Assembly (NCBI GenBank): GCA_002309855.1
Contig: DBYD01000035.1
Location: 9,054 to 73,053 of the forward strand
Reading direction: 5' to 3'
Source of the DNA: Bacteroidales bacterium UBA1195
GTDB taxonomy: Bacteria > Bacteroidota > Bacteroidia > Bacteroidales > WCHB1-69
Length of the DNA stretch: 64,000 nt
Within the stretch, counting starts at the first letter, position 1, and each line of letters opens with the position of its first letter. The notes under the pieces are model-generated. The model was not told where the DNA came from, ran no database searches, and worked only from the letters and a program-made list of their open reading frames with translations. The position numbers were made by a program, and so were the translations under genes. Below are positions 1-64,000 of the stretch, piece by piece.

Positions 1-1
1 G

Positions 2-1105
2 GACCTTGCCGAACTCGGCGCCATCTCCGAGACCACATCGAAGAATCTGGAATATGCTGTCACCACGATTGAGAACGTTGTGGCAGGGGCGTCCACAGGA
101 GCGTCCGCAGGCGGCTGGATAGGCGCCATCGTCGGCGCGGTGGTCGGGCTCGGAACCTCGGTTTTGGAGATATTCACCAAGGAGAAGCAGCTGGAGAGAG
201 CTGCGGCGGAACAGGCGAAAAAGGATGTCGAGGACCTCAAAGGGCGCATCAAGGACCTGAAAAAGGAATTTGCCGACATTGACATCTTCGGCACCAAGAA
301 TATGGACTGGTCGAAGTTCGAGGATGAGTTCGGGAAAGCGGCGAAATATTACGAAGCAATTAGAGCAACAAAAGCCAAAATGGCAGCGGCCGCTGCATCT
401 TCAGACCATCGTACTAATATACAGGGAAGTTCATCCTTAAATTATTTCTATGAACAGGCAATAATGATGTTGGAGGAGGAGTTGGTCGAATCCACTAACA
501 AGGCCGCCGAGGCCATATCCGGGCTGTTCAACGGGATTGGCAGCGACATCCTGGACATGCTCAACGACACCTCGAAGGGGGCGGAGGAGCTGCTGGCCGA
601 CTTCACGGACAGCCTCGGCTCATACGTGAGGCAGTGGGTGTCGCAGATGATGTTCTTTGAATTGATTAAGCCTGAACTTGACCGGCTCGAAAGCGAGTTG
701 AAAGACTCCTTGAAGCAAGCCATATCGACCGGGGATATGTCCGTCTTCACGGACAAACTTACGGAGACATCGAACGAATTAGCCGGACTTGCCAAGGGAT
801 GGGTAAACATCCGTGACCTCGTTACGGAAAAGATGCAGCCGTTCTACGACCAGTTCGGGGGCTCGCCGGCATCCGGATCCGCATCCGGCATGACGGGGGC
901 GGTGTCCGGCATGAGCGCTGAGACGGCCAGCCTGCTTGCCGGACAGCTGACAGCCATGAGGCTGAACGCGGCCAATATAGACAGCGCGATGCAGCAGACG
1001 CTCTACCATGTGAGCAATATCCACACCAACACGGACAGGATGGCGGCGGACATTGCGGAGATCAAGAACGGGATTAAGTACAACCAAAGGACAAACGCAT
1101 ATTGA
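2..1105 (+). CDS. Phage tail tape measure protein, C-terminal part (ORF open to the window start)
   Basis: The frame is open from nt 2, so the listed GTG at 80 is not the true start. It has a Gly/Ala-rich hydrophobic segment (GGWIGAIVGAVVGLGT), then coiled-coil and Met/Ala/Ser-rich low-complexity sequence typical of TMPs. It sits directly upstream of Dit/Tal-like genes. The stop TGA lies 1 nt before the next ATG. Confidence 0.6.
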   Translation, partial: DLAELGAISETTSKNLEYAVTTIENVVAGASTGASAGGWIGAIVGAVVGLGTSVLEIFTKEKQLERAAAEQAKKDVEDLKGRIKDLKKEFADIDIFGTKNMDWSKFEDEFGKAAKYYEAIRATKAKMAAAAASSDHRTNIQGSSSLNYFYEQAIMMLEEELVESTNKAAEAISGLFNGIGSDILDMLNDTSKGAEELLADFTDSLGSYVRQWVSQMMFFELIKPELDRLESELKDSLKQAISTGDMSVFTDKLTETSNELAGLAKGWVNIRDLVTEKMQPFYDQFGGSPASGSASGMTGAVSGMSAETASLLAGQLTAMRLNAANIDSAMQQTLYHVSNIHTNTDRMAADIAEIKNGIKYNQRTNAY

Positions 1106-1106
1106 A

Positions 1107-1811
1107 ATGGGGCATGTGAAGTATTATGTCAACGGGGTTGATTTCGCCACCTACGGCGTATTTGTAAGCGCATCGGACGGGCTGCTTGGCGCACCGGCGA
1201 TGAAGTCTGCCTACACACAGGACTGGAACAACTATCACGGGGCGATACCCTATGCGGTGAAACGCTACTACAAGCCGCGCACAATCCGCCTGCAGTGCTT
1301 CATCCATGCCGCAACACGTCCGCAGTTCGTGGAGAGTGTGCAGACATTCATGCGTGTGTGGAACGCAAACAGGGCTTCGGGGCAGAGCCGCACCGACAGG
1401 CTGCTGGTGGACGTCACCCCGGCAACGGCGGAGCCGAACAAGCGGGTGCTGGCCTATGAGGTGTCCATGGACGCTGCGGCGGACATCAGCAAGCGGTGGC
1501 ATGAGGGGCGGAATGTCGGGACGTTCTCTCTCACGCTGACAGAGCATGAGCCGTGCAAGCGCATCCTCTGCCATAACATCGCTGACCCAACATCCGTAGC
1601 ATTATTTTCACTCACTACATCCAAACTCCTCAATATCTATTGGGGGGACGGCAAGGCGGATTTCGATGTCTCCGGTACCGTAACTAAGTCTCATACCTAT
1701 GATGCTGCAGGTGTCTATTACATTATTATTTGCGGCTGCATAGACGAGATAGGTGCCTTTTCTATCCTATCGAACGTAAGAACAACGACAAAATGGAACA
1801 GATTACCGTAA
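1107..1811 (+). CDS. Phage distal tail protein (Dit-like) with PKD-like C-terminal extension
   Basis: ATG at 1107 (MGHVKYYVNG...) directly follows the TMP stop. Size and position match a siphophage Dit. The C-terminus carries an HTYxxxGxY PKD-type motif (SHTYDAAGVYYIII). Confidence 0.5.
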   Translation: MGHVKYYVNGVDFATYGVFVSASDGLLGAPAMKSAYTQDWNNYHGAIPYAVKRYYKPRTIRLQCFIHAATRPQFVESVQTFMRVWNANRASGQSRTDRLLVDVTPATAEPNKRVLAYEVSMDAAADISKRWHEGRNVGTFSLTLTEHEPCKRILCHNIADPTSVALFSLTTSKLLNIYWGDGKADFDVSGTVTKSHTYDAAGVYYIIICGCIDEIGAFSILSNVRTTTKWNRLP

Positions 1812-4567
1812 CCCATCCGAACGGCACGCCCATTAACCTGTTCAGCGCGGAGTACATGCGTTATGTTAAGAGCTGCCGACACGTTGTCACCAACCAGGAG
1901 ACGGATGTGGTGGAAGTGACCGTCGATGCGGCGGCAAGGACGGAATTCCGCATTGGCGACACCATCACCATCGCGGGCAACATCTACCGCCTTAACACGC
2001 TGCCTGTTGTCGCCAAGGACGGCACAAGGGCGGACGCGCTGCTGGACTACAGGATGGAGTTCGAGAGCCGGAAGTACGACATGCGCTACGCGGCGTTCCT
2101 GCTACCTGAAGGCGGGCGTGCGGATGACTACACCGGCACGCTTGGTGACTGGTTGCGGCTGGTCGTGGCCAATGTGAATCGTCTGGCCGGGGAGTATGTT
2201 CCGGCGACTGACCAGTCATTCCTTGCCGGAACCGGCTACTATATGCTGTACCGGCATACGGACGACCTCACCTTCAAGGCGGGGACGACATACTACAGGG
2301 AGTTTGACGGCTTTTTGGGCAGGTCTTTCCTGCCCCTGACCGCCGGAACCGACTACAATATCGGGGACTATGTGCTGCTGTGGGAACAGAATCAGGGCAA
2401 CGACCCCGATTATGAGCCTGTGCGCGTAATGGAGGCCTCAACGGACTACCAGCTGGCGGAAGTCGGCAAAGACTACAAGCTTGGACTTGGCATCGGGGAG
2501 GGCAACTTCTATGTGCGTACCAATCCGTGGCGAACCGGTATCGTCCCTGCAGCAGCACTGAAAAGATACGTGACAAAGGACTATGCAGGCCAGAACTGTC
2601 TGGCGGTGCTGCAGGACCTGTGCAAGGAGTACGGCTACGAGTACAGGATAGCGGAGAGCGCGGGCGTGTTCACCGTCAACATCCTGACCCCATCCGCAGT
2701 TGACCTGTCACTCCGCTTCGGGCGGGGCGGCGGCCTGTACAGCATCACACGCGAGGCTATACCGGCCACCGACATAATCACGCGCCTTTACGCCTACGGG
2801 AGCACCGACAACCTCTACCCCTCCTACCGTTACGGACGATTGTGCCTCCCCGGAAAAAGCAAGGAGAATAGCTATATTGAAGGGAGCGGGCAGGTGGCGG
2901 AGTACGGCATGAAGGAAGGGGTTGTCACATACGATGAGATCAAGCCGGAGTTCAACAGCAGTGTCGGAGCCATAGTGGGTGGCGACCCGCTGTCGTTCAT
3001 CGACACTTCAATGTTCGACATCGGGGCTAAGTGGGCGGACACGCCGGCGGACTACGCCGAGTTCCTTGGGATGCGCGGCATGTCGGATTCTTCCGAGGCG
3101 AGGGCGGCCTTCAGCGCTGCCCGCGGCAGCAGCAAGTACATGGTTGCCGGCACTTCACCAAAAGTCCATTTCAACAGTGGGAACCTGGCCGGTTACGAGT
3201 TCGAGATAGCGTCCTTCAATGCGCTTTCAAGCCTGGTTACGCTTGTGCGTGACCAGGAGAGCGGATTTCCGCGCTCCGATGCCGGTCCTGGAGGAATGTT
3301 TGCTGCCGGCGACGAATACGTGCTGGTGGACATCTACCTTCCGGAATATTATATCAGGCAGGCGGAGCAGCGGCTGCTGCAGGCCGCCAACTCCGACTAC
3401 GCCAGGCTGGCATCACCGCTGGCGGTCTATACCATTAAGCTGACGCGCGGGTGGGTGCAGATGTATCACCACCAGGCGGCGGATATTGTGACAGCCGGCA
3501 ATTTTGTCAACCTGCTCGATGACGACACTGAAGCTGACGATGACATCAAGATACGGTCATACACGCGCAACTACCTAACCGAGGACGAATACGAGATCAC
3601 GCTATGCAATGAGCGTCGTGAGACCTACTGGGAGCGGTGGTGGCGCAGGGAGGGCAGGAACCTCACCGGCACGACCTCCGGGCAGCGTGTGGAAGGCGGA
3701 GCCACAACCGGTACGGTTGAATTCACAACCGATGCCGACAACGACAGGCTTGTTATCACCGGCGGGAAGGCAATCGTCATAAACGGCAAGGTGCTGACAG
3801 TCGAAGACGTCAACCTGCACTATGCGAACGACGGGGCGCACATTGTCTATTTGTTGCCCAATGGAGGCAGGGCGGGTATCAGGATGGTCCCGATTGGGGA
3901 TGCGCCGTCGGCGCTCCCAACCGTGTCGCCTGGGGCGATACCGCTGGGTGTTGTCAGCGCGGCTGACAGCAACGGGGTAAGGAAGGTCACACTGTCCGCA
4001 ATGCGCGGCAACACGCCTGCGGAAGATGTCACTGTACGCACCGCAGGCGGAACGAAGCGGGCGAATGCGCTGCTCCCGGCTGTGCGCACATACGATGGCA
4101 CACAGCCCGGCACCGAAGGTGTCATATATACTGGTGAGCATGACGGCAATGTCGCTTTGTGGGTGTGGAATGCCGCGAACGGCGCATACCTGCGTGTCGG
4201 CTCCCCCGTCCCCAAGCACATCACCGGCATCGCCTTCGGTAACGACATACCGCAGATCACCGCGGCGGGCAGCTACGACTATTCCGCTGCAGTAACGCCT
4301 GCCGACACCACTGACAGTTATACAATCGCCTATGACATCGAATCCACAACGGCGGACAGCCGGGAGGAATCCGGAAGTATGGTCTATCTGCACTATATGT
4401 CCGGAGAGACGGAGGTGGTGCTTAGTTTCAGCCGTTCCACCGGGGAGATGACGGTCCCAAGCGGGGGTGACGGCTACTACGACACTGTGACGGTGACGGC
4501 CACGGCGACTGTCGGCGGGGAGGCTGCGGCCACCGCCGAGCAGGTCACGGAAATAACGATTAATTAA
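1793..4567 (+). CDS. Phage tail-associated / baseplate hub protein (Tal-like), large minor structural protein with Ig-like C-terminus
   Basis: The in-frame ATG at 1793 (MEQITVTHPNG) overlaps the previous gene by 19 nt. It encodes about 924 aa in third position after the TMP. The C-terminal ~100 aa resemble a Big_2/Ig-like repeat (TVTVTATATVGG...). Confidence 0.5.
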   Translation: MEQITVTHPNGTPINLFSAEYMRYVKSCRHVVTNQETDVVEVTVDAAARTEFRIGDTITIAGNIYRLNTLPVVAKDGTRADALLDYRMEFESRKYDMRYAAFLLPEGGRADDYTGTLGDWLRLVVANVNRLAGEYVPATDQSFLAGTGYYMLYRHTDDLTFKAGTTYYREFDGFLGRSFLPLTAGTDYNIGDYVLLWEQNQGNDPDYEPVRVMEASTDYQLAEVGKDYKLGLGIGEGNFYVRTNPWRTGIVPAAALKRYVTKDYAGQNCLAVLQDLCKEYGYEYRIAESAGVFTVNILTPSAVDLSLRFGRGGGLYSITREAIPATDIITRLYAYGSTDNLYPSYRYGRLCLPGKSKENSYIEGSGQVAEYGMKEGVVTYDEIKPEFNSSVGAIVGGDPLSFIDTSMFDIGAKWADTPADYAEFLGMRGMSDSSEARAAFSAARGSSKYMVAGTSPKVHFNSGNLAGYEFEIASFNALSSLVTLVRDQESGFPRSDAGPGGMFAAGDEYVLVDIYLPEYYIRQAEQRLLQAANSDYARLASPLAVYTIKLTRGWVQMYHHQAADIVTAGNFVNLLDDDTEADDDIKIRSYTRNYLTEDEYEITLCNERRETYWERWWRREGRNLTGTTSGQRVEGGATTGTVEFTTDADNDRLVITGGKAIVINGKVLTVEDVNLHYANDGAHIVYLLPNGGRAGIRMVPIGDAPSALPTVSPGAIPLGVVSAADSNGVRKVTLSAMRGNTPAEDVTVRTAGGTKRANALLPAVRTYDGTQPGTEGVIYTGEHDGNVALWVWNAANGAYLRVGSPVPKHITGIAFGNDIPQITAAGSYDYSAAVTPADTTDSYTIAYDIESTTADSREESGSMVYLHYMSGETEVVLSFSRSTGEMTVPSGGDGYYDTVTVTATATVGGEAAATAEQVTEITIN

Positions 4568-4585
4568 CCTTTAAATATCATTGAA

Positions 4586-7500
4586 ATGGTTTTCTTTTAC
4601 GAATCAGACTTCACAATCACGGAGAAAATACAGGACGCGCAGGGTGTTGCGCTTGACCTCTCCACCATGGACTTTGACATTGTGTACTCCACAAACGGGT
4701 ACCGCACCTACACGGCATCAAAGCACGGCAGCACCTACACCAACTGCGTGCTTGACGCGGACGACCACAGCGTTTTGCGCATAACCCTTGACGCGCACGG
4801 CCTGCAGCCCGGTTTCCTTGTGCGCGAGATAACCTTCCACACGGCACCGCCGCAGGGCTTTGACGGGAACATACAGGACATTTCAAAAAAACAGTATGTT
4901 GTTGACATTGACACCGGACGCGTGGTGCTGGGCCGTAAGACCTCCCCTGCAGGTGCGGGGCAGGTGTACGAGATATACCATGTTGACTTCATCAAGGGGG
5001 ACTCCGCCTACCAGGTGGCCGTCGCCAACGGTTTCAACGGCACCGAGGAGGAGTGGCTTGTGTCGCTGGCAATGATGTTCAACCCCAGGGGCGCGTATGA
5101 CGCGGAAACGACATACGCCAAGTGGGACATGGTGAACAGCAGTGACAGCAGCTATGTCTCCATCGCCGACAATAACACGGGCAACGAACTTTCGGACACC
5201 ACGAAGTGGATGCCGCTTGCCAGCGGGGCGGCGGCCAGCGTATTTGCTGAAGCGGCATCTGAAGCGGAGTTGCAACGCCAACGGGCGGAGGCTGCACGTG
5301 ATGCGGCGGAACAGCGTCGTGAGGAAAAGGAGGCTGTAAGGGACGATAACGAGTATAACCCGACCACAGGGCGTGTGGCGAAGGAGGCCGCACGTGCTGC
5401 GGCGGAACAGCGGCGTGTAGAGGCAGACAACGAGCGTAAAACCGAATGGGGCAGCTCCGAAAGCGGCCTGAAGAAAGAGATCCTGGACAGCATCGCAGCC
5501 GCCAACGCGGCGGCAGCCAATGCCGGTTCCCTGCAGGCCAGCCTCGAAGGCGGGATTGTTATCCCCGCCATGGCGGAAGACCTCTCCTCTCCGGGGGACC
5601 GGGTGACAGTGCGGGACAAATTCATCGTGCGCACCACCGCCGGTGATGAGAGCATCGACAGCACCAAGGACGCGCTCCTGCTTGAGGTGGTGGGCGGATG
5701 CGGCAGCCTGGAGAATGAGGCCTTCAAGATTAACGCGCTGCGATGGAACAGGGCCAACGCCATCGACCCGTCCGCATGGGCGTCCGGCAAGACCGGCGGC
5801 TACATCACCGGTGCGGTGAGCGGCGGGGTGATCACCGACGGCAGCAACAAGCTCTGCATCGTCCACACCCCGAAATGTGAGGCCGGTGAATACGGCACGG
5901 CAGAAAAGAACAACGGCTGGCTGCTGACGGACAGGAATGGGAACAACCTGAAGGTCGGGGACGGCACTGTCGTCGGCGTGTGGTACTGCGCTGCGCTCCC
6001 CGCATCCGGTTCAGCGGTGACCGCCGTCACCGAGCACACCTTCACCGGGCACACGGAGCGCTTCTACCTCCCCGATGAGGGGTGGATGGTGGTCGAGCTG
6101 GCCTCCGGAGCGACGCTGGCGGACATCTGCTGCCATCTGGCATGGAGCTATGGCTATGACCAGTTTACTGCATACGCCGCGCCTGCGGAGCTCTCACTTG
6201 CAGTCTCCGCACTCACCAGCAAGTTCCAGACGGCAACGGTGAACGGGAAGACCTGCCTTGTGATGCGCGGCATCGAGCAGGGCGTCGGCGGCATCTTCGA
6301 CCGCGTGACCATCTACCCGGAAGGCGGCGGTACTTATGAGCGCAACATTGCCGCCCAATTGCTGACCGACCTGACATGGACTGAGACCGAGATAGAGGGT
6401 GAAGTCGTGGAGGGCGAAGGCGCGGCTGCAAGCGGCTACCGCTATACTGCCTCGCTGCCCACGAGCGGCACCTATGCCGCCCTGCGTGACGGTCTTATCC
6501 GTCCGGATGTGGACGGCATGACACTCAACGGCTACAAGCTCACATACGACAGCCCTGAACAGATTGATCCGGCCACAGCGTTTGCCGGCAAATATGTGGA
6601 CTACCAGATTGCCACCCCGGTGGCAGGCACCCACAGCATCAACCCTACCGGGAAGCTGCCCAACGACATGGGGACGGAGGAGGTCATCGGCGGAGATAAC
6701 GCCACCGGCACAATCGTGATCAGCTACATGCGCGGGTTCCGCGATACGATGCGTGCGCTGTACAACGACTTTAACCGTGCGAGCGCGGAACTCAAGGAGA
6801 TGGGCTACACCAAACCGCTCTACTGTGTCGGGGAATGGCTCGCCAATGCCAACACCGCAAGCCCGGCAGACCAGGACAACCCTGATGCGCTGGCCGTGTT
6901 CGGCAACCGTGAGTGGGCGCTTGACTGGAGGCCGTTCCTGGTTGACATGACTGCCGTGGAGGGCGAGACGAAGAAACACCCCGTGATGGAGCTGCGAAAG
7001 AACAACTGGCTCCGCGACATCTACGGCAACTGGGCTCCGGTGGTGGGCATCACCACCGCCATGCGTGACGAATGCATGGCCAACGCCCTCTACACCGATG
7101 CGGACTGTACCAGCCAATACTGCGCCGCCGGTGAATACGACCCGGAGGCTTTCCTGGCATTATGCCGGATTGAGCTTGTTAACGGGATGAAGGTGCTCAC
7201 CCACCCGACGCTCTACAAGTCCGCAGCCACCGAGGTCGGCCACTACCTTATGCCATGGGAGACTGTTGAGACCAAATATTCCATTTTTGTCGGCAGGAAG
7301 GATGAGGTGTATTTGCTTGACAACGTTGTCGGTGCAAGCGGCAAGGAGTGGAACGGCATCATCGGGGCGAACGCGAATGTGTGGGACGGTGTGGATGCCA
7401 GGACATACGCCCTGAAGCCCACCGGCATCTGTCCCAGCCCCGCAACCGCCATATCCGAGAATGACGTGGTTAAGATCCGCAGTTTCTTCTACAACTACCC

Positions 7501-8695
7501 CTCCTCGCTGACCGGCGTGAAGGGAAGGACCGGACTCGCCGGGACGATGTTTTACGGGGACGGCCACTACCCGACATCCGGATACAGCCAGATAACGACC
7601 AAAACAAATGCCCGAGCAAACAACCACGTTGCTACCGATCCTTTTCCTGTCGCTGAAGGCGGATGGCACGCCCGAAACACTTTCCTGCGCTGTATTGAGA
7701 CAGCCCTTGGCACCAAGAACCTCTGCTCCTCTGCCCGCTACAGCAGCGGCATCTCCGCCGTCGATGCGTGCGGCAACGAGGAACAATGGCTTGCAAGTGG
7801 CGGTGTCCGCATCAAGGCTACCGGCGACACAAACTGGACATACAAAGGCTGGGGTAATGAAGGCAAAATCTACTACAAGGACGGCAGTTCTTATAAGACC
7901 ACCAATATGGCGAACCTGCTCACGCAATATGCCCCGCACAGCAAGACGCTGGAGGCGCAGGTGGCGGTCAGCTTTGCGGTTGAGTTCGGTGTCGCCGCCG
8001 GTGAGCATTACATCTTCAACGGCTGCGAGTGGTGGTATGCCAACCCGACGACTTCCATATTCACACCACCGACCGTGGCTGAAGGATATATGAATGCACG
8101 TGTGTTCAAGGTTGTCACCGGCAGTGTCTCCGCCTACAGCGATACGGCGGGCACACCGGAGACCTTCACGGTCGAATGCTGCCTCCGCACCGGGCTGGCG
8201 CTCGGCTGCGACATGAGCGGCGACATCGGCCCGTGTTGGGGTGGCGGCTGCGAAATCGTGGGAGAGTGTGTCACAACCCCGGCCAGCGGAAGTTACGGAT
8301 ATACGCTGAAGGTGTATATTGAGCCTGACCAGATGAAATGGGTGAACGAGGGGAACACCAACGCCAATATCGGAACCAAGTTCCCGTCAGGGTTCGAGGA
8401 CAAATACCGCTACGTCGGCAGTGTTGTCACCCGCACGAGCAGCTATATACGCCGCAGGATTCCGAATACGCCGCTGCCGGTCAGCCAGGGCGCAACATAT
8501 AGCAAAGGCGAATGCGGCTACGGATATATGGCGAACTACTGGGGCAGCGCAGGAAAGAAAACCCGCGTGGGTGTCCGGGCAGGCAGCCACGCGAACAACA
8601 GTTCCCTGTCGGCGCGGTTTCTGAATGCGAACACCTCCGCAGGCAACACGTTCAGCTTCTCTTGCGGTTCTGCTCAAGTGCTTTTAGATGTGTGA
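4586..8695 (+). CDS. Phage tail fibre / receptor-binding protein (1369 aa) with a C-lectin/DGR-VR-like C-terminus
   Basis: It is the largest structural ORF and follows the Tal-like gene. It has an Ala/Glu/Arg coiled-coil with an internal duplication (EAARDAAEQRR / EAARAAAEQRR). The C-terminal RVGVRAGSHANNSSLSARFLNANTSAGNTFSFSCGSAQVLLDV resembles the Mtd-type variable region (..SRAANWNNGPSNSNANIGARGVC..). Confidence 0.6.
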   Translation: MVFFYESDFTITEKIQDAQGVALDLSTMDFDIVYSTNGYRTYTASKHGSTYTNCVLDADDHSVLRITLDAHGLQPGFLVREITFHTAPPQGFDGNIQDISKKQYVVDIDTGRVVLGRKTSPAGAGQVYEIYHVDFIKGDSAYQVAVANGFNGTEEEWLVSLAMMFNPRGAYDAETTYAKWDMVNSSDSSYVSIADNNTGNELSDTTKWMPLASGAAASVFAEAASEAELQRQRAEAARDAAEQRREEKEAVRDDNEYNPTTGRVAKEAARAAAEQRRVEADNERKTEWGSSESGLKKEILDSIAAANAAAANAGSLQASLEGGIVIPAMAEDLSSPGDRVTVRDKFIVRTTAGDESIDSTKDALLLEVVGGCGSLENEAFKINALRWNRANAIDPSAWASGKTGGYITGAVSGGVITDGSNKLCIVHTPKCEAGEYGTAEKNNGWLLTDRNGNNLKVGDGTVVGVWYCAALPASGSAVTAVTEHTFTGHTERFYLPDEGWMVVELASGATLADICCHLAWSYGYDQFTAYAAPAELSLAVSALTSKFQTATVNGKTCLVMRGIEQGVGGIFDRVTIYPEGGGTYERNIAAQLLTDLTWTETEIEGEVVEGEGAAASGYRYTASLPTSGTYAALRDGLIRPDVDGMTLNGYKLTYDSPEQIDPATAFAGKYVDYQIATPVAGTHSINPTGKLPNDMGTEEVIGGDNATGTIVISYMRGFRDTMRALYNDFNRASAELKEMGYTKPLYCVGEWLANANTASPADQDNPDALAVFGNREWALDWRPFLVDMTAVEGETKKHPVMELRKNNWLRDIYGNWAPVVGITTAMRDECMANALYTDADCTSQYCAAGEYDPEAFLALCRIELVNGMKVLTHPTLYKSAATEVGHYLMPWETVETKYSIFVGRKDEVYLLDNVVGASGKEWNGIIGANANVWDGVDARTYALKPTGICPSPATAISENDVVKIRSFFYNYPSSLTGVKGRTGLAGTMFYGDGHYPTSGYSQITTKTNARANNHVATDPFPVAEGGWHARNTFLRCIETALGTKNLCSSARYSSGISAVDACGNEEQWLASGGVRIKATGDTNWTYKGWGNEGKIYYKDGSSYKTTNMANLLTQYAPHSKTLEAQVAVSFAVEFGVAAGEHYIFNGCEWWYANPTTSIFTPPTVAEGYMNARVFKVVTGSVSAYSDTAGTPETFTVECCLRTGLALGCDMSGDIGPCWGGGCEIVGECVTTPASGSYGYTLKVYIEPDQMKWVNEGNTNANIGTKFPSGFEDKYRYVGSVVTRTSSYIRRRIPNTPLPVSQGATYSKGECGYGYMANYWGSAGKKTRVGVRAGSHANNSSLSARFLNANTSAGNTFSFSCGSAQVLLDV

Positions 8696-9387
8696 GCCAC
8701 ATTATTAAGCATGCACGCCCTGACTGTAGGGTTGTGTACAACGATTTCGACCATTTCTGCGAACGTCTGGCCAATGTCGGTCGCACCAATGAGATGCTCC
8801 ACGCGCTGCGCCCTATTGTCGCGGAAATCCCACACAAAATGCGCATTGTGGAGCCCGTGCGTTCCGCTGTTCTGGCGGAAGTGTTACGATGGCACAAGTC
8901 CGGCTTTGTGGACTGGATAACAATATCCAGCAACCTGTTGTTCGTTATGAACTACGTCGGCAGTTATGAGGAGTTCGCAAAAATGACATTCTACAACAGA
9001 GTCAGGGTTGTGGACTATGACGTGTCAGGCTATCTGGAAGGCGTCGAAATCGTTTCAATGGACTACAGACCGCTCTTTGATATGTTCAGGGAAAATGAGG
9101 ATGTTGTGTTCATACTTGACCCGCCATATCTGTCAACGGATTGCAGCACGTACAACAGCTCGGACTATTGGCGTTTGTCCGACTATCTGGACGTGCTGAA
9201 ATGTCTGCAGGGAACAAACTATGTCTATTATACCAGCAGCAAAAGTTCCATCGTTGAACTCGCGGAATTCATATCCAGAACTGACCTTCGCGACAACCCG
9301 TTCAAAGGAGCGACAATATACAAGCACCCTGTCAAAGGAATCGCTCTGAACTACGAAGACATGATGCTCGTGAAAACAGCCGCTTGA
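8692..9387 (+). CDS. T4-Dam-like N6-adenine DNA methyltransferase, N-terminally truncated (SAM motif I absent)
   Basis: It has a DPPY catalytic motif (VVFILDPPYLSTDCSTYNSSDYW) and an upstream VVYNDFDHFCERL block that matches the Dam region following motif I. No FxGxG motif is available in this frame after the fibre stop. Possible starts are GTG 8692 or the first ATG at 8794. GC content drops sharply at 8695. Confidence 0.5.
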   Translation: MSHIIKHARPDCRVVYNDFDHFCERLANVGRTNEMLHALRPIVAEIPHKMRIVEPVRSAVLAEVLRWHKSGFVDWITISSNLLFVMNYVGSYEEFAKMTFYNRVRVVDYDVSGYLEGVEIVSMDYRPLFDMFRENEDVVFILDPPYLSTDCSTYNSSDYWRLSDYLDVLKCLQGTNYVYYTSSKSSIVELAEFISRTDLRDNPFKGATIYKHPVKGIALNYEDMMLVKTAA

Positions 9388-9400
9388 TGTGAGAAAAAAA

Positions 9401-9431
9401 AAGAGCGTTGCTTGAACTTTGCAACGCTCTT
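9401..9431. terminator. Perfect 11-bp stem hairpin (AAGAGCGTTGC-N9-GCAACGCTCTT) flanked by an A-run
   Basis: Read directly from the sequence. It lies 14 nt after the methyltransferase stop. The A9 run on the 5' side would give a U-tract on the opposite strand, so it could act bidirectionally. Confidence 0.6.
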
Positions 9432-9457
9432 TAAAACTTCGCCAAAATCCGTTCACG

Positions 9458-9495
9458 AATGTACATTTCGTTTGAAATTAATGTACATTTCGTTT
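9458..9495. promoter_or_regulatory. Two exact 16-bp direct repeats AATGTACATTTCGTTT (22-bp period), each containing the palindrome TGTACA
   Basis: Copies are at 9458-9473 and 9480-9495, at the 5' edge of the HExxH ORF. This is a candidate operator. Confidence 0.4.
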
Positions 9496-10553
9496 TGCGG
9501 ATTATAGTTGTGCGACCTTTAGAGAGAGGTTTGTATAATCGATTTATTGGCGAAGCTCATGAACCACACAAAAAAGACTGGATTCATCTTTTGAACATAT
9601 TGGAGTTTAAAGGGAAATATGAAAACATAGTAAATCTTTTACATTCCATGCCTGTTTGTCTTCGTGAATCAAAATCTTTGGCAGACCGTGATGAAAACCG
9701 TGATAAAGACAGCATTATAGATCTGTTGGGAGCATATTGTCCCAATCAAAACTATGACAATCCTCACATTGAATTGTATTTGACCGATATTGATGTTTCG
9801 ACCAAAAACAATGAGGAACATTTCAAATGGCTTTTTACCAAAGTGCTTTTTCACGAATTGGCTCACGCTGCTTTGGATATTTATATGTTGAATCGTAATC
9901 GTCAAGAGGCAGAAAGAGTTTCTTATAAAACAGAATTTGACCGGTGGCGTGAAGAGTCAATGGCGAATGCCGTCGCACTCCGGATAATAAAAGATTTTGG
10001 TAACAAAGATTTCTATGATTATGCCAAAAATTATATGCAAACACAACCAAAAGAGTATGCACTCGGCGTTTTGATGGAAGACTTTGGTTATTGGGATTTC
10101 AGAAGCGTTTTTCAAGCAAAGGAAGATGGAGTAAATTCCACCCTACAACAGGAATGGCTGAAGTATGTTAAAGGCACTCCTGACTGGGAGGGGATGAAAA
10201 AATGGAATGAATTATTGAATACTCAGTATGTCTATATCTTTGAAGGAAAATATTATTCATCGGAAGAAGTATTGGTATTCGACATTGTAAACAAGGTGCT
10301 TTCTGACTATGTGAACAAAAATGGAAATAAAATGCCATTTAACACATTTAGTTCACTTTTCCCATATATCAGAACTGGTGCAGAGATGTCATACGAACCG
10401 ACACAAAAGGTCATAGGAGATAGCCGATATAAAGAGTTAAGATTAGTTGATGGCAATTATTCCTTGTATTATTTCTGGGACAATGGTTCTCTACATGCGT
10501 TTGTGGATGCTAAAAAACTCCATATCAATATAATTGAATACAAGAATTACTAA
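9459..10553 (+). CDS. Hypothetical protein with an HExxH metallopeptidase-like core (ImmA/IrrE- or SprT-like) and an unknown C-terminal domain
   Basis: It has LFHELAHAALD with a downstream EESMANAVAL, which fits an HExxH plus distal Glu arrangement. GC is about 35 percent. The start is uncertain because the next in-frame ATG is at 9648. A strong terminator follows the ORF. Confidence 0.4.
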   Translation: MYISFEINVHFVLRIIVVRPLERGLYNRFIGEAHEPHKKDWIHLLNILEFKGKYENIVNLLHSMPVCLRESKSLADRDENRDKDSIIDLLGAYCPNQNYDNPHIELYLTDIDVSTKNNEEHFKWLFTKVLFHELAHAALDIYMLNRNRQEAERVSYKTEFDRWREESMANAVALRIIKDFGNKDFYDYAKNYMQTQPKEYALGVLMEDFGYWDFRSVFQAKEDGVNSTLQQEWLKYVKGTPDWEGMKKWNELLNTQYVYIFEGKYYSSEEVLVFDIVNKVLSDYVNKNGNKMPFNTFSSLFPYIRTGAEMSYEPTQKVIGDSRYKELRLVDGNYSLYYFWDNGSLHAFVDAKKLHINIIEYKNY

Positions 10554-10606
10554 AAATCCTCATCCTTGTGGCCTATGCCGTAGCCAAGGCCAAGCAGTAA
10601 ACGTAA

Positions 10607-10644
10607 GGGACATTCTGCAACAGGCAGGGTGTCCCCTTTTTTTT
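10607..10644 (+). terminator. Rho-independent terminator
   Basis: The stem is GGGACATTCTGC / GCAGGGTGTCCC (12 bp including 2 G-U pairs) with a 5-nt loop. It is followed by C and then T8. Confidence 0.75.
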
Positions 10645-10899
10645 GCCCCCCGTAAAAAATACCTTTTTGCCGACATGATATCCGGGCGGGACGGAATGTC
10701 CAAAGCTGGAACCGGATTTCCACAGCTCTGAAAAAGGACACTAAAAATCACTGAATAAAATTTACTTTTAGTACAACTTTAAAAAAAAAGTATTCTGAAG
10801 GTGAAAAAAGGTTGTTTTTTGGTTAATTTTTGTGAGAAATCTGTTATATATGATTGCAATCAAAAACCAAAACATCAACTTTTTTCAAATCCAAATACA

Positions 10900-12540
10900 A
10901 TGCCTGTAACCAACCAACAAATCACCTTATTAGCCGCCATCGAGCGTGTCGCCACAAATGCCAAAGCATCGGAACTGGACGATCGGTTCTTCACAACGTG
11001 CAAGGAGGAACTGTCATATCTTGCCAACAGCTATGGAATCACCCCGTTGCAGGCCGCGCTCTTCTGTGTCTGCATGGAAAAGGGTCCGAATTACATTTAT
11101 TTCCACGATTTGGCATCCTATCTCAATCTCAACACTATTCGTATTCTTAGCTATGGTACCGACATCGACGCCCTTGTCCACCGCCGCCTGCTGCGCTACT
11201 GCGATACGAAAGACGAAGGCTCTATTGATGTGCCAGCTAAAGTCATCAAGGCCCTCAAACACAATGAGGTGTACCAGCTACCCAAACACACTGATTTGGA
11301 CGCCTGTGGTATGATGGAGTATATGAACATGTGGTTTGAAGACCTCCACGACGATGCCGTTTCCGCACGTGAGCTGCGCGAAGAGATGAAAGCCATGATT
11401 AATGATAACCCACAAGTCGGTCTCGCGCAGAAAGTCAAAACCCTCGACCTCAATGACGAAGACGTGCTGCTGCTGCTTTTCTTCTGCCACGAACTCATCA
11501 ATGACAATGATGACGACATTCGTTTCCATCGGCTCGAAGACCTCTTTGACAACATAATTGTCTTCAACCACGCCAAAAACCTCTTGCAACGTGGTGACCA
11601 TCCTCTTATGCAAAAAAAGCTGATTGAGCATCAATGCGTCAACGGCCTTGCCGACAACACCTGTTACAAGCTCACCGAACTGGCCAAGCGCGACCTGCTC
11701 GGCGAATTCAATATCAACATCGCCGATGAAAAGCTTGCCGATGTGCTGCTGTCTGACAGCATCACCGCCAAAGAACTCTTCTACAGCGAAAGTGTCAGCC
11801 GTCAGGTTGACGAATTGTCCGCGTTGTTGGACGCAGGGCAATACAAGCAAATTCGCGAGCGGATGAAACAGCGGGGGTTCCGTCAGGGATTCACCTGCCT
11901 TTTCCATGGCGGTCCCGGAACGGGAAAGACCGAGACTGTGTACCAACTGGCACGCCGCACGGGCCGTCAGGTGATGGTGGTTGATGTGCCGCAGATCAAG
12001 AGCAAATGGGTCGGCGAAAGCGAGAAGAACATCAAGGCGCTCTTTGACCGCTACCGTGCGCTGGTGGAGAAATCAGATGTGGCGCCCATTCTGCTTTTCA
12101 ACGAGGCTGACGCCATTATCGGCATCCGCAAGCAGGGGGCGGAAGATGCCGTTGACAAAATGGAGAACACCATCCAGAACATTATTCTGCAGGAGATGGA
12201 AAATCTTGACGGTATCCTTATCGCCACCACCAATCTGACTGAGAACCTTGACAGTGCCTTTGAGCGCCGCTTCCTCTACAAGATACGTTTTGACAAGCCT
12301 GATGCCACAGTGCGCAGCAAAATATGGCAGACAAAGATACCCGAATTGTCCGCGATGGATGCCGACACCATTGCCGGACGTTACAGTTTCAGTGGAGGCC
12401 AGATAGAGAATATTGCCCGGAAGTATACTGTCTTCAGCATCCTCCACGGTGAAACCGGATGCCCGCAAAGTGCCATTATAGAACTCTGTAACAACGAAAA
12501 AATAGCTGCAAATAATTCAAGAAAAATTGGTTTTTTATGA
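10900..12540 (+). CDS. Classic-clade AAA+ ATPase (CDC48/SpoVK/FtsH-like module) with a long N-terminal helical/wHTH-like region
   Basis: Walker A is GGPGTGKTE, Walker B is ILLFNEADAI, and sensor/second region of homology is ATTNLTENLDSAFERRF. The preferred start is ATG 10900 (MPVTNQQ). The ORF track starts at GTG 10801. Confidence 0.8.
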   Translation: MPVTNQQITLLAAIERVATNAKASELDDRFFTTCKEELSYLANSYGITPLQAALFCVCMEKGPNYIYFHDLASYLNLNTIRILSYGTDIDALVHRRLLRYCDTKDEGSIDVPAKVIKALKHNEVYQLPKHTDLDACGMMEYMNMWFEDLHDDAVSARELREEMKAMINDNPQVGLAQKVKTLDLNDEDVLLLLFFCHELINDNDDDIRFHRLEDLFDNIIVFNHAKNLLQRGDHPLMQKKLIEHQCVNGLADNTCYKLTELAKRDLLGEFNINIADEKLADVLLSDSITAKELFYSESVSRQVDELSALLDAGQYKQIRERMKQRGFRQGFTCLFHGGPGTGKTETVYQLARRTGRQVMVVDVPQIKSKWVGESEKNIKALFDRYRALVEKSDVAPILLFNEADAIIGIRKQGAEDAVDKMENTIQNIILQEMENLDGILIATTNLTENLDSAFERRFLYKIRFDKPDATVRSKIWQTKIPELSAMDADTIAGRYSFSGGQIENIARKYTVFSILHGETGCPQSAIIELCNNEKIAANNSRKIGFL

Positions 12541-12568
12541 TTCCCAAATTCAAATAAATTCAGAATTC

Positions 12569-13252
12569 ATGAAAGAACAGAAAGATTTTTCATTTTTACC
12601 ATTTGAAGATTACTCGAATTCACTGCTTTGTAAGTATTCAAAATCTTATAAAGCAAAAGTTTATGAATACACAAATTGCAGCAATCATAACTTGATTGTT
12701 GAGGGCTCCTTTAATAGATTATTGTCTCAAATGAAAGAAAAAGACTTTGCTATACTTACTGCATATAGAAGTACGTTGACGAAAAAAGAAAACATCATGC
12801 GAAATCGTAATCTTCGTGGTATTTTAAATGCTGATGAAATGGGAGTTCACCAATTGGTCGGTCATTGGAGGGAAAACCCTAATGGCAGTGATTATAGGGA
12901 TGCCGAAGAAAATGAATTGGTAGATGCTGTTGAACGTTCATACTTTGTCGCCAAACCGGATTCGATGCCATTTGAAAAATTTAAGGGATGTATCTTAAAA
13001 TGTCTCACAATGGATGGGCAAACACAAGATCCGGCAATTATTAGTAAAGGTGGTGATATTTATTGTTTGCATAATACAGGCAGTTTAGAAAAAATTGCAA
13101 AAAAAATATCATTAAACAAAATAAATCAAGCATATTCCCAATATATAAAACATTTGGACATACCATTTGTGTTTGAAGGGGTTGAAAGACCCGGTTCAAA
13201 TATGGGTTTGTTTGCGTATGAAAAGAATGGTTTTAAAACCGTTACACTATAA
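12569..13252 (+). CDS. Hypothetical protein (228 aa), partner of the AAA+ ATPase
   Basis: ATG 12569 lies 28 nt after the ATPase stop on the same strand, and GC is low. I recognise no domain. The notable block is DFAILTAYRSTLTKKENIMRNRNLRGIL...VGHWRE...VERSYFV. Confidence 0.35.
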   Translation: MKEQKDFSFLPFEDYSNSLLCKYSKSYKAKVYEYTNCSNHNLIVEGSFNRLLSQMKEKDFAILTAYRSTLTKKENIMRNRNLRGILNADEMGVHQLVGHWRENPNGSDYRDAEENELVDAVERSYFVAKPDSMPFEKFKGCILKCLTMDGQTQDPAIISKGGDIYCLHNTGSLEKIAKKISLNKINQAYSQYIKHLDIPFVFEGVERPGSNMGLFAYEKNGFKTVTL

Positions 13253-13356
13253 AATTCCGAAGATACCAGTACGGACGGTCAGGGACGTGGCATAAATATG
13301 GACGGTACACAATATATTCAGAATAATTAAGTTATAACATTAAAAATCTTTGAAAT

Positions 13357-13782
13357 ATGAGATATATAAGGACAATTCAAGAAATGATTGATGAGCAGGT
13401 ATCTGAAACTATTAGCCGTATCGATCCGATAACAGAAATGGCAGTGCCGTTGAATAAATACAAAGTACGTGTCGATGGATTAAGATTTCATCTTGTCAGG
13501 AACTGGTGCCTATGCAGATATTGCCAGTTGTTTGATACGATGAACATATGTTTCAAGCATTGGATAAATGAATTGGAAGCGGTCATTGAAAAGTTCCTCC
13601 GCCTCCATCTCCATCCGCGAGAAGGCGAACCATTTCTTTCCGAGGTCTTTCAGCGAGGCACCGATGTGATAGACGGAAGAGCAAATTTTTTTTTTTCGTC
13701 CACGCGGAATCTGTGTCGGGATTTTGAATACTTTTGCAGTGTCATAACCGATAATTTGAAACTACTGATACGGCTTGTGTGA
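13357..13782 (+). CDS. Hypothetical small protein, probably chimeric: an AT-rich 5' two-thirds reads through a GC-rich patch containing a T11 tract
   Basis: The ORF is real up to about 13595. The remaining 3' third overlaps the repeat copy at 13595-13636 and an unstarted minus-strand reading frame (..VYHIGASLKDLGKKWFAFSRMEMEAEE..). Confidence 0.3.
   Translation: MRYIRTIQEMIDEQVSETISRIDPITEMAVPLNKYKVRVDGLRFHLVRNWCLCRYCQLFDTMNICFKHWINELEAVIEKFLRLHLHPREGEPFLSEVFQRGTDVIDGRANFFFSSTRNLCRDFEYFCSVITDNLKLLIRLV
13595..13636. repeat. Copy A of an approximately 42-bp imperfect direct repeat (38/42 identical to 14365-14406)
   Basis: The sequence is TCCTCCGCCTCCATCTCCATCCGCGAGAAGGCGAACCATTTC, aligned by eye with copy B. 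Confidence 0.85.
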
Positions 13783-13831
13783 AAACAGTTTGAAGATTTG
13801 GTGTGATTAAATGGAATAAAAAGTCAATGCA

Positions 13832-14029
13832 ATGGGAAAACAATATAAAAAAGAAAAAAACAAGGTGATTGTGGTTTCGGAGCCGGAACCTGCTTATGGT
13901 TTGGCAAAGGGCTGCCAGGTTCCTGTTACAGATTTGTCTGAAGAGGAGTTGCTGTCAGGCACAATGTCGGTTGACGCCTATTTTGATGAATTGATTTCAT
14001 TGGTGCGTAAGGACTATGAAAATCTATGA
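13832..14029 (+). CDS. Putative type II antitoxin (65 aa)
   Basis: This small ORF overlaps the downstream ParE/RelE-like toxin gene by 14 nt and has an acidic C-terminal half. Confidence 0.5.
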   Translation: MGKQYKKEKNKVIVVSEPEPAYGLAKGCQVPVTDLSEEELLSGTMSVDAYFDELISLVRKDYENL

Positions 14030-14324
14030 AGTAAGAATCAGCCGCTCTGCACGGACTGATATGGACAATTTGCGGGTCTTTCTGGACGAGATGTTGTCGG
14101 AGGAGAGGGCTATACGCTATGCCAACAACATGCGGTCTGAAATCAAAATGTTGTCCATATATGCTGAATGTAACGGTTGCACAACATCCCGGACATTGCG
14201 CATGATTCATCCTAAAGCACGTAGAATGGTGTCTCACAACCGTCGTTGGATTTATGTTTACCATATTGAGGGAACATATGTGATTGTGGACAGGATTCTT
14301 CCTGCAAAGATGAATAAAGGTTAA
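14016..14324 (+). CDS. RelE/ParE-family type II toxin (102 aa)
   Basis: Size and pattern fit the family (MKIYEVRISRSARTDMDNL..., ...WIYVYHIEGTYVIVDRILP). It is translationally coupled to the upstream small ORF. Confidence 0.6.
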   Translation: MKIYEVRISRSARTDMDNLRVFLDEMLSEERAIRYANNMRSEIKMLSIYAECNGCTTSRTLRMIHPKARRMVSHNRRWIYVYHIEGTYVIVDRILPAKMNKG

Positions 14325-14364
14325 CCTTCCAATCTCTTAATCGGATTTGGTCATTTCCATCACC

Positions 14365-14406
14365 TCCTCCGTCCCCATCTCCATCCGTGAGAAGGCGAAG
14401 CATTTC
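14365..14406. repeat. Copy B of the approximately 42-bp imperfect direct repeat, 14 nt from the recF stop
   Basis: The sequence is TCCTCCGTCCCCATCTCCATCCGTGAGAAGGCGAAGCATTTC. It lies at the cargo/host junction. Confidence 0.85.
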
Positions 14407-14419
14407 AGTTATCGGCAAC

Positions 14420-15499
14420 TTATAACGCTATCTGCTGGCAGGGAATCCCGGTGGCCGTGCAGACCGATTCCAACCGTTGGGCATCAGTATCCGTCAGAAA
14501 GACCTGCCCGAACTGTTCGTCGGCAACCAGTTGTGTCAGACACCGGACACGGCGTTGGTCAAGCCTGTCAAAGACATCGTCCAGCAAAAGAAGAGGTTTT
14601 ACCTTCTTCATCTGCCTGATATATTCAAACTGCGCCAGCTTCAAAGCAATCAGGAATGTTTTGCGCTGCCCCTGCGAGCAATATCTCTTGACCGGATAAC
14701 CGTTGCAAAGAAACAGGAAATCATCCTTGTGTATGCCGCATGTGGTATGGCCGGAATAATAGTCCCGCTGGAGCGACTCCCGCAACCCGTCGGACATAGG
14801 CTGTTCGTCCAGGCTGCTCTCATAGAGAATCTCAGCCGTCTCCCCGTCATCGGCAATCTGACGGAAATAGCGCAGGAAAACCGGCAGGAACTGCTCCAGA
14901 AATGCCGCCCGCGCATCATGAAGCCGCACGCCAAACTGGGAGAGCCGCTCGTCCCAAACCTCGAAATCGGCAGGATTAAGCGATGACCGGTCATAAGCCT
15001 GCTTAAGCAGGGCATTACGTTGCATCAGCAGACGGTTGTACTGCACCAGCCCGTCCAGGTAAGCATGGTCCAACTGCGAGACCACACTGTCGAAATAGCG
15101 GCGACGGAGTTCACTGCCTCCTTGGATGTAATCCTGATCGTACGGGGAAATCATCACCGAAGGGAAACGCCCGATATGGTCGGACATCCGCTCATATTCC
15201 TTCTGATGGATTTTGAAAACCTTCCGGCTGTTCGCCTTCTGGATACAGGAGACCTTAGCCTCCGTCCCATCCTCATCAAAGAGCCCGTGCAGGGCGAAAA
15301 AACCGGCATCATGACGGATGTTCTGCTGGTCGGTGGCGGTGTAATAGCTTTTGCACATTGAGAGGTAATGCACCGCATCCAGCAGGTTGGTCTTCCCCAC
15401 CCCGTTCCTGCCGCTGATGGCGTTCAATCCCGGCGAGAAGGAGAAGAGGCCCTCCTCGTAATTCTTAAAGTTTATAAGCTGTATCTCCTTTAGATGCAT
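14420..15499 (-). CDS. recF: DNA replication and repair protein RecF
   Basis: The protein starts MHLKEIQLINFKNY and has Walker A GRNGVGKTNLLDA. It has an SMC-like signature (SQGQRKT) and Walker B LLLLDDVFDRLD. The preferred start is ATG at 15499, the 8th codon of the listed ORF. Confidence 0.9.
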   Translation of the reverse strand: MHLKEIQLINFKNYEEGLFSFSPGLNAISGRNGVGKTNLLDAVHYLSMCKSYYTATDQQNIRHDAGFFALHGLFDEDGTEAKVSCIQKANSRKVFKIHQKEYERMSDHIGRFPSVMISPYDQDYIQGGSELRRRYFDSVVSQLDHAYLDGLVQYNRLLMQRNALLKQAYDRSSLNPADFEVWDERLSQFGVRLHDARAAFLEQFLPVFLRYFRQIADDGETAEILYESSLDEQPMSDGLRESLQRDYYSGHTTCGIHKDDFLFLCNGYPVKRYCSQGQRKTFLIALKLAQFEYIRQMKKVKPLLLLDDVFDRLDQRRVRCLTQLVADEQFGQVFLTDTDAQRLESVCTATGIPCQQIAL

Positions 15500-15500
15500 C

Positions 15501-17213
15501 CTATTCTCCGCCGAAAACATATTTCACGCCCAACAGGCAGTTGAACCGTTCGGTATAGTATTGTGCATAACGCTGGTTGCGTCTTCCGAGCAGGTTGTTA
15601 AGTTCAGCAAAGAGACGCAGGCGGCGGTTCCAGATATATTCTGTGCTCAGGCTCCAGTCAAACCAGTCGGGCAGGGAAACCTTGCTCCGGCTCCCGTCCG
15701 CAGCATATTCCGGCGCAAACAGTCCACCCTTCCATACCCAGTCCATGCCGACACGTATCTTGCTTTTCCAAAGATAATCGGCCGACAATGAAATCACATA
15801 CTGCGGCTTATAGAAAAGCACCACCGTGTCGTCCGTGGAATAGGAGAAATAATCCAAATCTGCGGCAATCCGCAACGCCTCCTTGTAATGGTAGGCCGCA
15901 TCCAAATGCACATTGGTCAGCGAAGCCTTCGCATGGGCGATGCCGAATGTGTTGAGCAGCCTGAACTGCGTGGTGTCAAACATCACCACATTGGTAGTGT
16001 CCGGCAGATAGAAGGGCATTCCGGAATGCATTTCCATGCCAATCTGTGCTCCGAAAATCAGACTGTTGGAAAGATTGGTCCGAGTACCGAGGAACAGGCG
16101 GTACTGACGGTCAATCCCCAAATCGAGCGATGGCGCAAGGAATGGGTTCTCCACGGAGATCTTTCCAATAGCATCCCTAATCATGCCTCCCTCGGCTCCA
16201 GCATACACTGAAAGAATTTCAGGCACAATATCAAGATGGGCCCGCACATCCGGAAATACAGCAGCGGACACCTCAGAATTCTCCAGACCGACACCGACCG
16301 CCACGCCGAGGGACAGTTTCCACAAATCCTCCTCAAGCTGCACCTTCGGCACCGCACGGAAAATCCAAGTGTCGTACTGTCCGTGGGTGGTGTCCCAGTA
16401 ATTGTGGGCATATTCCATGTTAAGGTCTCCTACCAGCCGGAACATGTCCAGCCATGAAACTTTCCGCCGTTTGTCCAAAGTGACACCAGCCTGCACATCA
16501 TGTTCAAAAGAATGATAATTGTCATACAGCAGCGCATAGTCCACCGCATATTGCCGTTTCAGGCGGGTACTGTTTTTGGTGAAGGGGGTGTATGCCTTGA
16601 ACGAGGCATGGGCGCGATGGTAATGGCGTGCGATATCCTCCGCCTTTTGCGACCATCCAAACTGCTTTTCCAGGGAATCGGCGGGATAGCCATAGCAGTG
16701 ATAATGGTCAAAAGCGTAACCGGCCTCTTCACTGAAATGGAATTTTTCACGGTACTGCTGGCCATACAACCCGATGTTGTTTTCCCCATAAGAGGAGATG
16801 GCACATCCCTTCACCGGATTCAACGATGCATGGCTGTAGATATGAAGCCCGAAAGACTGCTTGGTGGAACGCAGCGTGTTGAAGTTGTACTCCAGCAACG
16901 GCTGCAGGTATCCCACCCCCGCCTTGATGTAATGCTGGTAAAGCCGTGCGATGGCATCCTTGCCCACACGGGGAGCCTTGATGGGTTCCGGCGTGAAATG
17001 GGTTGGCAGCGGACGTATCTGGAGGGGATACTCCATCTGCGGACGCGCCGCAACGGTATCCACGATTTTGGCCGGAAAACTGATTTTCTTCTGTGCGTCC
17101 TGGATGACCGGGCTGAATGCCGATTTCACCAGCACATCATATTGGGTCTGCCCCTGCAGGCCTGTCAACGTAAAGCCGCCAAAGAGCACAATTGCAAAAA
17201 TGGTCCTTTTCAT
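15501..17213 (-). CDS. Outer-membrane beta-barrel protein (putative porin)
   Basis: It has a signal peptide (MKRTIFAIVLFGGFTLTGLQG), alternating aromatic/Gly-rich beta-strand composition, and an aromatic-rich C-terminus. It lies in an operon with the TPR gene and recF. Confidence 0.5.
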   Translation of the reverse strand: MKRTIFAIVLFGGFTLTGLQGQTQYDVLVKSAFSPVIQDAQKKISFPAKIVDTVAARPQMEYPLQIRPLPTHFTPEPIKAPRVGKDAIARLYQHYIKAGVGYLQPLLEYNFNTLRSTKQSFGLHIYSHASLNPVKGCAISSYGENNIGLYGQQYREKFHFSEEAGYAFDHYHCYGYPADSLEKQFGWSQKAEDIARHYHRAHASFKAYTPFTKNSTRLKRQYAVDYALLYDNYHSFEHDVQAGVTLDKRRKVSWLDMFRLVGDLNMEYAHNYWDTTHGQYDTWIFRAVPKVQLEEDLWKLSLGVAVGVGLENSEVSAAVFPDVRAHLDIVPEILSVYAGAEGGMIRDAIGKISVENPFLAPSLDLGIDRQYRLFLGTRTNLSNSLIFGAQIGMEMHSGMPFYLPDTTNVVMFDTTQFRLLNTFGIAHAKASLTNVHLDAAYHYKEALRIAADLDYFSYSTDDTVVLFYKPQYVISLSADYLWKSKIRVGMDWVWKGGLFAPEYAADGSRSKVSLPDWFDWSLSTEYIWNRRLRLFAELNNLLGRRNQRYAQYYTERFNCLLGVKYVFGGE

Positions 17214-17235
17214 ATGGGAAACGCTTTTCATATTT

Positions 17236-20200
17236 TTAATTGCCTAATTCCAGATTATCGTTCTGCCGGTCCAGTTCCTCCTGCCGCTGCTGTTGCTGTT
17301 TGGCGGCAGCCTCCTCCTTGGCCAGCAAAGAGTTGTACTTGTTCAACGCCAGGGTACGCAGCTCCTCCCCGTCATAATTGTCAATGATGCTCAGATAGGT
17401 GTGCTTGGCTTGGAATGTGTTGCCCTTTTCGGCGTAAATGTCACCAAGCAGAATGTAACTTTTCACCGACCAGTATTCGTAGGCGATGTTCACCAGCACC
17501 TCGAAGACCTTTTTCTCAGCGGTCTCCAAATCACCTTGCAGGTATTCGATGTTGGCCAACATATAGAGCGCCTCCGAAGCATACTCCGACTTGGAGTTCT
17601 TGCTGAGCCAGCCGAACTCCTGCGCAGCAACCGCCCAATCCTTCAGCGAGACAGCCGAACGGGCGATGACGGCATGTGCCTCCTCCCGCATTTCGTTGGA
17701 AACCTTGTCAAGCCCCAGCAATGTCTTGGCCATGATGGTGGCACTATTGAAATTGGAGTCGGCGTAATAGGACCGCATCAGTCCCAAGGCGGTCGCCTCC
17801 TTGTTGGAGGGCAGCAGATCCATCTGCTGCAGACGTTGGTAGCATTTGATGGCGGCCCGATAGTTCCTGTTCTTGAAATGGATGTCAGCGGCATTTAGCA
17901 GCGCAGTTACTTCAAACTGTGCCAACGGATGCTCCATGACATATTCATAATCAGAAAGCGCCTCATTCACATGTGAGCGCCGCATCCGGCACTCGGCGCG
18001 ATAAAAATGGGCGTGGGTGGCAAAAACACCTTCCGGAAATTTTTCAATGTAGGCGTCAAATCCTTTTTCCGCTTCCGGGAACTGCTTATTATAGTATTTG
18101 TCCGCCGCAGAGTTATAAGTGATGGAATCCTGCGCCTCCGGCGTGATGTTGGCGAAGGAGACATTGCGCACATAAGCGAAGAACTCCTCCACATTCCCGG
18201 AGATGGAATAGATGTTCTCGATGTTCTTCAGCGCGGTGGCTGATTCCTTGGTCTTCGGGTAGTCCTGCACAATCTGCTTGAAGATGCGCAAGGCGTTCTC
18301 ATCATCCTCAGCATTGAAATAAACCAGACCGAGCTTCAGCATCACCTCCTTGGTGCGCTGGTTGTTCGGATATTTCCGGATGTAGTCGGTGTACATTTCC
18401 GCCGCCTTGTCCGTGGTGCCCTTGGAAAGGTAGGTGTCGGCAACCTCCAGCAGAGCATCCGAAGTGTAGGTGGAGGCTGGATACTGTTCCCGCAACTGTG
18501 CAAGCAGGGCGATTTTCTCATCATAACGGTAAAGGCCGCCCATAGAGGCCGCCTTCTGATAGAGCGCATAATCGACGTCATAACCGCCCAAGGCAATAGT
18601 CTTGGAGTAATAGCGCTGTGCCTTGTCCAGTTCGGAAAGCATGAAGCAGCAATCGCCCATCCTGTTATAGAGATCGGCCTCCATCCGCTGGTTACCGGCA
18701 TAACCCTTGCGGCTTTCAAACTGTTGGAACTTGGTCAGGGCGTGGGAATACTGACGCTCCTTGAAATGGGCATATCCGGCATTGTAAAAGGCCTGTCCGT
18801 ATTCCTGTGTCCGTGCCGCCCCCTCCGAGGCGAAGAAGCGGTTATAGCCCTCAACGGATGAGGCGTAGTTATGCTCCTGATAGAATGACTCCGCCATCCA
18901 GAAGAGGCTTTGGGAATAGACCTCGGAAAGATAGTTGTTCGCCATTGACTGGGAAAGGACTTTCCGTGCTTCCGCATATTTGCCTGCGTTATATAGTTCC
19001 ATTCCCTTGAAGCATAGCACCCGTTGGTAAGCCTCGTTCAGCCGTGCCGAACGGTGTTCCATTTTTTCCAGAGATTTGATGGCCGCCTGATAGTTTTTGG
19101 TAGTCAGGTAAATGTCGGAAAGATATTGTTCGGCCTCCGCCCGCCGTGCCGCCTTGGGATATTCGTTGATGTATTTTTCCAGCGCGGAGATGGCGTTGGA
19201 AAATGGGTTGGCGGAGAGTTCGTACTGAAGCTTTGCGTAGGTAAAAAGGGCATCCTCCGTCAGGTAAGGATCCTTCTTCAATTCATACGCGGCATAGAAT
19301 GTATTGGCGGCAAACTCCTTACGGCCGGTCTGCAGATAGCAGTCGCCGATGGCGAAATAAACCTGCTGGTTAATCGAATCCTGATTCCTGCAGATGGCCC
19401 GTGTGAGGCATTTTATGGCATCCTCATACTGTTTTTCATGATAATGGCAATACCCCAAACAATAATAATCCTCGCATGTGGCCATCTCCACCTTTGCAAA
19501 ATAGTTGTTCATGTAAGGGATGGCCTCCTTATACTTTCCCATGGAATAGTAAGACTGTGCCACAATCCGGTTGATTTCAGGCTCCCGTTTTTCCGTGCTT
19601 TTTTCCAACAGGCTCCCCGCCTCTGCCACCACCTTTTCGTATTCGCCCATCGCGTAGCGGATTTGGGCGATGTAGAAGGGGACGATGCTGCTGTAGCCCG
19701 ACACCTCCTTAAGCTTTTCAAAGCCATCGATGGCGGCCCGGTAACTACGCTCCTCATAAAGGATATGGGAATAATAGAAAAGAGCCTTGTTCGCATACGG
19801 GCTGTCGGTCCCCTTCACCTCCGCAAAAAGCGGCTTCGCCTCGTCATAGTTGTTCTCGTAGAAATAACAGTAGCCCTTTTTGAAGAGGTATTCCAAACGG
19901 CTCACCGGATCCAGCGCACCCTCATCCACACGTTCGTAAGATTCCAATGCAAGATGATAGGCGCTGCTGTTGAAGCGGTAGTTTGCCAGATTCCAGTACA
20001 ACTGGCTGGAATGGATGCTTTCGGGATAGGTTCCTGTGTAGGCGTTGCAAAGCATGCCGGCATCCTTGTGATGCAGACGGCAGGCACAGACCGCCGCATA
20101 AAAGTGGGCCTCCTCCCGTTGTGCCTCACAGAAGCCGGTGGCATCTGACATGATTTTCATGAACAAATCTTTGGCCGCACCATATTGTTGCATTTCAAAC

Positions 20201-20334
20201 AATTCTTTGGCCGTCTTCAACTGGGCTTCCGGCATCTGGAAGGTCTGGGTCTTTTGTGCGGAAACATCGCTCAAAAAAAGCATCAGAAGACAGATGCACA
20301 GAGTTTTACATAATTTTATCGTGCTATTCTGCAT
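17236..20334 (-). CDS. Tetratricopeptide-repeat protein (1032 aa, secreted)
   Basis: It has a signal peptide and many TPR-like 34-aa units (recurring A..Y......Y..A...F patterns). Confidence 0.75.
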   Translation of the reverse strand: MQNSTIKLCKTLCICLLMLFLSDVSAQKTQTFQMPEAQLKTAKELFEMQQYGAAKDLFMKIMSDATGFCEAQREEAHFYAAVCACRLHHKDAGMLCNAYTGTYPESIHSSQLYWNLANYRFNSSAYHLALESYERVDEGALDPVSRLEYLFKKGYCYFYENNYDEAKPLFAEVKGTDSPYANKALFYYSHILYEERSYRAAIDGFEKLKEVSGYSSIVPFYIAQIRYAMGEYEKVVAEAGSLLEKSTEKREPEINRIVAQSYYSMGKYKEAIPYMNNYFAKVEMATCEDYYCLGYCHYHEKQYEDAIKCLTRAICRNQDSINQQVYFAIGDCYLQTGRKEFAANTFYAAYELKKDPYLTEDALFTYAKLQYELSANPFSNAISALEKYINEYPKAARRAEAEQYLSDIYLTTKNYQAAIKSLEKMEHRSARLNEAYQRVLCFKGMELYNAGKYAEARKVLSQSMANNYLSEVYSQSLFWMAESFYQEHNYASSVEGYNRFFASEGAARTQEYGQAFYNAGYAHFKERQYSHALTKFQQFESRKGYAGNQRMEADLYNRMGDCCFMLSELDKAQRYYSKTIALGGYDVDYALYQKAASMGGLYRYDEKIALLAQLREQYPASTYTSDALLEVADTYLSKGTTDKAAEMYTDYIRKYPNNQRTKEVMLKLGLVYFNAEDDENALRIFKQIVQDYPKTKESATALKNIENIYSISGNVEEFFAYVRNVSFANITPEAQDSITYNSAADKYYNKQFPEAEKGFDAYIEKFPEGVFATHAHFYRAECRMRRSHVNEALSDYEYVMEHPLAQFEVTALLNAADIHFKNRNYRAAIKCYQRLQQMDLLPSNKEATALGLMRSYYADSNFNSATIMAKTLLGLDKVSNEMREEAHAVIARSAVSLKDWAVAAQEFGWLSKNSKSEYASEALYMLANIEYLQGDLETAEKKVFEVLVNIAYEYWSVKSYILLGDIYAEKGNTFQAKHTYLSIIDNYDGEELRTLALNKYNSLLAKEEAAAKQQQQRQEELDRQNDNLELGN

Positions 20335-20530
20335 GTTTTTAACGTTTTTACATTACATATCTGTGGTTCACACCTGCAAAAATAGTCCTCTTTGCATCGG
20401 AAAAAGGAGTTTGGAGGCAATCTTTTTTCAACACGTTTTTGTTGATTCGGCACACTGTTTTTTTTCCTGCACAAAAGACACAATAAAAAACAATATGCCG
20501 CGTTTGAAACACACAATACGCTAAAGAGCC

Positions 20531-23500
20531 ATGGAAGCACACGACAACGAACTAATTGAAAAACTGGAGCTTTTTGTCCGCAAATACTACAACAACATTG
20601 CGGTGCGCGGCTGCATTCTGTTTGCTGCCATCCTGCTGGCACTTTTCCTGATTGTATCCCTTTTTGAATACTACACCTACAGCAATACTATTGTCCGCAC
20701 CTGCATATTCTACGGATTTCTGATTTTGAATGCCGGCGTGCTCACAGGCATGATCCTGCTGCCGCTATTCCGCAAGGCCGGCTGGCTGAAAAGGCTAAGT
20801 TATGAGGATGCGGCCCGTCTGATCGGGAAACATTTTCCTGAAATCGATGACAAACTGCTGAACACACTGCAACTTCACGAGCTCGCCGAACAGAATCCCG
20901 AAGGATACAGCCTGCTGGATGCCGCAATTGAACGTAGAATCGAGCAGATGAAACCTTTCACCTTCCATAAGGCGATTGACTTCCGCAAAAACCTGAAATA
21001 TCTTAAATATGCGCTGCCACCCGCCCTGATAATCCTTCTGCTTCTTGGCTGGAACAGCGAGCTCTTCACCGGACCGACCCGACGGATCATTCACCATCAG
21101 ACCGCATATGAAAAGCCGGCCCCATACCAGTTTGAATGGGAGAATCCGGTTTCGGAACTGTTTCAGGATGAAGATCTACAAATCACGGTGAAAATCAAAG
21201 GCAAAGAGACTCCAGAGGAGGCATTTGTCAATGCTGACGGCGTACGGTACCGGATGGAGCGGGTTTCAACCGTGGAATTCCGCTACAAGCTGAAAAGGCT
21301 CCGCAACGATACCCGTCTCCACTTTGAGAGTGAGGAGGTGAGGTCACCGGAACATCACATACGTGTATTGCCAAAACCCAACCTGTTGCATTTCAGCGTC
21401 ACGCTGGATTATCCGGCCTACCTGCACAAAATCACCGAAACGATGGACAACAACGGAAACATAACAGTTCCGCAAGGCACACACATCACCTGGAAATTCC
21501 ACACAGCAAATGCCGATGAAGTGCAGATCACCACTGGCACACAGCAAATCCGCATTCCATGCAACAATAATCTCTGCAGCTACGGCGTACAGGCCAGAAA
21601 CGATTTCTCATATCAGGTTTCAAGCAGCAACAGTTATCTGAACAACCGTGACTCCCTGCAGTATTTTGTCAGTGTCATTCCTGATGCATTTCCTGAAATC
21701 CATGTGGAGAGGAGTCAGGATTCGCTCTATTTCGACCGATTTTATTTCAAAGGCGGAATACGCGACGACTACGGCTTCCGGAAACTGCAGTTTGTCAGTT
21801 TTGTCATGAAGGACAAGGACACGGTGCGCCCTGCCACAGCAACCCCAATCCCCTTCCAACCGGACGCCACCGCCCAACCCTTCTATTTCTATTTTGACGC
21901 ACAGACGCTCTCCCTCTCATTAGGGGAAAGTCTGCACTATTATTTTGAAGTCTGGGACAATGATGGGGTGAACGGCAGCAAACGGAGCCGCACCGGCGAA
22001 ATGACATTCAAACTTCCCACAGCCGATGAGATCAGGGAGCAGTCGGAGCAGGTGAAGCAGGAAACCAAAGAGGGTCTCTCCCAAATGATGAAGGAAAATA
22101 GTGAGATTTTGCAACGCATTGAGGCTCTTAAGAAAAAAATGATAGGACAGAAGGAGGCCGGTTGGCAGGAAAAAAAGGAACTGGAAGAGCTGATCAGGCA
22201 ATGGCAGGAGCTGAAAAAGGAGACAGAAAATGCCATTGAAGCGCAAAAAAGGCAGCAGGAACTGGAAAACCAATATGAAAGCCTCTCCGATGAAATTCTT
22301 CAGAAGCAGGAGGAGCTGCAGCAGCGAATGGACGAACTATTCTCCGATGAAATGAAGCAGACCATGATGGAAATCCAGCGTATGATGGAAAAGGAGATGG
22401 ACAAGGAGAAGTTGAATGAGGCACTGGAGAAAATCCGTATGTCCACTGAGGAACTGAACAAACAGCTGGACATGGATCTGGCCCTCTTCAAGCGTTTGGA
22501 GGTGGAGCAGAAAATGGAAAACATTCTGGAACAGGCGGACAAGCTGGCCGAAAAGCAGCTGGAACTCGCCAAGGAGGCCGCCAAGAACGATGCGGACAAC
22601 AAAGCAATCGAACAGAAACAGCAGCAGCTCAAGAATGAATTCAACCAATTGATGGAGGATGCGGAAAGTCTGCGTGAACTAAATAACAAACTGGAACAGC
22701 CTTTCAAAATTCCAGACCAGAAAACATTGGAAAACAACATCCGGAAGGAGATGCAGCAGGCAATGGAACAGTTGCAGAAGCAGAACGGCAAACAGGCCGC
22801 GCCGCACCAGCAGAAGGCAGGCGAACAGATGCAGCAGATGCAGCAGAAGATGGAGTCCGATTTTCAGGCGAGCATGGACAACAGCGCGGCAGAGGATGTG
22901 CAAAGCATCCGCAGGATATTGGACAACATAGTAAAAGCCTCATTCCAACAGGAAAAGCTGATGAAGCGGCTTGCAGGAATGAACATCCAGGACCCAAATG
23001 CCAAAGAGGTGATCCGCGACCAGTTCACGTTAAAGGAGAACCTCCGCATGATTGAAGACAGCATCGCAGCCATCGCCAAACGCCAACAGGCGGTGAAACC
23101 GTTTGTCTATAAACAAATCACCCAAATCAACAACGCCCAGCGTCAGATCCTTTCGGACATCGGACAGACACAGGAACAGGTGTACTATTATTATCGTCCG
23201 CGCAACTTCAACAACGCCGTATCAAAACAACAGTATGTCATGACATCCTTGAACGACTTGGCCCTGATGCTCGCCGAATCGATGACAAACATCCAGCAGC
23301 AGGGGGCAAAAGGCGGTAACTCATGCAAGAGCGGCCAATGCAAGCAGGGAAGCAGCAGCGGTGGGAACAAGCCAAAGGACATGAAATCGCTGCGTGAAAT
23401 GCAGGAACAGCTCAACAAACAGTTGGAGGAGATGCGCAAGCAACAGGGCGGACAGCCCTCCAAACAGGGGCAGACAGGCAAAAAACAGGGGCAGACAGGC

Positions 23501-23929
23501 AACCAGAGCGAGCAGTTCGCCCGTATGGCGGCCCGTCAGGAGGCCATACGCCGCATGATGCAGGACAAGCTCTCCCAGTTACAGAAGGAGGGGCGCCAAG
23601 CTGAGGCCGGCAACGTGCAACGGATGATGAAGGAGATGGAGCAGACCGAAAAGGAGCTGGTCAACAAAATCCTGAACCAGGAAACTATTAACCGCCAGCG
23701 CGACATAACCACCAGGATGCTGCAATCCGAAAGAGCGGAAATGCAGCGGGAAAAGGACGATACCAGAGAATCCAAACAGGGTCGCGAGCTCCAGCGCACT
23801 CCGCCGCCGGAATGGATCAACCGGCAGAACCAACGGCAGCAGCAGACAGAGATGTACCGGACTGTTCCGCCAAGCATGACGCCGTTCTACAAGCAGAAGG
23901 CCAACCAATATTTTTATCATTTCGAATAA
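20531..23929 (+). CDS. Large membrane-anchored coiled-coil protein (DUF4175-like)
   Basis: It has N-terminal TM helices followed by a ~600-aa Q/E/K-rich coiled coil. Its stop TAA overlaps the next ATG (TAATG). Confidence 0.4.
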   Translation: MEAHDNELIEKLELFVRKYYNNIAVRGCILFAAILLALFLIVSLFEYYTYSNTIVRTCIFYGFLILNAGVLTGMILLPLFRKAGWLKRLSYEDAARLIGKHFPEIDDKLLNTLQLHELAEQNPEGYSLLDAAIERRIEQMKPFTFHKAIDFRKNLKYLKYALPPALIILLLLGWNSELFTGPTRRIIHHQTAYEKPAPYQFEWENPVSELFQDEDLQITVKIKGKETPEEAFVNADGVRYRMERVSTVEFRYKLKRLRNDTRLHFESEEVRSPEHHIRVLPKPNLLHFSVTLDYPAYLHKITETMDNNGNITVPQGTHITWKFHTANADEVQITTGTQQIRIPCNNNLCSYGVQARNDFSYQVSSSNSYLNNRDSLQYFVSVIPDAFPEIHVERSQDSLYFDRFYFKGGIRDDYGFRKLQFVSFVMKDKDTVRPATATPIPFQPDATAQPFYFYFDAQTLSLSLGESLHYYFEVWDNDGVNGSKRSRTGEMTFKLPTADEIREQSEQVKQETKEGLSQMMKENSEILQRIEALKKKMIGQKEAGWQEKKELEELIRQWQELKKETENAIEAQKRQQELENQYESLSDEILQKQEELQQRMDELFSDEMKQTMMEIQRMMEKEMDKEKLNEALEKIRMSTEELNKQLDMDLALFKRLEVEQKMENILEQADKLAEKQLELAKEAAKNDADNKAIEQKQQQLKNEFNQLMEDAESLRELNNKLEQPFKIPDQKTLENNIRKEMQQAMEQLQKQNGKQAAPHQQKAGEQMQQMQQKMESDFQASMDNSAAEDVQSIRRILDNIVKASFQQEKLMKRLAGMNIQDPNAKEVIRDQFTLKENLRMIEDSIAAIAKRQQAVKPFVYKQITQINNAQRQILSDIGQTQEQVYYYYRPRNFNNAVSKQQYVMTSLNDLALMLAESMTNIQQQGAKGGNSCKSGQCKQGSSSGGNKPKDMKSLREMQEQLNKQLEEMRKQQGGQPSKQGQTGKKQGQTGNQSEQFARMAARQEAIRRMMQDKLSQLQKEGRQAEAGNVQRMMKEMEQTEKELVNKILNQETINRQRDITTRMLQSERAEMQREKDDTRESKQGRELQRTPPPEWINRQNQRQQQTEMYRTVPPSMTPFYKQKANQYFYHFE

Positions 23930-25395
23930 TGCATTTACACCATTCCCGGTGCGGAACACTGATGTTGGCACTGCTTTGTGTTTTGTCACTCCAGCTCTGC
24001 GGACAACACGACACAGCACTCCGCCTTAGAATGGAACTTTCCGACACCCTGCGCAATTCAGGGCTTGCCCTGCCGGCATGGCACCGTACCCCTACCCGCT
24101 CCACGGTGGCAGAAGATGCCGAAAAAACACTCACCTATCTGGAAAACCACGGATTCCCTTTTGCGGAGGTGCGCATGTGGCAGCCATCCCTCCAACATCC
24201 TGACTCAGTTGTGGTGCAAATCATCGCAAATCCATTCATCCGCTGGGACAGCATAGTGCTGAAAGGCGATGCCCGCCTCTCTCCACGCTTTCTATACCCA
24301 TACCTGAAAATCCGGCGCGGAACCCCATACCGCGAACAGTGCGTCACACAGGCGGCAACAGCATTGAACGTCCTGCCTTATGTGGAGATGACACGTCCTC
24401 CCTCCCCCACCTTCACCTCCGAATCGGCTGCACTTTACGTTTATCTCAACAAGAAAAACGCCAACAGTTTCGACGGATATGTCGGCTTTGGCTCAAACGG
24501 ACAGGGCGACGGCATCACCCTTTACGGACAGATGCAGCTGAAACTCACAAATGTGCTGGCACGTGGGGAGGAGTTTTCCGTGGACTGGAACCGTCCGCGT
24601 CCCGAGCACCAGCAGCTGCAGGTTGAAGGCAGCTATCCCTGCCTGTTCGGCACACCGTTCGGGCTGTACGGACAGTTCTTCCTGCTGAAAAGCGACAGCA
24701 CATATCACCGGGTTTCCCTGCCCATAGGGTTCCGCCACCTGCTTAAAGGCAACGATTTCATCCAAATGTATTACCGGTATGAACGCAGCAGCACCATAGC
24801 CACATCCGGCCAAAGAGACTGCAGAAGCGACATGTACGGTCTTCGCTTTTCCGCACTGCGAACCGACCGGATACGCATTCCGCATAAGGGATTTCACCTT
24901 GACCTGTCGGGCGAAATCGGACGGAAAACAGAGATTGCCGATGGAGAACACAACACGGTGGCACGCGGCAGCGGCAACGCAGAGGGATTTCTGCCGTTCG
25001 GCAGGCGCTGGGTGCAATACATACGGTTTCAAAGCGGAATCATTCTCGACAACCGCCTGAACAGCAGCGACCTCTTCATGTTGGGTGGGCTGCGCAGCCT
25101 GCGCGGTCTGGACGAACAGTCCGTCACCGCCTCGGCTTACACATTTCTGACCGGGGAACTTCGTTTTTTCATGGATAGGGACATGTTTCTTCAAGCATTT
25201 GCGGACGGCGGCTGGTACGAGCGGAAAGGTGTCGGCGGCTACCGGAACGACCACCCGGTCGGCATGGGCATCGGCTTCTCATTCGACTCCAAGGCCGGAC
25301 TGCTCAGCCTCAACTACGCCGTTGCCGCCCACGACGGCCAAGGCTTCCGCCTCCGCGCCGCAAAGGTCTGCGTGGGGTATAGTGCGGTGTTCTGA
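23929..25395 (+). CDS. Omp85/BamA-TamA-family outer membrane protein
   Basis: It has a signal peptide (MHLHHSRCGTLMLALLCVLSLQLCGQ), a POTRA-like N-terminus and a beta-barrel C-terminus ending ..VGYSAVF. Confidence 0.55.
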   Translation: MHLHHSRCGTLMLALLCVLSLQLCGQHDTALRLRMELSDTLRNSGLALPAWHRTPTRSTVAEDAEKTLTYLENHGFPFAEVRMWQPSLQHPDSVVVQIIANPFIRWDSIVLKGDARLSPRFLYPYLKIRRGTPYREQCVTQAATALNVLPYVEMTRPPSPTFTSESAALYVYLNKKNANSFDGYVGFGSNGQGDGITLYGQMQLKLTNVLARGEEFSVDWNRPRPEHQQLQVEGSYPCLFGTPFGLYGQFFLLKSDSTYHRVSLPIGFRHLLKGNDFIQMYYRYERSSTIATSGQRDCRSDMYGLRFSALRTDRIRIPHKGFHLDLSGEIGRKTEIADGEHNTVARGSGNAEGFLPFGRRWVQYIRFQSGIILDNRLNSSDLFMLGGLRSLRGLDEQSVTASAYTFLTGELRFFMDRDMFLQAFADGGWYERKGVGGYRNDHPVGMGIGFSFDSKAGLLSLNYAVAAHDGQGFRLRAAKVCVGYSAVF

Positions 25396-25486
25396 AAAAA
25401 AAAATCCCGCAAACCTGCATTCCGTATTCGGATTTGTTATATTTTTGCAAAATTAAAATAATATTAAAACAATATCAGATTCGGAT

Positions 25487-26398
25487 ATGAGGAAAGCGAT
25501 TGTTTTTTCAATAATTGTATGCCTTGCCAGTTGGGCGGCATTCGCCGCAGCATACTGGGGACTCGGGCTTTCAAAACAATCTGTCGGGCTAAACCTGTTT
25601 TCGGTCTTCTACATGTTCATGCCATTATTGACGGCACTCGTCCTGCAGGCCGTTCACAAGGAGAAATTCAACCATACGGGATTGGTCAGCTTCAATTTGT
25701 CTTGGGCATGGCTTGTGGCCTGGCTGCTGCCAGTGTTCATGGTGGCAGCCTGCATATTCGTCAACGGGCTGATGCCGGGCGTCACACTGGAGTACAACGC
25801 CGAGCAGCTAATCAACCAGATGAATGTCCCTGAAGAGCAGCAGGAACTTGTAAGGGAGCAGATTGGAAAAATGCCGGCTGCAATGATGATTGTCATGGTA
25901 CTGTTCAGCGGCCTGATTGCCGGTGTCACCGTCAATGCGGTGGCCGCCTTCGGTGAAGAGTACGGCTGGCGGAACTATCTTGTCGGCGCATTGCGCAATG
26001 TGAAGTTCGCCAAAGCTGCATTGTTTATCGGCGTTGTCTGGGGCATCTGGCACTTTCCGCTCATCCTGATGGGCCACAACTATCCGGACCACCCGCAGTG
26101 GGGAGTGCCGATGATGGTGGCGATGTGCATTCTGCTCGGCATTATCGAGCTGTATTTTGTGCTGAAGGCAAAATCGATGATAGTGGCGGCCATAATGCAC
26201 GGCACCGTCAACGCGTTGGCCGGCACATACATCTTTTTCACTTATGGCGGCAACAGTCTGCTGAACGGCATGGCAGGACTCTCCGGATTCATTGTCATGG
26301 CATTTGTCATACTCTGCATCCGGTTATACGACAAACATATTTCAAAGGATAACATCTGTTCAATGACCCTTGGTGAAGCATTGGAGAGGGAGTCATGA
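25487..26398 (+). CDS. CPBP-family intramembrane glutamic endopeptidase (CAAX protease/Abi)
   Basis: It is a multi-TM protein with EEYGWRNY, WGIWHFP and HGTVNAL motifs (EExxxR / FxxxH / HxxxN). Confidence 0.75.
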   Translation: MRKAIVFSIIVCLASWAAFAAAYWGLGLSKQSVGLNLFSVFYMFMPLLTALVLQAVHKEKFNHTGLVSFNLSWAWLVAWLLPVFMVAACIFVNGLMPGVTLEYNAEQLINQMNVPEEQQELVREQIGKMPAAMMIVMVLFSGLIAGVTVNAVAAFGEEYGWRNYLVGALRNVKFAKAALFIGVVWGIWHFPLILMGHNYPDHPQWGVPMMVAMCILLGIIELYFVLKAKSMIVAAIMHGTVNALAGTYIFFTYGGNSLLNGMAGLSGFIVMAFVILCIRLYDKHISKDNICSMTLGEALERES

Positions 26399-26598
26399 CA
26401 AAGGATAAGGAGAACACGAACGGGACAAAAAGCTTCCTGCTGCGCATGGACTCCAATACGATGGAGGCTGTGGAGCGATGGGCTGCGGACGAATTCCGCT
26501 CCGTCAACGGGCAGCTGCAGTGGATTGTTGCGGAGGCGCTGAAAAAGAGCGGACGGAACTGCCGCGCCGACCGGAAAGAGGAAGGGGGCCGGTCATGA
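26395..26598 (+). CDS. Arc/MetJ-type ribbon-helix-helix protein (67 aa)
   Basis: The block FLLRMDSNTMEAVERWAADEFRSVNGQLQWIVAEALKK fits the RHH pattern. It has ATGA overlaps with both the upstream and downstream genes. Confidence 0.55.
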   Translation: MTKDKENTNGTKSFLLRMDSNTMEAVERWAADEFRSVNGQLQWIVAEALKKSGRNCRADRKEEGGRS

Positions 26599-28712
26599 CA
26601 GGCGACATGCTTCCCTTCTGGCAGACGCCCGTCGAATCCCTCAAAGGTGTGGGCGGACGCAAGGCGGAAATACTGAAAAAGGAGCTTCAGATTTTTACGC
26701 TGTACGACCTTCTTTTCTATTTCCCTTACAAATATGTGGACAAATCCCGCTTCTACCGCATCAGCGAAGTGCCGATGCATGCGCAGTCATACCTGCAAAT
26801 AAAAGGGGTAATCACCGGCATGCAGGTTATTGGCGAGAAACGGGGAAAGCGTCTGGTCGCATTGTTCCAGGATGATAGCGGCAGCATGGAGCTGGTGTGG
26901 TTCAACGGCATCGCCTACATGGAGAAGAACCTGAAGCTGAACCGTCCGTACGTTGTGTTCGGCAAGCCGCAGCTGTTCGGGCAGCGTTTCAGCATCACCC
27001 ATCCGGAAATCCAGCTGGAGGAGGAGCGGGCGAACAGCGGCATCTCCATCCCCTTCCAGCCATTCTACAACACATCCGAAAAGATGAAACGTTCCGGACT
27101 GGACAGCCGGAACATCAGCCGGCTCTGCATGCAGCTGCTGAACGGATACAGCCACCGCATAGAGGAGAGCCTGCCGCACCACCTTTTGCAGGCCTGCCGT
27201 CTGATGCCGCTGCGCGAAGCCCTTACGAACATCCATTTTCCACAATCCGACGCTCTGCTGAAAGCCGCACGCTACAGGCTGAAGTTCGACGAAATGTTCT
27301 TCCTCCAGCTCCAACTGCTCCGGCACAGGCAGAACCGGCAGGTTTCACAGGAAGGATTCCCGATGCCGAAAATCGGGGACAATTTCCACAAATGCTACGA
27401 AAAGCTGCCATTCGGCCTGACCGACGCACAGAAAAGGGTGATACGGGAAATCCGCAACGACCTTGTTTCAGGAAGGCAGATGAACCGGCTGCTCCAGGGC
27501 GACGTGGGCAGCGGAAAGACAGTAACCGCACTGCTTGTCATGCTGATCGCAATCGACAACGGATTCCAGGCCTGCCTGATGGCGCCTACGGAAATCCTGG
27601 CCGAACAGCATTATGAAAGCATAAGCCGGACGCTTGCGGAGAGCGGGCTCCGCGTGGAGCTGCTCACCGGAAGCACCAGGAGCGCACTGCGGAAAAAAAT
27701 GCTTGAAGATCTGAAGAGCGGTGCCATCGACCTGCTCATCGGCACGCATGCGCTGATTGAAGATAAGGTTGAATTCGGCAATCTCGGTCTTGCAGTGATT
27801 GACGAGCAGCACCGCTTCGGGGTGGAGCAGCGTGCAAAGCTCTGGCGGAAAAACGACCCGCCGCCCCACGTGCTGGTGATGACCGCCACCCCCATCCCCC
27901 GCACCCTCGCCATGACCCTTTACGGAGACCTGCAGCTTTCGGTCATCGACGAGCTGCCGAAAAACCGCAAGCCGATTCTCACATACCACTACAGCCAGCG
28001 TGCATGGCCGGAGGTCTATCCGTTTGTACGCAAGCAGATACAGGCGGGCCGGCAGGTCTTTGTGGTCTTTCCGCTGATTGAGGAATCGGAGGCGTTGGAC
28101 CTGCAGAACCTGATGGAGGGATACGAAGGGTTCAGCCGCGACTTTCCGGAGCCATATTACCACATCAGCTTGGTGCACGGGCGGATGGACAGTGCGGACA
28201 AGAACCGCGAGATGGAGCGCTTCGCAACAGGCAAAACCCAGCTGCTGTTGGCGACATCCGTCATTGAGGTTGGAATTGACATACCGAACGCAAGCGTGAT
28301 CATCATCGAGAACGCCGAGAGGTTCGGGCTGTCGCAGCTGCACCAGTTGCGCGGCCGTGTGGGACGTGGCAGCGAACAGTCATACTGCATCCTGCTTTCC
28401 GGAGACAAGCTGACCGCCGAGAGCCGCCGTCGGCTCCAGGCCATGGTGGATACCAACAACGGCTTTGAGCTGGCCGACTTCGACCTGAAGCTGCGCGGCC
28501 CCGGCGACATGTCCGGCACGCGGCAGAGCGGCATGATGGACTTCCGACTGATTGACCTGGCAAAAGATGAGAAAATCATAAGCTATTGCCGCGAAATCGC
28601 CAAAAACCTGCTGCGCGAAGACCCGACACTCGAAAAAGATGAGAACAGGGAAATACGCCTCCATCTGGACGAAATCGCAAAATTCCGCGTTGATTATTTA
28701 CAAATCAGTTGA
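26595..28712 (+). CDS. recG: ATP-dependent DNA helicase RecG
   Basis: It has an N-terminal wedge domain and helicase motif I (GDVGSGKT). It also has DEQHRFG, TATPIPRT and QLHQLRGRVGRG. The start at 26595 overlaps the RHH stop. Confidence 0.9.
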   Translation: MTGDMLPFWQTPVESLKGVGGRKAEILKKELQIFTLYDLLFYFPYKYVDKSRFYRISEVPMHAQSYLQIKGVITGMQVIGEKRGKRLVALFQDDSGSMELVWFNGIAYMEKNLKLNRPYVVFGKPQLFGQRFSITHPEIQLEEERANSGISIPFQPFYNTSEKMKRSGLDSRNISRLCMQLLNGYSHRIEESLPHHLLQACRLMPLREALTNIHFPQSDALLKAARYRLKFDEMFFLQLQLLRHRQNRQVSQEGFPMPKIGDNFHKCYEKLPFGLTDAQKRVIREIRNDLVSGRQMNRLLQGDVGSGKTVTALLVMLIAIDNGFQACLMAPTEILAEQHYESISRTLAESGLRVELLTGSTRSALRKKMLEDLKSGAIDLLIGTHALIEDKVEFGNLGLAVIDEQHRFGVEQRAKLWRKNDPPPHVLVMTATPIPRTLAMTLYGDLQLSVIDELPKNRKPILTYHYSQRAWPEVYPFVRKQIQAGRQVFVVFPLIEESEALDLQNLMEGYEGFSRDFPEPYYHISLVHGRMDSADKNREMERFATGKTQLLLATSVIEVGIDIPNASVIIIENAERFGLSQLHQLRGRVGRGSEQSYCILLSGDKLTAESRRRLQAMVDTNNGFELADFDLKLRGPGDMSGTRQSGMMDFRLIDLAKDEKIISYCREIAKNLLREDPTLEKDENREIRLHLDEIAKFRVDYLQIS

Positions 28713-28713
28713 C

Positions 28714-29694
28714 ATGAAGCTTGGAACCTACACTTTCGACCGCCCCGCACTCTACCTCGCCCCGATGGACGATGTGACCGACGCACCGTTCCGTGACATC
28801 TGCCATCGAATGGGAGCCGATGTCACCGTCAGCGAGTTCATCGCCTCCGATGCACTGATAAGGGAGATAGAGGTGATACGGCGCAAATTGATTTCAGGAC
28901 CGGACGAGCATCCCTTCGGCATCCAGATTTTCGGCAACAACGCCGAAAGCCTCTGCGCCGCCGCCCGTCTGGCTGAAGAGTGCCAACCCGACTTCATCGA
29001 CATCAACTGGGGATGCCCCGCGAAGAAAATCGCAGGGAAGAATGCCGGTTCCGGGATGCTTCAGTATCCTGACCAGCTGGTGGAGATAACCCACCAGGTG
29101 GTGCGTTCCGTCTCGCTGCCGGTCACCGTCAAGACACGCATCGGCTACAACGACGCCTCAAAAATCATTGTGGAGCTTGCCAAACGGCTGCAGGAGGCCG
29201 GCATCCGCGCCATAGCCATCCACGGACGGACAAAGTCGCAGATGTACAAGGGCGAAGCCGACTGGAGCCTTATCAACGCCGTAAAGAACGACCCCGAAAT
29301 TGAAATTCCCGTAATCGGGAACGGTGACATAACCTCCGCCGAAACCGCGATGCAACGGCTGGCCGACTGCCCGCTGGACGGAATCATGATCGGAAGGGGC
29401 GCAATCGGCAACCCCTGGATTTTCGCCCGGTGTCGCGCCCTGCTGGAAGGGAAGCCTCTGCCTCCGGAACCGGATCTGGCGGAACGCGCCCGCATCTGTG
29501 AGGCGCACCTGCGAAGCGCCGCCGCACTCAAGGGGGAACGCACCGGAATGCTTGAGATGCGCAAGCACTACAAACCATATTTCAAAGGGTTACTGAATAT
29601 TAAGGAACAAAAAATCAAAATGCTGACATCCGACGACATCCAGGAGGTGCTGGATATCCTGCAGGAGATGCAGCAAACCACACCAGAAAAATAA
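28714..29694 (+). CDS. dusB: tRNA-dihydrouridine synthase
   Basis: It has LAPMDDVTDAPFR, INWGCPAKK and a TIM-barrel Dus pattern. The ATG at 28714 follows the recG stop. Confidence 0.85.
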   Translation: MKLGTYTFDRPALYLAPMDDVTDAPFRDICHRMGADVTVSEFIASDALIREIEVIRRKLISGPDEHPFGIQIFGNNAESLCAAARLAEECQPDFIDINWGCPAKKIAGKNAGSGMLQYPDQLVEITHQVVRSVSLPVTVKTRIGYNDASKIIVELAKRLQEAGIRAIAIHGRTKSQMYKGEADWSLINAVKNDPEIEIPVIGNGDITSAETAMQRLADCPLDGIMIGRGAIGNPWIFARCRALLEGKPLPPEPDLAERARICEAHLRSAAALKGERTGMLEMRKHYKPYFKGLLNIKEQKIKMLTSDDIQEVLDILQEMQQTTPEK

Positions 29695-29702
29695 CAACCG
29701 AT

Positions 29703-30317
29703 ATGCAGATAAAGAAAGCCGTTTACCTGAAAAGCAGCGCGAACTTCACGCAATGCCCCCCGCCCGACAAACCCGAGTACGCCTTTATAGGACGCTCCAA
29801 TGTGGGGAAATCATCATTCATCAACATGCTGACCGGACAGCACAAGCTGGCAAAGACCTCCTCCACGCCCGGAAAGACACAGCTGATCAACCATTTTTTG
29901 ATTAATGACAGCTGGTATCTGGTGGATTTGCCCGGATACGGATACGCACGCACCGCCAAAACCCTGCGCACGCAATGGAACCGCATGACCATGGACTACA
30001 TCGGCCAGCGCAGCAACCTCTATTGCCTCTGCGTACTGATAGACAGCCGCCTGACACCGCAAAAAATCGACCTCAACTTTCTGGACATTTTAGGGGAGCA
30101 CGGAATTCCGTTTGTACTGGTCTTCACCAAAAGCGACAAGCAGAGCAGCCTGCGTACCGAACGCAACGTAGAGGCGTTTCTGGAAAAGCTGTCGGAAAAA
30201 TGGGAGGAGGCTCCCCCCTACTTCATAACCTCCGCCGTCACCGGCAAAGGGCGCGACGAGTTCCTGGACTTTGTTGAAAAGACTAACGCTTCCGCCACAT
30301 CCGAAACTTTTTCCTGA
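29703..30317 (+). CDS. engB: Ribosome biogenesis GTP-binding protein YihA/YsxC (EngB)
   Basis: The motifs are G1 GRSNVGKSS, G3 DLPGYGYA and G4 TKSDK. Confidence 0.85.
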   Translation: MQIKKAVYLKSSANFTQCPPPDKPEYAFIGRSNVGKSSFINMLTGQHKLAKTSSTPGKTQLINHFLINDSWYLVDLPGYGYARTAKTLRTQWNRMTMDYIGQRSNLYCLCVLIDSRLTPQKIDLNFLDILGEHGIPFVLVFTKSDKQSSLRTERNVEAFLEKLSEKWEEAPPYFITSAVTGKGRDEFLDFVEKTNASATSETFS

Positions 30318-30382
30318 AAAGCGTGGCATGACATTCATAAATGTGTTACTTTTGTATTTTGAACAATTAAAAAAAACGGACC

Positions 30383-30973
30383 ATGTATATATACAAATTC
30401 AGACTGCTTTATGATGAGATTGAAGGTTTTGTAAGGGATTACGAAATCGGTGCGAAACAGACCTTCAAAGATTTTCACGACATCATCATCCAAAGCATCA
30501 AAGGATTGAACCCAAAAGAGCTGGCATCGTTCTACATTTGCGACCGCAAATGGAACAAACTTAAGGAAATCACCCTGTTTGACATGGATTCCGATGCGGA
30601 CACACTTGAACAGGAGGTGGATGAAGAGGATCCGCAGCACCAGTATCTGACGACAAAAAAACAGGTGATGTCTGAGACGATCCTCAACCAATGCATCAAC
30701 GACCCGCACCAGCGCATAATATACGAGCAGGATTTCCTGCACCTTCACACCTTCTATATCGAACTCATTAAATCAATGGAAGGGAAAGAGGGCAAAACAT
30801 ATCCTGTATGCACACACAGCAGTGGGGAAATGCCAAAGCCTGTCAATCTAAAAGAAGATGATTTTGAAGATCTTATCGACGACTCAGACTTGGAGGAGGA
30901 GGAAGCCTTCTATGATGACGAGGACATTGACAGCCTGAGCACCGACCTCACCGAAGAGCTCGGCCTTTACTGA
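30383..30973 (+). CDS. Hypothetical protein (pRiA4b ORF-3-like N-terminus, highly acidic C-terminal tail)
   Basis: The block YKFRLLYDEIEGFVRDYEIGAKQTFKDFHDIIIQSI resembles the PRiA4_ORF3 pattern. The tail is D/E-rich (DLIDDSDLEEEEAFYDDEDID). Confidence 0.35.
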   Translation: MYIYKFRLLYDEIEGFVRDYEIGAKQTFKDFHDIIIQSIKGLNPKELASFYICDRKWNKLKEITLFDMDSDADTLEQEVDEEDPQHQYLTTKKQVMSETILNQCINDPHQRIIYEQDFLHLHTFYIELIKSMEGKEGKTYPVCTHSSGEMPKPVNLKEDDFEDLIDDSDLEEEEAFYDDEDIDSLSTDLTEELGLY

Positions 30974-30974
30974 G

Positions 30975-31844
30975 ATGGCCACCCTCCTGGTACTGACCGG
31001 CCCGACCGCCTCTGGCAAAACGACTTTGGCCATTCGTTGGGCGGAACGGCTCCGCACCGAAATACTCTCCGCCGATTCGCGCCAGTTCTACCGTGAGATG
31101 CGCATCGGCACAGCCGCACCCACACCAGACGAGCTGCGGCGCGTGCCGCACCATTTTGTCCAACATCTCTCCATCCACGACAGCTATAACGTGTACCGAT
31201 ATGAACAGGACGCTCTCGTCCTGCTTGAAAAGCTGTTCCAAAACCATGAGAATGTGATACTCTGCGGCGGCAGCGGCCTCTACATCGATGCGCTATGCAA
31301 CGGCATTGACCTGCTTCCGGACCCAGACCCGGAACTGCGCGAGAATCTCCACCGGATGCTGCGCGAGAACCGCGTGGAGGAGTTCCACCAGATGCTGAAG
31401 GAGAAGGATCCCGAATATTACGAAGTGGTGGACAGGAACAACCCCGTGCGGATGGTACGCGCCCTCGAAGTCTGCATACAGACAGGACAGCCCTACTCCA
31501 CCCTGCGCAAACAACAGGCTAAGGAGCGCCCATTCCAAATAATAAAATATGCCATCGCACTTCCCAGGGAAACTCTCAACGAACGCATTAACCGGCGGGT
31601 GGAACGCATGATGGAGGAGGGGCTTGAGGCGGAGGCGCGGCAGCTCTACCCGCTGCGCCAGCTGAACGCCCTTCAGACGGTCGGCTACCGCGAGCTGTTC
31701 GACCATTTTGACGGCAAGTGCACGCTGGAGGAGAGCGTGGAGGCAATCAAGGCCCACACGCGGCAGTACGCGAAACGTCAGATGACCTGGTTCAAAAGGG
31801 ACAGCGGCTACCGGTGGATCTCACCGGAAGAGATGCCATTCTGA
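30975..31844 (+). CDS. miaA: tRNA dimethylallyltransferase
   Basis: It has a P-loop (GPTASGKTTLA) and SADSRQFYREMRIGTA. Confidence 0.9.
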   Translation: MATLLVLTGPTASGKTTLAIRWAERLRTEILSADSRQFYREMRIGTAAPTPDELRRVPHHFVQHLSIHDSYNVYRYEQDALVLLEKLFQNHENVILCGGSGLYIDALCNGIDLLPDPDPELRENLHRMLRENRVEEFHQMLKEKDPEYYEVVDRNNPVRMVRALEVCIQTGQPYSTLRKQQAKERPFQIIKYAIALPRETLNERINRRVERMMEEGLEAEARQLYPLRQLNALQTVGYRELFDHFDGKCTLEESVEAIKAHTRQYAKRQMTWFKRDSGYRWISPEEMPF

Positions 31845-31846
31845 CA

Positions 31847-34753
31847 TCAGTACTTGACAATATCCTTGAATTTCAGCTTGACGACTTTTCCGTATTGCTG
31901 CAACTCTTTCAGGTCGATTTTTTTCGCATTCCCCGAAATTCCGATTACCTGAGTCCGGTTTTTGATATATTTAGCATGGAATGCGCGAAGGTCATCGTAG
32001 TTAATGTTCCTGATCTGCGCGGTGGTCTCCGGACGCGGGTCGCTCTCAAAATGCCGGATCTCCTTCCAGTAGCAGACCTGATCCGGAATTCTGCGGAAGC
32101 CGATATAGTTGCTGTTTCTGGTGGAGATTATGTACTGCTGCACCACCGGGAACTTTTCCGGACGTTCGGGAAAAGCGCGGACCAGCTCCATCATGGCATC
32201 CACACCTTCGTTTGTCTTGTCGCACTGGGTGCCGAGATAGCATCCCAAATAGGGATTGTACCGGTTAAGCACATCGTAGCTGAAATAACCGTATGTGGAA
32301 TACCCCAGGGAACGGAATTCACGGATTTCCTGGAAAACGACCGAGTTCATGCCGCCGCCGAAATATTCGTCAAACAGGATGGCCGCAGGAATGTCATTCA
32401 GGTCGAACTTGTCGCCATATTCAGTGACGAAGCGTATGTCGCTTTTCAAAAACGATTTGTTGGTAAGATAGTAAACCACATCGGTGTCATGCCTTGCGTG
32501 AGGACGGACACGCGGAGCCGTCCTTTCAGTACCGTTGCGTACCAGCCCCTTTTCCAGCAGAATGTCCCTAATCCGCTCCGGAGCGGTGTTCCCCACGAAT
32601 GACACATAGCCATCGCGTTGGTACATCGGTTCAAGCAGGGAAACCAGCTCCTCCCCGGTCAGTTTTTTCAGCTCTTTGATTGTGAGTTGTTCAAGAAACG
32701 GTGAATTTTCACCATGCTGCAGGTAGTAGTATAGGGCATAATTCCAAGAGAAATCTTCGTTCTTGGATGATTTCTTGTCGGCCTTGGTCTCTTCTATGAT
32801 ATTCTTCAACTGCTGCGCATCGTGCCTTGGATGCTGTAGTTTCAGAATTGCCAAAGAGAGGATGGTGTCTAAATTTTCCTCAAAACCACTGATTTCCAAA
32901 TAAATGTTATCATATTCGGTGTAGATGCCGAATTCACCACCAAACCTCTTGAGTTCAATCTCGAACTGGTGCAGGTCCATCTCACCGGCACCAAGCATCT
33001 CCAGGTATCCGGCGGCGGTTTCCAGCCGCCTGTCGTCCGCCTCCCCATAATGGTAACAGATGGAGAGAGTGAAAATGTTGTTTTTCGGATTAGGTGAAGC
33101 ATACAGGTTGCAGCCGGAGGTGACAGGCAATGTGGTAACCGCCTTGTCAAAATCAATCACCTGCGGCGTTATCTCATTGACGTGCCGCTCCCCGATCATC
33201 CGTGCAAATTCCGATTCCTCCCCCTGGTTCTGGACATCAAGGTGATCCCAGTCCGGCTTGACGGCAGAGTTTTTCTTCGGCAAACCCATGGATGAGCGGA
33301 TGGATGTACAACGGAGACTGTCGAAATAGCGGTTGGCCACCTCCATGATCTCCTCCCTTGTCATGTTTTGGAGCCGTTCGTTGTCCTGTTCCCATTCCTC
33401 GTAGCTGCTGCCCTCACAGATGAGCTGTTCCAGCAACATGGCGATGCCGTTCACACTTTCAACCTGTTCCAGCCGGTCCCGCAAGTTCTGCATCTTTATG
33501 CTTTCGAGCAGCCGGTCACTGAAAAGACCCTTCTTTACCGAATCGATGCAGTTCCAAATCATCTCCTCGGCTTCCGCGTGTTTCTGCCCGACAAGTTTGG
33601 GAATATAGAGGATCACATTGCTGCCGGCATCCTCCAACGAAAGGGGAATAAGATTAGCGGAGAGCAGTTTCCCACTGGTGGAGAGTTTGTCCATGCTGCC
33701 GTTGCCGCCAGAGAGAATTTCGCTCATCACCTCCAACGTCAGTTTGTCAGGATGATGGTTTGGAACGCCGGGGAAAAACATCAGCCCCGCTTTGATGGGA
33801 GTCTGCTTCACCTCCTTGACCACCCGGCTTTCAAATTTCGGGAGCTCATATTCCGCCTTGGGCTGTGGCTCCCCTTTCGGCAATGCGTTGAAACGCTCCC
33901 TTACCATCTGCAACGCCTCCTCCGTGTTGAAGTCCCCCACCAGCAACAGGGTCATGTTGGACGCCACGTAATATTTGTCATAGAACACCTTCATCTGGGA
34001 AGGCTGCGGGTTTTTAAGATGTTCGTCCAGACCTATCACATCGCGGCTGTAGGGATGGCTGCCGAAGGATTCCCTGAAAATGTTGCGGGTGAACTCATAC
34101 ATCATGTCATTGGCGTAGAGGTTGCGCTCCTCATACACCGCCTCAAGTTCGCTCTGGAAAAGCCGGTACACCGGATTGCGGAAACGCTCCACATATACAT
34201 CCATCCAGTTTTCCAGCTGATTGCTGGGCAACGTGTTATAGTAGACGGTATAGTCATAGCTCGTACCCGCATTGAGGCCGGTACAGCCCATTTTCTGCAG
34301 GATTGCATCGGTCTCATTGGCGATGGCGAACTTGGAGGCCTCGATGTTGAGCCGGTTTATCTCCTTCTGCACGGCCTTGCGCCCCTCCTCATCCTTTGTC
34401 TCGCGCAACTTGTCGTACATCATGCTGATGCTGTCAAGGTAGATCTTCTCATTTGCCCAGTCGGTGGTGCCGATTCGGTCGGTACCCTTGAACATCATGT
34501 GCTCGAAATAGTGGGCGACTCCGGTGTAGGCGGTGTCCTCGTTCTTGCTCCCGGCATGCACGATGACCGCCCCGAAAACCTTGGGAGCGGAATGCTCCTC
34601 GGCCATGACCACCTTCAGGCCGTTCTCCAGGTGAAAAGTCCGCACGTCCAACCGTTCCTGCGGTTGGGATGTTTTCATGACCTGCGCTGAGACGCCGGTG
34701 CACAGACCGATAGTGAGTGCGGCGGCGAGAAAGAGTGTTGCTGTTTTTTTCAT
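31847..34753 (-). CDS. M16 (pitrilysin/insulinase) family zinc peptidase, double-length (968 aa), secreted
   Basis: It has a signal peptide and an inverted zinc motif HxxEH (HYFEHMMFKGT). Confidence 0.8.
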   Translation of the reverse strand: MKKTATLFLAAALTIGLCTGVSAQVMKTSQPQERLDVRTFHLENGLKVVMAEEHSAPKVFGAVIVHAGSKNEDTAYTGVAHYFEHMMFKGTDRIGTTDWANEKIYLDSISMMYDKLRETKDEEGRKAVQKEINRLNIEASKFAIANETDAILQKMGCTGLNAGTSYDYTVYYNTLPSNQLENWMDVYVERFRNPVYRLFQSELEAVYEERNLYANDMMYEFTRNIFRESFGSHPYSRDVIGLDEHLKNPQPSQMKVFYDKYYVASNMTLLLVGDFNTEEALQMVRERFNALPKGEPQPKAEYELPKFESRVVKEVKQTPIKAGLMFFPGVPNHHPDKLTLEVMSEILSGGNGSMDKLSTSGKLLSANLIPLSLEDAGSNVILYIPKLVGQKHAEAEEMIWNCIDSVKKGLFSDRLLESIKMQNLRDRLEQVESVNGIAMLLEQLICEGSSYEEWEQDNERLQNMTREEIMEVANRYFDSLRCTSIRSSMGLPKKNSAVKPDWDHLDVQNQGEESEFARMIGERHVNEITPQVIDFDKAVTTLPVTSGCNLYASPNPKNNIFTLSICYHYGEADDRRLETAAGYLEMLGAGEMDLHQFEIELKRFGGEFGIYTEYDNIYLEISGFEENLDTILSLAILKLQHPRHDAQQLKNIIEETKADKKSSKNEDFSWNYALYYYLQHGENSPFLEQLTIKELKKLTGEELVSLLEPMYQRDGYVSFVGNTAPERIRDILLEKGLVRNGTERTAPRVRPHARHDTDVVYYLTNKSFLKSDIRFVTEYGDKFDLNDIPAAILFDEYFGGGMNSVVFQEIREFRSLGYSTYGYFSYDVLNRYNPYLGCYLGTQCDKTNEGVDAMMELVRAFPERPEKFPVVQQYIISTRNSNYIGFRRIPDQVCYWKEIRHFESDPRPETTAQIRNINYDDLRAFHAKYIKNRTQVIGISGNAKKIDLKELQQYGKVVKLKFKDIVKY

Positions 34754-34873
34754 CAGATTATTGATTAATTTAATTGATTATCTTTTTACCGTTACTAAAA
34801 CGTTTCAGCCACCCGGAATATTACATGCCGCAGCGGAAAAATATTCACCCCTCCACGAGTTCCAGCATGAAGC

Positions 34874-36016
34874 TCATGAAAGCATCCTTCTTTTTATCCA
34901 CAAGCCGAAGAATCTGTCGCTGACACGGTAACGTTTGTTCTCCTCCACAACAAGCTCCTCTTCCAGCAATGTCTTAATGGCCGCCTGCACCGAACTGGCG
35001 GAAGCCAGCTTGTGCCTTTTGACAAAAGCTGCGGAGGTTATCTGCGAGGCCCAACCATCCGCGGCAATGGCATAAAGGAGGGTTTTCTGCCTCAAGGTCA
35101 TCTTTGACAGATATTCCTTGTACATGCTTTCATTGCTATCAAGGACAGCCTGCAACGAGTCCATAACCGTCTCCATGCCGCAAGCCTCGCCCGGCGCAGT
35201 ATTGGAAAAAGCCCCGTTCATAGTTTTTTGGACATAATAGGTGTGCCCCTCAAACATGTCATACACCGTTCCCGCCACTTCAGCCTCAATTTTACGATTC
35301 TTTTCTGAGAATTTTTCGCAGATGAACTCAATATATTGCTCACGCGGGATGGCCGCCAGATCCATATTGTCGGCACTTTTATAGAACGGACGGCTATGGC
35401 TGTCAAACATCAGCCCAAGCATGTGCTTTTCACTGCCTGCAAAAATAAAATGGCAGTTGCCTGACCTTTGCATGTGTCCCCTCAGCAACGCCTCAATGTT
35501 TTTTTCCGGATACCTGCCTATCTGCTGGAACTCGTCAATGGCCAGAATACATGGACGGTCTGCCTGCTGCAGATAGCGGAAAATCTCCTCCAGCGTGTAT
35601 TCCGGCTGTTCAATGTCCCCCAAACCGACACTGAAGGTTGGTGTACCTGAAACAGCATCAAATCCAAAACTGCCGTTGAGACTCCGCAAGGCCTTCAAAA
35701 ACAGCCGGGTCATTTTTTTCCCGCGCGGCATTATCTGCTCATAAACCGCACGGCCCAATTCATGAACCAGCTCCTGCAGACATGTGGTATGCAGTATGTC
35801 AATAAAAAAGGTGTAATATTTCCTTTCCAGCTCAGGTTTGTCGAAACAGTATTGTATCAAACCCGTCTTTCCCATGCGGCGGTCCGATTTCAGCACCACA
35901 TTGTTCCCGTTAAGCAGGAGTTTCACCAATCTTTCAGATTCCGCCTTGCGGTCACAGAAATATTCAGGGTCTATACGACCCGTCACCACAAAAGGATTAT
36001 TCTCGTTTTTAACCAT
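34874..36016 (-). CDS. Orphan ATP-binding protein (Arch_ATPase/DUF234-type AAA)
   Basis: It starts NPFVVTGRIDPEYFCDRKAE, has Walker A DRRMGKTGL and Walker B ILAIDEFQ, and a wHTH-like C-terminus. Confidence 0.65.
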   Translation of the reverse strand: MVKNENNPFVVTGRIDPEYFCDRKAESERLVKLLLNGNNVVLKSDRRMGKTGLIQYCFDKPELERKYYTFFIDILHTTCLQELVHELGRAVYEQIMPRGKKMTRLFLKALRSLNGSFGFDAVSGTPTFSVGLGDIEQPEYTLEEIFRYLQQADRPCILAIDEFQQIGRYPEKNIEALLRGHMQRSGNCHFIFAGSEKHMLGLMFDSHSRPFYKSADNMDLAAIPREQYIEFICEKFSEKNRKIEAEVAGTVYDMFEGHTYYVQKTMNGAFSNTAPGEACGMETVMDSLQAVLDSNESMYKEYLSKMTLRQKTLLYAIAADGWASQITSAAFVKRHKLASASSVQAAIKTLLEEELVVEENKRYRVSDRFFGLWIKRRMLS

Positions 36017-36264
36017 TTAAATTAAATTTTAATAGTTATTCCAAAAACATTCGCCATGTTTTTTCCGTTTTGCAAAGATACAAAATTTTCCATAAATTAT
36101 GCAAAATAAATTATGCAATTTCAATAATTCAAATTGCATAATGGCATATATCATTATTTATCAATAATATATAATACGAATGCGGACTTAAAAATCAATT
36201 CTGCGCAATATTTTGCGCAATATTTTGCAAAAATTGCACAACAAACTGTACAATTTGTCCAGAT

Positions 36265-38481
36265 TCACCCCTCCCCGAGCTCCAGCTGGTTCTTCACGAG
36301 GCTGTAGTAGGCGCCGCGGAGGGCGGTGAGCTCCTCGTGGGTGCCGCGCTCAACGATGCGGCCGTTGTCAAGCACCACAATCTGGTCGGCGTGGCGGACG
36401 GTGCTAAGCCGGTGCGCCACAATCACCACGGTGCGCCCCTTGTAGAACCGCTGCAGGTTCTCCATGATGATGCGCTCGTTGTTGGCGTCCAAAGCGTTGG
36501 TGGCCTCGTCGAAAAAGAGGTAGTCGGGATTCTTATAGACAGCGCGGGCGATGAGGATGCGCTGCCGCTGCCCCTGGCTGATGCCCTTCCCCTCCTGCCC
36601 TATCTTGGTGTTGAAGCCGGTCGGCAGCGACTCAACCATCTGGCGGATGTTCGCCACATCCGCCGCAAAAAGCAGACGCTGCGTGTCTATCCGCTCCTCG
36701 CCGACCGCAATGTTCCGCGCGATGGTGTCGGAGAAGATGAAGCCCTCCTGCATCACGCTGCCGCAGCGTTCGCGCCAGTAGTGGCGGCTTACCGCCTCCA
36801 GCGGGGTCGCGCCCACACGGATGTCACCGCCGGTCGGGGGATAGAAGCCCAAAAGCAGTTTTACAAGCGTGGTCTTGCCGCTGCCGCTGCCGCCCACGAT
36901 GGCGGTCACCTTGCCGGAGGGAATATCCAGATCAATATCCTGCAGCACATCCGCGCCCAAGGTGTCGTAACGGAAACGGAGGCTGCTCACATGCAGCGAC
37001 GGCAGTGCGCCGCCGGCCTCCACCGGAAGCTGCCGCAGCTTGCCCTCCTCGTCCTCCTCCTCATCCTTGCGGTTGTGGATCTCGCCCAAACGCTCAAGGC
37101 TTATCTTCGCATCCTGCGCCGACTGCACGAATCCGATCATCTGGTTCACGGGCGAGTTGAGCTGCCCGATTATGTACTGCACCGCCGTCATCATGCCGAG
37201 GGTCATGTCGCCGCGGATGACCGCCGCCGCCGAAACGAACGAAATGAGGATGTTCTTCGTCTCGTTGATGAAAAAGGCTCCGCTCTGCTGGTACTGGCTC
37301 AACGCCAAGCCCTTTATGCTCACGCGGAAGAGCCGCGCCTGTATGTTCTCCCATTCCCAGCGCTTCTGCCGCTCGCAGTTGTTCAGTTTTATCTCCTGCA
37401 TACCGGTAATCAGCTGGTACAGGTTGCTCTGCTCCGCCGAAGCCTGCGCGAACCGTTTGTAGTCCAACTCCTTCCTCTTTTTCAAAAAGAGCGTTATCCA
37501 AAAGACATACAGCAGGCTGGCTATCAGAAAGACAATGAACAGCTTCAGGCTATATACCGCCAGCACAACGCTGAAGACAATCAGGCTCACAAAGGAGAAG
37601 AGCGTGTTGAGCGTGGTTGAGGTCAGAAATGCCTCGATGCGGCTGTGGTCGCCGATGCGCTGCATGAGGTCGCCGATCATCTTGGTGTCGAAAAAGCCGA
37701 TGGGCAGCTTCATCAGCTTGATGAGGAAGTCGGAGATGATGGAGATGTTGATGCGCGTGCTGATGTGCAGCAGTATCCACGAGCGGATGAACTCCACTGA
37801 GGTCTGCGCCACGTAGAGGGTCAGCTGCGCGATGAGTATCACCGTCACGAAGCGCAGGTTGCTGTTGCCGATGCCGTAGTCAACGATGCTCTGCGAGAGG
37901 AAAGGGAATATCAGCTGCAGCAGCGTGCCGAGCAGCATCCCGAGAAAGAGCTGGGTGATGAGTTTTTTATATGGTTTCAGATATTTCAGCACAAAGCGCA
38001 GGCGGGTCTTGTCCGGCTTTTCGCCCTCGGCGTTGTAGAAGTCGGGGGTCGGTTCCAGCAGCAGTGCGATGCCCTCCTGCTCCCTGTTGTTCTGCGTGGA
38101 GCACCACGATGAGGCAAACTCCTCCGCAGTATAGCGGATGCGCCCGCCAATCGGGTCGGCCACGCATACTGTGGTGCCGCGACGGCGTTTTTCAATCGCA
38201 TACACCACCACAAAGTGATTCTGCCGCCAATGCACGATGCAGGGCAGCGGCGCCTCACACAGTTTTTCAAAACTTATGCGCACTCCGAGGCTCTTGAAGC
38301 CGATACTCTCCGCCGCCGCGCTGATTCCGAGCAGGCTCACCCCCTCGCGGCTGTAGCTGCTGCGCTGCCGCAACGTCTCCAAATTGTAATGGCGGCCGTA
38401 GTGCGCCGCAACCATCCGCAGGCAGGTCGGCCCGCAATCCATCGCATCCAACTGCGTAAACAAAGGGAATTTTTTTTTCAT
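36265..38481 (-). CDS. Peptidase C39 domain-containing ABC transporter (bacteriocin-type exporter)
   Basis: The N-terminal C39 domain carries QLDAMDCGPTCLRMV. It has 6 TM helices, Walker A GGSGSGKTT, signature ISQGQRQR and Walker B LFFDEATNALD. Confidence 0.85.
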   Translation of the reverse strand: MKKKFPLFTQLDAMDCGPTCLRMVAAHYGRHYNLETLRQRSSYSREGVSLLGISAAAESIGFKSLGVRISFEKLCEAPLPCIVHWRQNHFVVVYAIEKRRRGTTVCVADPIGGRIRYTAEEFASSWCSTQNNREQEGIALLLEPTPDFYNAEGEKPDKTRLRFVLKYLKPYKKLITQLFLGMLLGTLLQLIFPFLSQSIVDYGIGNSNLRFVTVILIAQLTLYVAQTSVEFIRSWILLHISTRINISIISDFLIKLMKLPIGFFDTKMIGDLMQRIGDHSRIEAFLTSTTLNTLFSFVSLIVFSVVLAVYSLKLFIVFLIASLLYVFWITLFLKKRKELDYKRFAQASAEQSNLYQLITGMQEIKLNNCERQKRWEWENIQARLFRVSIKGLALSQYQQSGAFFINETKNILISFVSAAAVIRGDMTLGMMTAVQYIIGQLNSPVNQMIGFVQSAQDAKISLERLGEIHNRKDEEEDEEGKLRQLPVEAGGALPSLHVSSLRFRYDTLGADVLQDIDLDIPSGKVTAIVGGSGSGKTTLVKLLLGFYPPTGGDIRVGATPLEAVSRHYWRERCGSVMQEGFIFSDTIARNIAVGEERIDTQRLLFAADVANIRQMVESLPTGFNTKIGQEGKGISQGQRQRILIARAVYKNPDYLFFDEATNALDANNERIIMENLQRFYKGRTVVIVAHRLSTVRHADQIVVLDNGRIVERGTHEELTALRGAYYSLVKNQLELGEG

Positions 38482-38484
38482 TTT

Positions 38485-39810
38485 TTATCGGTACAATATA
38501 GCCTTTATCGGATTCAAAAATCTGTCTATCAACCGTAAATCGTCCGTAATCACCTCCGCCGTGCCGGTCATCTCCTGCGTGAAATCCAGCTGTTTGTGGT
38601 ATGTGGTCTCTAACCGCTGCGGAAAATCCACCTCAAGCAGGAATGCGCGTCCGCCCTCCGGCAGCTGCACCGGCACCAATGATATATGCCGTATGGCAAC
38701 CTTCACCATGCCGTATTCCATGTAGGGGTAGCCGTCAAACTTGATGTTGGCGGTCTGACCCACCTTAACCTTGCCAGCACCTTGCGGCGGAAGCAATATC
38801 TTCCCGATGATGCGTGCCTGCCGCTCCGGCACAACCGTTGCCACCACCTCACCTGCGGTCACGTTCTGGTTGCGCTGCCAGTAGGTGGTGAAGGCCACCC
38901 TGCCTTCGCACGGCGCCTTGAGCAGGTAGGTCTGCTCCCACGCCTCCATTTCGGCCAGCAGCCCGTCACGCGCCCCCTCCAAAGCAAGGTTTAGGCTGTT
39001 TTCCTGGTCGTTGCGCTGCTGCTCCAGGTCGAAGAGGCTCTGCTCCAGCTGCAGCAGGCTCATACGACGGTTGTCGCAGGTGGCGCAGGCCGATTCATAC
39101 TCCTGCCGCTGCTGAAGGTAGCGGCTCCGGCTGTTCTCATATTCCGATTTCGAGGTCAGCCCCTTGGCGTGGAGGCCGGAGTCCATCGCAAAGAGGGTGT
39201 GGGCGATTTCGAGCTGCTGGCGCTGGGTGTTCCGCTGACGCTCGCTGTTCCTGAGCAGCAGACGTCCGGCGGCAATCTCCTTACCGATGGCCTTGGCCTT
39301 CTGCCGGTGGTAGTCGGTGCGGATAAAGTAGTCGTAGTCCTCACGCGCCTTGAGGTAGGCGAAGTAGGCGGACTGGATGCCGCCAAGCTGTAGCAGCGTG
39401 TCGCGGGAGGCTTCGGAGATGTGATGCCGCAGCCATTGCACGTCCTGCCACCGCGCCGGGTTCTCCAGCACGGCGATGGGCGCACCCTCCGTCACAATTT
39501 CACCCTCAGTGACGAAAAGCGTGTCGATTTTGCCGCTGCTACGCGCCGCCACACCTGCAGGCAGGTGCTCCGTTGTCACCGTCACAGGTGCCTGCAGCAC
39601 GTCCGGATATTTGATGAAGCAGCTGCCGGCGAACAGCCCCGCAACCACAACAAATATTACGGTGATGCCCCAGCGCACGATCCTCCTCGGCGGCCTGCCG
39701 AGGATTTCACGGACCTCCTCACTGCGGAGGGAAAGGTTCGCATCGTCCTGAAACATTTCCGCATTCTCCGCTCCCTGAGCGGATTCCATGTCAGACCTCA
39801 CGTTATCCAT
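38485..39810 (-). CDS. HlyD-family membrane fusion/secretion protein
   Basis: It has a single N-terminal TM helix, a long coiled-coil hairpin and a beta-barrel C-terminus. It sits directly upstream of the ABC gene. Confidence 0.75.
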   Translation of the reverse strand: MDNVRSDMESAQGAENAEMFQDDANLSLRSEEVREILGRPPRRIVRWGITVIFVVVAGLFAGSCFIKYPDVLQAPVTVTTEHLPAGVAARSSGKIDTLFVTEGEIVTEGAPIAVLENPARWQDVQWLRHHISEASRDTLLQLGGIQSAYFAYLKAREDYDYFIRTDYHRQKAKAIGKEIAAGRLLLRNSERQRNTQRQQLEIAHTLFAMDSGLHAKGLTSKSEYENSRSRYLQQRQEYESACATCDNRRMSLLQLEQSLFDLEQQRNDQENSLNLALEGARDGLLAEMEAWEQTYLLKAPCEGRVAFTTYWQRNQNVTAGEVVATVVPERQARIIGKILLPPQGAGKVKVGQTANIKFDGYPYMEYGMVKVAIRHISLVPVQLPEGGRAFLLEVDFPQRLETTYHKQLDFTQEMTGTAEVITDDLRLIDRFLNPIKAILYR

Positions 39811-40030
39811 GATTTATTTTTTTACATTTTTTACCATTTTCGCAAGCCTCTGCCTGCGGCTGCAAAAGTAGTAAAAATTGGGATGCGAAACAACAGCACG
39901 CGGCATTATTTTCAATCTTTGCAGAATCCGCACCGGCAGAAATGCCAAATTTTGCGATTTTGAGCATTTTTGGCGAAAAAAATTTTGCGAATCCAAAAAA
40001 TGGCTACTTTTGCATCCAAAATCTGATAAC

Positions 40031-41026
40031 ATGAAGCATAATTGCAAAAAACTATCCATCATTATCGCATGCGGCCTGCTCTGCATGGCCGGATGCCAGC
40101 GCTCCCGGCAGGAGAGCCAGCCTGCGGAAACATCCACCAAACCGGTGGAGCGTCCCTCCTTTGACGCCGATTCGGCATACGCCTATGTCGCGGCCCAGTG
40201 CGGTTTCGGCCCGAGAGTGCCCAACACTGAGGCGCACCGCCGTTGCAGCCGGTACATCATTGAAACTTTACGCAGCTTCTGCGACACGGTATATGTGCAG
40301 GAATTCTCTGTACGCGCATACGACGGCACAATACTGAAGGGAAAAAACATCATCGGCAGCTTCAACCCGCAGTCGGACAAGCGCCTGTTCGCCGCCGCCC
40401 ATTGGGACTCCCGCCCCTACGCCGACCACGACCCCAATCCGGCAAACCACCGCACCCCGATTGACGGCGCCAACGACGGCGCGAGCGGTATCGGCGTGCT
40501 GATGGAGAGTGCCCGCCAGCTTTCCCTAAACCGTCCGCAGAACGGCATCGACCTCATCTGCTTCGATGTGGAGGATTACGGAGCACCGCAGGATGAAGAA
40601 TCAGGCATCCAGGACGACTGGTGCCTCGGCTCGCAATACTGGTCACAGCATCCGCACATTCCAGGCTACCGCGCCCGTTTCGGCGTGCTGCTTGACATGG
40701 TCGGGGGAGAGAACGCGGTCTTCTGCAAGGAGGGGACCTCCGACTATTATGCCCGCGACATCATGGAGCGGGTATGGAACGCGGCGGCGCAATTGGGCTA
40801 CGCCCCTGTTTTCAGCCGCAAAGTTACCGCCCCCATCATCGACGACCATCTTTACATTAACAAGATGACACGCATCCCGGTGATTGACATAATCGAATAT
40901 CACGATGGGAGCGGCACGGGATTCAACCCGAAATGGCACACGCTTGAGGACAATCTCCAGAACATCGACCGCAACACCCTGCAGAAGGTGGGCGAAGTGC
41001 TGCTGCACACCCTGCGCAACGAATAG
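40031..41026 (+). CDS. M28-family glutaminyl-peptide cyclotransferase-like lipoprotein
   Basis: It has a lipobox (LLCMAGCQ) and the motifs AAHWDSRPYADHD, DGANDGASGIGVLME and ICFDVEDYG. A TActTTTG -7 box lies upstream. Confidence 0.7.
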   Translation: MKHNCKKLSIIIACGLLCMAGCQRSRQESQPAETSTKPVERPSFDADSAYAYVAAQCGFGPRVPNTEAHRRCSRYIIETLRSFCDTVYVQEFSVRAYDGTILKGKNIIGSFNPQSDKRLFAAAHWDSRPYADHDPNPANHRTPIDGANDGASGIGVLMESARQLSLNRPQNGIDLICFDVEDYGAPQDEESGIQDDWCLGSQYWSQHPHIPGYRARFGVLLDMVGGENAVFCKEGTSDYYARDIMERVWNAAAQLGYAPVFSRKVTAPIIDDHLYINKMTRIPVIDIIEYHDGSGTGFNPKWHTLEDNLQNIDRNTLQKVGEVLLHTLRNE

Positions 41027-41047
41027 GGAATTATCATTATTTCCTTT

Positions 41048-43483
41048 CTACATATTATTTTCATCCAAGGTTCCGCCCTTCCTGGCCTGGCGTTCCAGCT
41101 CCATTTTTCCGAAACGGAAAGTCAGTCCTACCGCAAGATAGCGGCTGACATAATCCGATGTGGACTGGTAGGCATAGTACGGATTGTTGCCCGTCTTGAC
41201 CGTCCTGTTCCAATTGAAGATATCCTTCGCATTGACATATACGCTCATGCGGTGCGTGAACAGGTCCGCACTCATGCCGCAGTCAATGCTTTTGTTGGAG
41301 GCTCTCTCATAGAGCAGGCCCTGGGTCGCCGTGATGAAATTGCCTGAGGCAAACAACTCGAAAATCTTCCATTTGGCCCAAACATTCGCCCTGACGGCAC
41401 CGGACAGCATCCTACGTTCCAACGTTTCACCGGCACGGAAACGGTAGCTGTAGTCATCCTCGAACAGACGGGCGTATACACGGAACATCAGGAAAGGTTT
41501 GGGCCTGTAGGTCAGGTTCAGTTCCCCTCCCGTCCTGCGTGCATCCCCAATATTGACATCCTGGGTAAAGCTTACAATACGTCCAAGAAAATCAGAATAA
41601 ACCACATCACTCAGATTTCCGATCTCATTGCGGGTGGCACGATAGTAGGCGTTCAGCCCAACCGAAGCATGGGTGAAATACCTTGTCCATCCCGCCTCCA
41701 ACTGATGGTTAAAGGCCTTGGAAAGCTCCGGATTCCCCACGCTGAAGCTTTCCAAGTCATAGATTACAAAACTGGTAAGCTGCGCCACTCCGGGCGGCGT
41801 GCAACGACGGGTGTAACTCATGGTAAAGGCATGGTGATGATTGGGGGTCTGATAGGAAAAGTGCAGCGATGGCAGCAGTGAAAGGTAATCCCGGCTGAAG
41901 TCAAAAGAGGGATCCGACGGGTACAGACCCCTGAGGTTCTGGCATTCCATCCTCAGACCCGCCTTGACTTTCAGTTTCCATACTTGTTGTTGCAGGGTGG
42001 TGTACAAGGCCGACTGGGATGTATGGAATTCCGAATGAAATGAACGGACCGTATCGGCATGGAAATCCGTTTCCGTATTTTCCTTGATGCTGTAATCTTT
42101 AAGGTCTGTCTGGTAATTGTACTGGAAAGAGGCGCCCAAATCCCACTCCGCCTTGTTGTGGCAAGGATGAATATAATCTACCGACAGATTGGTGCCGATG
42201 CTGCGTCTGGCCGCATCCAGACGGAGATGGACATCCTTTTCGGGAAGCGTTTCGAAAATGCGTTGCTGTTCAGATGGAAGGCTATATGTGGAGGCATTGG
42301 CACCGCCTCTTCCGGTAAGCCTCCGTCCGCCGGAGAGACGGCGCTGGTACATGAACCCTCCGTTGCCTCTTAAACCGATGGTAGAGGCACTTTCAAGCTG
42401 GCTGAAGGCATATTCGGGAGGCAGCAGCACAAACTCCCTGCGCAGATTTTCCGTCTGCCGGTCACGGACGCTTTTTCCTGGGAAACCCGTAGCATACAGC
42501 ATCAGGGTGGAGAGACTGTCCACGGCTTTGGCAAGGGTGAATCCGACAAAGGCGTTGCAGTTGCGTTCCTTGTGGGTGAAACTGTAACTGTCCTCACTGT
42601 ACGGCAGCTTCTCCTCCGTGAGGATGTGCCGGTATCCACTTTCAGTGGCATCCGAAAAATAATAGTTACACCCTCCGAAAACATTAAGGCTCAAATCTTT
42701 CTTGGAATACACATAGGTGATCCACGGCAGCACATAGGGCAGGGAGGCCACGCCTGTTCCGAATGAAAGGAACTCGCTACTGTTGACTGGGGAGGTGGTC
42801 ACGATGTTCACGATGCCGCCTCCTGAAGAGGCATAGCGGGCCGAAGGATTGGGAATGACCTCAATCCGTTTCACCATGCTCGCCGGCATACTTTTCAGGT
42901 ATTGTTTTAATGTGATGGCTGTCAGATGGGAAGGCTCATCGTTGATGCGGATTTCAACGTCCGACATTCCGCGGAGCGAAACGTTCCCTTCCACATCCAC
43001 CTCCAGTCCGGGCGCCTGCTGTAGTGCGTCCGCCATCGTCCCGGCCTGCACACTCGGGTCCTCCTTCACATTGTAGATGTTCTTTTCGCCATCTACCGTA
43101 TAGATCGGACGTTTTTCCTTCACAGTCACGGCTTTCAGGGAATAAGGGTCGGTATCCATCCACAAGGTGTCCAGCATACGGTGCCGCATAACCTCCAATG
43201 GGACCAATAACGTCTTGTAATTCAAGGAGCTTATTTTCAGCAGATAGTTTCCCGGTTTCACATGGGAAAAAACGAAGTATCCTGTTCCGTCACTCAGGCA
43301 GGAATAGGCTGCGCTGCTGTCGTCCGCATCCACCAGCGAAACACGGACAAAGGGGATGGCCGTCCGCACGTTCCGGTCGCAGGCACGGCCGGAAACAATG
43401 TAGTCCGCCTGCTGCGCCGACGCACATAAGACACCCATACTAATTAACAATGTTATCCATAGCCGTTTCGTTTGCTTCATCAT
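41048..43483 (-). CDS. Outer-membrane beta-barrel / TonB-dependent-receptor-like protein with CarboxypepD_reg N-domain
   Basis: It has a signal peptide, a CarbopepD_reg-like segment (SGRACD...GYFVFSHVKPGNYLLKIS), a plug-like region and a long beta-barrel ending ..LTFRFG. Confidence 0.7.
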   Translation of the reverse strand: MMKQTKRLWITLLISMGVLCASAQQADYIVSGRACDRNVRTAIPFVRVSLVDADDSSAAYSCLSDGTGYFVFSHVKPGNYLLKISSLNYKTLLVPLEVMRHRMLDTLWMDTDPYSLKAVTVKEKRPIYTVDGEKNIYNVKEDPSVQAGTMADALQQAPGLEVDVEGNVSLRGMSDVEIRINDEPSHLTAITLKQYLKSMPASMVKRIEVIPNPSARYASSGGGIVNIVTTSPVNSSEFLSFGTGVASLPYVLPWITYVYSKKDLSLNVFGGCNYYFSDATESGYRHILTEEKLPYSEDSYSFTHKERNCNAFVGFTLAKAVDSLSTLMLYATGFPGKSVRDRQTENLRREFVLLPPEYAFSQLESASTIGLRGNGGFMYQRRLSGGRRLTGRGGANASTYSLPSEQQRIFETLPEKDVHLRLDAARRSIGTNLSVDYIHPCHNKAEWDLGASFQYNYQTDLKDYSIKENTETDFHADTVRSFHSEFHTSQSALYTTLQQQVWKLKVKAGLRMECQNLRGLYPSDPSFDFSRDYLSLLPSLHFSYQTPNHHHAFTMSYTRRCTPPGVAQLTSFVIYDLESFSVGNPELSKAFNHQLEAGWTRYFTHASVGLNAYYRATRNEIGNLSDVVYSDFLGRIVSFTQDVNIGDARRTGGELNLTYRPKPFLMFRVYARLFEDDYSYRFRAGETLERRMLSGAVRANVWAKWKIFELFASGNFITATQGLLYERASNKSIDCGMSADLFTHRMSVYVNAKDIFNWNRTVKTGNNPYYAYQSTSDYVSRYLAVGLTFRFGKMELERQARKGGTLDENNM

Positions 43484-43782
43484 AACTGAATTATTTTACT
43501 GCAAATTTACTTATTATTAAGATATTTTTCTTAAAAAAATAATATTTTTTTTTAATATTGGAAATCAAATATTAACACAACTTACTGACAGTCTCACCGC
43601 CGAAAACCACCTTATTTTGGCATCGTATCCCCAACTTTTTCCGCAGAATTTGGAAGGATTTTGCGAAAAAAACACCTAGTATTCCCTATCCTGCAAATTA
43701 GACATAGACCAAATAAACCTCCTTACAAACAAGAAAATTGCGGTACAATTTTTGCACATTTTTGGCAAAAATTTTGTCATCC

Positions 43783-45108
43783 ATGATTTTAAAAAACAAA
43801 CACACTATCCTAATTTTATGCCTGTTTGCCATCGGTACGACCGCCAATGGACAGGGACAGCAGTGGACGCTAAAACAGTGTCTTGACTATGCGCACAGCA
43901 ACAACATCCAGATCAGGCAGGCGGACCTGCGGATACAGGAGAGCGAACTGAATAAAAAACAGAGTGTCGCCTCGCTGTTCCCCTCCGTCACAGCCTCGAC
44001 CTCCGTCGGGCTGAACCGGCAGAATGTGAGGAACTCCATGAACGAATACATGTCGGACAACACGGTGAACGCACGCTACAACGTCGGGGCAAACCTGAGG
44101 CTCTTCAACGGGCTGAAGCAGTACAACAGCATAAAGCAGAACGAGCTGAACGTGCAGATACAGGAGGTGGAGAAGGAGAACACTGTTTTCAACACCGACC
44201 TCTCCATCATCCGCTCATACATGCAGATAGCCTACCTGAAGGAATCGGTGACCGCGCTGGAGGGAAGCGTCGCCTCCTCCAAGGCGCAACTGGACCTTTC
44301 GGAGCAGAAGCTGAAGGCCGGAGCAATCTCCCAAAGCGACCATGCACAGGTCGAGGCGCAGTACAGCAGGGACCGGTACCAGCTTGTTCTCGGCGAGAAC
44401 CAGTTGAAGGAGCAGGTTCTGCAGCTGAAGCAGCTGCTGGAGTTGGGCATCAGCGACAACATTGACATTGTAGCCGTCCCTGTAAATGAGGATGATATTT
44501 TAGCGGCTCTGCCCGACAAACAGTTCATTTACGACCGGGCACTGCAAAACCTTCCATCGGCACGCCAGCAGCAGCTGAATGTGGAATCGGCCGAACTGGA
44601 CCGGAAGATTGCGACCGGAGGCTATTTTCCATCGCTCTCACTTTCGGCAAGCGTCGGCACAGGCAACTGGTTCGACTCGGACGAAAGTTTCAGCAATCAG
44701 ATAAGCGACAACCTGAACGAAAGCGTCAGCCTTTCGCTGAGCATTCCCATCTTCAACGGGCTGCAGACCCGCACCAATGTGCAGAAGGCCCAGCTTAACA
44801 GGCAGAACGCCGCCCTCAACAAAACCGCGATGGAAAAGGATCTTCTCAGCACCATCGAGGGGCTGTACAACGACGCTATGGCCGCACAGAGCCAATACAG
44901 CCAGGCGCTGCTGCAGCTGAAAGCTGCGGAGACCAGCCACGACCTGATAAAGGAGCAGTACAAGTTGGGATTGAAGAGTGCGGTGGAGCTTGTGGTGAGC
45001 GACAACAACCTGCTGAACGCCACCCAGACAATGCTGCAGACCAAATACACCGCCGCGCTTGCCGTCAGACTGCTGCAATATTACCAGGGGAACCCGATTG
45101 AACAGTAA
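43783..45108 (+). CDS. TolC-family outer membrane efflux protein
   Basis: It has a signal peptide (MILKNKHTILILCLFAIGTTANGQ), LKQCLDYAHSNN and two repeated helical/beta halves. Confidence 0.8.
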   Translation: MILKNKHTILILCLFAIGTTANGQGQQWTLKQCLDYAHSNNIQIRQADLRIQESELNKKQSVASLFPSVTASTSVGLNRQNVRNSMNEYMSDNTVNARYNVGANLRLFNGLKQYNSIKQNELNVQIQEVEKENTVFNTDLSIIRSYMQIAYLKESVTALEGSVASSKAQLDLSEQKLKAGAISQSDHAQVEAQYSRDRYQLVLGENQLKEQVLQLKQLLELGISDNIDIVAVPVNEDDILAALPDKQFIYDRALQNLPSARQQQLNVESAELDRKIATGGYFPSLSLSASVGTGNWFDSDESFSNQISDNLNESVSLSLSIPIFNGLQTRTNVQKAQLNRQNAALNKTAMEKDLLSTIEGLYNDAMAAQSQYSQALLQLKAAETSHDLIKEQYKLGLKSAVELVVSDNNLLNATQTMLQTKYTAALAVRLLQYYQGNPIEQ

Positions 45109-45144
45109 GCGACACCCGACACACCACAACAGTCCGCAATTCCA

Positions 45145-45672
45145 CTATTTTCCAGTTTTCTCCAGATATTTTGCCGGCACCTCCACCGAAAGGACGGTCA
45201 GCCCTTCAATGCGGACAATCACACGTGTTTTGCCGCGCAGTTCAAGGCACTCCCCTTCCAGTCCGGCAAACGCGCCATCCTTGACGCACACCCTGTCACC
45301 CTTGCGCAGATGCAGATCCTCAACGCTCAACGTGGCGTCACGGGACTCCACCAGCCGGATGAAATCCTCCACCTGCTTGTCAGGCACCACCATCGATGAA
45401 CCTGTGAAGCGGTCCACGACATACTGCATCCACAATCCGCCCAACTGGCTTAGCAGCGCAAAACGTTCGTCAGGCACGACACGGATGAACATCAGGTTTG
45501 GCAGCAGCGGGACATCCACCTGCCTCCGCCGGCCTCCGGCGTAAATGCGGGTCTCCCTACGCAGCGGAATGTAGTTTTCCACCCCAAGGTCGTTCAGCCT
45601 CAGTTTTATCTTCTTCTCCTGCCGGGCACGGGTGCGTCCGACATACCATTTTTTATCCTTTTCAAGCATCAT
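45145..45672 (-). CDS. UpxY-family (NusG-like) transcription antiterminator
   Basis: It has an NGN-like N-terminus (WYVGRTRARQEKK) and a KOW motif (KGDRVCVKDGAFAGLEG). Its start abuts the murB stop. Confidence 0.7.
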   Translation of the reverse strand: MMLEKDKKWYVGRTRARQEKKIKLRLNDLGVENYIPLRRETRIYAGGRRRQVDVPLLPNLMFIRVVPDERFALLSQLGGLWMQYVVDRFTGSSMVVPDKQVEDFIRLVESRDATLSVEDLHLRKGDRVCVKDGAFAGLEGECLELRGKTRVIVRIEGLTVLSVEVPAKYLEKTGK

Positions 45673-46677
45673 CTATATTATTATCACCTCCTCCTCAAGC
45701 CGGATGCCGTAACGTTGCTCCACCGAATCCCGGATATCGCAGGCCAGCTGCAGAATCTCACCGCCGGTGGCACGCCCGTAGTTGACAAGTACAAGAGCCT
45801 GCCGCACATGCACGCCCGCATCGCCGCGACGGTAACCTTTCCAGCCGAGAGAATCTATCAGCTGCGCGGCTGAAAGTTTGACCCCATCCCCTTCCGGGAA
45901 GCCCTTTAGCTGCGGAAAGGCGGCATGAAGTTCCTGCCATTTTCCGGCTGTAACTACCGGATTCCTGAAAAAACTCCCGGCACTGCCCAGCACCTTCACA
46001 TCGGGAAGCTTCTCCCGCCTGATTTCCGAAACGACTTCGTAAACCGACGAGATGGTGGTTCCGCCACGCTGGCGCAGCCGCTCGGCCACATCGCCGTATT
46101 CCGTGTGGAAATGCGGTTCGAGCGAAAGGGAAAACCGGACAGATCGCACAAGATATTCCCCGCGACAACGCTTGAAAAGGCTTGTCCGGTAGCCGAAGCC
46201 GCATTCCTCGCGTGAAAAGGAACACTCCTCACCGCTCTTAAGGCAGACCGCACGCACCGAAGAAACGACATCCTTCACCTCACAGCCGTATGCCCCGATG
46301 TTCTGCACCACCGCGCCGCCAACCTGCGCCGGAATCAGAGCCAGATTCTCAACACCGTAATAACCATGCGCGACACAATGGCGCACAAAATCGTCCCAAA
46401 CCTCACCGGCGGCAACCTCCAGCAGCACACGCCCCTCCTGGCGCGAAATCTCCCGGATGCCCTTTGTTGCCATGCGCACCACAGTACCATGGTAGTCGCC
46501 CGTGAAAAGAATATTTGCGCCGCTCCCCAAAATCAGACAGGAGCCGGCATCAAAACCGGAGGCAAGGAACGAATCCACCTCCCCACCGGTACGGAGTTCC
46601 AACAGACGGTCTGCCGAAACATCCACACCGAATGTATTATACGGTTTCAGGGACACATTTTCAAACTCCAACATCAA
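45673..46677 (-). CDS. murB: UDP-N-acetylenolpyruvoylglucosamine reductase
   Basis: It has an FAD-binding N-domain (LKPYNTFGV..., ILGSGANILF) and SAAQLID..G.KG in the C-domain. Confidence 0.88.
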   Translation of the reverse strand: MMLEFENVSLKPYNTFGVDVSADRLLELRTGGEVDSFLASGFDAGSCLILGSGANILFTGDYHGTVVRMATKGIREISRQEGRVLLEVAAGEVWDDFVRHCVAHGYYGVENLALIPAQVGGAVVQNIGAYGCEVKDVVSSVRAVCLKSGEECSFSREECGFGYRTSLFKRCRGEYLVRSVRFSLSLEPHFHTEYGDVAERLRQRGGTTISSVYEVVSEIRREKLPDVKVLGSAGSFFRNPVVTAGKWQELHAAFPQLKGFPEGDGVKLSAAQLIDSLGWKGYRRGDAGVHVRQALVLVNYGRATGGEILQLACDIRDSVEQRYGIRLEEEVIII

Positions 46678-46802
46678 TTTCTGTTTTTTCAGCGTGCAAA
46701 AGTAATCTTTTTTTTAACTACCTTTGCATTTTGTGCATAAACTTTATTGAGTTTTATAAATTATTGGAAATAAATTATTTAAAATAACATAGCGTATTTC
46801 AG

Positions 46803-48503
46803 ATGAGAAAGATCATTGAATGTGTGCCGAATTTCAGCGAAGGCCGCGACATGGAAGTCATCCGCCAGATCACGGCGGAAATTGAAAAAGTCAAGGGTGT
46901 GAAACTGCTGGATGTGGATCCGGGCGCAACCACAAACCGGACCGTTGTCACCTTTGTCGGTGAACCGGACGATGTGTGTGAGGCCGCCTTCCAGTGCGTC
47001 AAGAAGGCCAAACAACTGATTGACATGCGTCACCACAAGGGCGACCATCCGCGCTTCGGAGCCACCGACGTATGCCCGCTGGTGCCGGTGGCGGACATCA
47101 CCATGGAAGAGGTGGTGGTGTATGCCAGAAAACTGGCCGAACGCATCGCAAACGAGCTGCACATTCCCATATATTGCTACGAGAACGCCGCCTTCGAGGA
47201 GAAGAGGCGCAACCTGGCCAACTGCCGCCAGGGTGAATACGAGGCGCTGAAGGAGCGCATCGAAAGCCAGGAGTGGAAGCCATGCTTCGGCCCCTGCAAA
47301 TACGACGAGGAGATTGCCCGCTCCGGTGCAACCGCCGTCAGTGCGAGGGAGTTCCTGGTTGCCGTAAACTACAACCTCAACACCACCTCCACCCGCAGGG
47401 CGAACGCCATCGCCTTCGATGTGCGCGAGAAGGGTCGTCCGAAACGTGAGGGCAACCCCATCACCGGAAAGGCCGTCAAGGATGAGAACGGCAACCCTGT
47501 AATGATTCCAGGCACGCTGAAGTCCACCAAGGCCATAGGCTGGTTTATCAAGGAATACGGCATCGCCCAGGTATCGATGAACCTGACCAATATCTCTGTG
47601 ACGCCGCTGCATGTGGCCTTCGAGGAGGTGTGCCGCTGCGCAGCCAACCGCGGCATCCGCGTCACCGGCTGCGAAATCGTGGGGCTTATACCCAAGAAGG
47701 TGCTGATAGAGGCCGCCCGCTTCTACCTGAAAAAGCAGCACCGCTCCCTTGGCATAAGCGAAAGCGAAATGGTGAAAATCGCCGTCAAGTCAATGGGATT
47801 GGACGATCTGAAGCCCTTCAACCCGCAGGAGAAGGTGATCGAATACCTGATTGAAGCTGAAAACAAGGAGGAAAAGTTGGTGGACATGACCTGCACCGCA
47901 TTTGCCGATGAGACCGCATCGGAAAGTCCCGCCCCCGGCGGAGGATCCATCTCCGCATACATGGGCGCACTCGGCGCAGCACTCGGCACGATGGTGGCCA
48001 ACCTTTCCTCCCACAAGCCCGGCTGGGACGAGCGTTGGGAGGAATTCTCAGTATGGGCCGAAAAGGGCGAGGCTCTCAAGAACGAGCTGCTGCATCTGGT
48101 GGACGAGGACACTCGCTCCTTCAACCGCATAATGGACGCTTTCGGGATGCCGAAGAAAAACGATGAGGAGAAGGCGCTCCGCTCCAAAGCCATACAGGAT
48201 GCGACAAAATACGCCATAGAGGTGCCGTTCCACACCATGCAGAAAGCCTTTGAGGTTTTTGAAATCTGCGAGGCAATGGTGGACACCGGCAACCCCAATT
48301 CGGTCTCCGATGCCGGAGTGGGTGCACTCTGCGCCCGTTCCGCCGTAATGGGAGCCTTCCTTAATGTCAAGATCAATGCCTCTTCCTTGAAGGACAAGGC
48401 ATTTGTAGACCAAATCATGGCACAGGCCTCCAAGTTGGAGCAGGATGCACGGGAAAAGGAATCGGAAATTTTGGCAAAAGTGCACCGGGTCATTGAAGGA
48501 TAA
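46803..48503 (+). CDS. ftcD: Glutamate formimidoyltransferase-cyclodeaminase (bifunctional)
   Basis: The N-terminus is IIECVPNFSEGRD, and the cyclodeaminase domain has ASESPAPGGGS. Confidence 0.85.
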   Translation: MRKIIECVPNFSEGRDMEVIRQITAEIEKVKGVKLLDVDPGATTNRTVVTFVGEPDDVCEAAFQCVKKAKQLIDMRHHKGDHPRFGATDVCPLVPVADITMEEVVVYARKLAERIANELHIPIYCYENAAFEEKRRNLANCRQGEYEALKERIESQEWKPCFGPCKYDEEIARSGATAVSAREFLVAVNYNLNTTSTRRANAIAFDVREKGRPKREGNPITGKAVKDENGNPVMIPGTLKSTKAIGWFIKEYGIAQVSMNLTNISVTPLHVAFEEVCRCAANRGIRVTGCEIVGLIPKKVLIEAARFYLKKQHRSLGISESEMVKIAVKSMGLDDLKPFNPQEKVIEYLIEAENKEEKLVDMTCTAFADETASESPAPGGGSISAYMGALGAALGTMVANLSSHKPGWDERWEEFSVWAEKGEALKNELLHLVDEDTRSFNRIMDAFGMPKKNDEEKALRSKAIQDATKYAIEVPFHTMQKAFEVFEICEAMVDTGNPNSVSDAGVGALCARSAVMGAFLNVKINASSLKDKAFVDQIMAQASKLEQDAREKESEILAKVHRVIEG

Positions 48504-48519
48504 TCGCAACATTTCCCGC

Positions 48520-49299
48520 ATGAACATTTTCAGGAGACTGCTTTTCGGATGCCTGCTGCTTACGGGTGCGTTCACCGCATCCGCCCAACTCCAGATGCGG
48601 GTCACAAAGACCGATTCCGCCGGTTTGATGGTATACTTGGCCGCCAACTACGGCTATGCCATCCCGCTGGCCGACCTGCGCAATGAGACCACCAACATTA
48701 TGAGCGTAGGGGCGGACTTATGCCTGAAAACAAAATCCAACTGGAGTTTTGAAACCGGATTCAACTACCATTTCTCCGGCAAGGTCAAAGGAACGGACTC
48801 CCTGTTCAGATTGATCACCAACAGTATCGGCTCCATAATGGACGGGGACGGACAACCGGCTGACATTGATGTGGACCAGAGAATGTGGGACATGCGGCTT
48901 GCAGCAGGGAAAATATTCCCAATCAGTCCATACCGCCGCAATGCCGGCATTCAGGTCAAAATCGGTGGCGGATACAGCCAACGCTACATCTATATAAAGA
49001 ACCCGGACAACCGCGTGGCGGCCCTGAGCGGCGAATACAAAAAAGGATACGACCGGCTTACGGGTGGATTCAGCCTCTACCAGTTTTTAGGATACGTGCA
49101 TTTGTCCAAGAGCCAGTACACCTGCTTCTATATCGGAATGGAGGCGACGGAGTGTTTCTCAAAACGGCTGCGTGAATGGGATTTTTCGCTGATGGGCAAG
49201 GACGAACGCTCCTTTACGGATGTGTTGGTCGGCCTCAAGGCAGGATGGATCATTCCACTTTATAAGAAAGAATATCAGGACGCCTATTATTTCAGATAA
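48520..49299 (+). CDS. Hypothetical outer-membrane beta-barrel protein
   Basis: It has a signal peptide (MNIFRRLLFGCLLLTGAFTASAQ), alternating beta-strand pattern and an aromatic C-terminus (..DAYYFR). Confidence 0.4.
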   Translation: MNIFRRLLFGCLLLTGAFTASAQLQMRVTKTDSAGLMVYLAANYGYAIPLADLRNETTNIMSVGADLCLKTKSNWSFETGFNYHFSGKVKGTDSLFRLITNSIGSIMDGDGQPADIDVDQRMWDMRLAAGKIFPISPYRRNAGIQVKIGGGYSQRYIYIKNPDNRVAALSGEYKKGYDRLTGGFSLYQFLGYVHLSKSQYTCFYIGMEATECFSKRLREWDFSLMGKDERSFTDVLVGLKAGWIIPLYKKEYQDAYYFR

Positions 49300-50573
49300 T
49301 GAAGTGGCTTTATAACATCGGTATTTTCCTGTACGGACTAGGCATCCATATTTCCGCCATAACCAACGACAAGGCCAAATCATGGAAACTGGGACGGCAA
49401 TACATCTTTGCCGCACTGCGGCTGCAAATCAAGAAGCACGATCGCATCATTTGGGTACACTGCGCCTCATACGGCGAATTTGAACAGGGGAAACCGCTCA
49501 TTGAGAAAATCAAACAGGACTGGCCGGAATACAAGGTGCTGCTGACATTTTTCTCCCCTTCCGGCTACAAGCATTTCCACAACTACAACAAGGCCGACTA
49601 TATTTTCTACCTGCCGTTGGACCGTCCGTACAACGCCAGACGTTTTCTGGACATTGTGCATCCACAATACATATTCTTTATCAAGTATGAGTATTGGTTC
49701 AACTATATCCGGGAGGCCTACCGGCGGAAAATCCCATTTTATGTGGTGTCGGCCATTTTCCGTCCGGAGCAGTACTTCTTCCGTTTTTACGCGAAATGGT
49801 TCCTCAAGCAGCTGCGCAAAATCACTTTCCTATTTGTTCAGAACGAGGATTCGAGGCACCTGCTACAGCACCACAACATAATGCAGTGCGAAGTCTATGG
49901 CGACACCCGTTTCGACACTGTGCTGGAGACGGTGCGGGAGGTGCAGGAAAATGAGATTGTCCGCCGTTTCAGTGAGGGCCGCCGCGTAATCATCGCCGGC
50001 AGCACATGGGAACCGGACGAGAAAATCCTGCATGCGCTTATGACCACCACAAACTACTCCCTGATTCTCACACCACATGAAGTCCGGCCATCCCGACTGC
50101 AATCCATCGACAGGATGTTTCATGACATCGAACACATCACCTATTCTGATGCCTTAGCCCGGGACAAACGTGATTTTTCAGGCATCCGCCTGTTAGTGAT
50201 TGATACAGTGGGGCTGTTGAAAACGCTTTATCCTTACGCCCAAGTGGCCTACATCGGCGGAGGTTTCGGACGGGGCATACACAACACCCTTGAGGCTGCC
50301 ACCTTTGGTCTGCCAATCATTTTCGGCCCCAAATACGGTCATTTCAGGGAGGCCTGCGACCTCGTGGACTGGGGCGGCGCCTTCTGCGTTCACGACGAAA
50401 CAGAACTGCAGGAGACTTTCCATAAGCTCACTGCGGACGAAAACCATTTGCAAAAAAGCGGACAAATATGCCGGAAATATGTAACACGTCACACCGGCAT
50501 CAGCGAACGGATACTGAAACGGGCCATCGGTGCACCGTCCGAAGAAGCCAAAACCCTTCAACCCCCGACCTGA
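49299..50573 (+). CDS. waaA: 3-deoxy-D-manno-octulosonic acid (Kdo) transferase
   Basis: It has IWVHCASYGEFEQGKPLIE and a GT30 C-terminal GGSF/GHN-like region (YIGGGFGRGIHNTLEAA). Confidence 0.85.
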   Translation: MKWLYNIGIFLYGLGIHISAITNDKAKSWKLGRQYIFAALRLQIKKHDRIIWVHCASYGEFEQGKPLIEKIKQDWPEYKVLLTFFSPSGYKHFHNYNKADYIFYLPLDRPYNARRFLDIVHPQYIFFIKYEYWFNYIREAYRRKIPFYVVSAIFRPEQYFFRFYAKWFLKQLRKITFLFVQNEDSRHLLQHHNIMQCEVYGDTRFDTVLETVREVQENEIVRRFSEGRRVIIAGSTWEPDEKILHALMTTTNYSLILTPHEVRPSRLQSIDRMFHDIEHITYSDALARDKRDFSGIRLLVIDTVGLLKTLYPYAQVAYIGGGFGRGIHNTLEAATFGLPIIFGPKYGHFREACDLVDWGGAFCVHDETELQETFHKLTADENHLQKSGQICRKYVTRHTGISERILKRAIGAPSEEAKTLQPPT

Positions 50574-50595
50574 ACGGAACATCCGCCACCACTCT

Positions 50596-52458
50596 TCAGT
50601 GACAATACCATTTGTAAAGATGCTGAAGATAGGCCTTGCTCTCCCTCTCCACCACCTTGTACTGCAAACTGTCCCCATACCAGGTGCCGCGCCATCCCTC
50701 ACCTGTCTGCTCACCAACATAGGCGGCCTGCGGACGTATCCAGCCTGAACCGGTATAAGACTCAAAATAGGCAAACTGCGGTGCGAAAGACTGGAACATG
50801 TCCTTTCCCCAGCAATATGCGGAGGCATCCAGGCCAAGCTGGCACAGCAGCGAAGCGGCCACATCAACCTGCGACACCACACGGTCGCATTTTTTCCCGC
50901 GAAGGGAATCTGGCAGCACCTCCCCGTAAAGCAGGCAGGGAACATGCTGGTATTCCGGAGTGAGGTTCCGTGTCCCCAGATGGGTCGGATGGCTATGGTC
51001 GCCCATAATCACAAACAATGTGTTCGGATACCAGGGTTCCATCCGGACTGCCTCGAAATAACGGCCCAGAAAATAGTCACAATAGCGGACAGAATTCAGG
51101 AATGGCGTTTCCTCATGCCGGATAGGAACCTCCCCCACCTCGCGGAGCCGTGGCTGGTCGTAGGGACTATGGGAACTCAAGGTGAAAAGCACGCTCATGA
51201 AAGGTTCCCGCTCCGAGTTCAAAGCAGCATGGTGTATGTCGAAAAGATACTGGTCATGGATGCCTAATTTGCCACGCGGCAGCCTGCGGTCCAAGTCCTT
51301 CTCCTCCACCATCCGCTCAAAACCACAATGCAGCAGATAGGAGCGGATGTTGCCGTAATCCAGATTTCCGCCGAAATAGAATGAGGTGTGGTATCCGGCC
51401 CTCTTCAAGTCGGCGGCAAGGGATGGCAACCGGCTGTATTTGGAGAAATCATCCGTAATGTCATACATTGGAAGCGGCGGGAAACCGCTGAAAAGACTGG
51501 CCATAGCCTGCTGCGAGCGGTGTCCGTTGGAATAAAAACGGGTAAAGAGCATCCCATCCGCCTCAAGTCCGTGGAAACAATCCGCCACCCCCTGTGTGCC
51601 GGAAAGGCTTTCAATCAGGTCGGCCGACCAACTTTCCAACAAAATGAAGACAACATTCACCCTCTTTCCGCCCCATAGTGAGACGGGCGTCCCATTTTCC
51701 GCTTCCCGCACCTGCGCCACCAAGGCTTCCGCTTCGGAATCATCCATGAAACGGTAACGGTTGGGATCAACATCACCGAAATCGTAAAAACTGCAGATCA
51801 GATTCCAGGTGGGGTTAACCGCCGCATCGTTCAGCATCGTGCAGGTGGAATAATAGGCGGCGCTCTGCGTGATGGGTATGGCGTTGAAACCGCCACGCAT
51901 CCCGACAAAGCAAAGTGTACCTGAAAAAAGCAGTGCAAGCGGAGACCAAAGCCAGCGCCGGCGCACCGGCACCACCGCCGGACGTGACACCAGACGACGG
52001 TATATCAGGAAAAAACCACCCACCATAAGCACTATAGCCAACAGCGAAAAAAACAGCTGCCCTCCGGTGGCGGTCCGCACAATCTCCATCGGACGGCGCA
52101 GGTAGAGCAATATCTTGTAGTTCAATTTTGAAAGCCATTCACCATATACAGCAATCTCCCCCATCTGCACCAAACTGCAGACCAGCATGGCTAACAGCAT
52201 GAAACCATCCAGAACTATCCGCAGCCAACGGCTACGGAAACATAGCGAAAGGGAAAGCAGGATAACCGGCAGAACAAGCAGATAGCAGGCTGTGGAGACA
52301 TCCAACCGAAGGGCATGCAGGAAACAGGCTGCAACCTCACCAAAAGACACACCGGCAGCCATGCCGTGATAGACCAGCAGAAAAATCAGCCGTCCCACGA
52401 AGAAAAAGCATAGCCAGAAAAGGAGCAGCTTGCCTAAGGTGAGCAGATATAATTTCAT
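50596..52458 (-). CDS. LTA-synthase/sulfatase-family membrane protein (phosphoglycerol or phosphoethanolamine transferase-like)
   Basis: It has 5 N-terminal TM helices. The alkaline-phosphatase-superfamily domain carries VVFILLESWSAD and IMGDHSH. Confidence 0.7.
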   Translation of the reverse strand: MKLYLLTLGKLLLFWLCFFFVGRLIFLLVYHGMAAGVSFGEVAACFLHALRLDVSTACYLLVLPVILLSLSLCFRSRWLRIVLDGFMLLAMLVCSLVQMGEIAVYGEWLSKLNYKILLYLRRPMEIVRTATGGQLFFSLLAIVLMVGGFFLIYRRLVSRPAVVPVRRRWLWSPLALLFSGTLCFVGMRGGFNAIPITQSAAYYSTCTMLNDAAVNPTWNLICSFYDFGDVDPNRYRFMDDSEAEALVAQVREAENGTPVSLWGGKRVNVVFILLESWSADLIESLSGTQGVADCFHGLEADGMLFTRFYSNGHRSQQAMASLFSGFPPLPMYDITDDFSKYSRLPSLAADLKRAGYHTSFYFGGNLDYGNIRSYLLHCGFERMVEEKDLDRRLPRGKLGIHDQYLFDIHHAALNSEREPFMSVLFTLSSHSPYDQPRLREVGEVPIRHEETPFLNSVRYCDYFLGRYFEAVRMEPWYPNTLFVIMGDHSHPTHLGTRNLTPEYQHVPCLLYGEVLPDSLRGKKCDRVVSQVDVAASLLCQLGLDASAYCWGKDMFQSFAPQFAYFESYTGSGWIRPQAAYVGEQTGEGWRGTWYGDSLQYKVVERESKAYLQHLYKWYCH

Positions 52459-52462
52459 GGCA

Positions 52463-54586
52463 CTACAGCAGACCTCGCTTGCGCAACAGCGGAGTTATGG
52501 TCGGGTCCTGACCACGGAACCGTCTGTACAGCAGTGCAGGATCCTCAGTAAATCCCTTCTCAAGGATGTTTTTGCGGAACGAAGCGGCCACCTCCCGATT
52601 GAAGATTCCCTTCTCCTTGAACAACTCAAAGGCATCGGCATCCAGAACGGCGGACCAAGTGTAACTGTAATAGCCGGCAGAATAACCGGAAGCGGAGGCG
52701 AAAATATGCTGGAAATACTGGCTGTGGTAACGGGATATGATGGCAGAAGGCAATCCGTACCGATTCATCTGATCCGCCTCAAACGCAGACGGATCCAACT
52801 TTTCATCCACCTTTGGCAACGTATGGTAGTCCATGTCCAGCAGGGAGGCGGCAATCAGCTCGGTGTTCATGAAGCCCTGCCCATAGGTGGCTGCGGCTTG
52901 TATCTTGGAAACCAGCTTTTCAGGAATTGTGTCACCCGTCAGGTAGTGTCGGGCATACAGCCGCATCATTTCCGGATGGGATGCCCAGTTCTCCATCACC
53001 TGCGAGGGCAGCTCCACAAAATCGCGAGGCACATTGGTGCCGGCCAAAGAACGGTAATGGCAATGGCTCAACAGTCCGTGCAGGCTGTGGCCAAATTCAT
53101 GGAAGAAGGTTTCAGCCTCATCGAAATTCAGCAGGGAGGGCTGATCCCCGACCGGATGCGGAAAATTGAATACCAGCGAAATGACTGGTAGAACCGGTCG
53201 TCCGTCCTCCATCTCGCACTGACTGCGGAACTCTGTCATCCAGGCACCGCTACGCTTGCTTTCGCGGGTAAAATAGTCCAGATAGAGCACCCCAATCACG
53301 CTATCGGCATCATAAACCTCATAGGCCACAGCATCCGGATGATAAACCGGAATGTCCTTGTTGGGCTTGAAGGTCAAGCCGTACAAACGGTTGGCAAGCA
53401 TGAAGACTCCATCGCGCACATGCTCCAACTGGAAATAGGGACGGATTTCCTCGTCACTCAAATCATATTTAGCCTTCCGCACCTTTTCGGCATAATAGCG
53501 CCAGTCCCAAGGCTGCAGGTCAAAGCTCCCACCCTCCATGCGGATTAGCTGACGGTACTCCGACGCCTCTTCCGACGCCTTCCGCAATGCCGGTTTCCAG
53601 ACCTGCATAAGCAGTTTGTATACCGCCTCCGGCGTTTTGGCCATGCAGTCATCCAGCACATAGTCCGCGTGGGTGCGGTAGCCGAGCAGCTGCGCACGTT
53701 CCGCACGCAAAGCCACAATCTGCCTGATGATACCGTTGTTGTCAAAGGTGTCACCATCGCAACGATGCGCATAGGCTTCCCAAATCTCCTGCCTCTTTTC
53801 GCGATTTTCCGCATACTGTAGGAAAGGCATCAGACTGGGGTTATGCAGGGTGAAGACCCATTTCCCCTTAGTTTCCGGCTTTTCGTCCGCAAGCGCGGAG
53901 GCGGCCTTAACCAGAGAGGCGGGCAGCCCCTTCAGTTCGGACTTGTTGTCAATCACCATCTGGTATGCGTTGGTTGCTGCCAGCACGTTGTTGCCAAACT
54001 TGAGCGTAAGAGTGGAAAGCTGCTCGTTTATGGCGCGGAAACGTTCCTGCTTCTCCAAAGGAAGAGCGGCACCTCCTCGCACAAAGCCCTTGTAGGTTTC
54101 CTCCAGCAGCCGCAAACGTTCCCCTTCCAAGTCAAGCCGTTCCCGCATGTCGTACACAGCCTTGACCCGTTTGAACAGAGCCTCGTTCAGGTTAATATCG
54201 TCACTGTGTGCGGAAAGCTTCGGGCTGATGCGTTCGGCGATGTCGTTCATCTCCTTGCTGTTGTTGGTCTCGCACATGTTGAAGAAGACCGCACTGACCT
54301 CGTTAAGCAGTTCGCCGCTGTACTCCAATGCCTCAATAGTGTTTTCAAAGGTGGGTTCCTGCGGATTGGAGGTGATGGCGTTCACCTCCTGTTTCTGCTG
54401 CCGCATACCCTCCTCAAAGGCAGGAATGAAGTGTTCGGGCCTAAGCCTGTCGAACGCCGGCACACCGTATGGGGTCTCCGGCTTGGAAAAAAACGGGTTG
54501 TCCATATCAAGGTTATTTTCTTTTTTCTGATGGTGGCAGGAAACCAGCAGGCACGCCACCATCGCAAACAACAATTTATTATTCAT
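52463..54586 (-). CDS. dcp: M3-family peptidyl-dipeptidase Dcp
   Basis: It has HEFGHSLH with a downstream E, and the length and overall pattern of Dcp/oligopeptidase A. It has a lipoprotein-like signal (LLVSCHH). Confidence 0.85.
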   Translation of the reverse strand: MNNKLLFAMVACLLVSCHHQKKENNLDMDNPFFSKPETPYGVPAFDRLRPEHFIPAFEEGMRQQKQEVNAITSNPQEPTFENTIEALEYSGELLNEVSAVFFNMCETNNSKEMNDIAERISPKLSAHSDDINLNEALFKRVKAVYDMRERLDLEGERLRLLEETYKGFVRGGAALPLEKQERFRAINEQLSTLTLKFGNNVLAATNAYQMVIDNKSELKGLPASLVKAASALADEKPETKGKWVFTLHNPSLMPFLQYAENREKRQEIWEAYAHRCDGDTFDNNGIIRQIVALRAERAQLLGYRTHADYVLDDCMAKTPEAVYKLLMQVWKPALRKASEEASEYRQLIRMEGGSFDLQPWDWRYYAEKVRKAKYDLSDEEIRPYFQLEHVRDGVFMLANRLYGLTFKPNKDIPVYHPDAVAYEVYDADSVIGVLYLDYFTRESKRSGAWMTEFRSQCEMEDGRPVLPVISLVFNFPHPVGDQPSLLNFDEAETFFHEFGHSLHGLLSHCHYRSLAGTNVPRDFVELPSQVMENWASHPEMMRLYARHYLTGDTIPEKLVSKIQAAATYGQGFMNTELIAASLLDMDYHTLPKVDEKLDPSAFEADQMNRYGLPSAIISRYHSQYFQHIFASASGYSAGYYSYTWSAVLDADAFELFKEKGIFNREVAASFRKNILEKGFTEDPALLYRRFRGQDPTITPLLRKRGLL

Positions 54587-54594
54587 ATCCCAAA

Positions 54595-54678
54595 CTATTA
54601 ACTATCAACTTTCAACTATCAACTATCAACTTTCAACTTTCAACTTTCAACTATTAACTATCAACTATCAACTATCAA
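54595..54678. repeat. Heptanucleotide tandem repeat, 12 units of CTWTYAA (CTATCAA/CTTTCAA/CTATTAA)
   Basis: Read directly from the sequence. It fills the whole intergenic space between the LRR-protein stop (54679) and 9 nt upstream of the dcp ATG. Confidence 0.95.
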
Positions 54679-56340
54679 CTAATCCTTCACCACCTTCACC
54701 GTATTACGCCCAGCCCGGACAAAGTACATCCCCTTCGCCCAACCGGCAATATTAATCTGAAAATTTTCTGTAGCGGCATTCTCCGCACGATATATTTCGC
54801 GGCCTGTGAGGTCGTACACTGTGACCCGTCCGCCGTTTATTCCAGCCAGATACAGCACTGTACGTGCCGGATTTGGCCATACCTGCAACGAGGTTTCATC
54901 CAGGACATTCCTCACCGACAGTGTCGTACAGTCGAAAGTGCCTGAGGTGGCAGGGATAAAAATATCCTGCGTAGGGGAATAGGCGTAGCAGACACTCCAG
55001 CCCTTGTCCTTGGCATTTTCAGCATTGGAGGCCATGAATGCCATGCTGTTGGAGTCTGAGGGAGCTGATAGCGGGACAAAAAAACCGTAGGCCTGCTCCG
55101 GCAACGAACACATCAGCGCATCAAATGCCGCTGTGGAAAAGGCATTGCCATAACAATCCAACCTCTCCAGCTTAGGATTGTTTTTCACATCCAATGCGGT
55201 AATACCTGAACCATTGTCACTGCAGATGAATTCTTGGACATCACCATACACAATCACCTCCTCGCTCCGGGTGGTGAAGGTGACCCTGGTTATGGGGGAG
55301 GCCGCCTTTGAACCGACCGCCAACAAAGTGTCCCATGATCCGGAGACTATCCGCACCATGTCATATTGGTTCGCCGCCCAGAAGGAAAGGGTGATTTCCG
55401 CCCGGTTTCTGACGCCAAGTTTCATGCTGCAGTCCATGTTCAGCCCACAGTAATAATTGCCCTTGGTCTCAATCACATCTGACCCGGTAAAAGGTAAGAC
55501 ACCCCATCCCTTTTTCCGTGCATTGGCTGCATTGGCTGACTTAAATTTGATGGAATTGGTGTCCTTAGTATCCAGCAACGGACAAAACACGGCAAAATCT
55601 TCCGATTTACGTTCCGGCAACGTGCACATCATCTGGTCGTAAGCGGAGGTGGAAAAGTCGTTTGCATGGCAATAAACTGAAGTCAGTTTGTCATTAACAC
55701 GAAAATCCAGTGAAGTGAGCCTGTTCACAAAACAATATATGGAGTTCAGATTGGGATTCCGGCTCAAATCCAATGAGGTAAGGCTGTTATATGCACAAAC
55801 CAACGCCTTCAAGTCATTATTACAGCGCAGATTCAATGTGGAAAGCCAATTATGGTCGCACTCCAAAATAACCAGAGACGGGTTATAGCTCACATCCAAT
55901 TCTTGAAGATTGTTGCCACTACATGACAACCACTTCAGCCGGTTATTATTTCGCACATCCAACTGATAGAGGTTGTTGTAACTGCAGTTCAGGTAAGTCA
56001 GGTCAGGATTTTGGCTTACATCCAAGTGGATTATTTTGCTGAAATTCGAATCACATCTGAACTGTGTGATGTCACCATAAATTGTCAGCTCACAAGGGAT
56101 TGTGTCACCATCCAAAGCGATTTTAAAAAAATGTAACGCCGTATCCCGACACAAAATAACGGTATCAATGTCACCCGTTTCGAACCGAATCGGCGTAGAA
56201 GGAGATTTGACCGCACATCCGACCCTGATGGTCTGATTATACCCCCTGATGACAATGTAGCGGTTCATGTTCTGTGCCCAAGCGGCTGAAAAAATGCTGC
56301 TAACAATCAGCAAACCAAAGAATATTCTTTTGAGACCCAT
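54679..56340 (-). CDS. Leucine-rich-repeat surface protein with T9SS C-terminal sorting domain
   Basis: It has a signal peptide and repeated LDVSxNPxLxxLxCxxNxL units. There is an internal module duplication (..FSTSAYDQMMCTLPE / ..FSTAAFDALMCSLPE). The C-terminus is VWPNPARTVLYL...YFVRAGRNTVKVVKD. Confidence 0.8.
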   Translation of the reverse strand: MGLKRIFFGLLIVSSIFSAAWAQNMNRYIVIRGYNQTIRVGCAVKSPSTPIRFETGDIDTVILCRDTALHFFKIALDGDTIPCELTIYGDITQFRCDSNFSKIIHLDVSQNPDLTYLNCSYNNLYQLDVRNNNRLKWLSCSGNNLQELDVSYNPSLVILECDHNWLSTLNLRCNNDLKALVCAYNSLTSLDLSRNPNLNSIYCFVNRLTSLDFRVNDKLTSVYCHANDFSTSAYDQMMCTLPERKSEDFAVFCPLLDTKDTNSIKFKSANAANARKKGWGVLPFTGSDVIETKGNYYCGLNMDCSMKLGVRNRAEITLSFWAANQYDMVRIVSGSWDTLLAVGSKAASPITRVTFTTRSEEVIVYGDVQEFICSDNGSGITALDVKNNPKLERLDCYGNAFSTAAFDALMCSLPEQAYGFFVPLSAPSDSNSMAFMASNAENAKDKGWSVCYAYSPTQDIFIPATSGTFDCTTLSVRNVLDETSLQVWPNPARTVLYLAGINGGRVTVYDLTGREIYRAENAATENFQINIAGWAKGMYFVRAGRNTVKVVKD

Positions 56341-56438
56341 AACTGTTTTTTAATAGTCCTATTGTATTTTATTATTTTGCAAAAATACAAATAAAACTGA
56401 CATCGCACCCATACATGGTCAAAAAAACAACCATTTCA

Positions 56439-56939
56439 CTACAGCAGTGCCAACGCGATGTGTGCGCAGGCCTCCGCATCGGCAAGCGCGTGATGGTGGT
56501 TCTCAAGGTTATAGCCGCAAGCGGCGGCGACTGTGTGCAGCTGGTGGTTCGGCAGCAGGCGTCCGAAATGGCGGCGCGAGGCGCGGCAGGTGCAATAAAA
56601 TTTGTAATCAGGATAGTCCATCTGATAGACCCTGAACACAGCTTTCAGGCAACCCTCGTCAAAGGGGCTGTTGTGCGCCACTAACGGCAGCCCCTCTATC
56701 AACGGCTCAATCTGCCGCCAAACGTACGGGAACACCGGCGCGTTGTCGGTATCCTCATGCGACAGGCCGTGCACCTGCTGGCAGAACCAGGCGTAATAAT
56801 TGGGTTCGGGCTGTATCAGGCTGTAGAATGTGTCGGTGACAATGCCGTTGCGCACAACAACGATGCCAACGCTGCACACGCTGCACGGATTCCCGTTGGC
56901 CGTCTCGAAATCTATCGCTGCGAAATTGTTCAGCATCAT
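56439..56939 (-). CDS. DEDDh 3'-5' exonuclease (DnaQ/Pol III epsilon-like)
   Basis: The motifs are ExoI AIDFETAN, ExoII VAHNSPFDEGCL and ExoIII HHALADAEAC. It is translationally coupled to the WYL gene by a 4-nt overlap. Confidence 0.85.
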   Translation of the reverse strand: MMLNNFAAIDFETANGNPCSVCSVGIVVVRNGIVTDTFYSLIQPEPNYYAWFCQQVHGLSHEDTDNAPVFPYVWRQIEPLIEGLPLVAHNSPFDEGCLKAVFRVYQMDYPDYKFYCTCRASRRHFGRLLPNHQLHTVAAACGYNLENHHHALADAEACAHIALALL

Positions 56940-57856
56940 TCCCTCCCTTTCCTATACAGCGCGGACATGCCACGGATCTCCTCGGCCATGGACTTACGCA
57001 GCGATAGCGGCTCAAGCACCTCAACGGCGGAACCATGCGAAAGAAGCTCCTGACGGAAATCGAAGGTGGGTTTCAGCCGGTAGGAGAAGAGCGAATAGGT
57101 CTCGTTACGCTCCAACTCCTGCTGCGAGGCGTGCAGCGGCAGCGAACGGAAATAGTTCGCCTGAAACGCCTTAACCTTCAGCACAACCCGCTTCACCTCC
57201 AGCTCATCATCAGCAATGATACCAAAACAGCAGCTGAAAAAATCCTCCGCGTCAAAGTTTTTCGGATACAGGAATGTTTCCGTGGAGATATCCATATTTT
57301 CCATCCGGTCCAACGCAAAAATGCGAAGAGTATGGTTTCCGTATTTTCCAAGCAGGTACCAGCGCCTGCGGAACATCTTAAGGGCATACGGCTCAAAATT
57401 GTAATAATGCACCGCCTCCGAACTCCAATATGGCCTGTAGTCGAACATTATCATGCAGTTGTTCCGCATCGCCTCCAGAATGTCCGAAAGAAATGATTTC
57501 GAGGAGGGCTGCTCCTCCAACAGGATGCGGCTGCGCAACGCACCGCACATGTTGATGCTGTTGTTGACCGAAACCGTCTCCAACATCCATTTCCGGAAAC
57601 CGGACAGATCCTTCATTTCCGCCCTGTCCGCAATGTAATAGGCGTTGTCGGATTTGCGGCAGGCTATCTCCACGCCGAACACATCGGCAATCTGCTCCCG
57701 ATGGTTCTGGAAGGTCCGCCATGCATAGGATTCCCCACCGGACATTTCTGTCCGCTCCCACCTGTCATTTATCTCCGAAAAGGTTATGCCCCTGTCCCCC
57801 TCTTTTGAGACAGTGTCTATCAGCCAGATGTATTTTTTTATCAGTTCCGAGACCAT
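56936..57856 (-). CDS. WYL-domain transcriptional regulator (wHTH-WYL-WCX architecture)
   Basis: It has an N-terminal wHTH-like segment and a RRWYLLGK WYL signature. Confidence 0.75.
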   Translation of the reverse strand: MVSELIKKYIWLIDTVSKEGDRGITFSEINDRWERTEMSGGESYAWRTFQNHREQIADVFGVEIACRKSDNAYYIADRAEMKDLSGFRKWMLETVSVNNSINMCGALRSRILLEEQPSSKSFLSDILEAMRNNCMIMFDYRPYWSSEAVHYYNFEPYALKMFRRRWYLLGKYGNHTLRIFALDRMENMDISTETFLYPKNFDAEDFFSCCFGIIADDELEVKRVVLKVKAFQANYFRSLPLHASQQELERNETYSLFSYRLKPTFDFRQELLSHGSAVEVLEPLSLRKSMAEEIRGMSALYRKGRE

Positions 57857-57898
57857 GATTTGTACCTTTAGTTTTCAAACGCTGCAAAAATAAACAAC

Positions 57899-57923
57899 AA
57901 TTATGCCAAACTATGGCATAATT
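57899..57923. promoter_or_regulatory. Inverted repeat AATTATGCCA-N5-TGGCATAATT upstream of the WYL gene
   Basis: It has 10-bp perfect arms and lies 43 nt upstream of the WYL start. This is a candidate autoregulatory operator. Confidence 0.45.
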
Positions 57924-57993
57924 GCATTATTTCGTGCAGAAAAATGTAATTTTTCACATTTTTCCGCACATAATCCGCAACAATAATCCGTCT

Positions 57994-58066
57994 AAAAACA
58001 CAATTTTTCGGAATTGTATTCCGAATTTTTTTATAATTTTCGGAATTGTATTCCGAATTTTCGTAT
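57994..58066. repeat. 73-bp perfect direct repeat, copy 1 (contains two TTCGGAATTGTATTCCGAA palindromes)
   Basis: It is identical base-for-base to 58982-59054. Confidence 0.95.
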
Positions 58067-58076
58067 TATTCATCCT

Positions 58077-58104
58077 GTAGAGACGGTGCATGCACCGTCT
58101 CTAC
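58077..58104. repeat. REP-like 28-bp perfect palindrome GTAGAGACGGTGCATGCACCGTCTCTAC, copy 1, followed by half-sites GCACCGTCTCTAC / TCACCGTCTCCAC
   Basis: Read directly from the sequence. It lies 3' of the RAYT gene. Confidence 0.9.
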
Positions 58105-58172
58105 ATTATTATTTTGCACCGTCTCTACATTGTTTTCGTCACCGTCTCCACATCGGATACATATCCTTGGTT

Positions 58173-58829
58173 TTATTCATCTACCCATTGTAACACATTG
58201 TTTTTAATATATTGTGCAATGTATTTCATTTCGGTTTCATTTCGTATTATATGGTCATGGAATCGTGTTTGCCACGCAAATGGGATTTTATTTTTGTTTG
58301 CGTATCTTGTCACTGCGGATTTGAAATTACCAATGGAAAACGACAATTTGTTTTTCTGCCGGGATATGTATTGCATCTGTTGGTTTACAAATTCATTTTT
58401 CCAACGGTTTGTTAAAACGTTCCGTTTATTTTGTTTTCCATTTATTGCCTTATTATAAATATAATCCGCACCACGTAGAGACGGTGCATGCACCGTCTCT
58501 ACATTATTATTTTGCACCGTCTCCACAACATCACCGAAACCACCTTGTACGACATCTGCATGAACAAAAACGACCATATGAATATGGTCCGGCATAACAA
58601 CAAACAATGGCACATCCGCATAACGATTGTGTTGTTTCATACATCCGATACATTGCTCCGCATATTTTCCCAATTCTGACAACTGCATTTCACCATCAGC
58701 AATCTCACCGAAATAATGCTGGCGAAACTGTGTACAAATGGTGACAAAATACGCCCCACCATTATAATCGTGCCATCCTGCACGTGCCGAAGGGATACGG
58801 TATCTGTCATAAAACCTGTTATCTGACAT
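58173..58829 (-). CDS. REP-associated tyrosine transposase (RAYT; IS200/IS605-like HUH Y1 enzyme)
   Basis: The HUH motif is MPDHIHMVV. The C-terminal WQTRFHDHIIRNETEMKYIAQYIKNN carries the catalytic-Tyr helix. Three REP-like palindromes are associated with the gene. Confidence 0.75.
   Translation of the reverse strand: MSDNRFYDRYRIPSARAGWHDYNGGAYFVTICTQFRQHYFGEIADGEMQLSELGKYAEQCIGCMKQHNRYADVPLFVVMPDHIHMVVFVHADVVQGGFGDVVETVQNNNVETVHAPSLRGADYIYNKAINGKQNKRNVLTNRWKNEFVNQQMQYISRQKNKLSFSIGNFKSAVTRYANKNKIPFAWQTRFHDHIIRNETEMKYIAQYIKNNVLQWVDE
58475..58502. repeat. REP-like 28-bp palindrome, copy 2, inside the RAYT coding sequence
   Basis: The stretch 58475-58526 matches 58077-58128 with 1 mismatch in 52 nt. 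It translates in frame as ..VVETVQNNNVETVHAPSLRG.. Confidence 0.9.
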
Positions 58830-58913
58830 AAATAAAATTCATTTTGTTCATTTAATATATTAACGGAGGATTGTCCGTTATAATGTATTAACGTTGGTAT
58901 TATTTGCGATATT

Positions 58914-58941
58914 GTAGAGACGGTGCATGCACCGTCTCTAC
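58914..58941. repeat. REP-like 28-bp palindrome, copy 3 (5' of the RAYT gene)
   Basis: The palindrome is identical to the other copies. It is followed by the degenerate half-site GCACCGTCCATAC. Confidence 0.9.
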
Positions 58942-58981
58942 AATATTTCCGGCACCGTCCATACAACATCCGTGACGGAAC

Positions 58982-59054
58982 AAAAACACAATTTTTCGGA
59001 ATTGTATTCCGAATTTTTTTATAATTTTCGGAATTGTATTCCGAATTTTCGTAT
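58982..59054. repeat. 73-bp perfect direct repeat, copy 2; its 3' end merges into the TAtaTTTG -7 box of the downstream ATPase promoter
   Basis: It is identical to 57994-58066. Confidence 0.95.
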
Positions 59055-59075
59055 ATTTGCAAAAACAAAACAGAG

Positions 59076-60233
59076 ATGATTCAACGGTTATTGGACAAAG
59101 ATAGACTTTTGGAAGACAGCACCTTCCTGTTTGGTGCGAGGCAGACTGGGAAATCCACGCTGCTGTTGGAACTGTTTCCTGATGCGCATTTTTATGATTT
59201 ATTGGAGAGCAACACCTTTGAACGGCTCCAGAGAAATCCCTCCCTGTTAAGGCAGGATTTGGAGATGTGCGAACCCGACACGCTGGTCATCATTGACGAG
59301 GTGCAGTCTCTTCCCATACTGCTGAACGAGGTGCAATGGCTGATGGTACGCAAAGGGCTCCGGTTCATTTTGAGCGGCTCAAGCGCACGCAAACTCAAAC
59401 GCGGAGGGGCCAACATGCTTGGAGGCAGGGCGTTGCAAACCAACCTCTACCCTCTTACAAGCGCAGAGGTTCCCGACTTCGACATTGTAAGGGCTGTAAA
59501 TCAGGGCATGATTCCAAGGCATTATCTGGCCGATTCAAGAAAATACTGGCAGATGCTGCAGGCTTACGTGGCGGTTTATCTGCGCGAAGAGATTAAGGCG
59601 GAGGCGCTGGTGCGCAACCTCTCAACCTTCACCCGTTTTCTGGAGGCCGCCGCACTTACCAACGGCGAGATGGTCAATTTCAGCAACATTGCGCAGGATT
59701 GCGGAGTGGACTCGAAAACCGTTGCCGGATATTTCTCCATTCTGGAGGAGACGCTAATCGGCCACATGATTCCCGCGTTTTCAAAAACAGTGAAACGCAA
59801 GCTGCGCCAGGCTCCACGCTTCTATTATTTTGATGTTGCTGTCACTAACTACCTGCTTGGCCGACGCTCAATGGTTCCCGGTTCCGCCGATTTCGGCCAT
59901 GCATTCGAGCATTTTGTGATTCAGGAAATCATTGCATATTTGGGTTATCACCGGATGACAAACGCACTCTCCTATTGGCATACATACAATGATTATGAAG
60001 TGGATGCGATATTAGGGGATGCACAAGTCGCCATAGAGATCAAATCAGCGGATGAGGTGCAGTCCCGACATCTGCACGGGTTGAAAGCCTTCAAGGAGGA
60101 GCATCCGCAAGCCCGTCTGATAGCGGTTTCACTTGACACGAACCCACGGCGGACCAACAACGTTGAAGTCTGGCCGGTCAAGGCGTTCCTGGAACAGCTG
60201 TGGGCCGGAAAGATTTGGACCGAAAACCTGTGA
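59076..60233 (+). CDS. Orphan ATP-binding protein (AAA_14 + DUF4143 type)
   Basis: It has Walker A GARQTGKSTLL and Walker B VIIDEVQ, plus a C-terminal PD-(D/E)xK-like DUF4143 segment (..EVDAIL...IEIK). The start is ATG 59076 (MIQRLL). Confidence 0.7.
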   Translation: MIQRLLDKDRLLEDSTFLFGARQTGKSTLLLELFPDAHFYDLLESNTFERLQRNPSLLRQDLEMCEPDTLVIIDEVQSLPILLNEVQWLMVRKGLRFILSGSSARKLKRGGANMLGGRALQTNLYPLTSAEVPDFDIVRAVNQGMIPRHYLADSRKYWQMLQAYVAVYLREEIKAEALVRNLSTFTRFLEAAALTNGEMVNFSNIAQDCGVDSKTVAGYFSILEETLIGHMIPAFSKTVKRKLRQAPRFYYFDVAVTNYLLGRRSMVPGSADFGHAFEHFVIQEIIAYLGYHRMTNALSYWHTYNDYEVDAILGDAQVAIEIKSADEVQSRHLHGLKAFKEEHPQARLIAVSLDTNPRRTNNVEVWPVKAFLEQLWAGKIWTENL

Positions 60234-60282
60234 GCCAAGAAGATTTCCGCCGGGAAGGTGTTTTGAAAGGGAGGCAAAACTA

Positions 60283-61131
60283 TCATTTTTTTACGTTCCA
60301 CGAAATGCAGTTCAATGCGCCACCTTTTCTGACGGCTTCAAGAGCAAAAATGCCTACGATATCGCAACATGGCAAAGCTTTTTCGATTTGCTCCAACGCC
60401 TGACAGTCCTCCTCCGTCCCCAACTGCGGCACAAGAACCAACTTTCCGACCTGCAGGAAATTGATGTAGCACCAACTTCGCTCACGATGTCGTTTTACTT
60501 TGTATTTCAACGTAATGACTTCAAACTTTTTATCCAAAACCTTTCGGAAACGGTAGTAATAATGCCTTGAAAAATCCTGATAGTTTGTCAGCAGGATTTT
60601 CCCTTCGCCAACATAGTGTAAAATGCCATCGCTATGGCCATACCTTTCACCGTCCCACGGCAAGAACAGGATGTCGCACCGGAAGGCGTCGCGCAGAATC
60701 CTCTCCACTTCGGCAGTGCTTTTGTCATTGTTTTCCACAAAGATCTTGTCTGTCATCACAACGGTGTCGCCGCACTTCACCACGTTGCCGCCGTCAAGAA
60801 CGAGGTCAATGTCTTTGCGGAATTTGAGCATACCGCCAAAATGGTTTTCTTCCGCAAGGAACACCTTTTCGGGGTCGGTTTGAAGACGACGATGATAAGC
60901 CGTATCTTGCAGATAATCTGGTGTATATTTGTAAAACACCAAACGCTCTTCTTCAACCTGTATGGGCATGAAGTCGCGACACCAGATGTCTTTAGTTTCA
61001 GAAAGATAGCTGTACGGAATGCCGTGGTTCCGCAACACTTCCGTGATTTGCGCATTCAGCTGAGGGCATTTCTCCGGCAACATACCGGAGAAATAGACGG
61101 TGTTGGTGAGGGAATCGGTGGTCATTTGCAA
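60283..61131 (-). CDS. Pentein-fold guanidino-group-modifying enzyme (short agmatine-deiminase/PAD_porph-like, 282 aa)
   Basis: The motifs are IWCRDFMP, LDGGNVV, GHSDGILHYV, CYINFLQVGKLVLVP and C-terminal GGALNCISW with a candidate nucleophile Cys. It overlaps the upstream gene by 10 nt. Confidence 0.65.
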   Translation of the reverse strand: MQMTTDSLTNTVYFSGMLPEKCPQLNAQITEVLRNHGIPYSYLSETKDIWCRDFMPIQVEEERLVFYKYTPDYLQDTAYHRRLQTDPEKVFLAEENHFGGMLKFRKDIDLVLDGGNVVKCGDTVVMTDKIFVENNDKSTAEVERILRDAFRCDILFLPWDGERYGHSDGILHYVGEGKILLTNYQDFSRHYYYRFRKVLDKKFEVITLKYKVKRHRERSWCYINFLQVGKLVLVPQLGTEEDCQALEQIEKALPCCDIVGIFALEAVRKGGALNCISWNVKK

Positions 61132-61775
61132 AATCTTTTATAATACCTTGTTATACTCTTTGGCGTTTTTTTTACATAATCCCAAGTTGCATTTTCAAAT
61201 TTTTCTTTACAATTATCTTTGCATGTATATTTTTCAAATAATTTCTGATCATAAAAACACAATGGCACATCTTTTAGATCTTTTTCTTTATATGTAATTC
61301 CATATCTTTCCATCGGATTTTTACAGAGTTCACTTCCCATATTTCCATTATCTTCTTTTAACTCAAGCATAGCTTTCTGTTCAATACAAACATTCAACAG
61401 CTCAAGCATACATACAGATGGTCCTGTAATATATCTTCCTTGACTATCTTTCAAACTTCGAATCAAAATTCCTCCAAACTTACCATCTGCAAACTTACTA
61501 TCAAAACAAACATCAACACCGCTATAATGAAAGAATAAGGTGCCAGCATCTTTGTTCGTTCGGGGGTAAGTTTTTTCATTCCATTTTTGATTAAAATTGT
61601 CTTTATCATAATAATAAAACTCTATTTCCGCAAAATAATACTTAATTGCGCCACATTCAATGCAGTAGTTTTTAAACAAATCCTCCGCAATTTCTGCGCA
61701 CTTCTTTTGAAATTCATGCGGATCCCCATTTAATCCATCAAATGGATTTGTCAATTTTTCCTTTAATGTTTCCAT
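61122..61775 (-). CDS. AAG/Mpg-fold (3-methyladenine DNA glycosylase-like) protein with a Cys-rich C-terminal extension
   Basis: Three blocks match the Mpg pattern by eye. YYFAEIEFYYYD corresponds to IVETEAY. TYPRTNKDAGTLFFHYSGVDVCFDS corresponds to T.R...pG..YVY..YG...C.N. FGGILIRSL....ITGPSVCMLELL corresponds to avLIRA.eP...GP..l. GC is about 33 percent. Confidence 0.5.
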   Translation of the reverse strand: METLKEKLTNPFDGLNGDPHEFQKKCAEIAEDLFKNYCIECGAIKYYFAEIEFYYYDKDNFNQKWNEKTYPRTNKDAGTLFFHYSGVDVCFDSKFADGKFGGILIRSLKDSQGRYITGPSVCMLELLNVCIEQKAMLELKEDNGNMGSELCKNPMERYGITYKEKDLKDVPLCFYDQKLFEKYTCKDNCKEKFENATWDYVKKTPKSITRYYKRFCK

Positions 61776-61892
61776 AATAACTCATGTTTTAAAATTTTCT
61801 GCAAAGGTACAGCATTTCGGCGAAAACGGAAGGGGAATTTTTGTTAAAATTTGTTAAAATTTTCGAAAAAAGTTATTAATATTCTCCCCCCC

Positions 61893-61996
61893 CTTATTTT
61901 GCCGGAAACGGTGCTTTTGGTGCAATTGCGGCAAAATAGCTGGACTTATTTTGCCGGAATTGATATTTTTTGTATATTTGCGGCAAAATTAATTTG
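61893..61996. promoter_or_regulatory. Two tandem 52-bp units, each containing the inverted repeat ATTTTGCCG-N22/23-CGGCAAAAT; the second ends in a TAtaTTTG -7 box
   Basis: CTTATTTTGCCGGAA is at 61893 and 61945. TTGCGGCAAAAT is at 61926 and 61978. A C8 homopolymer lies immediately upstream at 61886-61893. Confidence 0.5.
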
Positions 61997-62008
61997 AATA
62001 GTTTAACA

Positions 62009-63445
62009 ATGAATATTATTGGAAGACAATCTGTAATAAAAAGATTGGAACAGGTTTACCTGTCTGGAAAATCCGAATTGGTTGCCATATTTGGGAGAAG
62101 AAGGGTCGGCAAGACATTTCTCATACGGGAACTTTATCAGGAGGAATGGTGTTTCTACCATACTGGGCTTTCCCCCATCGAAACAGAAAACGGAAAGTTC
62201 ACCACATTAGGGTTGCAGTTGCAGGGATTCGCATCCTCGATGCGCCAATTCGGCGCCACAATTGAAAAAACACCTGACAATTGGCTGGAAGCCTTTGACA
62301 TGCTCACCGGACTGCTGAAAATGCACATCCGCAAAAAACGCTGCGTGGTGTTCATTGACGAACTGCCATGGATGGATACCGAAAGATCCGGATTCATGAC
62401 CGCCTTTGAACATTTTTGGAACGGCTGGGCCTCAGCGCAGAAAAACATCATGCTGATAGTCTGCGGTTCCGCAACCTCATGGATGGAGGACCGGCTCATC
62501 AACAACAAAGGCGGGCTTTATGACCGTGTAACCTGCGAAATCCATCTTGAACCGTTCAAACTGTCCGAATGTGAGGAATATTACCGCAGAAAGGGCATCG
62601 TCATGGACCGATATGACCAGCTGCAATGCCATATGATCATGGGAGGCATCCCGTTTTACATGGACGGTCTGCAAAAGGGGAACAGCCTTGCGCAGAACAT
62701 TGACATTCTTTTCTTCGACAAACACGCCCAGCTGCGGAACGAATTTGAGCGGCTGTTCGCCTCGCTGTTCACCAACCATGAAGATTGCATAAAGGTGGTG
62801 CGCCTGCTTGCAGACCGGCGTGAAGGCTTCACAAGAAAGGAGATAGCGGAAAAGACTGGGATACCCTACGGCGGCGGCCTGACAAAACTGCTGCAATCGC
62901 TCAAAGCCAGCGATTTCATTACCGACTACACACCATACAACCGTTCAACCCGGCAGCAATGCTACAAACTTGTCGACAATTTCTGCCTCTTCTATCTTAA
63001 ATTCATTGAAAATGTGAAAAACCTGTCACCCACTTTCTGGCAGGACAACCTGCTGTCGCCCAAGCTCAACGCATGGCGCGGATTCGCTTTCGAAAATGTA
63101 TGTTTCGAGCATTCCGACAAAATCAAGGCAGCTCTCGGAATCAGCGGGGTGCATACCGAAATCGCCCCGTGGCGGAGCATGGAATCCTCTCCGGCACACC
63201 AGATTGACATGGTCATAGACCGCGCTGACAGGATTGTGAACATCTGCGAAATGAAATACTCCAATGCGGAATACACCATCACCAAGGCATACGACCAGGA
63301 ACTGCGTGAAAAGGTACAGGCTTTCATTGAAGAGACCCACAGCCGTAAAACGCCACACCTGACGATGGTCACCACCTACGGTTTGAAAAGCAACGAATAT
63401 TCCAACCGAATCCAGCGGAGCCTGACATTGGACTGCCTGTTCTGA
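62009..63445 (+). CDS. Orphan ATP-binding protein (Arch_ATPase/DUF234 type), paralogue class of 34874-36016
   Basis: It has Walker A GRRRVGKTFL and Walker B VFIDELPW, and a wHTH-like segment (REGFTRKEIAEKTGI). The C-terminal DUF234-like segment has nuclease-like residues. The start is ATG 62009 (MNIIGRQ). Confidence 0.7.
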   Translation: MNIIGRQSVIKRLEQVYLSGKSELVAIFGRRRVGKTFLIRELYQEEWCFYHTGLSPIETENGKFTTLGLQLQGFASSMRQFGATIEKTPDNWLEAFDMLTGLLKMHIRKKRCVVFIDELPWMDTERSGFMTAFEHFWNGWASAQKNIMLIVCGSATSWMEDRLINNKGGLYDRVTCEIHLEPFKLSECEEYYRRKGIVMDRYDQLQCHMIMGGIPFYMDGLQKGNSLAQNIDILFFDKHAQLRNEFERLFASLFTNHEDCIKVVRLLADRREGFTRKEIAEKTGIPYGGGLTKLLQSLKASDFITDYTPYNRSTRQQCYKLVDNFCLFYLKFIENVKNLSPTFWQDNLLSPKLNAWRGFAFENVCFEHSDKIKAALGISGVHTEIAPWRSMESSPAHQIDMVIDRADRIVNICEMKYSNAEYTITKAYDQELREKVQAFIEETHSRKTPHLTMVTTYGLKSNEYSNRIQRSLTLDCLF

Positions 63446-63557
63446 AACCGCATGCAAAGGCGTGCGGCAAAATTAATTCCACAACCATGTTTTCCGTATC
63501 CAAATTTTATGTAATTTTGCCATCGGATTCCAAAATTGCATAAAATTCACCACACCA

Positions 63558-64000
63558 CTACCGTCCGAACAACCTTCTGAAAAACGCCTTCAAGCCCGGT
63601 TCGTTCCGTGGTGCACCTTTGAACGATGTCATGAACCCGATAAGGTTTTCCGTGACCCCGCCCATCAGCTCATCGGCCTTGGAAAATGCCTTGTTGACAG
63701 TCAGATATTTGTAGTTGCGCAGAATGAACTGGTTGTTAAAGAGGAAGAGCGCGTCCGTCTGCTTTGACATATTCCGCACGCCTGCGAAAGCCTGTTCCCG
63801 CTTATGCTCCCCCTCGAAATCGAACGGCATGGTCACAATGCCGACGGTGGTTATGCCCATCTTACGCGATTCGCGGGCTATGACTGGAGCCGCACCGGTG
63901 CCGCAGCCCCCGCCCATGCAGGAGACGATGAACAGCACCTTCGGACTGTCCGCCAACAAACCGCGTATCTCCGTGATTTTCTTTTCCGCCTCACTTTCAG
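63558..64000 (-). CDS. FtsZ/tubulin-like GTPase-domain-only protein with a C-terminal amphipathic tail (partial; N-terminus outside the window)
   Basis: It has the tubulin signature CMGGGCGTGAAPVIA followed by ITTVGIVTMPFDFEGEHKR (compare FtsZ GMGGGTGTGAAPVVA...LTVAVVTKPFNFEGKKR). The frame stays open to nt 64000. The protein ends about 25 aa after the H7-equivalent, with ..GLKAFFRRLFGR. Confidence 0.7.
   Translation of the reverse strand, partial: ESEAEKKITEIRGLLADSPKVLFIVSCMGGGCGTGAAPVIARESRKMGITTVGIVTMPFDFEGEHKREQAFAGVRNMSKQTDALFLFNNQFILRNYKYLTVNKAFSKADELMGGVTENLIGFMTSFKGAPRNEPGLKAFFRRLFGR

Follow-up and report, generated by a model that had tools for sequence, protein, structure and literature searches.

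The closest described counterpart of the DGR considered here is that of crAssE-Sib, an Epsilonunovirus (Viruses 2024; PMC11054128) whose genome is deposited under the name csAssE-Sib (OR575929.1). The published model of its receptor-binding protein (RBP) resembles TaqVP and TvpA and differs significantly from Mtd, and its reverse transcriptase (RT) carries a non-canonical GxxxSP motif, as a consequence of which such elements are missed by myDGR (PMC11054128). Many Epsilonunoviruses have a fragmented RT or none at all (PMC11054128). Decayed cassettes are therefore already known, and the locus described below is a further, cleanly resolved case. It lies in a window of 64 kb (by which the whole stretch of DNA analysed is meant) from Bacteroidales bacterium UBA1195, contig DBYD01000035.1.

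The fibre gene and its receptor-binding module

The gene at issue is the fibre or receptor-binding protein gene of a siphovirus-type prophage, an identity that follows from its setting, because tape-measure, Dit-like and Tal-like genes precede it (Table 1). The contig (C33) starts within the prophage, and the left arm of the prophage is absent from it. The translated protein ends in RVGVRAGSHANNSSLSARFLNANTSAGNTFSFSCGSAQVLLDV, followed by the stop codon, in exact agreement with the fibre end quoted in the original prediction, and the NNC codons quoted alongside it (AGC CAC ... AAC AAC ... AAC ACC ... GGC AAC ... TTC AGC TTC) are found at 8585-8662.

Table 1. Coordinates of features at the fibre locus, numbered from the first nucleotide of the window
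Feature	Position	Strand	Remarks
Tape-measure gene, C-terminal part	to 1105		siphovirus-type prophage tail module
Dit-like gene	1053-1811		upstream of the fibre gene, same tail module
Tal-like gene	1730-4567		directly before the fibre gene
Tail fibre / receptor-binding protein gene	4586..8695	+	1369 aa
C-terminal receptor-binding module	6869..8692	+	~610 aa (residues 762-1369); homologous to the crAssE-Sib RBP
Variable repeat (VR), now without cognate template	8567..8679	+	113 nt; last ~38 fibre codons
IMH-like invariant VR 3' end	8663..8679	+	TGCGGTTCTGCTCAAGT; identical to relatives' VR ends
Deletion junction	8688..8695	+	..GATGTG / TGAGCCAC.. (slash, join); microhomology 2-3 nt
5'-truncated D12-class N6-adenine DNA methyltransferase remnant	8692..9387	+	codons 45-275

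Searches of Pfam, NCBIfam and PHROGs revealed no informative domain in the fibre C-terminus, and a profile search with the fibre domain against PDB sequences gave no match. When the last 319 aa were compared by tblastn with deposited phage genomes there was a single match, to OR575929.1, and this falls under the annotated VR and IMH of that genome, with the template repeat (TR), IMH* and RT gene just downstream; no gaps interrupt the alignment in the VR. By BLASTP the whole module and the crAssE-Sib RBP share 37% identity over 614 columns (E = 2e-111; residues 762-1369 against 93-680). An earlier structure model of the last 319 aa, in which the pLDDT of the VR half stayed below 50, gave meaningless Foldseek matches, the cause being truncation of the domain. 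An AF2 model of the 610-aa module, for which a more diverse alignment was used, has a pLDDT of 96.1 and a pTM of 0.95. Its top three PDB matches in Foldseek are all chains of TaqVP (5VF4), none of them significant (E 0.12, TM 0.41 on target, 9% identity), and in BFVD there are significant matches to phage and crAss-like tail-fibre proteins. The label 'Mtd-like' originally given to the domain was imprecise, the domain being homologous to the crAssE-Sib RBP and having that protein and, by weak structural matches, TaqVP as its nearest relatives, and not Mtd.

Comparison of 84 homologues (47-95% identity) revealed a near-invariant scaffold, KTRVGVRxGxxAxxSxLSARxLxAxxSAGxTxxxxCGSAQVLLDV, interrupted by extreme variation at fixed positions. 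In the 67 homologues that could be aligned without gaps the column entropy reaches 2-3.6 bits at 14 positions and is about zero in the flanking scaffold, and the entropy peaks coincide with the adenine-containing codons AAC, TAT, TAC and AGC in the TRs of relatives. Representatives of the target domain form 176 clusters (50% identity; 1.84 billion proteins), in every one of which the domain is C-terminal, and the backbones that bear it are siphovirus-like, Mu-like (L021, L022) and crAss-like. The records name Bacteroidales MAGs from the guts of ruminants and horses as hosts, and in that type of habitat related phages with a DGR are common. Neither the fibre domain nor the DGR RT was found in any of 60 related species genomes.

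Intact relatives and the origin of the variable repeat

The three closest relatives of the window locus, L011, L012 and L013, come from ruminant-gut metagenomes, and in each of them a 113-119-nt repeat of the fibre end (the TR) occurs 255-318 nt downstream and is followed by an RVT_1 gene. Mismatches between their own VRs and TRs fall at TR adenines in 13/13, 15/16 and 13/13 cases respectively, and nine further relatives give figures ranging from 9/9 to 14/16. Over the tail module (window 1-8679) L011 is collinear with the window and 93-99% identical to it at the nucleotide level. All of the ~22 intact relatives have the cassette directly 3' of the fibre gene; their RTs have GTPTSP and YADD motifs and 51% identity to the crAssE-Sib RT, and the interval between target and RT is too short to hold avd. 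The cassette is a member of the lineage, with a GxxxSP RT and without Avd, that is known from the crAss-like phage crAssE-Sib. At three other loci (L039, L040 and L055, the last with a full RT) VR and TR differ at 39/113 positions, 21 of them adenines, and the excess of mismatches reflects either a wrong ungapped register or divergence by ordinary mutation.

The window VR is 88.5% identical to the L011 TR (L011:12540-12652), with 13 mismatches over 113 nt, and 11 of these are at TR adenines, which make up 30 of the 113 positions (hypergeometric P = 5e-6). The two remaining mismatches, at 8600 and 8606, coincide with positions at which the TRs of relatives are themselves polymorphic, and are probably due to the allele that the lost TR carried. 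The IMH-like end is situated where OR575929.1 has its annotated IMH. Where the VRs of relatives have the sequence listed in Table 1 their TRs carry TGCGGTTCTGCTAAAGT (IMH*), and the end of the window VR differs from IMH* (..GCTAAAGT) in the same way as do the VRs of relatives. Because of the homology to a TR, the adenine-biased mismatches and the family-wide pattern of variation, this stretch is, judged by its sequence, a DGR variable repeat by descent, which would last have been rewritten from a TR very like that of L011, and the DGR-type signature claimed for the fibre C-terminus is real.

A conserved block follows the stop codon in intact relatives (L011:12350-12420; also L014-L018 and L022-L033), consisting in order of GTGCAAC, hairpin 1, TGCAAG, hairpin 2 and a terminator, and the pentamer TGCAA is present 4-5 times in ~55 nt of it. 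Hairpin 1 is GTGGC-GCA-GCCAC, with covarying variants, and the variants of hairpin 2 represent a compensatory swap. In intact relatives hairpin 2 covaries between GGGCGAT-GCA-ATCGCCC and GGGCCAT-GCA-ATGGCCC, with a DNA fold z of -3.6; this hairpin is absent 3' of the VR in the window, where the DNA fold z is -1.0. The TGCAA/hairpin block is probably the DGR target-recognition element of the crAssE-Sib-type GxxxSP, Avd-less lineage.

Probable loss of the cassette from the window

The abrupt switch to a truncated methyltransferase that had been remarked on beyond the fibre gene is genuine, and occurs at 8692 because of a deletion of ~2.8 kb. Window positions 8691-9506 are 100% identical to L011:15155-15970, which is the interior of an intact D12-class methyltransferase gene from codon 45 onwards, and L011:12335-15154 (~2.8 kb) is missing from the window. 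On the fibre side the missing segment includes the last fibre codon and stop, the two 3' hairpins, the terminator and the TR, and further on it includes the RT gene (RVT_1), a thymidylate synthase (ThyA) gene and the first 44 codons of the methyltransferase. The TGA that now ends the fibre gene (8693-8695) comes from methyltransferase sequence. Since a gene without its N-terminus cannot be ancestral to a complete gene, we infer that the event was a deletion in the window lineage and not an insertion in the relatives. The remnant has lost SAM-binding motif I (FVDLFGGSG), and the Pfam MethyltransfD12 match is confined to residues 11-73 of the intact L011 enzyme. The last five fibre codons of the window are synonymous to those of L011 but different, and they match the allele of L026 and L027, which have the corresponding undeleted fibre end, CAAGTGCTTTTGGATGTGCAATGA; because of this match the immediate ancestor appears to have been a close relative of L011 and not L011 itself.

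The region between the RT and methyltransferase genes is generally plastic, because L013 is also without the thymidylate-synthase gene (L011:14362-15006), its RT ORF running directly into the methyltransferase region. Past 9506 the window diverges from L011. Positions 9459-14419, beyond the truncated methyltransferase, are low-GC (37-42%) cargo, the products of which are an unassigned protein of 364 aa, an AAA+ ATPase (PF00004) and one of 241 aa that weakly matches a SAM-lyase family, and a 42-nt direct repeat (90% identity; 13595-13636 and 14365-14406) is located near the prophage-host boundary.

The claim that the window has no RT or template repeat was borne out, in that a repeat search with 8380-8700 found no second copy within the 64 kb, and the same is true of the assembly as a whole, a MAG of 68 contigs (2.34 Mb, 89.8% complete). 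No copy of the VR or TR was found elsewhere in these 2.34 Mb, even with 7-nt words and with the TRs of relatives as queries, and a tblastn search of the assembly with the L011 DGR RT gave no homologue. The sole RVT_1 (PF00078) match in the assembly, at C9:65460-66053, was rejected as a DGR RT as it scores as retron-type by both PADLOC (RT-Protease_XI, 6e-111) and the NCBIfam retron models. The locus around it (L009, C9:65283-69911) has RT-Protease_XI and RT-TIR_XII as its best PADLOC matches, the RT part alone being matched; after the RT come three ORFs (388, 216 and 583 aa), the first of them without a PADLOC or NCBIfam match, and the locus is possibly a retron or a defence system with uncharacterised effectors.

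The assembly lacks both a cognate TR and a DGR-type RT, the two components that a complete, potentially active DGR requires. The original prediction had named such an absence from the genome, together with a lack of read-level variability, as refuting the DGR reading; the absence counts against current activity only, and not against a DGR origin. The target had been put forward as remote from its DGR, as orphaned, or as one with a replaced diversification module, and an orphaned target is upheld by the near-identical phages that carry TR and RT immediately 3' of the same fibre gene, with VR/TR mismatches at adenines, and by the ~2.8-kb deletion seen here, whereas the assembly-wide absence of TR and DGR-type RT argues against a DGR acting in trans. 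It is accordingly improbable that the VR is still being diversified by a DGR on unassembled DNA, or by a co-resident or superinfecting related phage with a matching TR and IMH*. Such a system would find an intact IMH-like VR end, identical to those of relatives, in an assembly that is ~90% complete, on a contig from which the left part of the prophage is absent, and in a type of habitat where phages of this kind are common, but neither TR nor DGR-type RT occurs in 2.34 Mb, the site at which ~22 intact relatives have the cassette is contiguous and empty, and the two conserved hairpins beyond the VR have been deleted. In BPP-1 a hairpin flanking the VR is needed for efficient retrohoming.

There is very little likelihood that the junction is an artefact of assembly or binning, i.e. 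that the contig is chimeric and the real phage has a complete cassette. The join shares 2-3 nt, far below any assembler k-mer. Assemblers are known to be confused by VR/TR repeats, but a collapse of that kind would remove ~318 nt and leave post-TR sequence next to the VR, whereas the actual join is to methyltransferase codon 45, 2.8 kb away. The source is a short-read MAG and the junction is present in no other public assembly searched (neither IMG/VR nor the JGI metagenomes contain the exact junction, and looking up the exact protein gave no match either); against this, both flanks are collinear with one and the same relative, L011, and similar cassette-less layouts are present in six other independent assemblies. 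The last alternative, that an Asn/Ser-rich fibre tip which was never diversified resembles a DGR VR by coincidence, might have drawn on the failure of Pfam, NCBIfam and PDB sequence searches to recognise the domain and on the poor quality of the initial model, which covered just the last 319 aa, but can be regarded as effectively refuted at the sequence level by the nucleotide homology to a relative's TR with its adenine-biased mismatches, by the position-specific variation within the family and by a homologue with annotated VR, TR and IMH.

The reading preferred here, that the fibre tip is the VR of a once-adjacent DGR which was orphaned by the ~2.8-kb deletion and is now frozen, is very probably correct as a whole. 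In the ancestor a DGR would have been situated immediately 3' of the prophage tail-fibre gene, and the GxxxSP RT of this Avd-less cassette would have copied a TR ~300 nt downstream, misincorporating at adenines, with the resulting cDNA replacing the VR and thereby rewriting ~14 codons of the receptor-binding tip. An illegitimate deletion of ~2.8 kb, at the level of microhomology, would then have taken the hairpins, terminator, TR, RT, thymidylate-synthase gene and methyltransferase start, and would have kept the fibre ORF intact, with one residue lost and a new TGA gained. The VR would thus have been left as its last diversification made it (SH.NN.S....F.N.NT...N.FSFS), and mutagenic retrohoming would no longer enable the phage to retarget its receptor-binding protein. 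The fibre is presumably still functional, and it would seem that no diversification is going on now.

Decay across the family and comparison with known systems

The extent of decay was assessed at ~31 unique informative loci, the window included. TR and RT are both present at ~22 of these, at two (L015 and L026) the TR is kept and the RT is lost but for its last ~15 codons, and at seven (the window, L020, L024, L027, L031, L038 and L050) there is neither TR nor RT, so that about 9/31 related loci (roughly 30%) are decayed, and independent decay is common in the family. The RT remnant at L015:7158-7430 (=L042) and L026 (=L043), ..FKGSTNQMEYIK and stop, represents a mode of decay unlike that of the window. 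A fibre end of 'LLDV' followed directly by the stop codon, without Q or N, was considered as a mark of cassette loss and rejected, as P0081/L022 has the same end together with an RT. Despite divergent fibres, L020 (6958-7097), L024 and L050 have a common post-fibre replacement, ..GTGAATCCCCCTGCCCCCTTAAAAGGGGGACGAGGG.., and L027 (=L044) and L038, the fibres of which are also divergent, have ..GACCTCC(T)CCCCCAGCCCCTCCTCCG.. in common after hairpin 2. These common junction modules suggest either that DGR-less haplotypes have spread by recombination or that there is a preferred exchange point. Independent breaks occur within ~10 nt of the stop codon in the window, in L031 and in the L020/L024/L050 group. 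On this small sample of cassette-less loci it is conceivable, if on balance unlikely, that the block of TGCAA repeats and twin hairpins acts as a hot spot of recombination, or as a boundary of the cassette, where TR and RT are repeatedly lost or exchanged. If such deletions were promoted by processing of the target site itself (nicking, or extrusion of a cruciform, at the IMH and hairpin), a route to self-loss would be built into DGRs.

No new mechanism is established by this locus. It does show that a DGR VR can be recognised from sequence alone with neither TR nor RT present, and it provides a clean, nucleotide-resolved instance of DGR loss in which a functional-looking receptor-binding fibre is kept and the ability to retarget it is lost. 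The GxxxSP, Avd-less lineage, which has been described for Epsilon crAss-like phages only, is widespread and is also carried by temperate phages, both siphovirus-like and Mu-like, of Bacteroidales from the guts of ruminants and horses. These observations bear on DGR surveys and on estimates of how often the host-range plasticity of phages is switched off.

Among known systems, the Mtd DGR of BPP-1 shares with the window lineage the adenine-specific transfer of sequence from TR to VR in the C-terminal codons of a tail-fibre receptor-binding protein, and it shares with the intact relatives an IMH at the VR end and one or more hairpins just 3' of the VR. However, no sequence similarity can be detected between the window fibre and Mtd, the lineage combines a GxxxSP RT with the absence of Avd, and the window copy is without TR, RT and hairpins. 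TaqVP of Thermus aquaticus (PDB 5VF4) is a 381-aa bacterial protein and not a phage fibre. The crAssE-Sib element has, like the window lineage, a homologous target module with VR and IMH at its extreme 3' end and a TR between target and RT, and, like the intact relatives, it has an RT with GTPTSP in place of GxxxSQ, plus YADD. crAssE-Sib is a crAss-like podovirus, whereas the window holds a siphovirus-type temperate prophage in a ruminant-gut Bacteroidales MAG; the window fibre has an extra N-terminal part of ~760 aa, and its TR and RT have been wholly deleted, along with two unrelated genes. The decayed DGRs of crAss-like phages (PMC11054128, PMC12386605) resemble the window in that a VR-bearing target is kept and the RT and/or TR is fragmented or deleted. 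The window differs from them in that an intact and near-identical relative allows the boundaries of the loss to be placed to the nucleotide, and in that thyA was removed and a methyltransferase inactivated in the same event.

Follow-up and report, generated by a model that had tools for sequence, protein, structure and literature searches.

The RAYT locus of the window (the whole stretch of 64,000 nt that was analysed) is very probably a REPtron of TnpA-REP subclass 2.4 (Bertels group 4), comprising a HUH/Y1 gene and its cognate REPs and inserted with duplication of neighbouring DNA (Table 1). RAYTs are textbook domesticated bacterial transposases, and to our knowledge the route by which REPs spread is still unsettled in the field. 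In the proposed organisation, REP hairpins lie on both the 5' and the 3' side of the gene and also in frame within the disordered linker between the HUH and Tyr half-domains. The in-gene REP is not peculiar to the locus at 58475-58526 and represents a clade-wide trait, which is published for subclass 2.4 in the account of that subclass by Quentin, Siguier, Chandler and Fichant (2018; PMC6006769). The traits of the locus agree with that account and the kind is therefore already known; no new principle emerges from the locus, in-gene double-foot REPs having been described there in 2018, and its added value is comparative.

Table 1. Positions of the RAYT cassette, its repeats and the neighbouring genes in the window.
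Feature	Position	Strand	Details
Left 73-bp direct repeat	57994..58066	.	Two 19-bp palindromes TTCGGAATTGTATTCCGAA inside (58007-58025, 58039-58057)
REPtron cassette, 915 bp	58067..58981	-	REP array, RAYT gene and REP
REP copy 1	58077..58104	.	Perfect double-foot palindrome of 28 nt on the 3' side of RAYT
Tail of ~24-nt units	58105..58151	.	10-nt AT-rich spacer and half-site TGCACCGTCTCTAC, then TCACCGTCTCCAC
RAYT / TnpA-REP-like Y1 HUH nuclease gene, 218 aa	58173..58829	-	Motif and fold evidence
RAYT HUH motif	58578-58589		DHIH, aa 81-84
RAYT WQ motif			W186-Q187
RAYT Y motif	58194-58211		YIKNNV, aa 207-212
In-gene REP and one 24-nt unit	58475..58526	.	REP 58475-58502, unit 58503-58526
REP copy 3	58914..58941	.	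5' of the RAYT gene; palindrome extensible to 38 nt (58909-58946)
Right 73-bp direct repeat	58982..59054	.	With the next ATTTG gives TATATTTG, which precedes the ATPase start codon (ATG) by 17 nt
AAA_14/DUF4143 ATPase, outside the cassette	59076..60233	+	PADLOC candidate defence family PDC-S01
WYL/WCX-domain regulator gene	56936..57856	-	In empty-site alleles points away from the ATPase, with the single 73-bp element between the two genes

Regarding the encoded protein, a match to the NCBIfam family REP_Tyr_transpos (NF047646) was obtained in two stretches (E 5.7e-14, 52.2 bits; significant, though short of the curated equivalog cut-off of 80). Pfam at its default threshold returned nothing for RAYT, and a search extended to E 10 gave a marginal match to Y1_Tnp (PF01797; E 0.24; 11.9 bits, with the gathering score at 23), in which a 50-aa linker splits the profile. 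Residues H82, H84, W186, Q187 and Y207 are invariant among 30 homologues. The AlphaFold model gives confident structure for both half-domains and disorder for residues 94-144, with the HUH histidines located on strand E82-89 and Y207 in the helix spanning residues 198-215. Foldseek gave the TnpA-REP structure 4er8_A as the best match (E 1.4e-5), followed by TnpA structures from IS608, ISDra2 and IS200, with 2a6m, 2vju and 2xo6 as the next entries, the matches to TnpA structures each having a probability of 1.0 and a target-normalised TM of 0.5-0.6. A sequence search of the PDB reached 4er8 only marginally (E 0.97), and the family was settled by fold comparison: RAYT is a Y1/HUH nuclease whose predicted fold is closest to that of E. 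coli TnpA-REP (4er8). The HuH motif is DHIH in the window RAYT, but the majority of homologues, like the paralogues C18, C52 and C23, have NH[ILV]H. The Y motif of the window RAYT reads YIKNNV, with YIENNV as the clade consensus, and the WQ motif of subclass 2.4 is present. The exact protein was not on record in the contig index, and its orthologues differ by just 4-12 nt, which renders dN/dS uninformative.

The original prediction had described three identical palindromes of one orientation, one of them embedded in the transposase gene. The sequence GTAGAGACGGTGCATGCACCGTCTCTAC does occur exactly at 58077-58104, 58475-58502 and 58914-58941, with a chance expectation of none even if 3 mismatches are allowed, and the three copies share one orientation because the extra half-sites TGCACCGTCTCYAC, past a 10-nt AT spacer, are all on the (+) side. 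The identity of 51/52 between 58475-58526 and 58077-58128, in the 3' flank, was reproduced, and the embedded stretch lies within the RAYT ORF as had been stated, encoding aa 101-120, VVETVQNNNVETVHAPSLRG, between DHIH (aa 81-84) and W186-Q187/Y207; the in-gene REP stretch accounts in frame for aa 102-118, VETVQNNNVETVHAPSL, in the linker that is predicted to be disordered. Folding of this site, which had been proposed as a check, gave a perfect hairpin of 12-14 bp for both mRNA and DNA (z = -4.9). The REPs at 58077 and 58914 sit 69 and 85 nt from the ends of the RAYT ORF, the latter being followed by a degenerate half-site, CACCGTCCATAC, and palindromes with GT[AG]G feet are present within 1 kb on the flanks of the gene. 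The number of 24-nt units in the tail at 58105..58151 differs among strains, with ~6 in L098. No Rfam family reached its gathering score in 57700-59300, and weak matches to rpsL_ricks and to miRNA families were rejected as generic hairpin similarity.

The source of the RAYT locus is a rumen Bacteroidales genome of 2.34 Mb. Genome-wide counting, also suggested with the original prediction, revealed a dispersed REP family with 9 near-exact sites and 43 double-foot REPs. All 43 copies are double-foot palindromes with 5' GTAG and 3' CTAC, their outer stem being conserved and their apical variants compensatory; as a control, the outer-stem search returned 4-7 matches in the reversed sequence against 37-43 in the real one (G000). 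The same REP is present in family- and order-level relatives. Five RAYT paralogues were detected in the genome, the other four being 33-41% identical to the window RAYT at the amino acid level, and four of the five contain an in-gene REP. C33, C18, C52 and C23 each embed a different REP core (GCAAAATTTTGC in C18 and GCAATGCATTGC in C52), and the three commonest exact REP variants of the genome, with 7, 5 and 4 copies, are those embedded in C18, C52 and C33. Two further in-frame REPs were found in the genome, in ORFs of 1048 aa and 904 aa.

The 73-bp repeats at 57994-58066 and 58982-59054 are 100% identical, each with two TTCGGAATTGTATTCCGAA palindromes 32 bp apart, in agreement with what had been noted, and neither the repeat nor its palindrome has any further occurrence in the 2.34-Mb genome. 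A sigma-70 promoter scan found 8 sites against 5.5 expected, which is no enrichment under a model ill-suited to Bacteroidetes promoters. The proposal that a regulatory region had been copied, and that a single 73-bp copy might be ancestral, is borne out by alleles without the cassette: four metagenome contigs (L079-L082) lack it and hold one 73-bp element, the one at 57994..58066, directly upstream of the intact ATPase, so that a single copy is the ancestral state and what was duplicated is the ATPase's own 5' region. Across lineages with 85-96% identity in the flanks, the cassette itself is 98-99.4% identical, its non-coding parts being 98-99% identical against 85-96% for the flanking genes, and it is younger than its flanks. 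This much lower divergence, together with the empty contigs, points to a fairly recent insertion of 915 bp with a 73-bp duplication, so that arrival would correspond to a 988-bp insertion duplicating the promoter region of the neighbour, the cassette having entered the WYL-ATPase intergenic region. The insertion had been called recent, and this stands in relative terms, given the ~99% identity of the cassette against 85-96% for the flanks; in absolute terms it is qualified by the sharing of the cassette among G000, G004 and several metagenome contigs. The orthologue was absent from 149 of 152 family genomes, among which the cassette was found only in G004, where its context is the same, and in G001, as a decayed remnant in a rearranged neighbourhood, and no second independent insertion site was detected in other genomic contexts of these 152 genomes. 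The internal deletion in G001 corresponds to 58366-58759 of the window and has edges without REP; it was therefore not REP-mediated. Flanking direct repeats were also sought at the other four paralogues and were found only at C52 (54 bp), where they are weak evidence because their sequence belongs to a multi-copy family.

The route of origin of the insertion and its duplication is one that we infer. Y1/HUH transposition makes no target duplication, as established for IS200/IS605, and a repeat of 73-142 bp is therefore not accounted for by RAYT chemistry; the chances are about even that both the duplication and the insertion are the work of host recombination and not of RAYT. Incoming DNA might have undergone homology-facilitated illegitimate recombination, or alleles with the cassette on one or the other side of the 73-142-bp segment might have engaged in unequal crossing-over. 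The right 73-mer of G004 (cassette side) has the haplotype CA and the left one TG, as in most empty alleles, which is expected if the right copy arrived with the cassette, and the contrast in identity between the cassette and its flanks indicates horizontal spread by recombination. In one contig, L020, the duplication is at least 142 bp, compared with 73 bp here, and has its edge at a ATTATTTC microhomology with the REP-array spacer. Cassettes of Clostridia show similar long duplicates (100-130 bp) of a SpoVAC-like gene end, which in L045 also bracket an insert without RAYT. On the other hand, no donor allele with the cassette at an alternative position was found, and the left junction, CGTAT followed by TATTCATCCT, is the same in every occupied allele that includes the left flank, so that only one event is observable.

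It is rather doubtful that the empty contigs reflect secondary loss, with the cassette old at its site and the polymorphism due to deletion by recombination between the 73-bp repeats. Such recombination would recreate exactly the empty sequence observed; identical junctions occur in G000 and G004, two genomes that are distinct at species level, and the two copies evolve in concert, with 0 differences in G000 and a T-to-A change common to both in G004. The near identity of the non-coding cassette parts, set against the divergence of the flanking genes, nevertheless speaks against long residence, and the absence of the orthologue from nearly all family genomes is also unfavourable to it.

Concerning the in-gene REP, alignment of homologues, proposed as a means of distinguishing an insertion from a conserved feature, revealed palindromes at the matching linker position in four of the five paralogues; of the 120 closest homologues, almost all have one as well. 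With this, each of the four checks suggested alongside the original prediction turned out favourable, and its interpretation of the locus is supported. Nearly all close homologues contain between one and five in-gene REPs in either open frame, the same palindrome yielding VET..SL in certain lineages and RD..VST elsewhere, and the peptide footprints correspond to genuine palindromes at the DNA level; reading in either frame and variable copy number show that it is the DNA which persists, not the peptide. RAYT is 218 or 226 aa long depending on one 24-nt unit, and the near-identical homologues P0003-P0006 have three to five REP copies in 209-241 aa. Columns 101-200 of the homologue alignment are hypervariable and made of REP-derived peptides. 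On a tree built without the linker, the in-gene core type clusters, with 19 changes against 36 for shuffled labels, and none of 200 shuffles was as low.

We know of no subclass 2.4 enzyme for which activity has been demonstrated; if E. coli TnpA-REP and IS608 TnpA serve as analogues, this enzyme would be expected to bind GTAG-footed hairpins extruded on single-stranded DNA and cut and rejoin beside them. Catalysis on these REPs and a preference for acting in cis are presumed on the same analogy, under which REP copies would be seeded and homogenised by the enzyme most efficiently near its own gene. The linker tolerates inserts when their length is divisible by 3 and the frame is one of the two in which the TAG of GTAG is avoided, and owing to this tolerance REP arrays persist there, expanding and contracting as an in-frame variable repeat.

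Alternatively, the in-gene REP may be a selected cis element, serving as a home site bound by the enzyme to autoregulate its gene or mRNA, a protected master copy linked to its enzyme or an antisense terminator, although this seems unlikely on present evidence. The REP-coded 9-mer VETVHAPSL is identical where the catalytic domains are 51-57% identical and the remaining linker is unalignable, and in three paralogues (C18, C52 and C23) the in-gene REP is the sole REP at the locus, which fits poorly with simple spill-over from flanking arrays. In very distant homologues from Clostridia another hairpin, which shows compensatory changes, is retained immediately past the HUH strand (nt 214-304 counted from the match start, mostly 232-244), and on the + (antisense) strand the hairpin with ATTATTATTT scores as terminator-like. 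However, paralogue C55 and a few homologues (e.g., P0097) have intact motifs without an in-gene REP, and the free variation in position, copy number and frame is what one would expect of a neutral, tolerated repeat re-homogenised by the enzyme or by gene conversion.

That subclass 2.4 REPtrons are still mobile as whole cassettes, duplicating 50-150 bp of target as they land and with the in-gene REP as a selected cis site that links enzyme and substrate in the process, is improbable. Target duplication would then leave the promoter or gene end of the neighbour intact, and the candidate duplications would be those of 73-142 bp here, possibly 54-151 bp at C52, and 100-130 bp at the SpoVAC-like end in Clostridia. 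If true, this would be the first evidence both for mobility of the tnpA-REP gene and for a non-canonical Y1-linked insertion route. Finally, retention of the repeat for a functional peptide (VETVHAPSL), with the intergenic copies as decayed gene fragments, can be set aside as extremely improbable in spite of the high conservation of this peptide among the closest homologues, since as a conserved entity it is ruled out by the reading of the palindrome in two different frames (related lineages having CRDVPWRVST or CRDAMHCVST), the dispersed copies form perfect palindromes whose stem changes are compensatory and which have no remnants of a gene beside them, and the segment is predicted to be disordered.

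On the preferred reading, a subclass 2.4 REPtron inserted with duplication, the locus is an unusually clean natural example, in a small genome with several RAYT paralogues, three of which embed the commonest dispersed cores, and this match between cores and paralogues renders a code of enzyme-substrate specificity directly testable through core swaps. The long duplication leaves the promoter region of a candidate defence ATPase intact and offers a concrete lead on cassette gain that does not inactivate the neighbour. Occupied and empty tnpA-REP alleles are the type of evidence that the field calls lacking (Corneloup, 2021; PMC8266576), where "no evidence of tnpAREP mobility" is stated; in contrast, the window cassette has presence/absence alleles.

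Among known systems, the closest is subclass 2.4 itself, which, in the account of Quentin et al. (PMC6006769), has in-frame REPs between HuH and Y and the motifs NH[IFV]H, WQ and YIxNNP. Shared with that account are WQ and YIxNN(P), a hypervariable beta3-alphaC insertion, which in the clade of the window RAYT is variable and built from short DNA repeats, the lack of a C-terminal extension, the feet 5' GT[AG]G and 3' C[TC]AC, REPs flanking the gene and a host in the Bacteroidetes. The window RAYT differs in having DHIH in place of NH[IFV]H, a Y motif that ends in V and not P, and a HuH-Y distance of ~123 aa compared with a subclass median of 88. Paralogue-specific cores in one genome, the two reading frames, the in-frame 24-nt variable repeat, and occupied and empty alleles with a duplication of 73-142 bp appear to go beyond what that account describes for the subclass.

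E. coli TnpA-REP (YafM/RayT, PDB 4er8; Ton-Hoang, 2012; Messing, 2012, PMC3479197; Corneloup, 2021, PMC8266576) is the best structural match and shares the HUH and Tyr motifs, a GTAG tetranucleotide as the foot of the hairpin and REPs on the borders of the gene, but it belongs to subclass 2.2, has imperfect, single-foot REPs in hundreds of copies without an in-gene REP, and is only ~13% identical in sequence to the window RAYT. The IS200/IS605 elements IS608 and ISDra2 have the Y1 HUH fold and the hairpin-gene-hairpin arrangement with both hairpins in one orientation; unlike the locus described here, with paralogues 33-41% identical and a 73-bp duplication, they are near-identical multicopy elements without target duplication. 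The Pseudomonas REPIN-RAYT system (Bertels and Rainey, 2011; PMC3116915) similarly has dispersed palindromes tied to a cognate RAYT, with one family per paralogue, whereas its REPINs are inverted REP doublets that number in the hundreds, go with RAYTs of group 2 or 3 and never lie in the RAYT gene, compared with 28-nt zero-loop palindromes in ~43 copies in the window genome. Rickettsia RPE and intragenic REPs (Di Nocera, 2013; PMC3733652) are likewise palindromic repeats in frame in protein loops or linkers, but here the repeat sits in the gene of the enzyme that presumably acts on it.

The palindrome GTAGAGACGGTGCATGCACCGTCTCTAC was detected at three sites of the RAYT (REP-associated tyrosine transposase, TnpA-REP) cassette, with no further site in the window even at three mismatches and no copies expected in shuffled sequence. 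All three lie in one orientation, since the right-arm half-sites that follow after a 10-nt AT-rich spacer are all on the + side. One copy is inside the RAYT ORF, where a stretch 51/52 identical to that around the first copy encodes residues 101-120, VVETVQNNNVETVHAPSLRG. The cassette, consisting of an array of REPs (GTAG-footed palindromes), the RAYT gene and a further REP, is bounded by 73-bp direct repeats found at this locus only in the 2.34-Mb assembly, each containing two TTCGGAATTGTATTCCGAA palindromes 32 bp apart. The palindrome sites, the embedded stretch and the exact repeats agree with the original prediction. The hairpins are stable on folding (z about -5). Terminator-like sites number 13 in 1.6 kb against 1.5 expected, and two REP hairpins followed by ATTATTATTT, antisense to RAYT, score as intrinsic-terminator-like.

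Coordinates of the cassette, its neighbours and related elements (window positions unless a contig is named; C-numbers are contigs of the window's genome, G000, and the RAYT paralogues on them)
Feature	Position	Strand	Description
GTAGAGACGGTGCATGCACCGTCTCTAC palindromes	58077, 58475, 58914		
Matching stretches	58475-58526, 58077-58128		
RAYT ORF (C33)	58173..58829	-	218 aa; embedded core GGTGCATGCACC, peptide VETVHAPSL
RAYT C18			embedded core GCAAAATTTTGC, peptide VETQNFASL
RAYT C23	C23:25561-26253		embedded core ACAACGCATGCGTTGT, peptide VETTHALSL
RAYT C52			embedded core GCAATGCATTGC, other open frame, peptide CRDAMHCVST
73-bp direct repeats	57994-58066, 58982-59054		identical copies
Cassette	58067-58981		915 bp
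Terminator-like sites	58076-58115, 58475-58512	+	
Intergenic hairpin	57898-57924		27 nt
Putative defence-type neighbourhood	56439-60233		
ATPase	59076..60233	+	PADLOC candidate system PDC-S01, E 1.7e-54
WYL regulator			306 aa, WYL/WCX regulator
Exonuclease			166 aa, DEDDh, PDC-S48
ATPase deletion	59058-60148		
C52 direct repeat	C52:59263-59316, 60442-60495		54 bp, 52/54 identical
Copies resembling C52 repeat	13592-13638, 14352-14406		80-85% identical
REPs in unrelated ORFs	C19:8062-8089, C42:4493-4520		in 1048-aa and 904-aa ORFs
SpoVAC-like 3'-end duplicates	L052:893-1012, 2030-2149		

Regarding the protein, a Pfam search gave no significant match, and the NCBIfam profile REP_Tyr_transpos matched in two stretches (E 5.7e-14, under the curated cut-off). 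An alignment of 30 homologues revealed conserved half-domains (residues 1-89 and about 147-218) separated by a hypervariable linker, with H82, H84, W186, Q187 and Y207 invariant. In the AlphaFold model built from this alignment both half-domains are confident and residues 94-144 disordered; the solved structure closest to it is that of E. coli TnpA-REP in complex with a REP hairpin (4er8), followed by the IS608, ISDra2 and IS200 transposases, each at probability 1.0. On the strength of the profile match, invariant residues and fold, the gene is predicted to encode a RAYT-type Y1/HUH nuclease that acts on single-stranded DNA and has its catalytic residues intact.

The palindrome is not unique to this locus; uniqueness would have refuted the original prediction. 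The source genome, a rumen Bacteroidales MAG, has nine exact or near-exact sites, several compensated on both arms, and 43 palindromes in total (25-29 nt, form GT[AG]G...C[TC]AC). The outer stem GTAGAGACG/CGTCTCTAC is conserved, occurring 37-43 times per strand vs 4-7 for the reversed control, while the apical 10-12 nt are variable yet self-complementary; many family- and order-level relatives have the same REP. Besides one fragment, there are five full-length RAYT paralogues in this genome, the other four being 33-41% identical to the window protein. All but one of the five have a double-foot REP of 28 nt in the HUH-Tyr interval, read in either of two frames, the third being closed by the TAG within GTAG. 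The commonest exact REP variants (7, 5 and 4 copies) are the cores embedded in C18, C52 and C33, and 22 of the 43 REPs lie within two mismatches of some embedded core. At the C18, C52 and C23 loci the in-gene REP is the sole REP.

Other repeats were observed at these and further loci. Behind its in-gene REP, C23 has eight 12-nt units AATCGCATTTAC in tandem that encode (SHLQ)x8, a further case of in-frame repeats expanding this linker. The C52 gene and a HicB-like ORF are bracketed by a direct repeat (about 151 bp in G004, another genome of the family), which may represent an upstream element conserved in several copies instead of a target duplication, because similar copies occur at several other loci. 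Two unrelated ORFs contain in-frame double-foot REPs whose core is GCACGGCCGTGC; a paralogue with this core was not detected in the G000 assembly (90% complete).

Nearly all of the 120 closest database homologues (45-94% identity) have REP-derived peptides directly after the HuH strand, among them VETVHAPS(L) in one to five copies, VETMCTSSL, VETMHASS, VETCHGASL and VETEHAPSL, and other-frame peptides (CRDVPWRVST in a Paludibacteraceae group, RDAPWCVS, RDAPRHVS). At three loci the DNA confirmed real palindromes, one gene having five REPs at 42-nt spacing. On a tree of the conserved domains only, core type clusters strongly (19 changes vs 36.4 with shuffled labels, 0/200 shuffles as low) and switches several times. 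REP copy number evolves faster than the protein: P0003-P0006 have near-identical domains and three to five copies (209-241 aa), and orthologues on metagenome contigs L020, L083 and L098, whose flanking REP arrays also differ from the window's, have one more 24-nt unit (+8 aa, 226 vs 218 aa). In distant homologues from Clostridia another hairpin, ACGGGCGGCAGATTGCCGCCCCT, whose apical changes are compensatory, occupies the position just after the HUH strand. The two frames, the copy-number changes and the compensated Clostridia hairpin show that the persisting entity is the DNA hairpin, not a peptide.

Judging from the models established for E. coli TnpA-REP and for IS608, the enzyme would bind GTAG-footed hairpins on single-stranded DNA and cut and rejoin beside them, preferentially near its own gene, and the disordered linker would accept multiple-of-three inserts, so that REP arrays could persist there and be kept in line with the genomic consensus. 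The in-gene REP may itself be under selection for a function in cis, whether autoregulation, enzyme-substrate linkage or antisense termination, though this is rather doubtful.

Regarding the insertion, four metagenome contigs (L079-L082; flanks 89-98% identical) have the WYL regulator gene, one 73-bp element, directly ATTTGCAAAAACAAAACAGAGATG and an intact ATPase, with neither RAYT nor REP. The occupied allele thus consists of the empty allele plus the cassette and a second 73-mer, and the sole ancestral 73-mer is the native 5' region of the ATPase. That 73-mer and the next bases form TATATTTG, 17 nt before the ATPase ATG, which fits the Bacteroides -7 consensus TAnnTTTG; the left 73-mer is followed by TATTATTC, without a -7-like box. 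The 19-bp palindromes, which lie at 32-bp spacing between the divergent WYL and ATPase genes, resemble a pair of operators. A further intergenic hairpin, CAATTATGCCAAACTATGGCATAATTG, is kept whether or not an allele has the cassette, and G001, another family genome, has a variant of it.

The surroundings look like a small defence-type neighbourhood. The ATPase is intact in G000, L083, L098 and those empty alleles long enough to show it (L079, L081); in G004 (= L021) and L020 it has a deletion that starts immediately behind the right 73-mer and stops about 85 nt short of the stop codon. Orthologues of the window RAYT were detected in 3/152 family genomes, that of G001 being a remnant that has lost 394 bp internally and has rearranged surroundings. 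On the G001 contigs concerned (L022, G001:C179:1-1819; L023, G001:C64), WYL is joined directly to sequence from about window 61890, and the PAD gene and window 61753-61868 precede the remnant; the arrangement resembles a circularly permuted segment of roughly 3.9 kb, although some other rearrangement or faulty MAG assembly could also account for it.

L083, L098 and G004, which is another species in the genus, share these junctions exactly. Among G000, G004 and L083 the cassette, non-coding parts included, is 98-99.4% identical, exceeding the flanking genes (WYL 85.1%, exonuclease 93%, ATPase and PAD 95-96%), so that it is either younger than the sequence around it or has been spread by recombination. 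The G004 73-mers differ from each other at three positions yet share one change relative to G000, which indicates concerted evolution. In L020 the right-hand duplicate spans at least 142 bp, its edge at ATTATTTC microhomology with the REP-array spacer.

Y1 chemistry is not known to produce such a long duplication. The favoured explanation, with about an even chance of being correct, is host recombination, by unequal crossing-over or by illegitimate, homology-facilitated recombination with incoming DNA; it is supported by the right 73-mer of G004, whose haplotype is donor-like, and by the cassette's youth. In several Clostridia (L052, L038, L048, L055, L045), a SpoVAC-like gene has at its stop codon a cassette made up of a RAYT that contains an in-gene hairpin, REPs with GTAG feet and a small membrane ORF, and 100-130 bp of the gene's 3' end are repeated beyond the cassette; L045 has three such fragments. 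These long host-sequence duplicates would suit a RAYT-specific mechanism, which is an improbable, minority reading because one L045 fragment flanks an insert without RAYT.

The in-gene REP is a known trait of a known subclass, since the account of TnpA-REP subclass 2.4 (Bertels group 4) in Quentin et al. (2018; PMC6006769) describes in-frame REPs in the HuH-Y interval as "a unique feature" of a group common in Cyanobacteria and Bacteroidetes, with WQ and YIxNNP motifs, "double foot" REPs and a highly variable beta3-alphaC insertion built from short DNA repeats. Di Nocera et al. (2013) also described REPs inside genes and, where a species has several GTAG families, REPtrons (a RAYT gene and its REPs) that are repeat-specific. 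The observation is real and its first interpretation supported, and because no evidence of tnpA-REP mobility is stated to exist (Corneloup et al., 2021), the presence/absence polymorphism of the cassette is the most useful new datum.

Follow-up and report, generated by a model that had tools for sequence, protein, structure and literature searches.

A cassette-swapped, AAG-like putative N-glycosidase gene coupled to a short pentein gene in Bacteroidales: a possible two-enzyme conflict module

Why should a rumen Bacteroidales genome encode a protein reminiscent of a DNA glycosylase in one translationally coupled pair with a short enzyme of the pentein superfamily? Our answer, held tentatively and with somewhat less than even confidence, is that the pair is the minimal form of an undescribed Bacteroidales two-enzyme module, a conflict unit in which an N-glycosidase would be coupled to a guanidino/amidino hydrolase. 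Both open reading frames lie on the minus strand of the window (the whole 64,000 nt stretch of DNA analysed), at the positions given by the first-pass annotation. The upstream gene, p217 (61122..61775, 217 aa), is the variable component of the module and a putative N-glycosidase; the pentein gene (60283..61125) is the conserved component and encodes a putative guanidino/amidino hydrolase. All of the motifs previously listed are present in the translations: FAEIEFYYYD, YPRT, AGTLFFHYSGVDVCF, GGILIRSL and ITGPSVCMLELL in p217, and WCRDFMP, LDGGN, GHSDG and GGALNC in the pentein. The 282 aa length and 10 nt overlap originally reported for the pentein belong to a version that starts at a TTG and had to be corrected. 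Because its homologues are 280 aa long at 100 % coverage and the gene is called at 280 aa in the identical contig L001, the gene really starts at the ATG at 61125, which reduces the overlap to 4 nt. This ATGA stop/start overlap, read from the sequence at 61122..61125 on the minus strand, provides the translational coupling, and the −4 spacing between both genes recurs in many homologous loci.

The pentein matches PF04371 with an E value of 2.5e-23 and 83.2 bits against a 25-bit cut-off, passing the gathering score. The protein is N-terminally truncated with respect to the family: the match covers positions 70–319 of 321, with the first ~70 profile positions missing, and the same gap is present in eight module-linked penteins of other genomes. 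The catalytic set Cys273/His164/Asp51/Asp166 is intact. The WCRD codons (residues 48–51; 60973..60984, minus strand) supply the first guanidinium-binding Asp, D51, and align with TWIRDF in 6b10, the agmatine deiminase of C. jejuni; among 33 homologues W48, C49 and R50 are invariant and D51 is conserved in at least 90 %. The invariant GHSDG (residues 163–167; 60625..60639, minus strand) contains the catalytic His164 and the second Asp, D166, and aligns with GHVDD in 2jer, the agmatine deiminase of E. faecalis. GGALNC (residues 268–273; 60307..60324, minus strand) carries the nucleophilic Cys273 and aligns with GGNIHC of 2jer and GSLHC of 6b10, with G268, G269, N272 and C273 invariant across 33 homologues. 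For a homologue with 63 % identity, the fold matches include 6b10, 2ewo, 2jer and PPAD (E 1e-12 to 1e-9) as well as SxtG and HsvA, and agmatine deiminases rank ahead of PPAD in both sequence and fold comparisons. The most probable activity of the pentein is hydrolysis of a guanidino or amidino group.

Database entries name the pentein an 'agmatine deiminase family protein', which favours a housekeeping or metabolic role in which the diversity of p217 is drift. Examples would be an alternative agmatine- or arginine-derived pathway, salvage of guanidino/amidino bases or nucleosides, or repair of guanidino-type purine lesions (guanidinohydantoin). AAG/Mpg enzymes are repair enzymes, and this established function is a further point in favour of such a role, which we nevertheless consider quite unlikely. 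The pentein lies far under the AguA equivalog cut-offs (TIGR03380 / NF010070; 52.9 versus 381.8 bits and 52.0 versus 483) and lacks the N-terminal ~70 profile positions, which bears out the original distinction between this short protein and canonical AguA. Among the 25 commonest Pfam families of 144 neighbouring ORFs there was no aguB, speA or agmatine transporter/antiporter, and no queuosine/archaeosine gene; AguA-type partner genes are also absent from the annotated loci. A canonical AguA role is ruled out by the score, the missing N-terminus and the lack of AguA-type neighbours among those 25 families. AguA (TIGR03380; 6b10, 2jer, 2ewo, 3hvm, 1vkp) and the Porphyromonas PPAD share PF04371, the fold and the Cys/His/Asp/Asp set with the pentein. 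Unlike AguA, however, the module pentein has 280 aa and is thus ~50–100 aa shorter, has GGALNC in place of GGN/SxHC, lacks an aguB, speA or antiporter context and has a p217-type gene as a constant neighbour (68/78 loci). Hundreds of database entries carrying the 'agmatine deiminase family protein' name are probably not agmatine deiminases.

For p217, direct searches of Pfam, NCBIfam, PADLOC, PHROGs and PDB sequences gave no match, and its family profile A1 found none among PDB sequences. The protein itself has no match to PF02245, the Mpg/AAG family, at E up to 0.1, and the Pfam gathering threshold is not reached. PF02245 is nonetheless the only recurrent Pfam family in 133 p217 relatives, albeit through weak matches in five of them (best E 2.3e-4); 10 representatives of divergent subfamilies searched against Pfam gave no PF02245 match. 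Alignment of a 200-sequence p217 profile with an 81-sequence Mpg alignment in hhalign returned a probability of 83–90 % and an E value of 1.9e-6 to 9.4e-6 over 145–152 colinear columns, which span almost the whole Mpg domain. The score of 45.4 compares with 22.2 ± 3.0 in 40 block-shuffled controls (maximum 29.7; z ~7.7), 10.1 for the reversed alignment and 12–17 for unrelated alignments. Significance is reached with the broader profiles only; a narrow 71-sequence p217 profile gave non-significant E values of 0.15–0.41, whether compared with individual AAG sequences or with the Mpg alignment.

The AF2 model of p217 is confident (pLDDT 92, pTM 0.89). AAG is absent among the 50 PDB matches listed by Foldseek, none of which is significant, the best falling on formyltransferase C-terminal-type domains with an E value of 0.14 and a TM score of 0.2. 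Structural matches that reach significance come from BFVD (Foldseek) only and are two giant-virus proteins, Catovirus A0A1V0SB56 and Hyperionvirus A0A3G5A9Y1 (E 4e-8 and 1e-7; TM 0.52–0.59), which are uncharacterised and belong to eukaryotic viruses. The first-pass assignment of an AAG/Mpg-like upstream protein therefore holds as remote superfamily homology in profile–profile comparison, but finds no counterpart among the PDB structure matches listed. This absence, together with the lack of a PF02245 match at E up to 0.1, counts against the conflict-module reading. Classification of p217 as a highly divergent homologue of the Mpg/AAG superfamily is supported at the profile level.

Across 133 diverse members of the p217 family, residues E52, Y54, D88, G101, G102 and P119 do not vary, and R72, H83 and R106 are nearly invariant (R106 in at least 90 %). 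The AEIEFYY codons (residues 49–55; 61611..61631, minus strand) include E52 and Y54, which align with the catalytic Glu and stacking Tyr of Mpg/AAG. Their B. subtilis equivalents, E46 and Y48, are invariant with the human enzyme in the Mpg alignment, where we take the corresponding residues to be E125 and Y127. GGILIRS (residues 101–107; 61455..61475, minus strand) lines up with (A/C)VLIRA in Mpg, where the counterpart of R106 is B. subtilis R104, presumably R182 in human AAG. Overall the resemblance to Mpg/AAG (PF02245; human AAG, B. subtilis YxlJ/Aag) extends over ~150 colinear columns, with a similar length and pI range. AEIEFY corresponds to VETEAY of Mpg (ExE-Y), GGILIRS to VLIRA/LLRAL, ITGPSVC..L to NGPGKLT.AL, and R.GI...FY to PRIGI...RFW. 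Since the catalytic ExE-Y and LIR(S/A) motifs are kept, p217 is most likely an N-glycosidase that would flip out and recognise a nucleotide. Mpg, however, is a conserved single-copy repair gene, whereas p217 is cassette-swapped, hypervariable, operonic with or fused to a pentein, and fails the Pfam model.

The unusual composition of p217 (GC3 0.24) and its lack of a direct database match could be taken to mean that it is not a real gene, or that its adjacency to the pentein is fortuitous. Yet a profile search retrieved 1,466 clusters at 50 % identity in which the motifs are conserved, defining a large Mpg-superfamily branch outside Pfam coverage, and the AF2 model is a confident one. Fortuitous adjacency is likewise contradicted by linkage in more than 120 loci, with fusions. 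We assign these two possibilities a negligible probability, the census having already refuted them.

That census used two sets of loci retrieved independently from species-representative genomes, one starting from p217 and one from the pentein. An adjacent pentein is present in 58 of 80 p217 loci, lying downstream (often with the 4 nt overlap), upstream or convergent, and fused in one locus. In the remaining 22 the p217-type gene stands alone, several of these loci being cut by a contig end. In the pentein set, a p217-type gene lies upstream in 68 of 78 loci, or in at least 68 of 75 once the three loci cut by a contig end are set aside; in five more of the 78 such a gene was detected with speed filters off only. 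Thus the co-occurrence anticipated by the first-pass annotation is found elsewhere far beyond chance, and the pair extends over hundreds of species. Literature searches found no description of it, in line with the earlier remark that no system with this pairing was known. Four natural fusions were seen (P0343, P0390, which equals L111/L223, P0499 and L268). The translational coupling, the variable gene order and these rare fusions suggest that p217 and the pentein act on one substrate or on each other. As p217-type genes also occur alone, the pentein is not required by every member of the p217 family; these 22 solitary genes weigh against the conflict-module reading, as does the AF2 prediction for fusion P0390 (block alignment), which gave a pTM of 0.57, a disordered junction (residues 164–214 with pLDDT below 50) and no confident interface.

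Other genomes have optional partners. Sel1 repeats are fused to, or encoded beside, the pentein in roughly 30–45 % of modules, and an acidic domain of ~105 aa (X domain) has a median pI of ~4.2. The locus in the window is the minimal two-gene form, without Sel1 or the X domain. In B. luti an ADP-ribosylglycohydrolase gene lies 3 nt downstream of a p217-like gene.

Between 61132 and 61610 (minus strand) the body of the gene is allele-specific and has no blastn similarity to the related loci L011, L009 and L180. Relative to L011 and L180 the flanks are 90–95 % identical, the pentein 90–93.5 %, and the promoter with the first ~165 nt of p217 78 %; DNA similarity to the alternative alleles stops at 61610, right after the ExE-Y motif. 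At the protein level p217 and the L011 allele are 41 % identical over the N-terminal 138 aa, against 89 % for their penteins. The abrupt end of similarity within p217 between flanks of such high identity indicates allele replacement rather than drift: whatever follows the catalytic motif in p217 moves between genomes as a cassette. Of the locus pairs whose penteins are 85–95 % identical, 64 % have p217 partners with less than 30 % coverage-scaled identity. At least four p217 subfamilies exist and the same ones are shared among distant penteins. The pentein occupies one fixed locus throughout the species group of the window. The earlier label of a low-GC pair applies to one member, p217 being low (GC 0.307, GC3 0.24) but the pentein considerably higher (0.471 and 0.57) in a window of GC 0.518. 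This step recurs in 127 of 127 pairs, with p217 always below its pentein (medians 0.327 and 0.441).

Swapping of the region past the catalytic motif marks p217 as the specificity-determining part, under diversifying selection, and its repeated exchange for unrelated-looking versions resembles what happens in host–parasite conflict. Cassette swapping is not usual among repair or metabolic enzymes. The replacement of alleles and the sharing of p217 subfamilies among distant penteins are accordingly hard to accommodate in a housekeeping role, although the fixed pentein locus would suit one. The cassette swapping, the universal GC step and the optional Sel1 and acidic-domain partners had not been mentioned in the first-pass annotation. 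The locus also offers a clean natural case of within-gene cassette replacement with its breakpoint at a catalytic motif.

Upstream of the swapped body, the stretch 61610–61989 is kept at 78–82 % identity in relatives, including L180, which lacks the neighbouring ATPase. The sequence TACCTTTG at 61802..61809 (minus strand; read from the sequence), 27–34 nt upstream of the p217 ATG, matches the Bacteroidetes −7 element, whose consensus we take to be TAnnTTTG, and is a candidate p217 promoter; an E. coli-type promoter scan was uninformative for this region. Two 45 nt direct repeats that are 80 % alike (61893–61937 and 61945–61989) lie upstream of this promoter as candidate operator sites, each holding the inverted repeat TATTTTGCCGGAA / TTGCGGCAAAATA. 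An Rfam search upstream of the module in the window and 12 other loci found no riboswitch, a further point against a housekeeping role.

The surroundings of the module vary. The two orphan NTPases between which the pair was said to lie in an accessory island are real (DUF4143/ATPase_2 AAA proteins matching the PADLOC candidates PDC-S01 and PDC-S27), but this island context is incidental. The close relative L180 has neither gene at the locus, and in L011 HepT/MNT and Sel1 genes occupy their places; the flanking NTPases therefore look like insertions outside the unit, and their membership in it is ruled out by the same two relatives. Within the window, PADLOC matches are confined to these ATPases, a WYL protein and a DEDDh protein, and PADLOC-DB v2 has no family matching p217 or the pentein at E up to 0.1, which again speaks against a conflict module. 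A clear defence context is present at L009–L019 and L157, with HepT/MNT pairs adjoining the module in L009–L014. On a crude metric of family counts only, the PADLOC rate is not above control (153 families per 144 neighbours versus 57 per 34 control genes). Neighbourhoods are heterogeneous and include housekeeping genes (tRNA synthetases, SHMT, DHFR, GCV_T); in L002 the pair stands among DHFR and GCV_T, which is evidence for a housekeeping role and against one in conflict.

Viral contigs with the pair are very rare: about 4 of 2.9 million in IMG/VR, and one unverified record. No match to p217 was found in the plasmid collection, and its sole match in the phage collection is one unverified faecal contig. 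A full-length PF04371 pentein is encoded by the Bacteroides phages DAC16-23 and SJC03, that of DAC19 covering positions 5–318. Such enzymes thus occur in phages, and amidinotransferases share the pentein fold and chemistry, SxtG and HsvA being among the fold matches described above. The module might on these grounds write a nucleic-acid modification, the pentein acting as an amidinotransferase via a thiouronium intermediate on a base that the AAG-like subunit only flips, so that the base becomes amidinated instead of being excised. We regard this as very unlikely, given that the catalytic Glu typical of a hydrolytic glycosylase is kept as an invariant residue in p217, that the closest relatives of the pentein are hydrolases, that neither restriction nor reader genes were seen in linkage, and that the pair is so rarely viral.

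Homology, retention of the catalytic residues, linkage, allele swapping and the GC step are observed; for the conflict module that we favour, we infer catalytic activity, complex formation, a substrate and a conflict role as follows. The module would be directed probably against phages or other mobile DNA. What its AAG-like subunit recognises or excises would be a non-canonical nucleotide or base, probably of purine type, with a guanidino/amidino function that is either carried on it or released from it. The pentein would hydrolyse this function, be it on the base once flipped out or on the product set free. Where present in other genomes, the Sel1 repeats and the acidic ~105 aa domain may serve as adaptor or regulator. 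A more specific immune version, possible but doubtful in our estimate, has the swappable AAG-fold glycosidase as the specificity element and the constant pentein hydrolysing the same target. That target could be a phage base with an amidine or guanidine substituent, of archaeosine type or a still unknown hypermodification of Bacteroidales phages; it could also be the glycosylase itself, a toxic enzyme that the deiminase would control. The archaeosine-type 7-deazaguanine reading of the first-pass annotation finds no direct support, neither queuosine/archaeosine genes among the 25 commonest neighbour families nor a riboswitch having been found.

DarT–DarG and type VII toxin–antitoxin systems such as HepT–MntA are enzyme–antitoxin pairs acting on nucleic acid or on the toxin. 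They resemble p217–pentein as two-gene units in which one enzyme could undo or control the action of the other, but are not homologous to it. A precedent for the conflict reading is that sequence-diverse DNA glycosylases protect bacteria from phages with modified bases (PMC11078745; 10.1101/2025.10.29.685425). The glycosylases concerned (Brig1; Dag1/Dag2 and related integron families) recognise modified bases specific to phages and often lie in variable regions of the genome. In the portions read they are single proteins, unlike the putative two-gene defence unit described here, and the text searched mentions no AAG/Mpg-type glycosylase or deiminase (PMC11078745; 10.1101/2025.10.29.685425).

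The optional partners bring in a protein-directed alternative: the pentein would be a peptidyl-arginine deiminase, and the Sel1 repeats would bring in its protein substrate. One version has the pentein citrullinate R72 or R106 and so neutralise a toxic AAG-like glycosylase; the two would form a type-VII-like toxin–antitoxin or abortive-infection pair, in which the acidic X domain would mimic DNA and act as a brake. A second version makes the deiminase the effector and leaves p217 as the sensor only. True peptidyl-arginine deiminases belong to PF04371, the fold matches of the pentein include PPAD structures, and the p217 arginines are common to all of the swapped subfamilies. Sel1 repeats usually bind proteins, so that a protein substrate fits the roughly 30–45 % of modules with Sel1 better, and the low pI of the X domain would suit a DNA mimic. 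The ADP-ribosylglycohydrolase of B. luti is another modified-arginine enzyme beside a p217-like gene. Against this, agmatine deiminases, which are small-molecule enzymes, come ahead of PPAD in both sequence and fold, and the minimal form in the window has neither Sel1 nor the X domain. To our knowledge citrullination is not reversible, which is awkward for an antitoxin, and toxin and antitoxin fused in a single polypeptide, as the p217–pentein fusions would be, are unusual. Bacterial peptidyl-arginine deiminases do act on lasso peptides (10.1101/2020.07.16.207027), yet on the whole we consider a protein-directed module unlikely.

Should the favoured conflict reading apply, the AAG/Mpg and pentein folds would be added to bacterial immunity, and guanidino/amidino modifications of nucleic acid or protein would be expected in the poorly known phages of rumen and gut Bacteroidales. 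If the immune version were true, bacterial immunity would gain its first demonstrated pentein and its first demonstrated AAG-fold enzyme. Cultured carriers of the module include Xylanibacter brevis ATCC 19188 and Dysgonomonas sp. PF1-14.

The gene for p217, a 217-aa AAG/Mpg-like product, lies at 61122–61775 on the reverse strand, with the pentein ORF next downstream (60283–61125, reverse strand). All motifs reported in the first-pass annotation were found in the two translations. Its 282-aa pentein with a 10-nt overlap came from a TTG start (60283–61131), a product of the mechanical ORF list. Because homologues of the pentein have 280 aa (coverage 100 %), the gene predicted on the identical contig L001 likewise encodes 280 aa, and the junction reads ...TGC AAA TGA CC..., in which the pentein ATG shares bases with the p217 TGA, the pentein is taken to begin at this ATG, with 280 aa and an ATGA overlap. 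The same annotation called the pair low in GC, which applies to p217 (GC 0.307, GC3 0.24) but not to the pentein (GC 0.471, GC3 0.57; window GC 0.518). The sequence TACCTTTG at 61802–61809 (reverse strand), 27–34 nt 5′ of the p217 ATG, matches the Bacteroidetes −7 promoter box, and two 45-nt repeats, each containing a palindrome, lie farther 5′. No riboswitch was found 5′ of the module, as the pair with its optional parts is termed here; the window carries the minimal form, with neither Sel1 repeats nor acidic domain.

No direct match to p217 was found in Pfam, NCBIfam, PADLOC, PHROGs or PDB sequences. The family comprises 416 clusters at 90 % identity, and a profile search returned 1,466 clusters at 50 % identity (E ≤1e-3). 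Among 133 diverse members E52, Y54, G86, D88, G101, G102 and P119 are invariant, and E50, F53, Y70, R72, G78, H83, S85, F91, R106, G118 and R157 nearly so. Profiles were compared with 80 Mpg genes gathered from genomes; reference sequences for AAG (human) and Aag (B. subtilis) were checked against PF02245 (E 2.5e-62 and 4.3e-62), the human sequence also against PDB 7xfh. A narrow p217 profile gave no significant match to Mpg (E 0.15), the 133-sequence profile gave E 1.4e-4, and a 200-sequence profile taking in later-found divergent subfamilies gave a probability of 83–90 % (E 1.9e-6 to 9.4e-6). The 145–152 colinear columns correspond to residues 17–189 of the 196-aa B. subtilis enzyme, and the real Mpg score of 45.4 compares with 22.2 ± 3.0 (maximum 29.7) for forty block-shuffled Mpg alignments, 10.1 for a reversed alignment and 12–17 for unrelated alignments. 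PF02245 is the sole recurrent Pfam family in p217 members (5/133, best E 2.3e-4), and individual members match the Mpg HMM at N-terminal, middle (GPxK) and C-terminal (RIGI...RF) segments in the correct order. In the alignment p217 shares key positions with Mpg/AAG: E52 coincides with the catalytic Glu (B. subtilis E46, human E125), Y54 with the stacking Tyr (B. subtilis Y48, human Y127), and R106 with the LIRA-motif Arg.

The AF2 model of p217 is confident (pLDDT 92, pTM 0.89). Against the PDB, Foldseek gave no significant match and no AAG among the matches listed; the strongest of the weak matches fell on formyltransferase C-terminal-type domains, which share a fold class with AAG in SCOP. 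Significant structural matches of the model (mb8f5765d0ab1) were limited to two uncharacterised giant-virus proteins, Catovirus CTV1 A0A1V0SB56 and Hyperionvirus A0A3G5A9Y1 (TM 0.52–0.59). The AAG relationship proposed earlier is backed by profile–profile scores above controls. p217 is probably a highly divergent member of the Mpg/AAG superfamily, and it stands outside PF02245 as defined.

The pentein (source annotation ‘agmatine deiminase family protein’; p217, ‘hypothetical protein’) matches PF04371 (PAD_porph) with E 2.5e-23 over profile positions 70–319 of 321 only, and scores 53 bits against cut-offs of 382 and 483 bits for two NCBIfam agmatine-deiminase models. The nearest solved relatives by sequence are the agmatine deiminases 2jer, 6b10, 2ewo and 3hvm, aligning from about residue 40. 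In 33 homologues W48-C49-R50, G163-H164-S165-D166-G167 and G268-G269-x-x-N272-C273 are invariant and D51 is conserved in at least 90 %; these motifs line up with the Asp, His/Asp and Cys that serve catalysis in the solved enzymes. The fold was approached through an AF2 model of a natural fusion whose pentein half, 63 % identical to that of the window, matched agmatine deiminases (6b10, E 1.7e-12), then PPAD, DDAH and amidinotransferases. That the pair is a modification-writing amidinotransferase is very improbable. Profile, catalytic-residue and fold results together indicate that the pentein is probably an active guanidino/amidino hydrolase of the PF04371 family. It shares fold and catalytic residues with agmatine deiminases, but its N-terminal truncation and low score rule out a canonical AguA, a distinction the first-pass annotation had drawn correctly.

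Full-length PF04371 penteins occur in Bacteroides phage DAC19 (MT074139.1, 106338–107390; 350 aa, profile positions 5–318) and in phages DAC16/20/22/23 and SJC03, large phages of B. thetaiotaomicron. The phage pentein is annotated as hypothetical amid hypothetical genes, with no p217-type gene nearby, and could be the sign of a phage pathway of guanidino or polyamine type.

Linkage of the two genes looks obligate, with coupling and fusions. Exact-protein look-ups recovered both, with the 4-nt overlap, in unrelated contexts (L002, L005–L008). A p217-pattern scan of one genome per species yielded 80 loci, in 58 of which a pentein adjoins p217, mostly downstream, about 15 times upstream (gap about 70–80 nt), twice convergently and once fused. 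Searching in the opposite direction, pentein patterns matched 550 genomes; in the best 78 pentein loci a p217-type gene lies directly upstream in 68 and a contig end cuts 3, while five of the remaining seven have an upstream 221–230-aa ORF of a still more divergent p217 subfamily (KEIEVYY...VHRNELQ...GLDFVVSD...YLIRSA...VGPNKVL), found only with speed filters off. The two genes thus do co-occur in other genomes. Four fusions are known: P0343 (582 aa), P0390 (L111/L223; 491 aa, 6 contigs), P0499 (532 aa) and L268 (514 aa). Since AF2 of a natural fusion gave pTM 0.57 and no confident inter-domain geometry, formation of a p217–pentein complex is inferred from the genetics. The pair is carried almost exclusively by Bacteroidales of the rumen or gut, among cultured strains for instance by Xylanibacter brevis ATCC 19188 and Dysgonomonas sp. 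PF1-14; the plasmid collection lacked it, and viral contigs had it only very rarely.

Roughly 30–45 % of modules include a Sel1-repeat protein, encoded after the pentein or joined to the C-terminal end of it. Additionally, a ~105-aa acidic domain (median pI near 4.2; ISPLMENAFSEPVLHKVVLSKIDFELPDEIWD...IPGAFLD, ISPLMENAF...IPGAFLD) with no Pfam or PDB match occurs in 24 loci (L100–L102, L117, L118, L148–L156, L192, L199 and others), though not in the window, either as a small ORF between p217 and pentein or fused to either pentein end. Its charge density is reminiscent of DNA-mimic inhibitors such as UGI. A protein-directed scheme, in which the deiminase controls a toxic glycosylase, would suit the Sel1 repeats, the PPAD kinship of the pentein and the conserved p217 arginines, and the acidic domain could serve in it as a DNA mimic; this scheme is considered unlikely. 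At L174 (5103–6488) of Bacteroides luti DSM 26991, an ADP-ribosylglycohydrolase gene (PF03747, E 5e-74) takes the place of the pentein gene, 3 nt downstream of a short p217-like gene; this is a second enzyme class acting on modified guanidino groups.

Between the window and its close relatives (L011/L009, L180, L109) the flanks are 90–95 % identical and the pentein 90–93.5 %, and the upstream region with the first ~165 nt of p217 is 78–82 % identical. In L011, L009 and L180, DNA similarity ends at 61610, directly following the AEIEFYY codons (61611–61631), and resumes at the pentein start. Penteins of the window and L011 are 89 % identical; their p217 partners are 41 % identical, over the N-terminal 138 aa only. 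Across 127 natural pairs, where penteins are 85–95 % identical the p217 partners fall below 30 % coverage-scaled identity in 64 % of locus pairs. At least four p217 subfamilies exist, sharing only the catalytic core. The GC of p217 is below that of its pentein in 127/127 pairs (the window, 60283–61775, and L100–L257), whatever the host GC (medians: p217 0.327, pentein 0.441, locus 0.451); a shared allele pool, selection on expression or silencing are possible sources of this step.

A constant pentein is combined with a cassette-swapped AAG-like partner of unchanging catalytic core, and both proteins appear from their conserved catalytic residues to be enzymes. Fixed chemistry with a wholesale-replaced substrate-facing body would be typical of an arms-race specificity determinant. 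Sequence-diverse glycosylases protect bacteria from phages with modified bases (PMC11078745; 10.1101/2025.10.29.685425). Because of this pattern and these antiphage glycosylases, the reading tentatively favoured is a conflict module in which p217 handles an unusual base or nucleotide and the pentein its guanidino/amidino group. p217 would flip and recognise or excise this target, probably a purine, and the pentein would hydrolyse a guanidino or amidino group on the flipped-out base or released product; an archaeosine-type substrate, suggested in the first-pass annotation, is one concrete candidate. PADLOC defence models matched neither protein, and no published description of the pair was found in the literature searched, in keeping with the earlier statement that no such system is described. 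Both proteins represent new and divergent branches within enzyme superfamilies already known, and their combination and its population genetics are, as far as found, undescribed; a categorically new immune mechanism is doubtful.

Contexts vary between loci. L009–L014 (GmrSD, PLD, HepT/MNT, WYL-DEDDh) and L157 (an AbiC-like protein) are plain defence islands, while L002 lies among housekeeping genes (DHFR, GCV_T). The 144 neighbouring ORFs are heterogeneous (ORF6N, AAA_14/ATPase_2, LRR_5, ECF sigma factors, NUDIX, Fic and MNT, also tRNA synthetases and SHMT), and their 25 commonest families listed include no aguB, speA or queuosine-pathway genes. A metabolic or repair role is improbable. Enrichment near defence genes was not seen when module neighbours were compared through PADLOC, a crude metric, with 34 other window genes.

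In the window the pair lies between two AAA ATPases (59034–60233 and 61970–63445; DUF4143/AAA_14 and ATPase_2 proteins) matching the PADLOC candidates PDC-S01 (E 9e-55) and PDC-S27 (E 2e-197). Both were present as first described; however, the 93–95 % identical L180 has neither at this locus, so they are insertions outside the module, and L011 has HepT/MNT and Sel1 genes in their positions. The locus is a hotspot gaining and losing ATPase/HepT-MNT-type genes. Its conserved left border is a short tubulin/FtsZ-like gene (63558–64000; Pfam Tubulin on L001), 95 % identical in L011, L180 and L109. On the other side, a WYL/WCX regulator gene (56936–57856) overlaps one for a DEDDh 3′–5′ exonuclease (56439–56939; PADLOC PDC-S48, E 2.5e-30); this pair adjoins the module in L009–L014, and in L011 and L180 its DNA is 91–93 % identical.

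A REP-associated tyrosine transposase gene (58173–58829; NCBIfam NF047646, E 5.7e-14, below the model cut-off) lies in a unit at 57994–59054 bounded by perfect 73-nt direct repeats (57994–58066 and 58982–59054). The palindrome GTAGAGACGGTGCATGCACCGTCTCTAC occurs three times in this unit, one copy within the coding sequence, where it encodes VETVHAPSL. Strong AT skew (0.35–0.44) at 22–24 kb is explained by a 1,132-aa ORF (20531–23929), whose product has a membrane segment at its N-terminus and a very long, coiled-coil-like region rich in Glu, Lys and Gln. Upstream of the studied region, the low-GC stretches 9000–11000 and 12000–14000 (GC 0.37–0.42; window 0.52) may likewise have been acquired.
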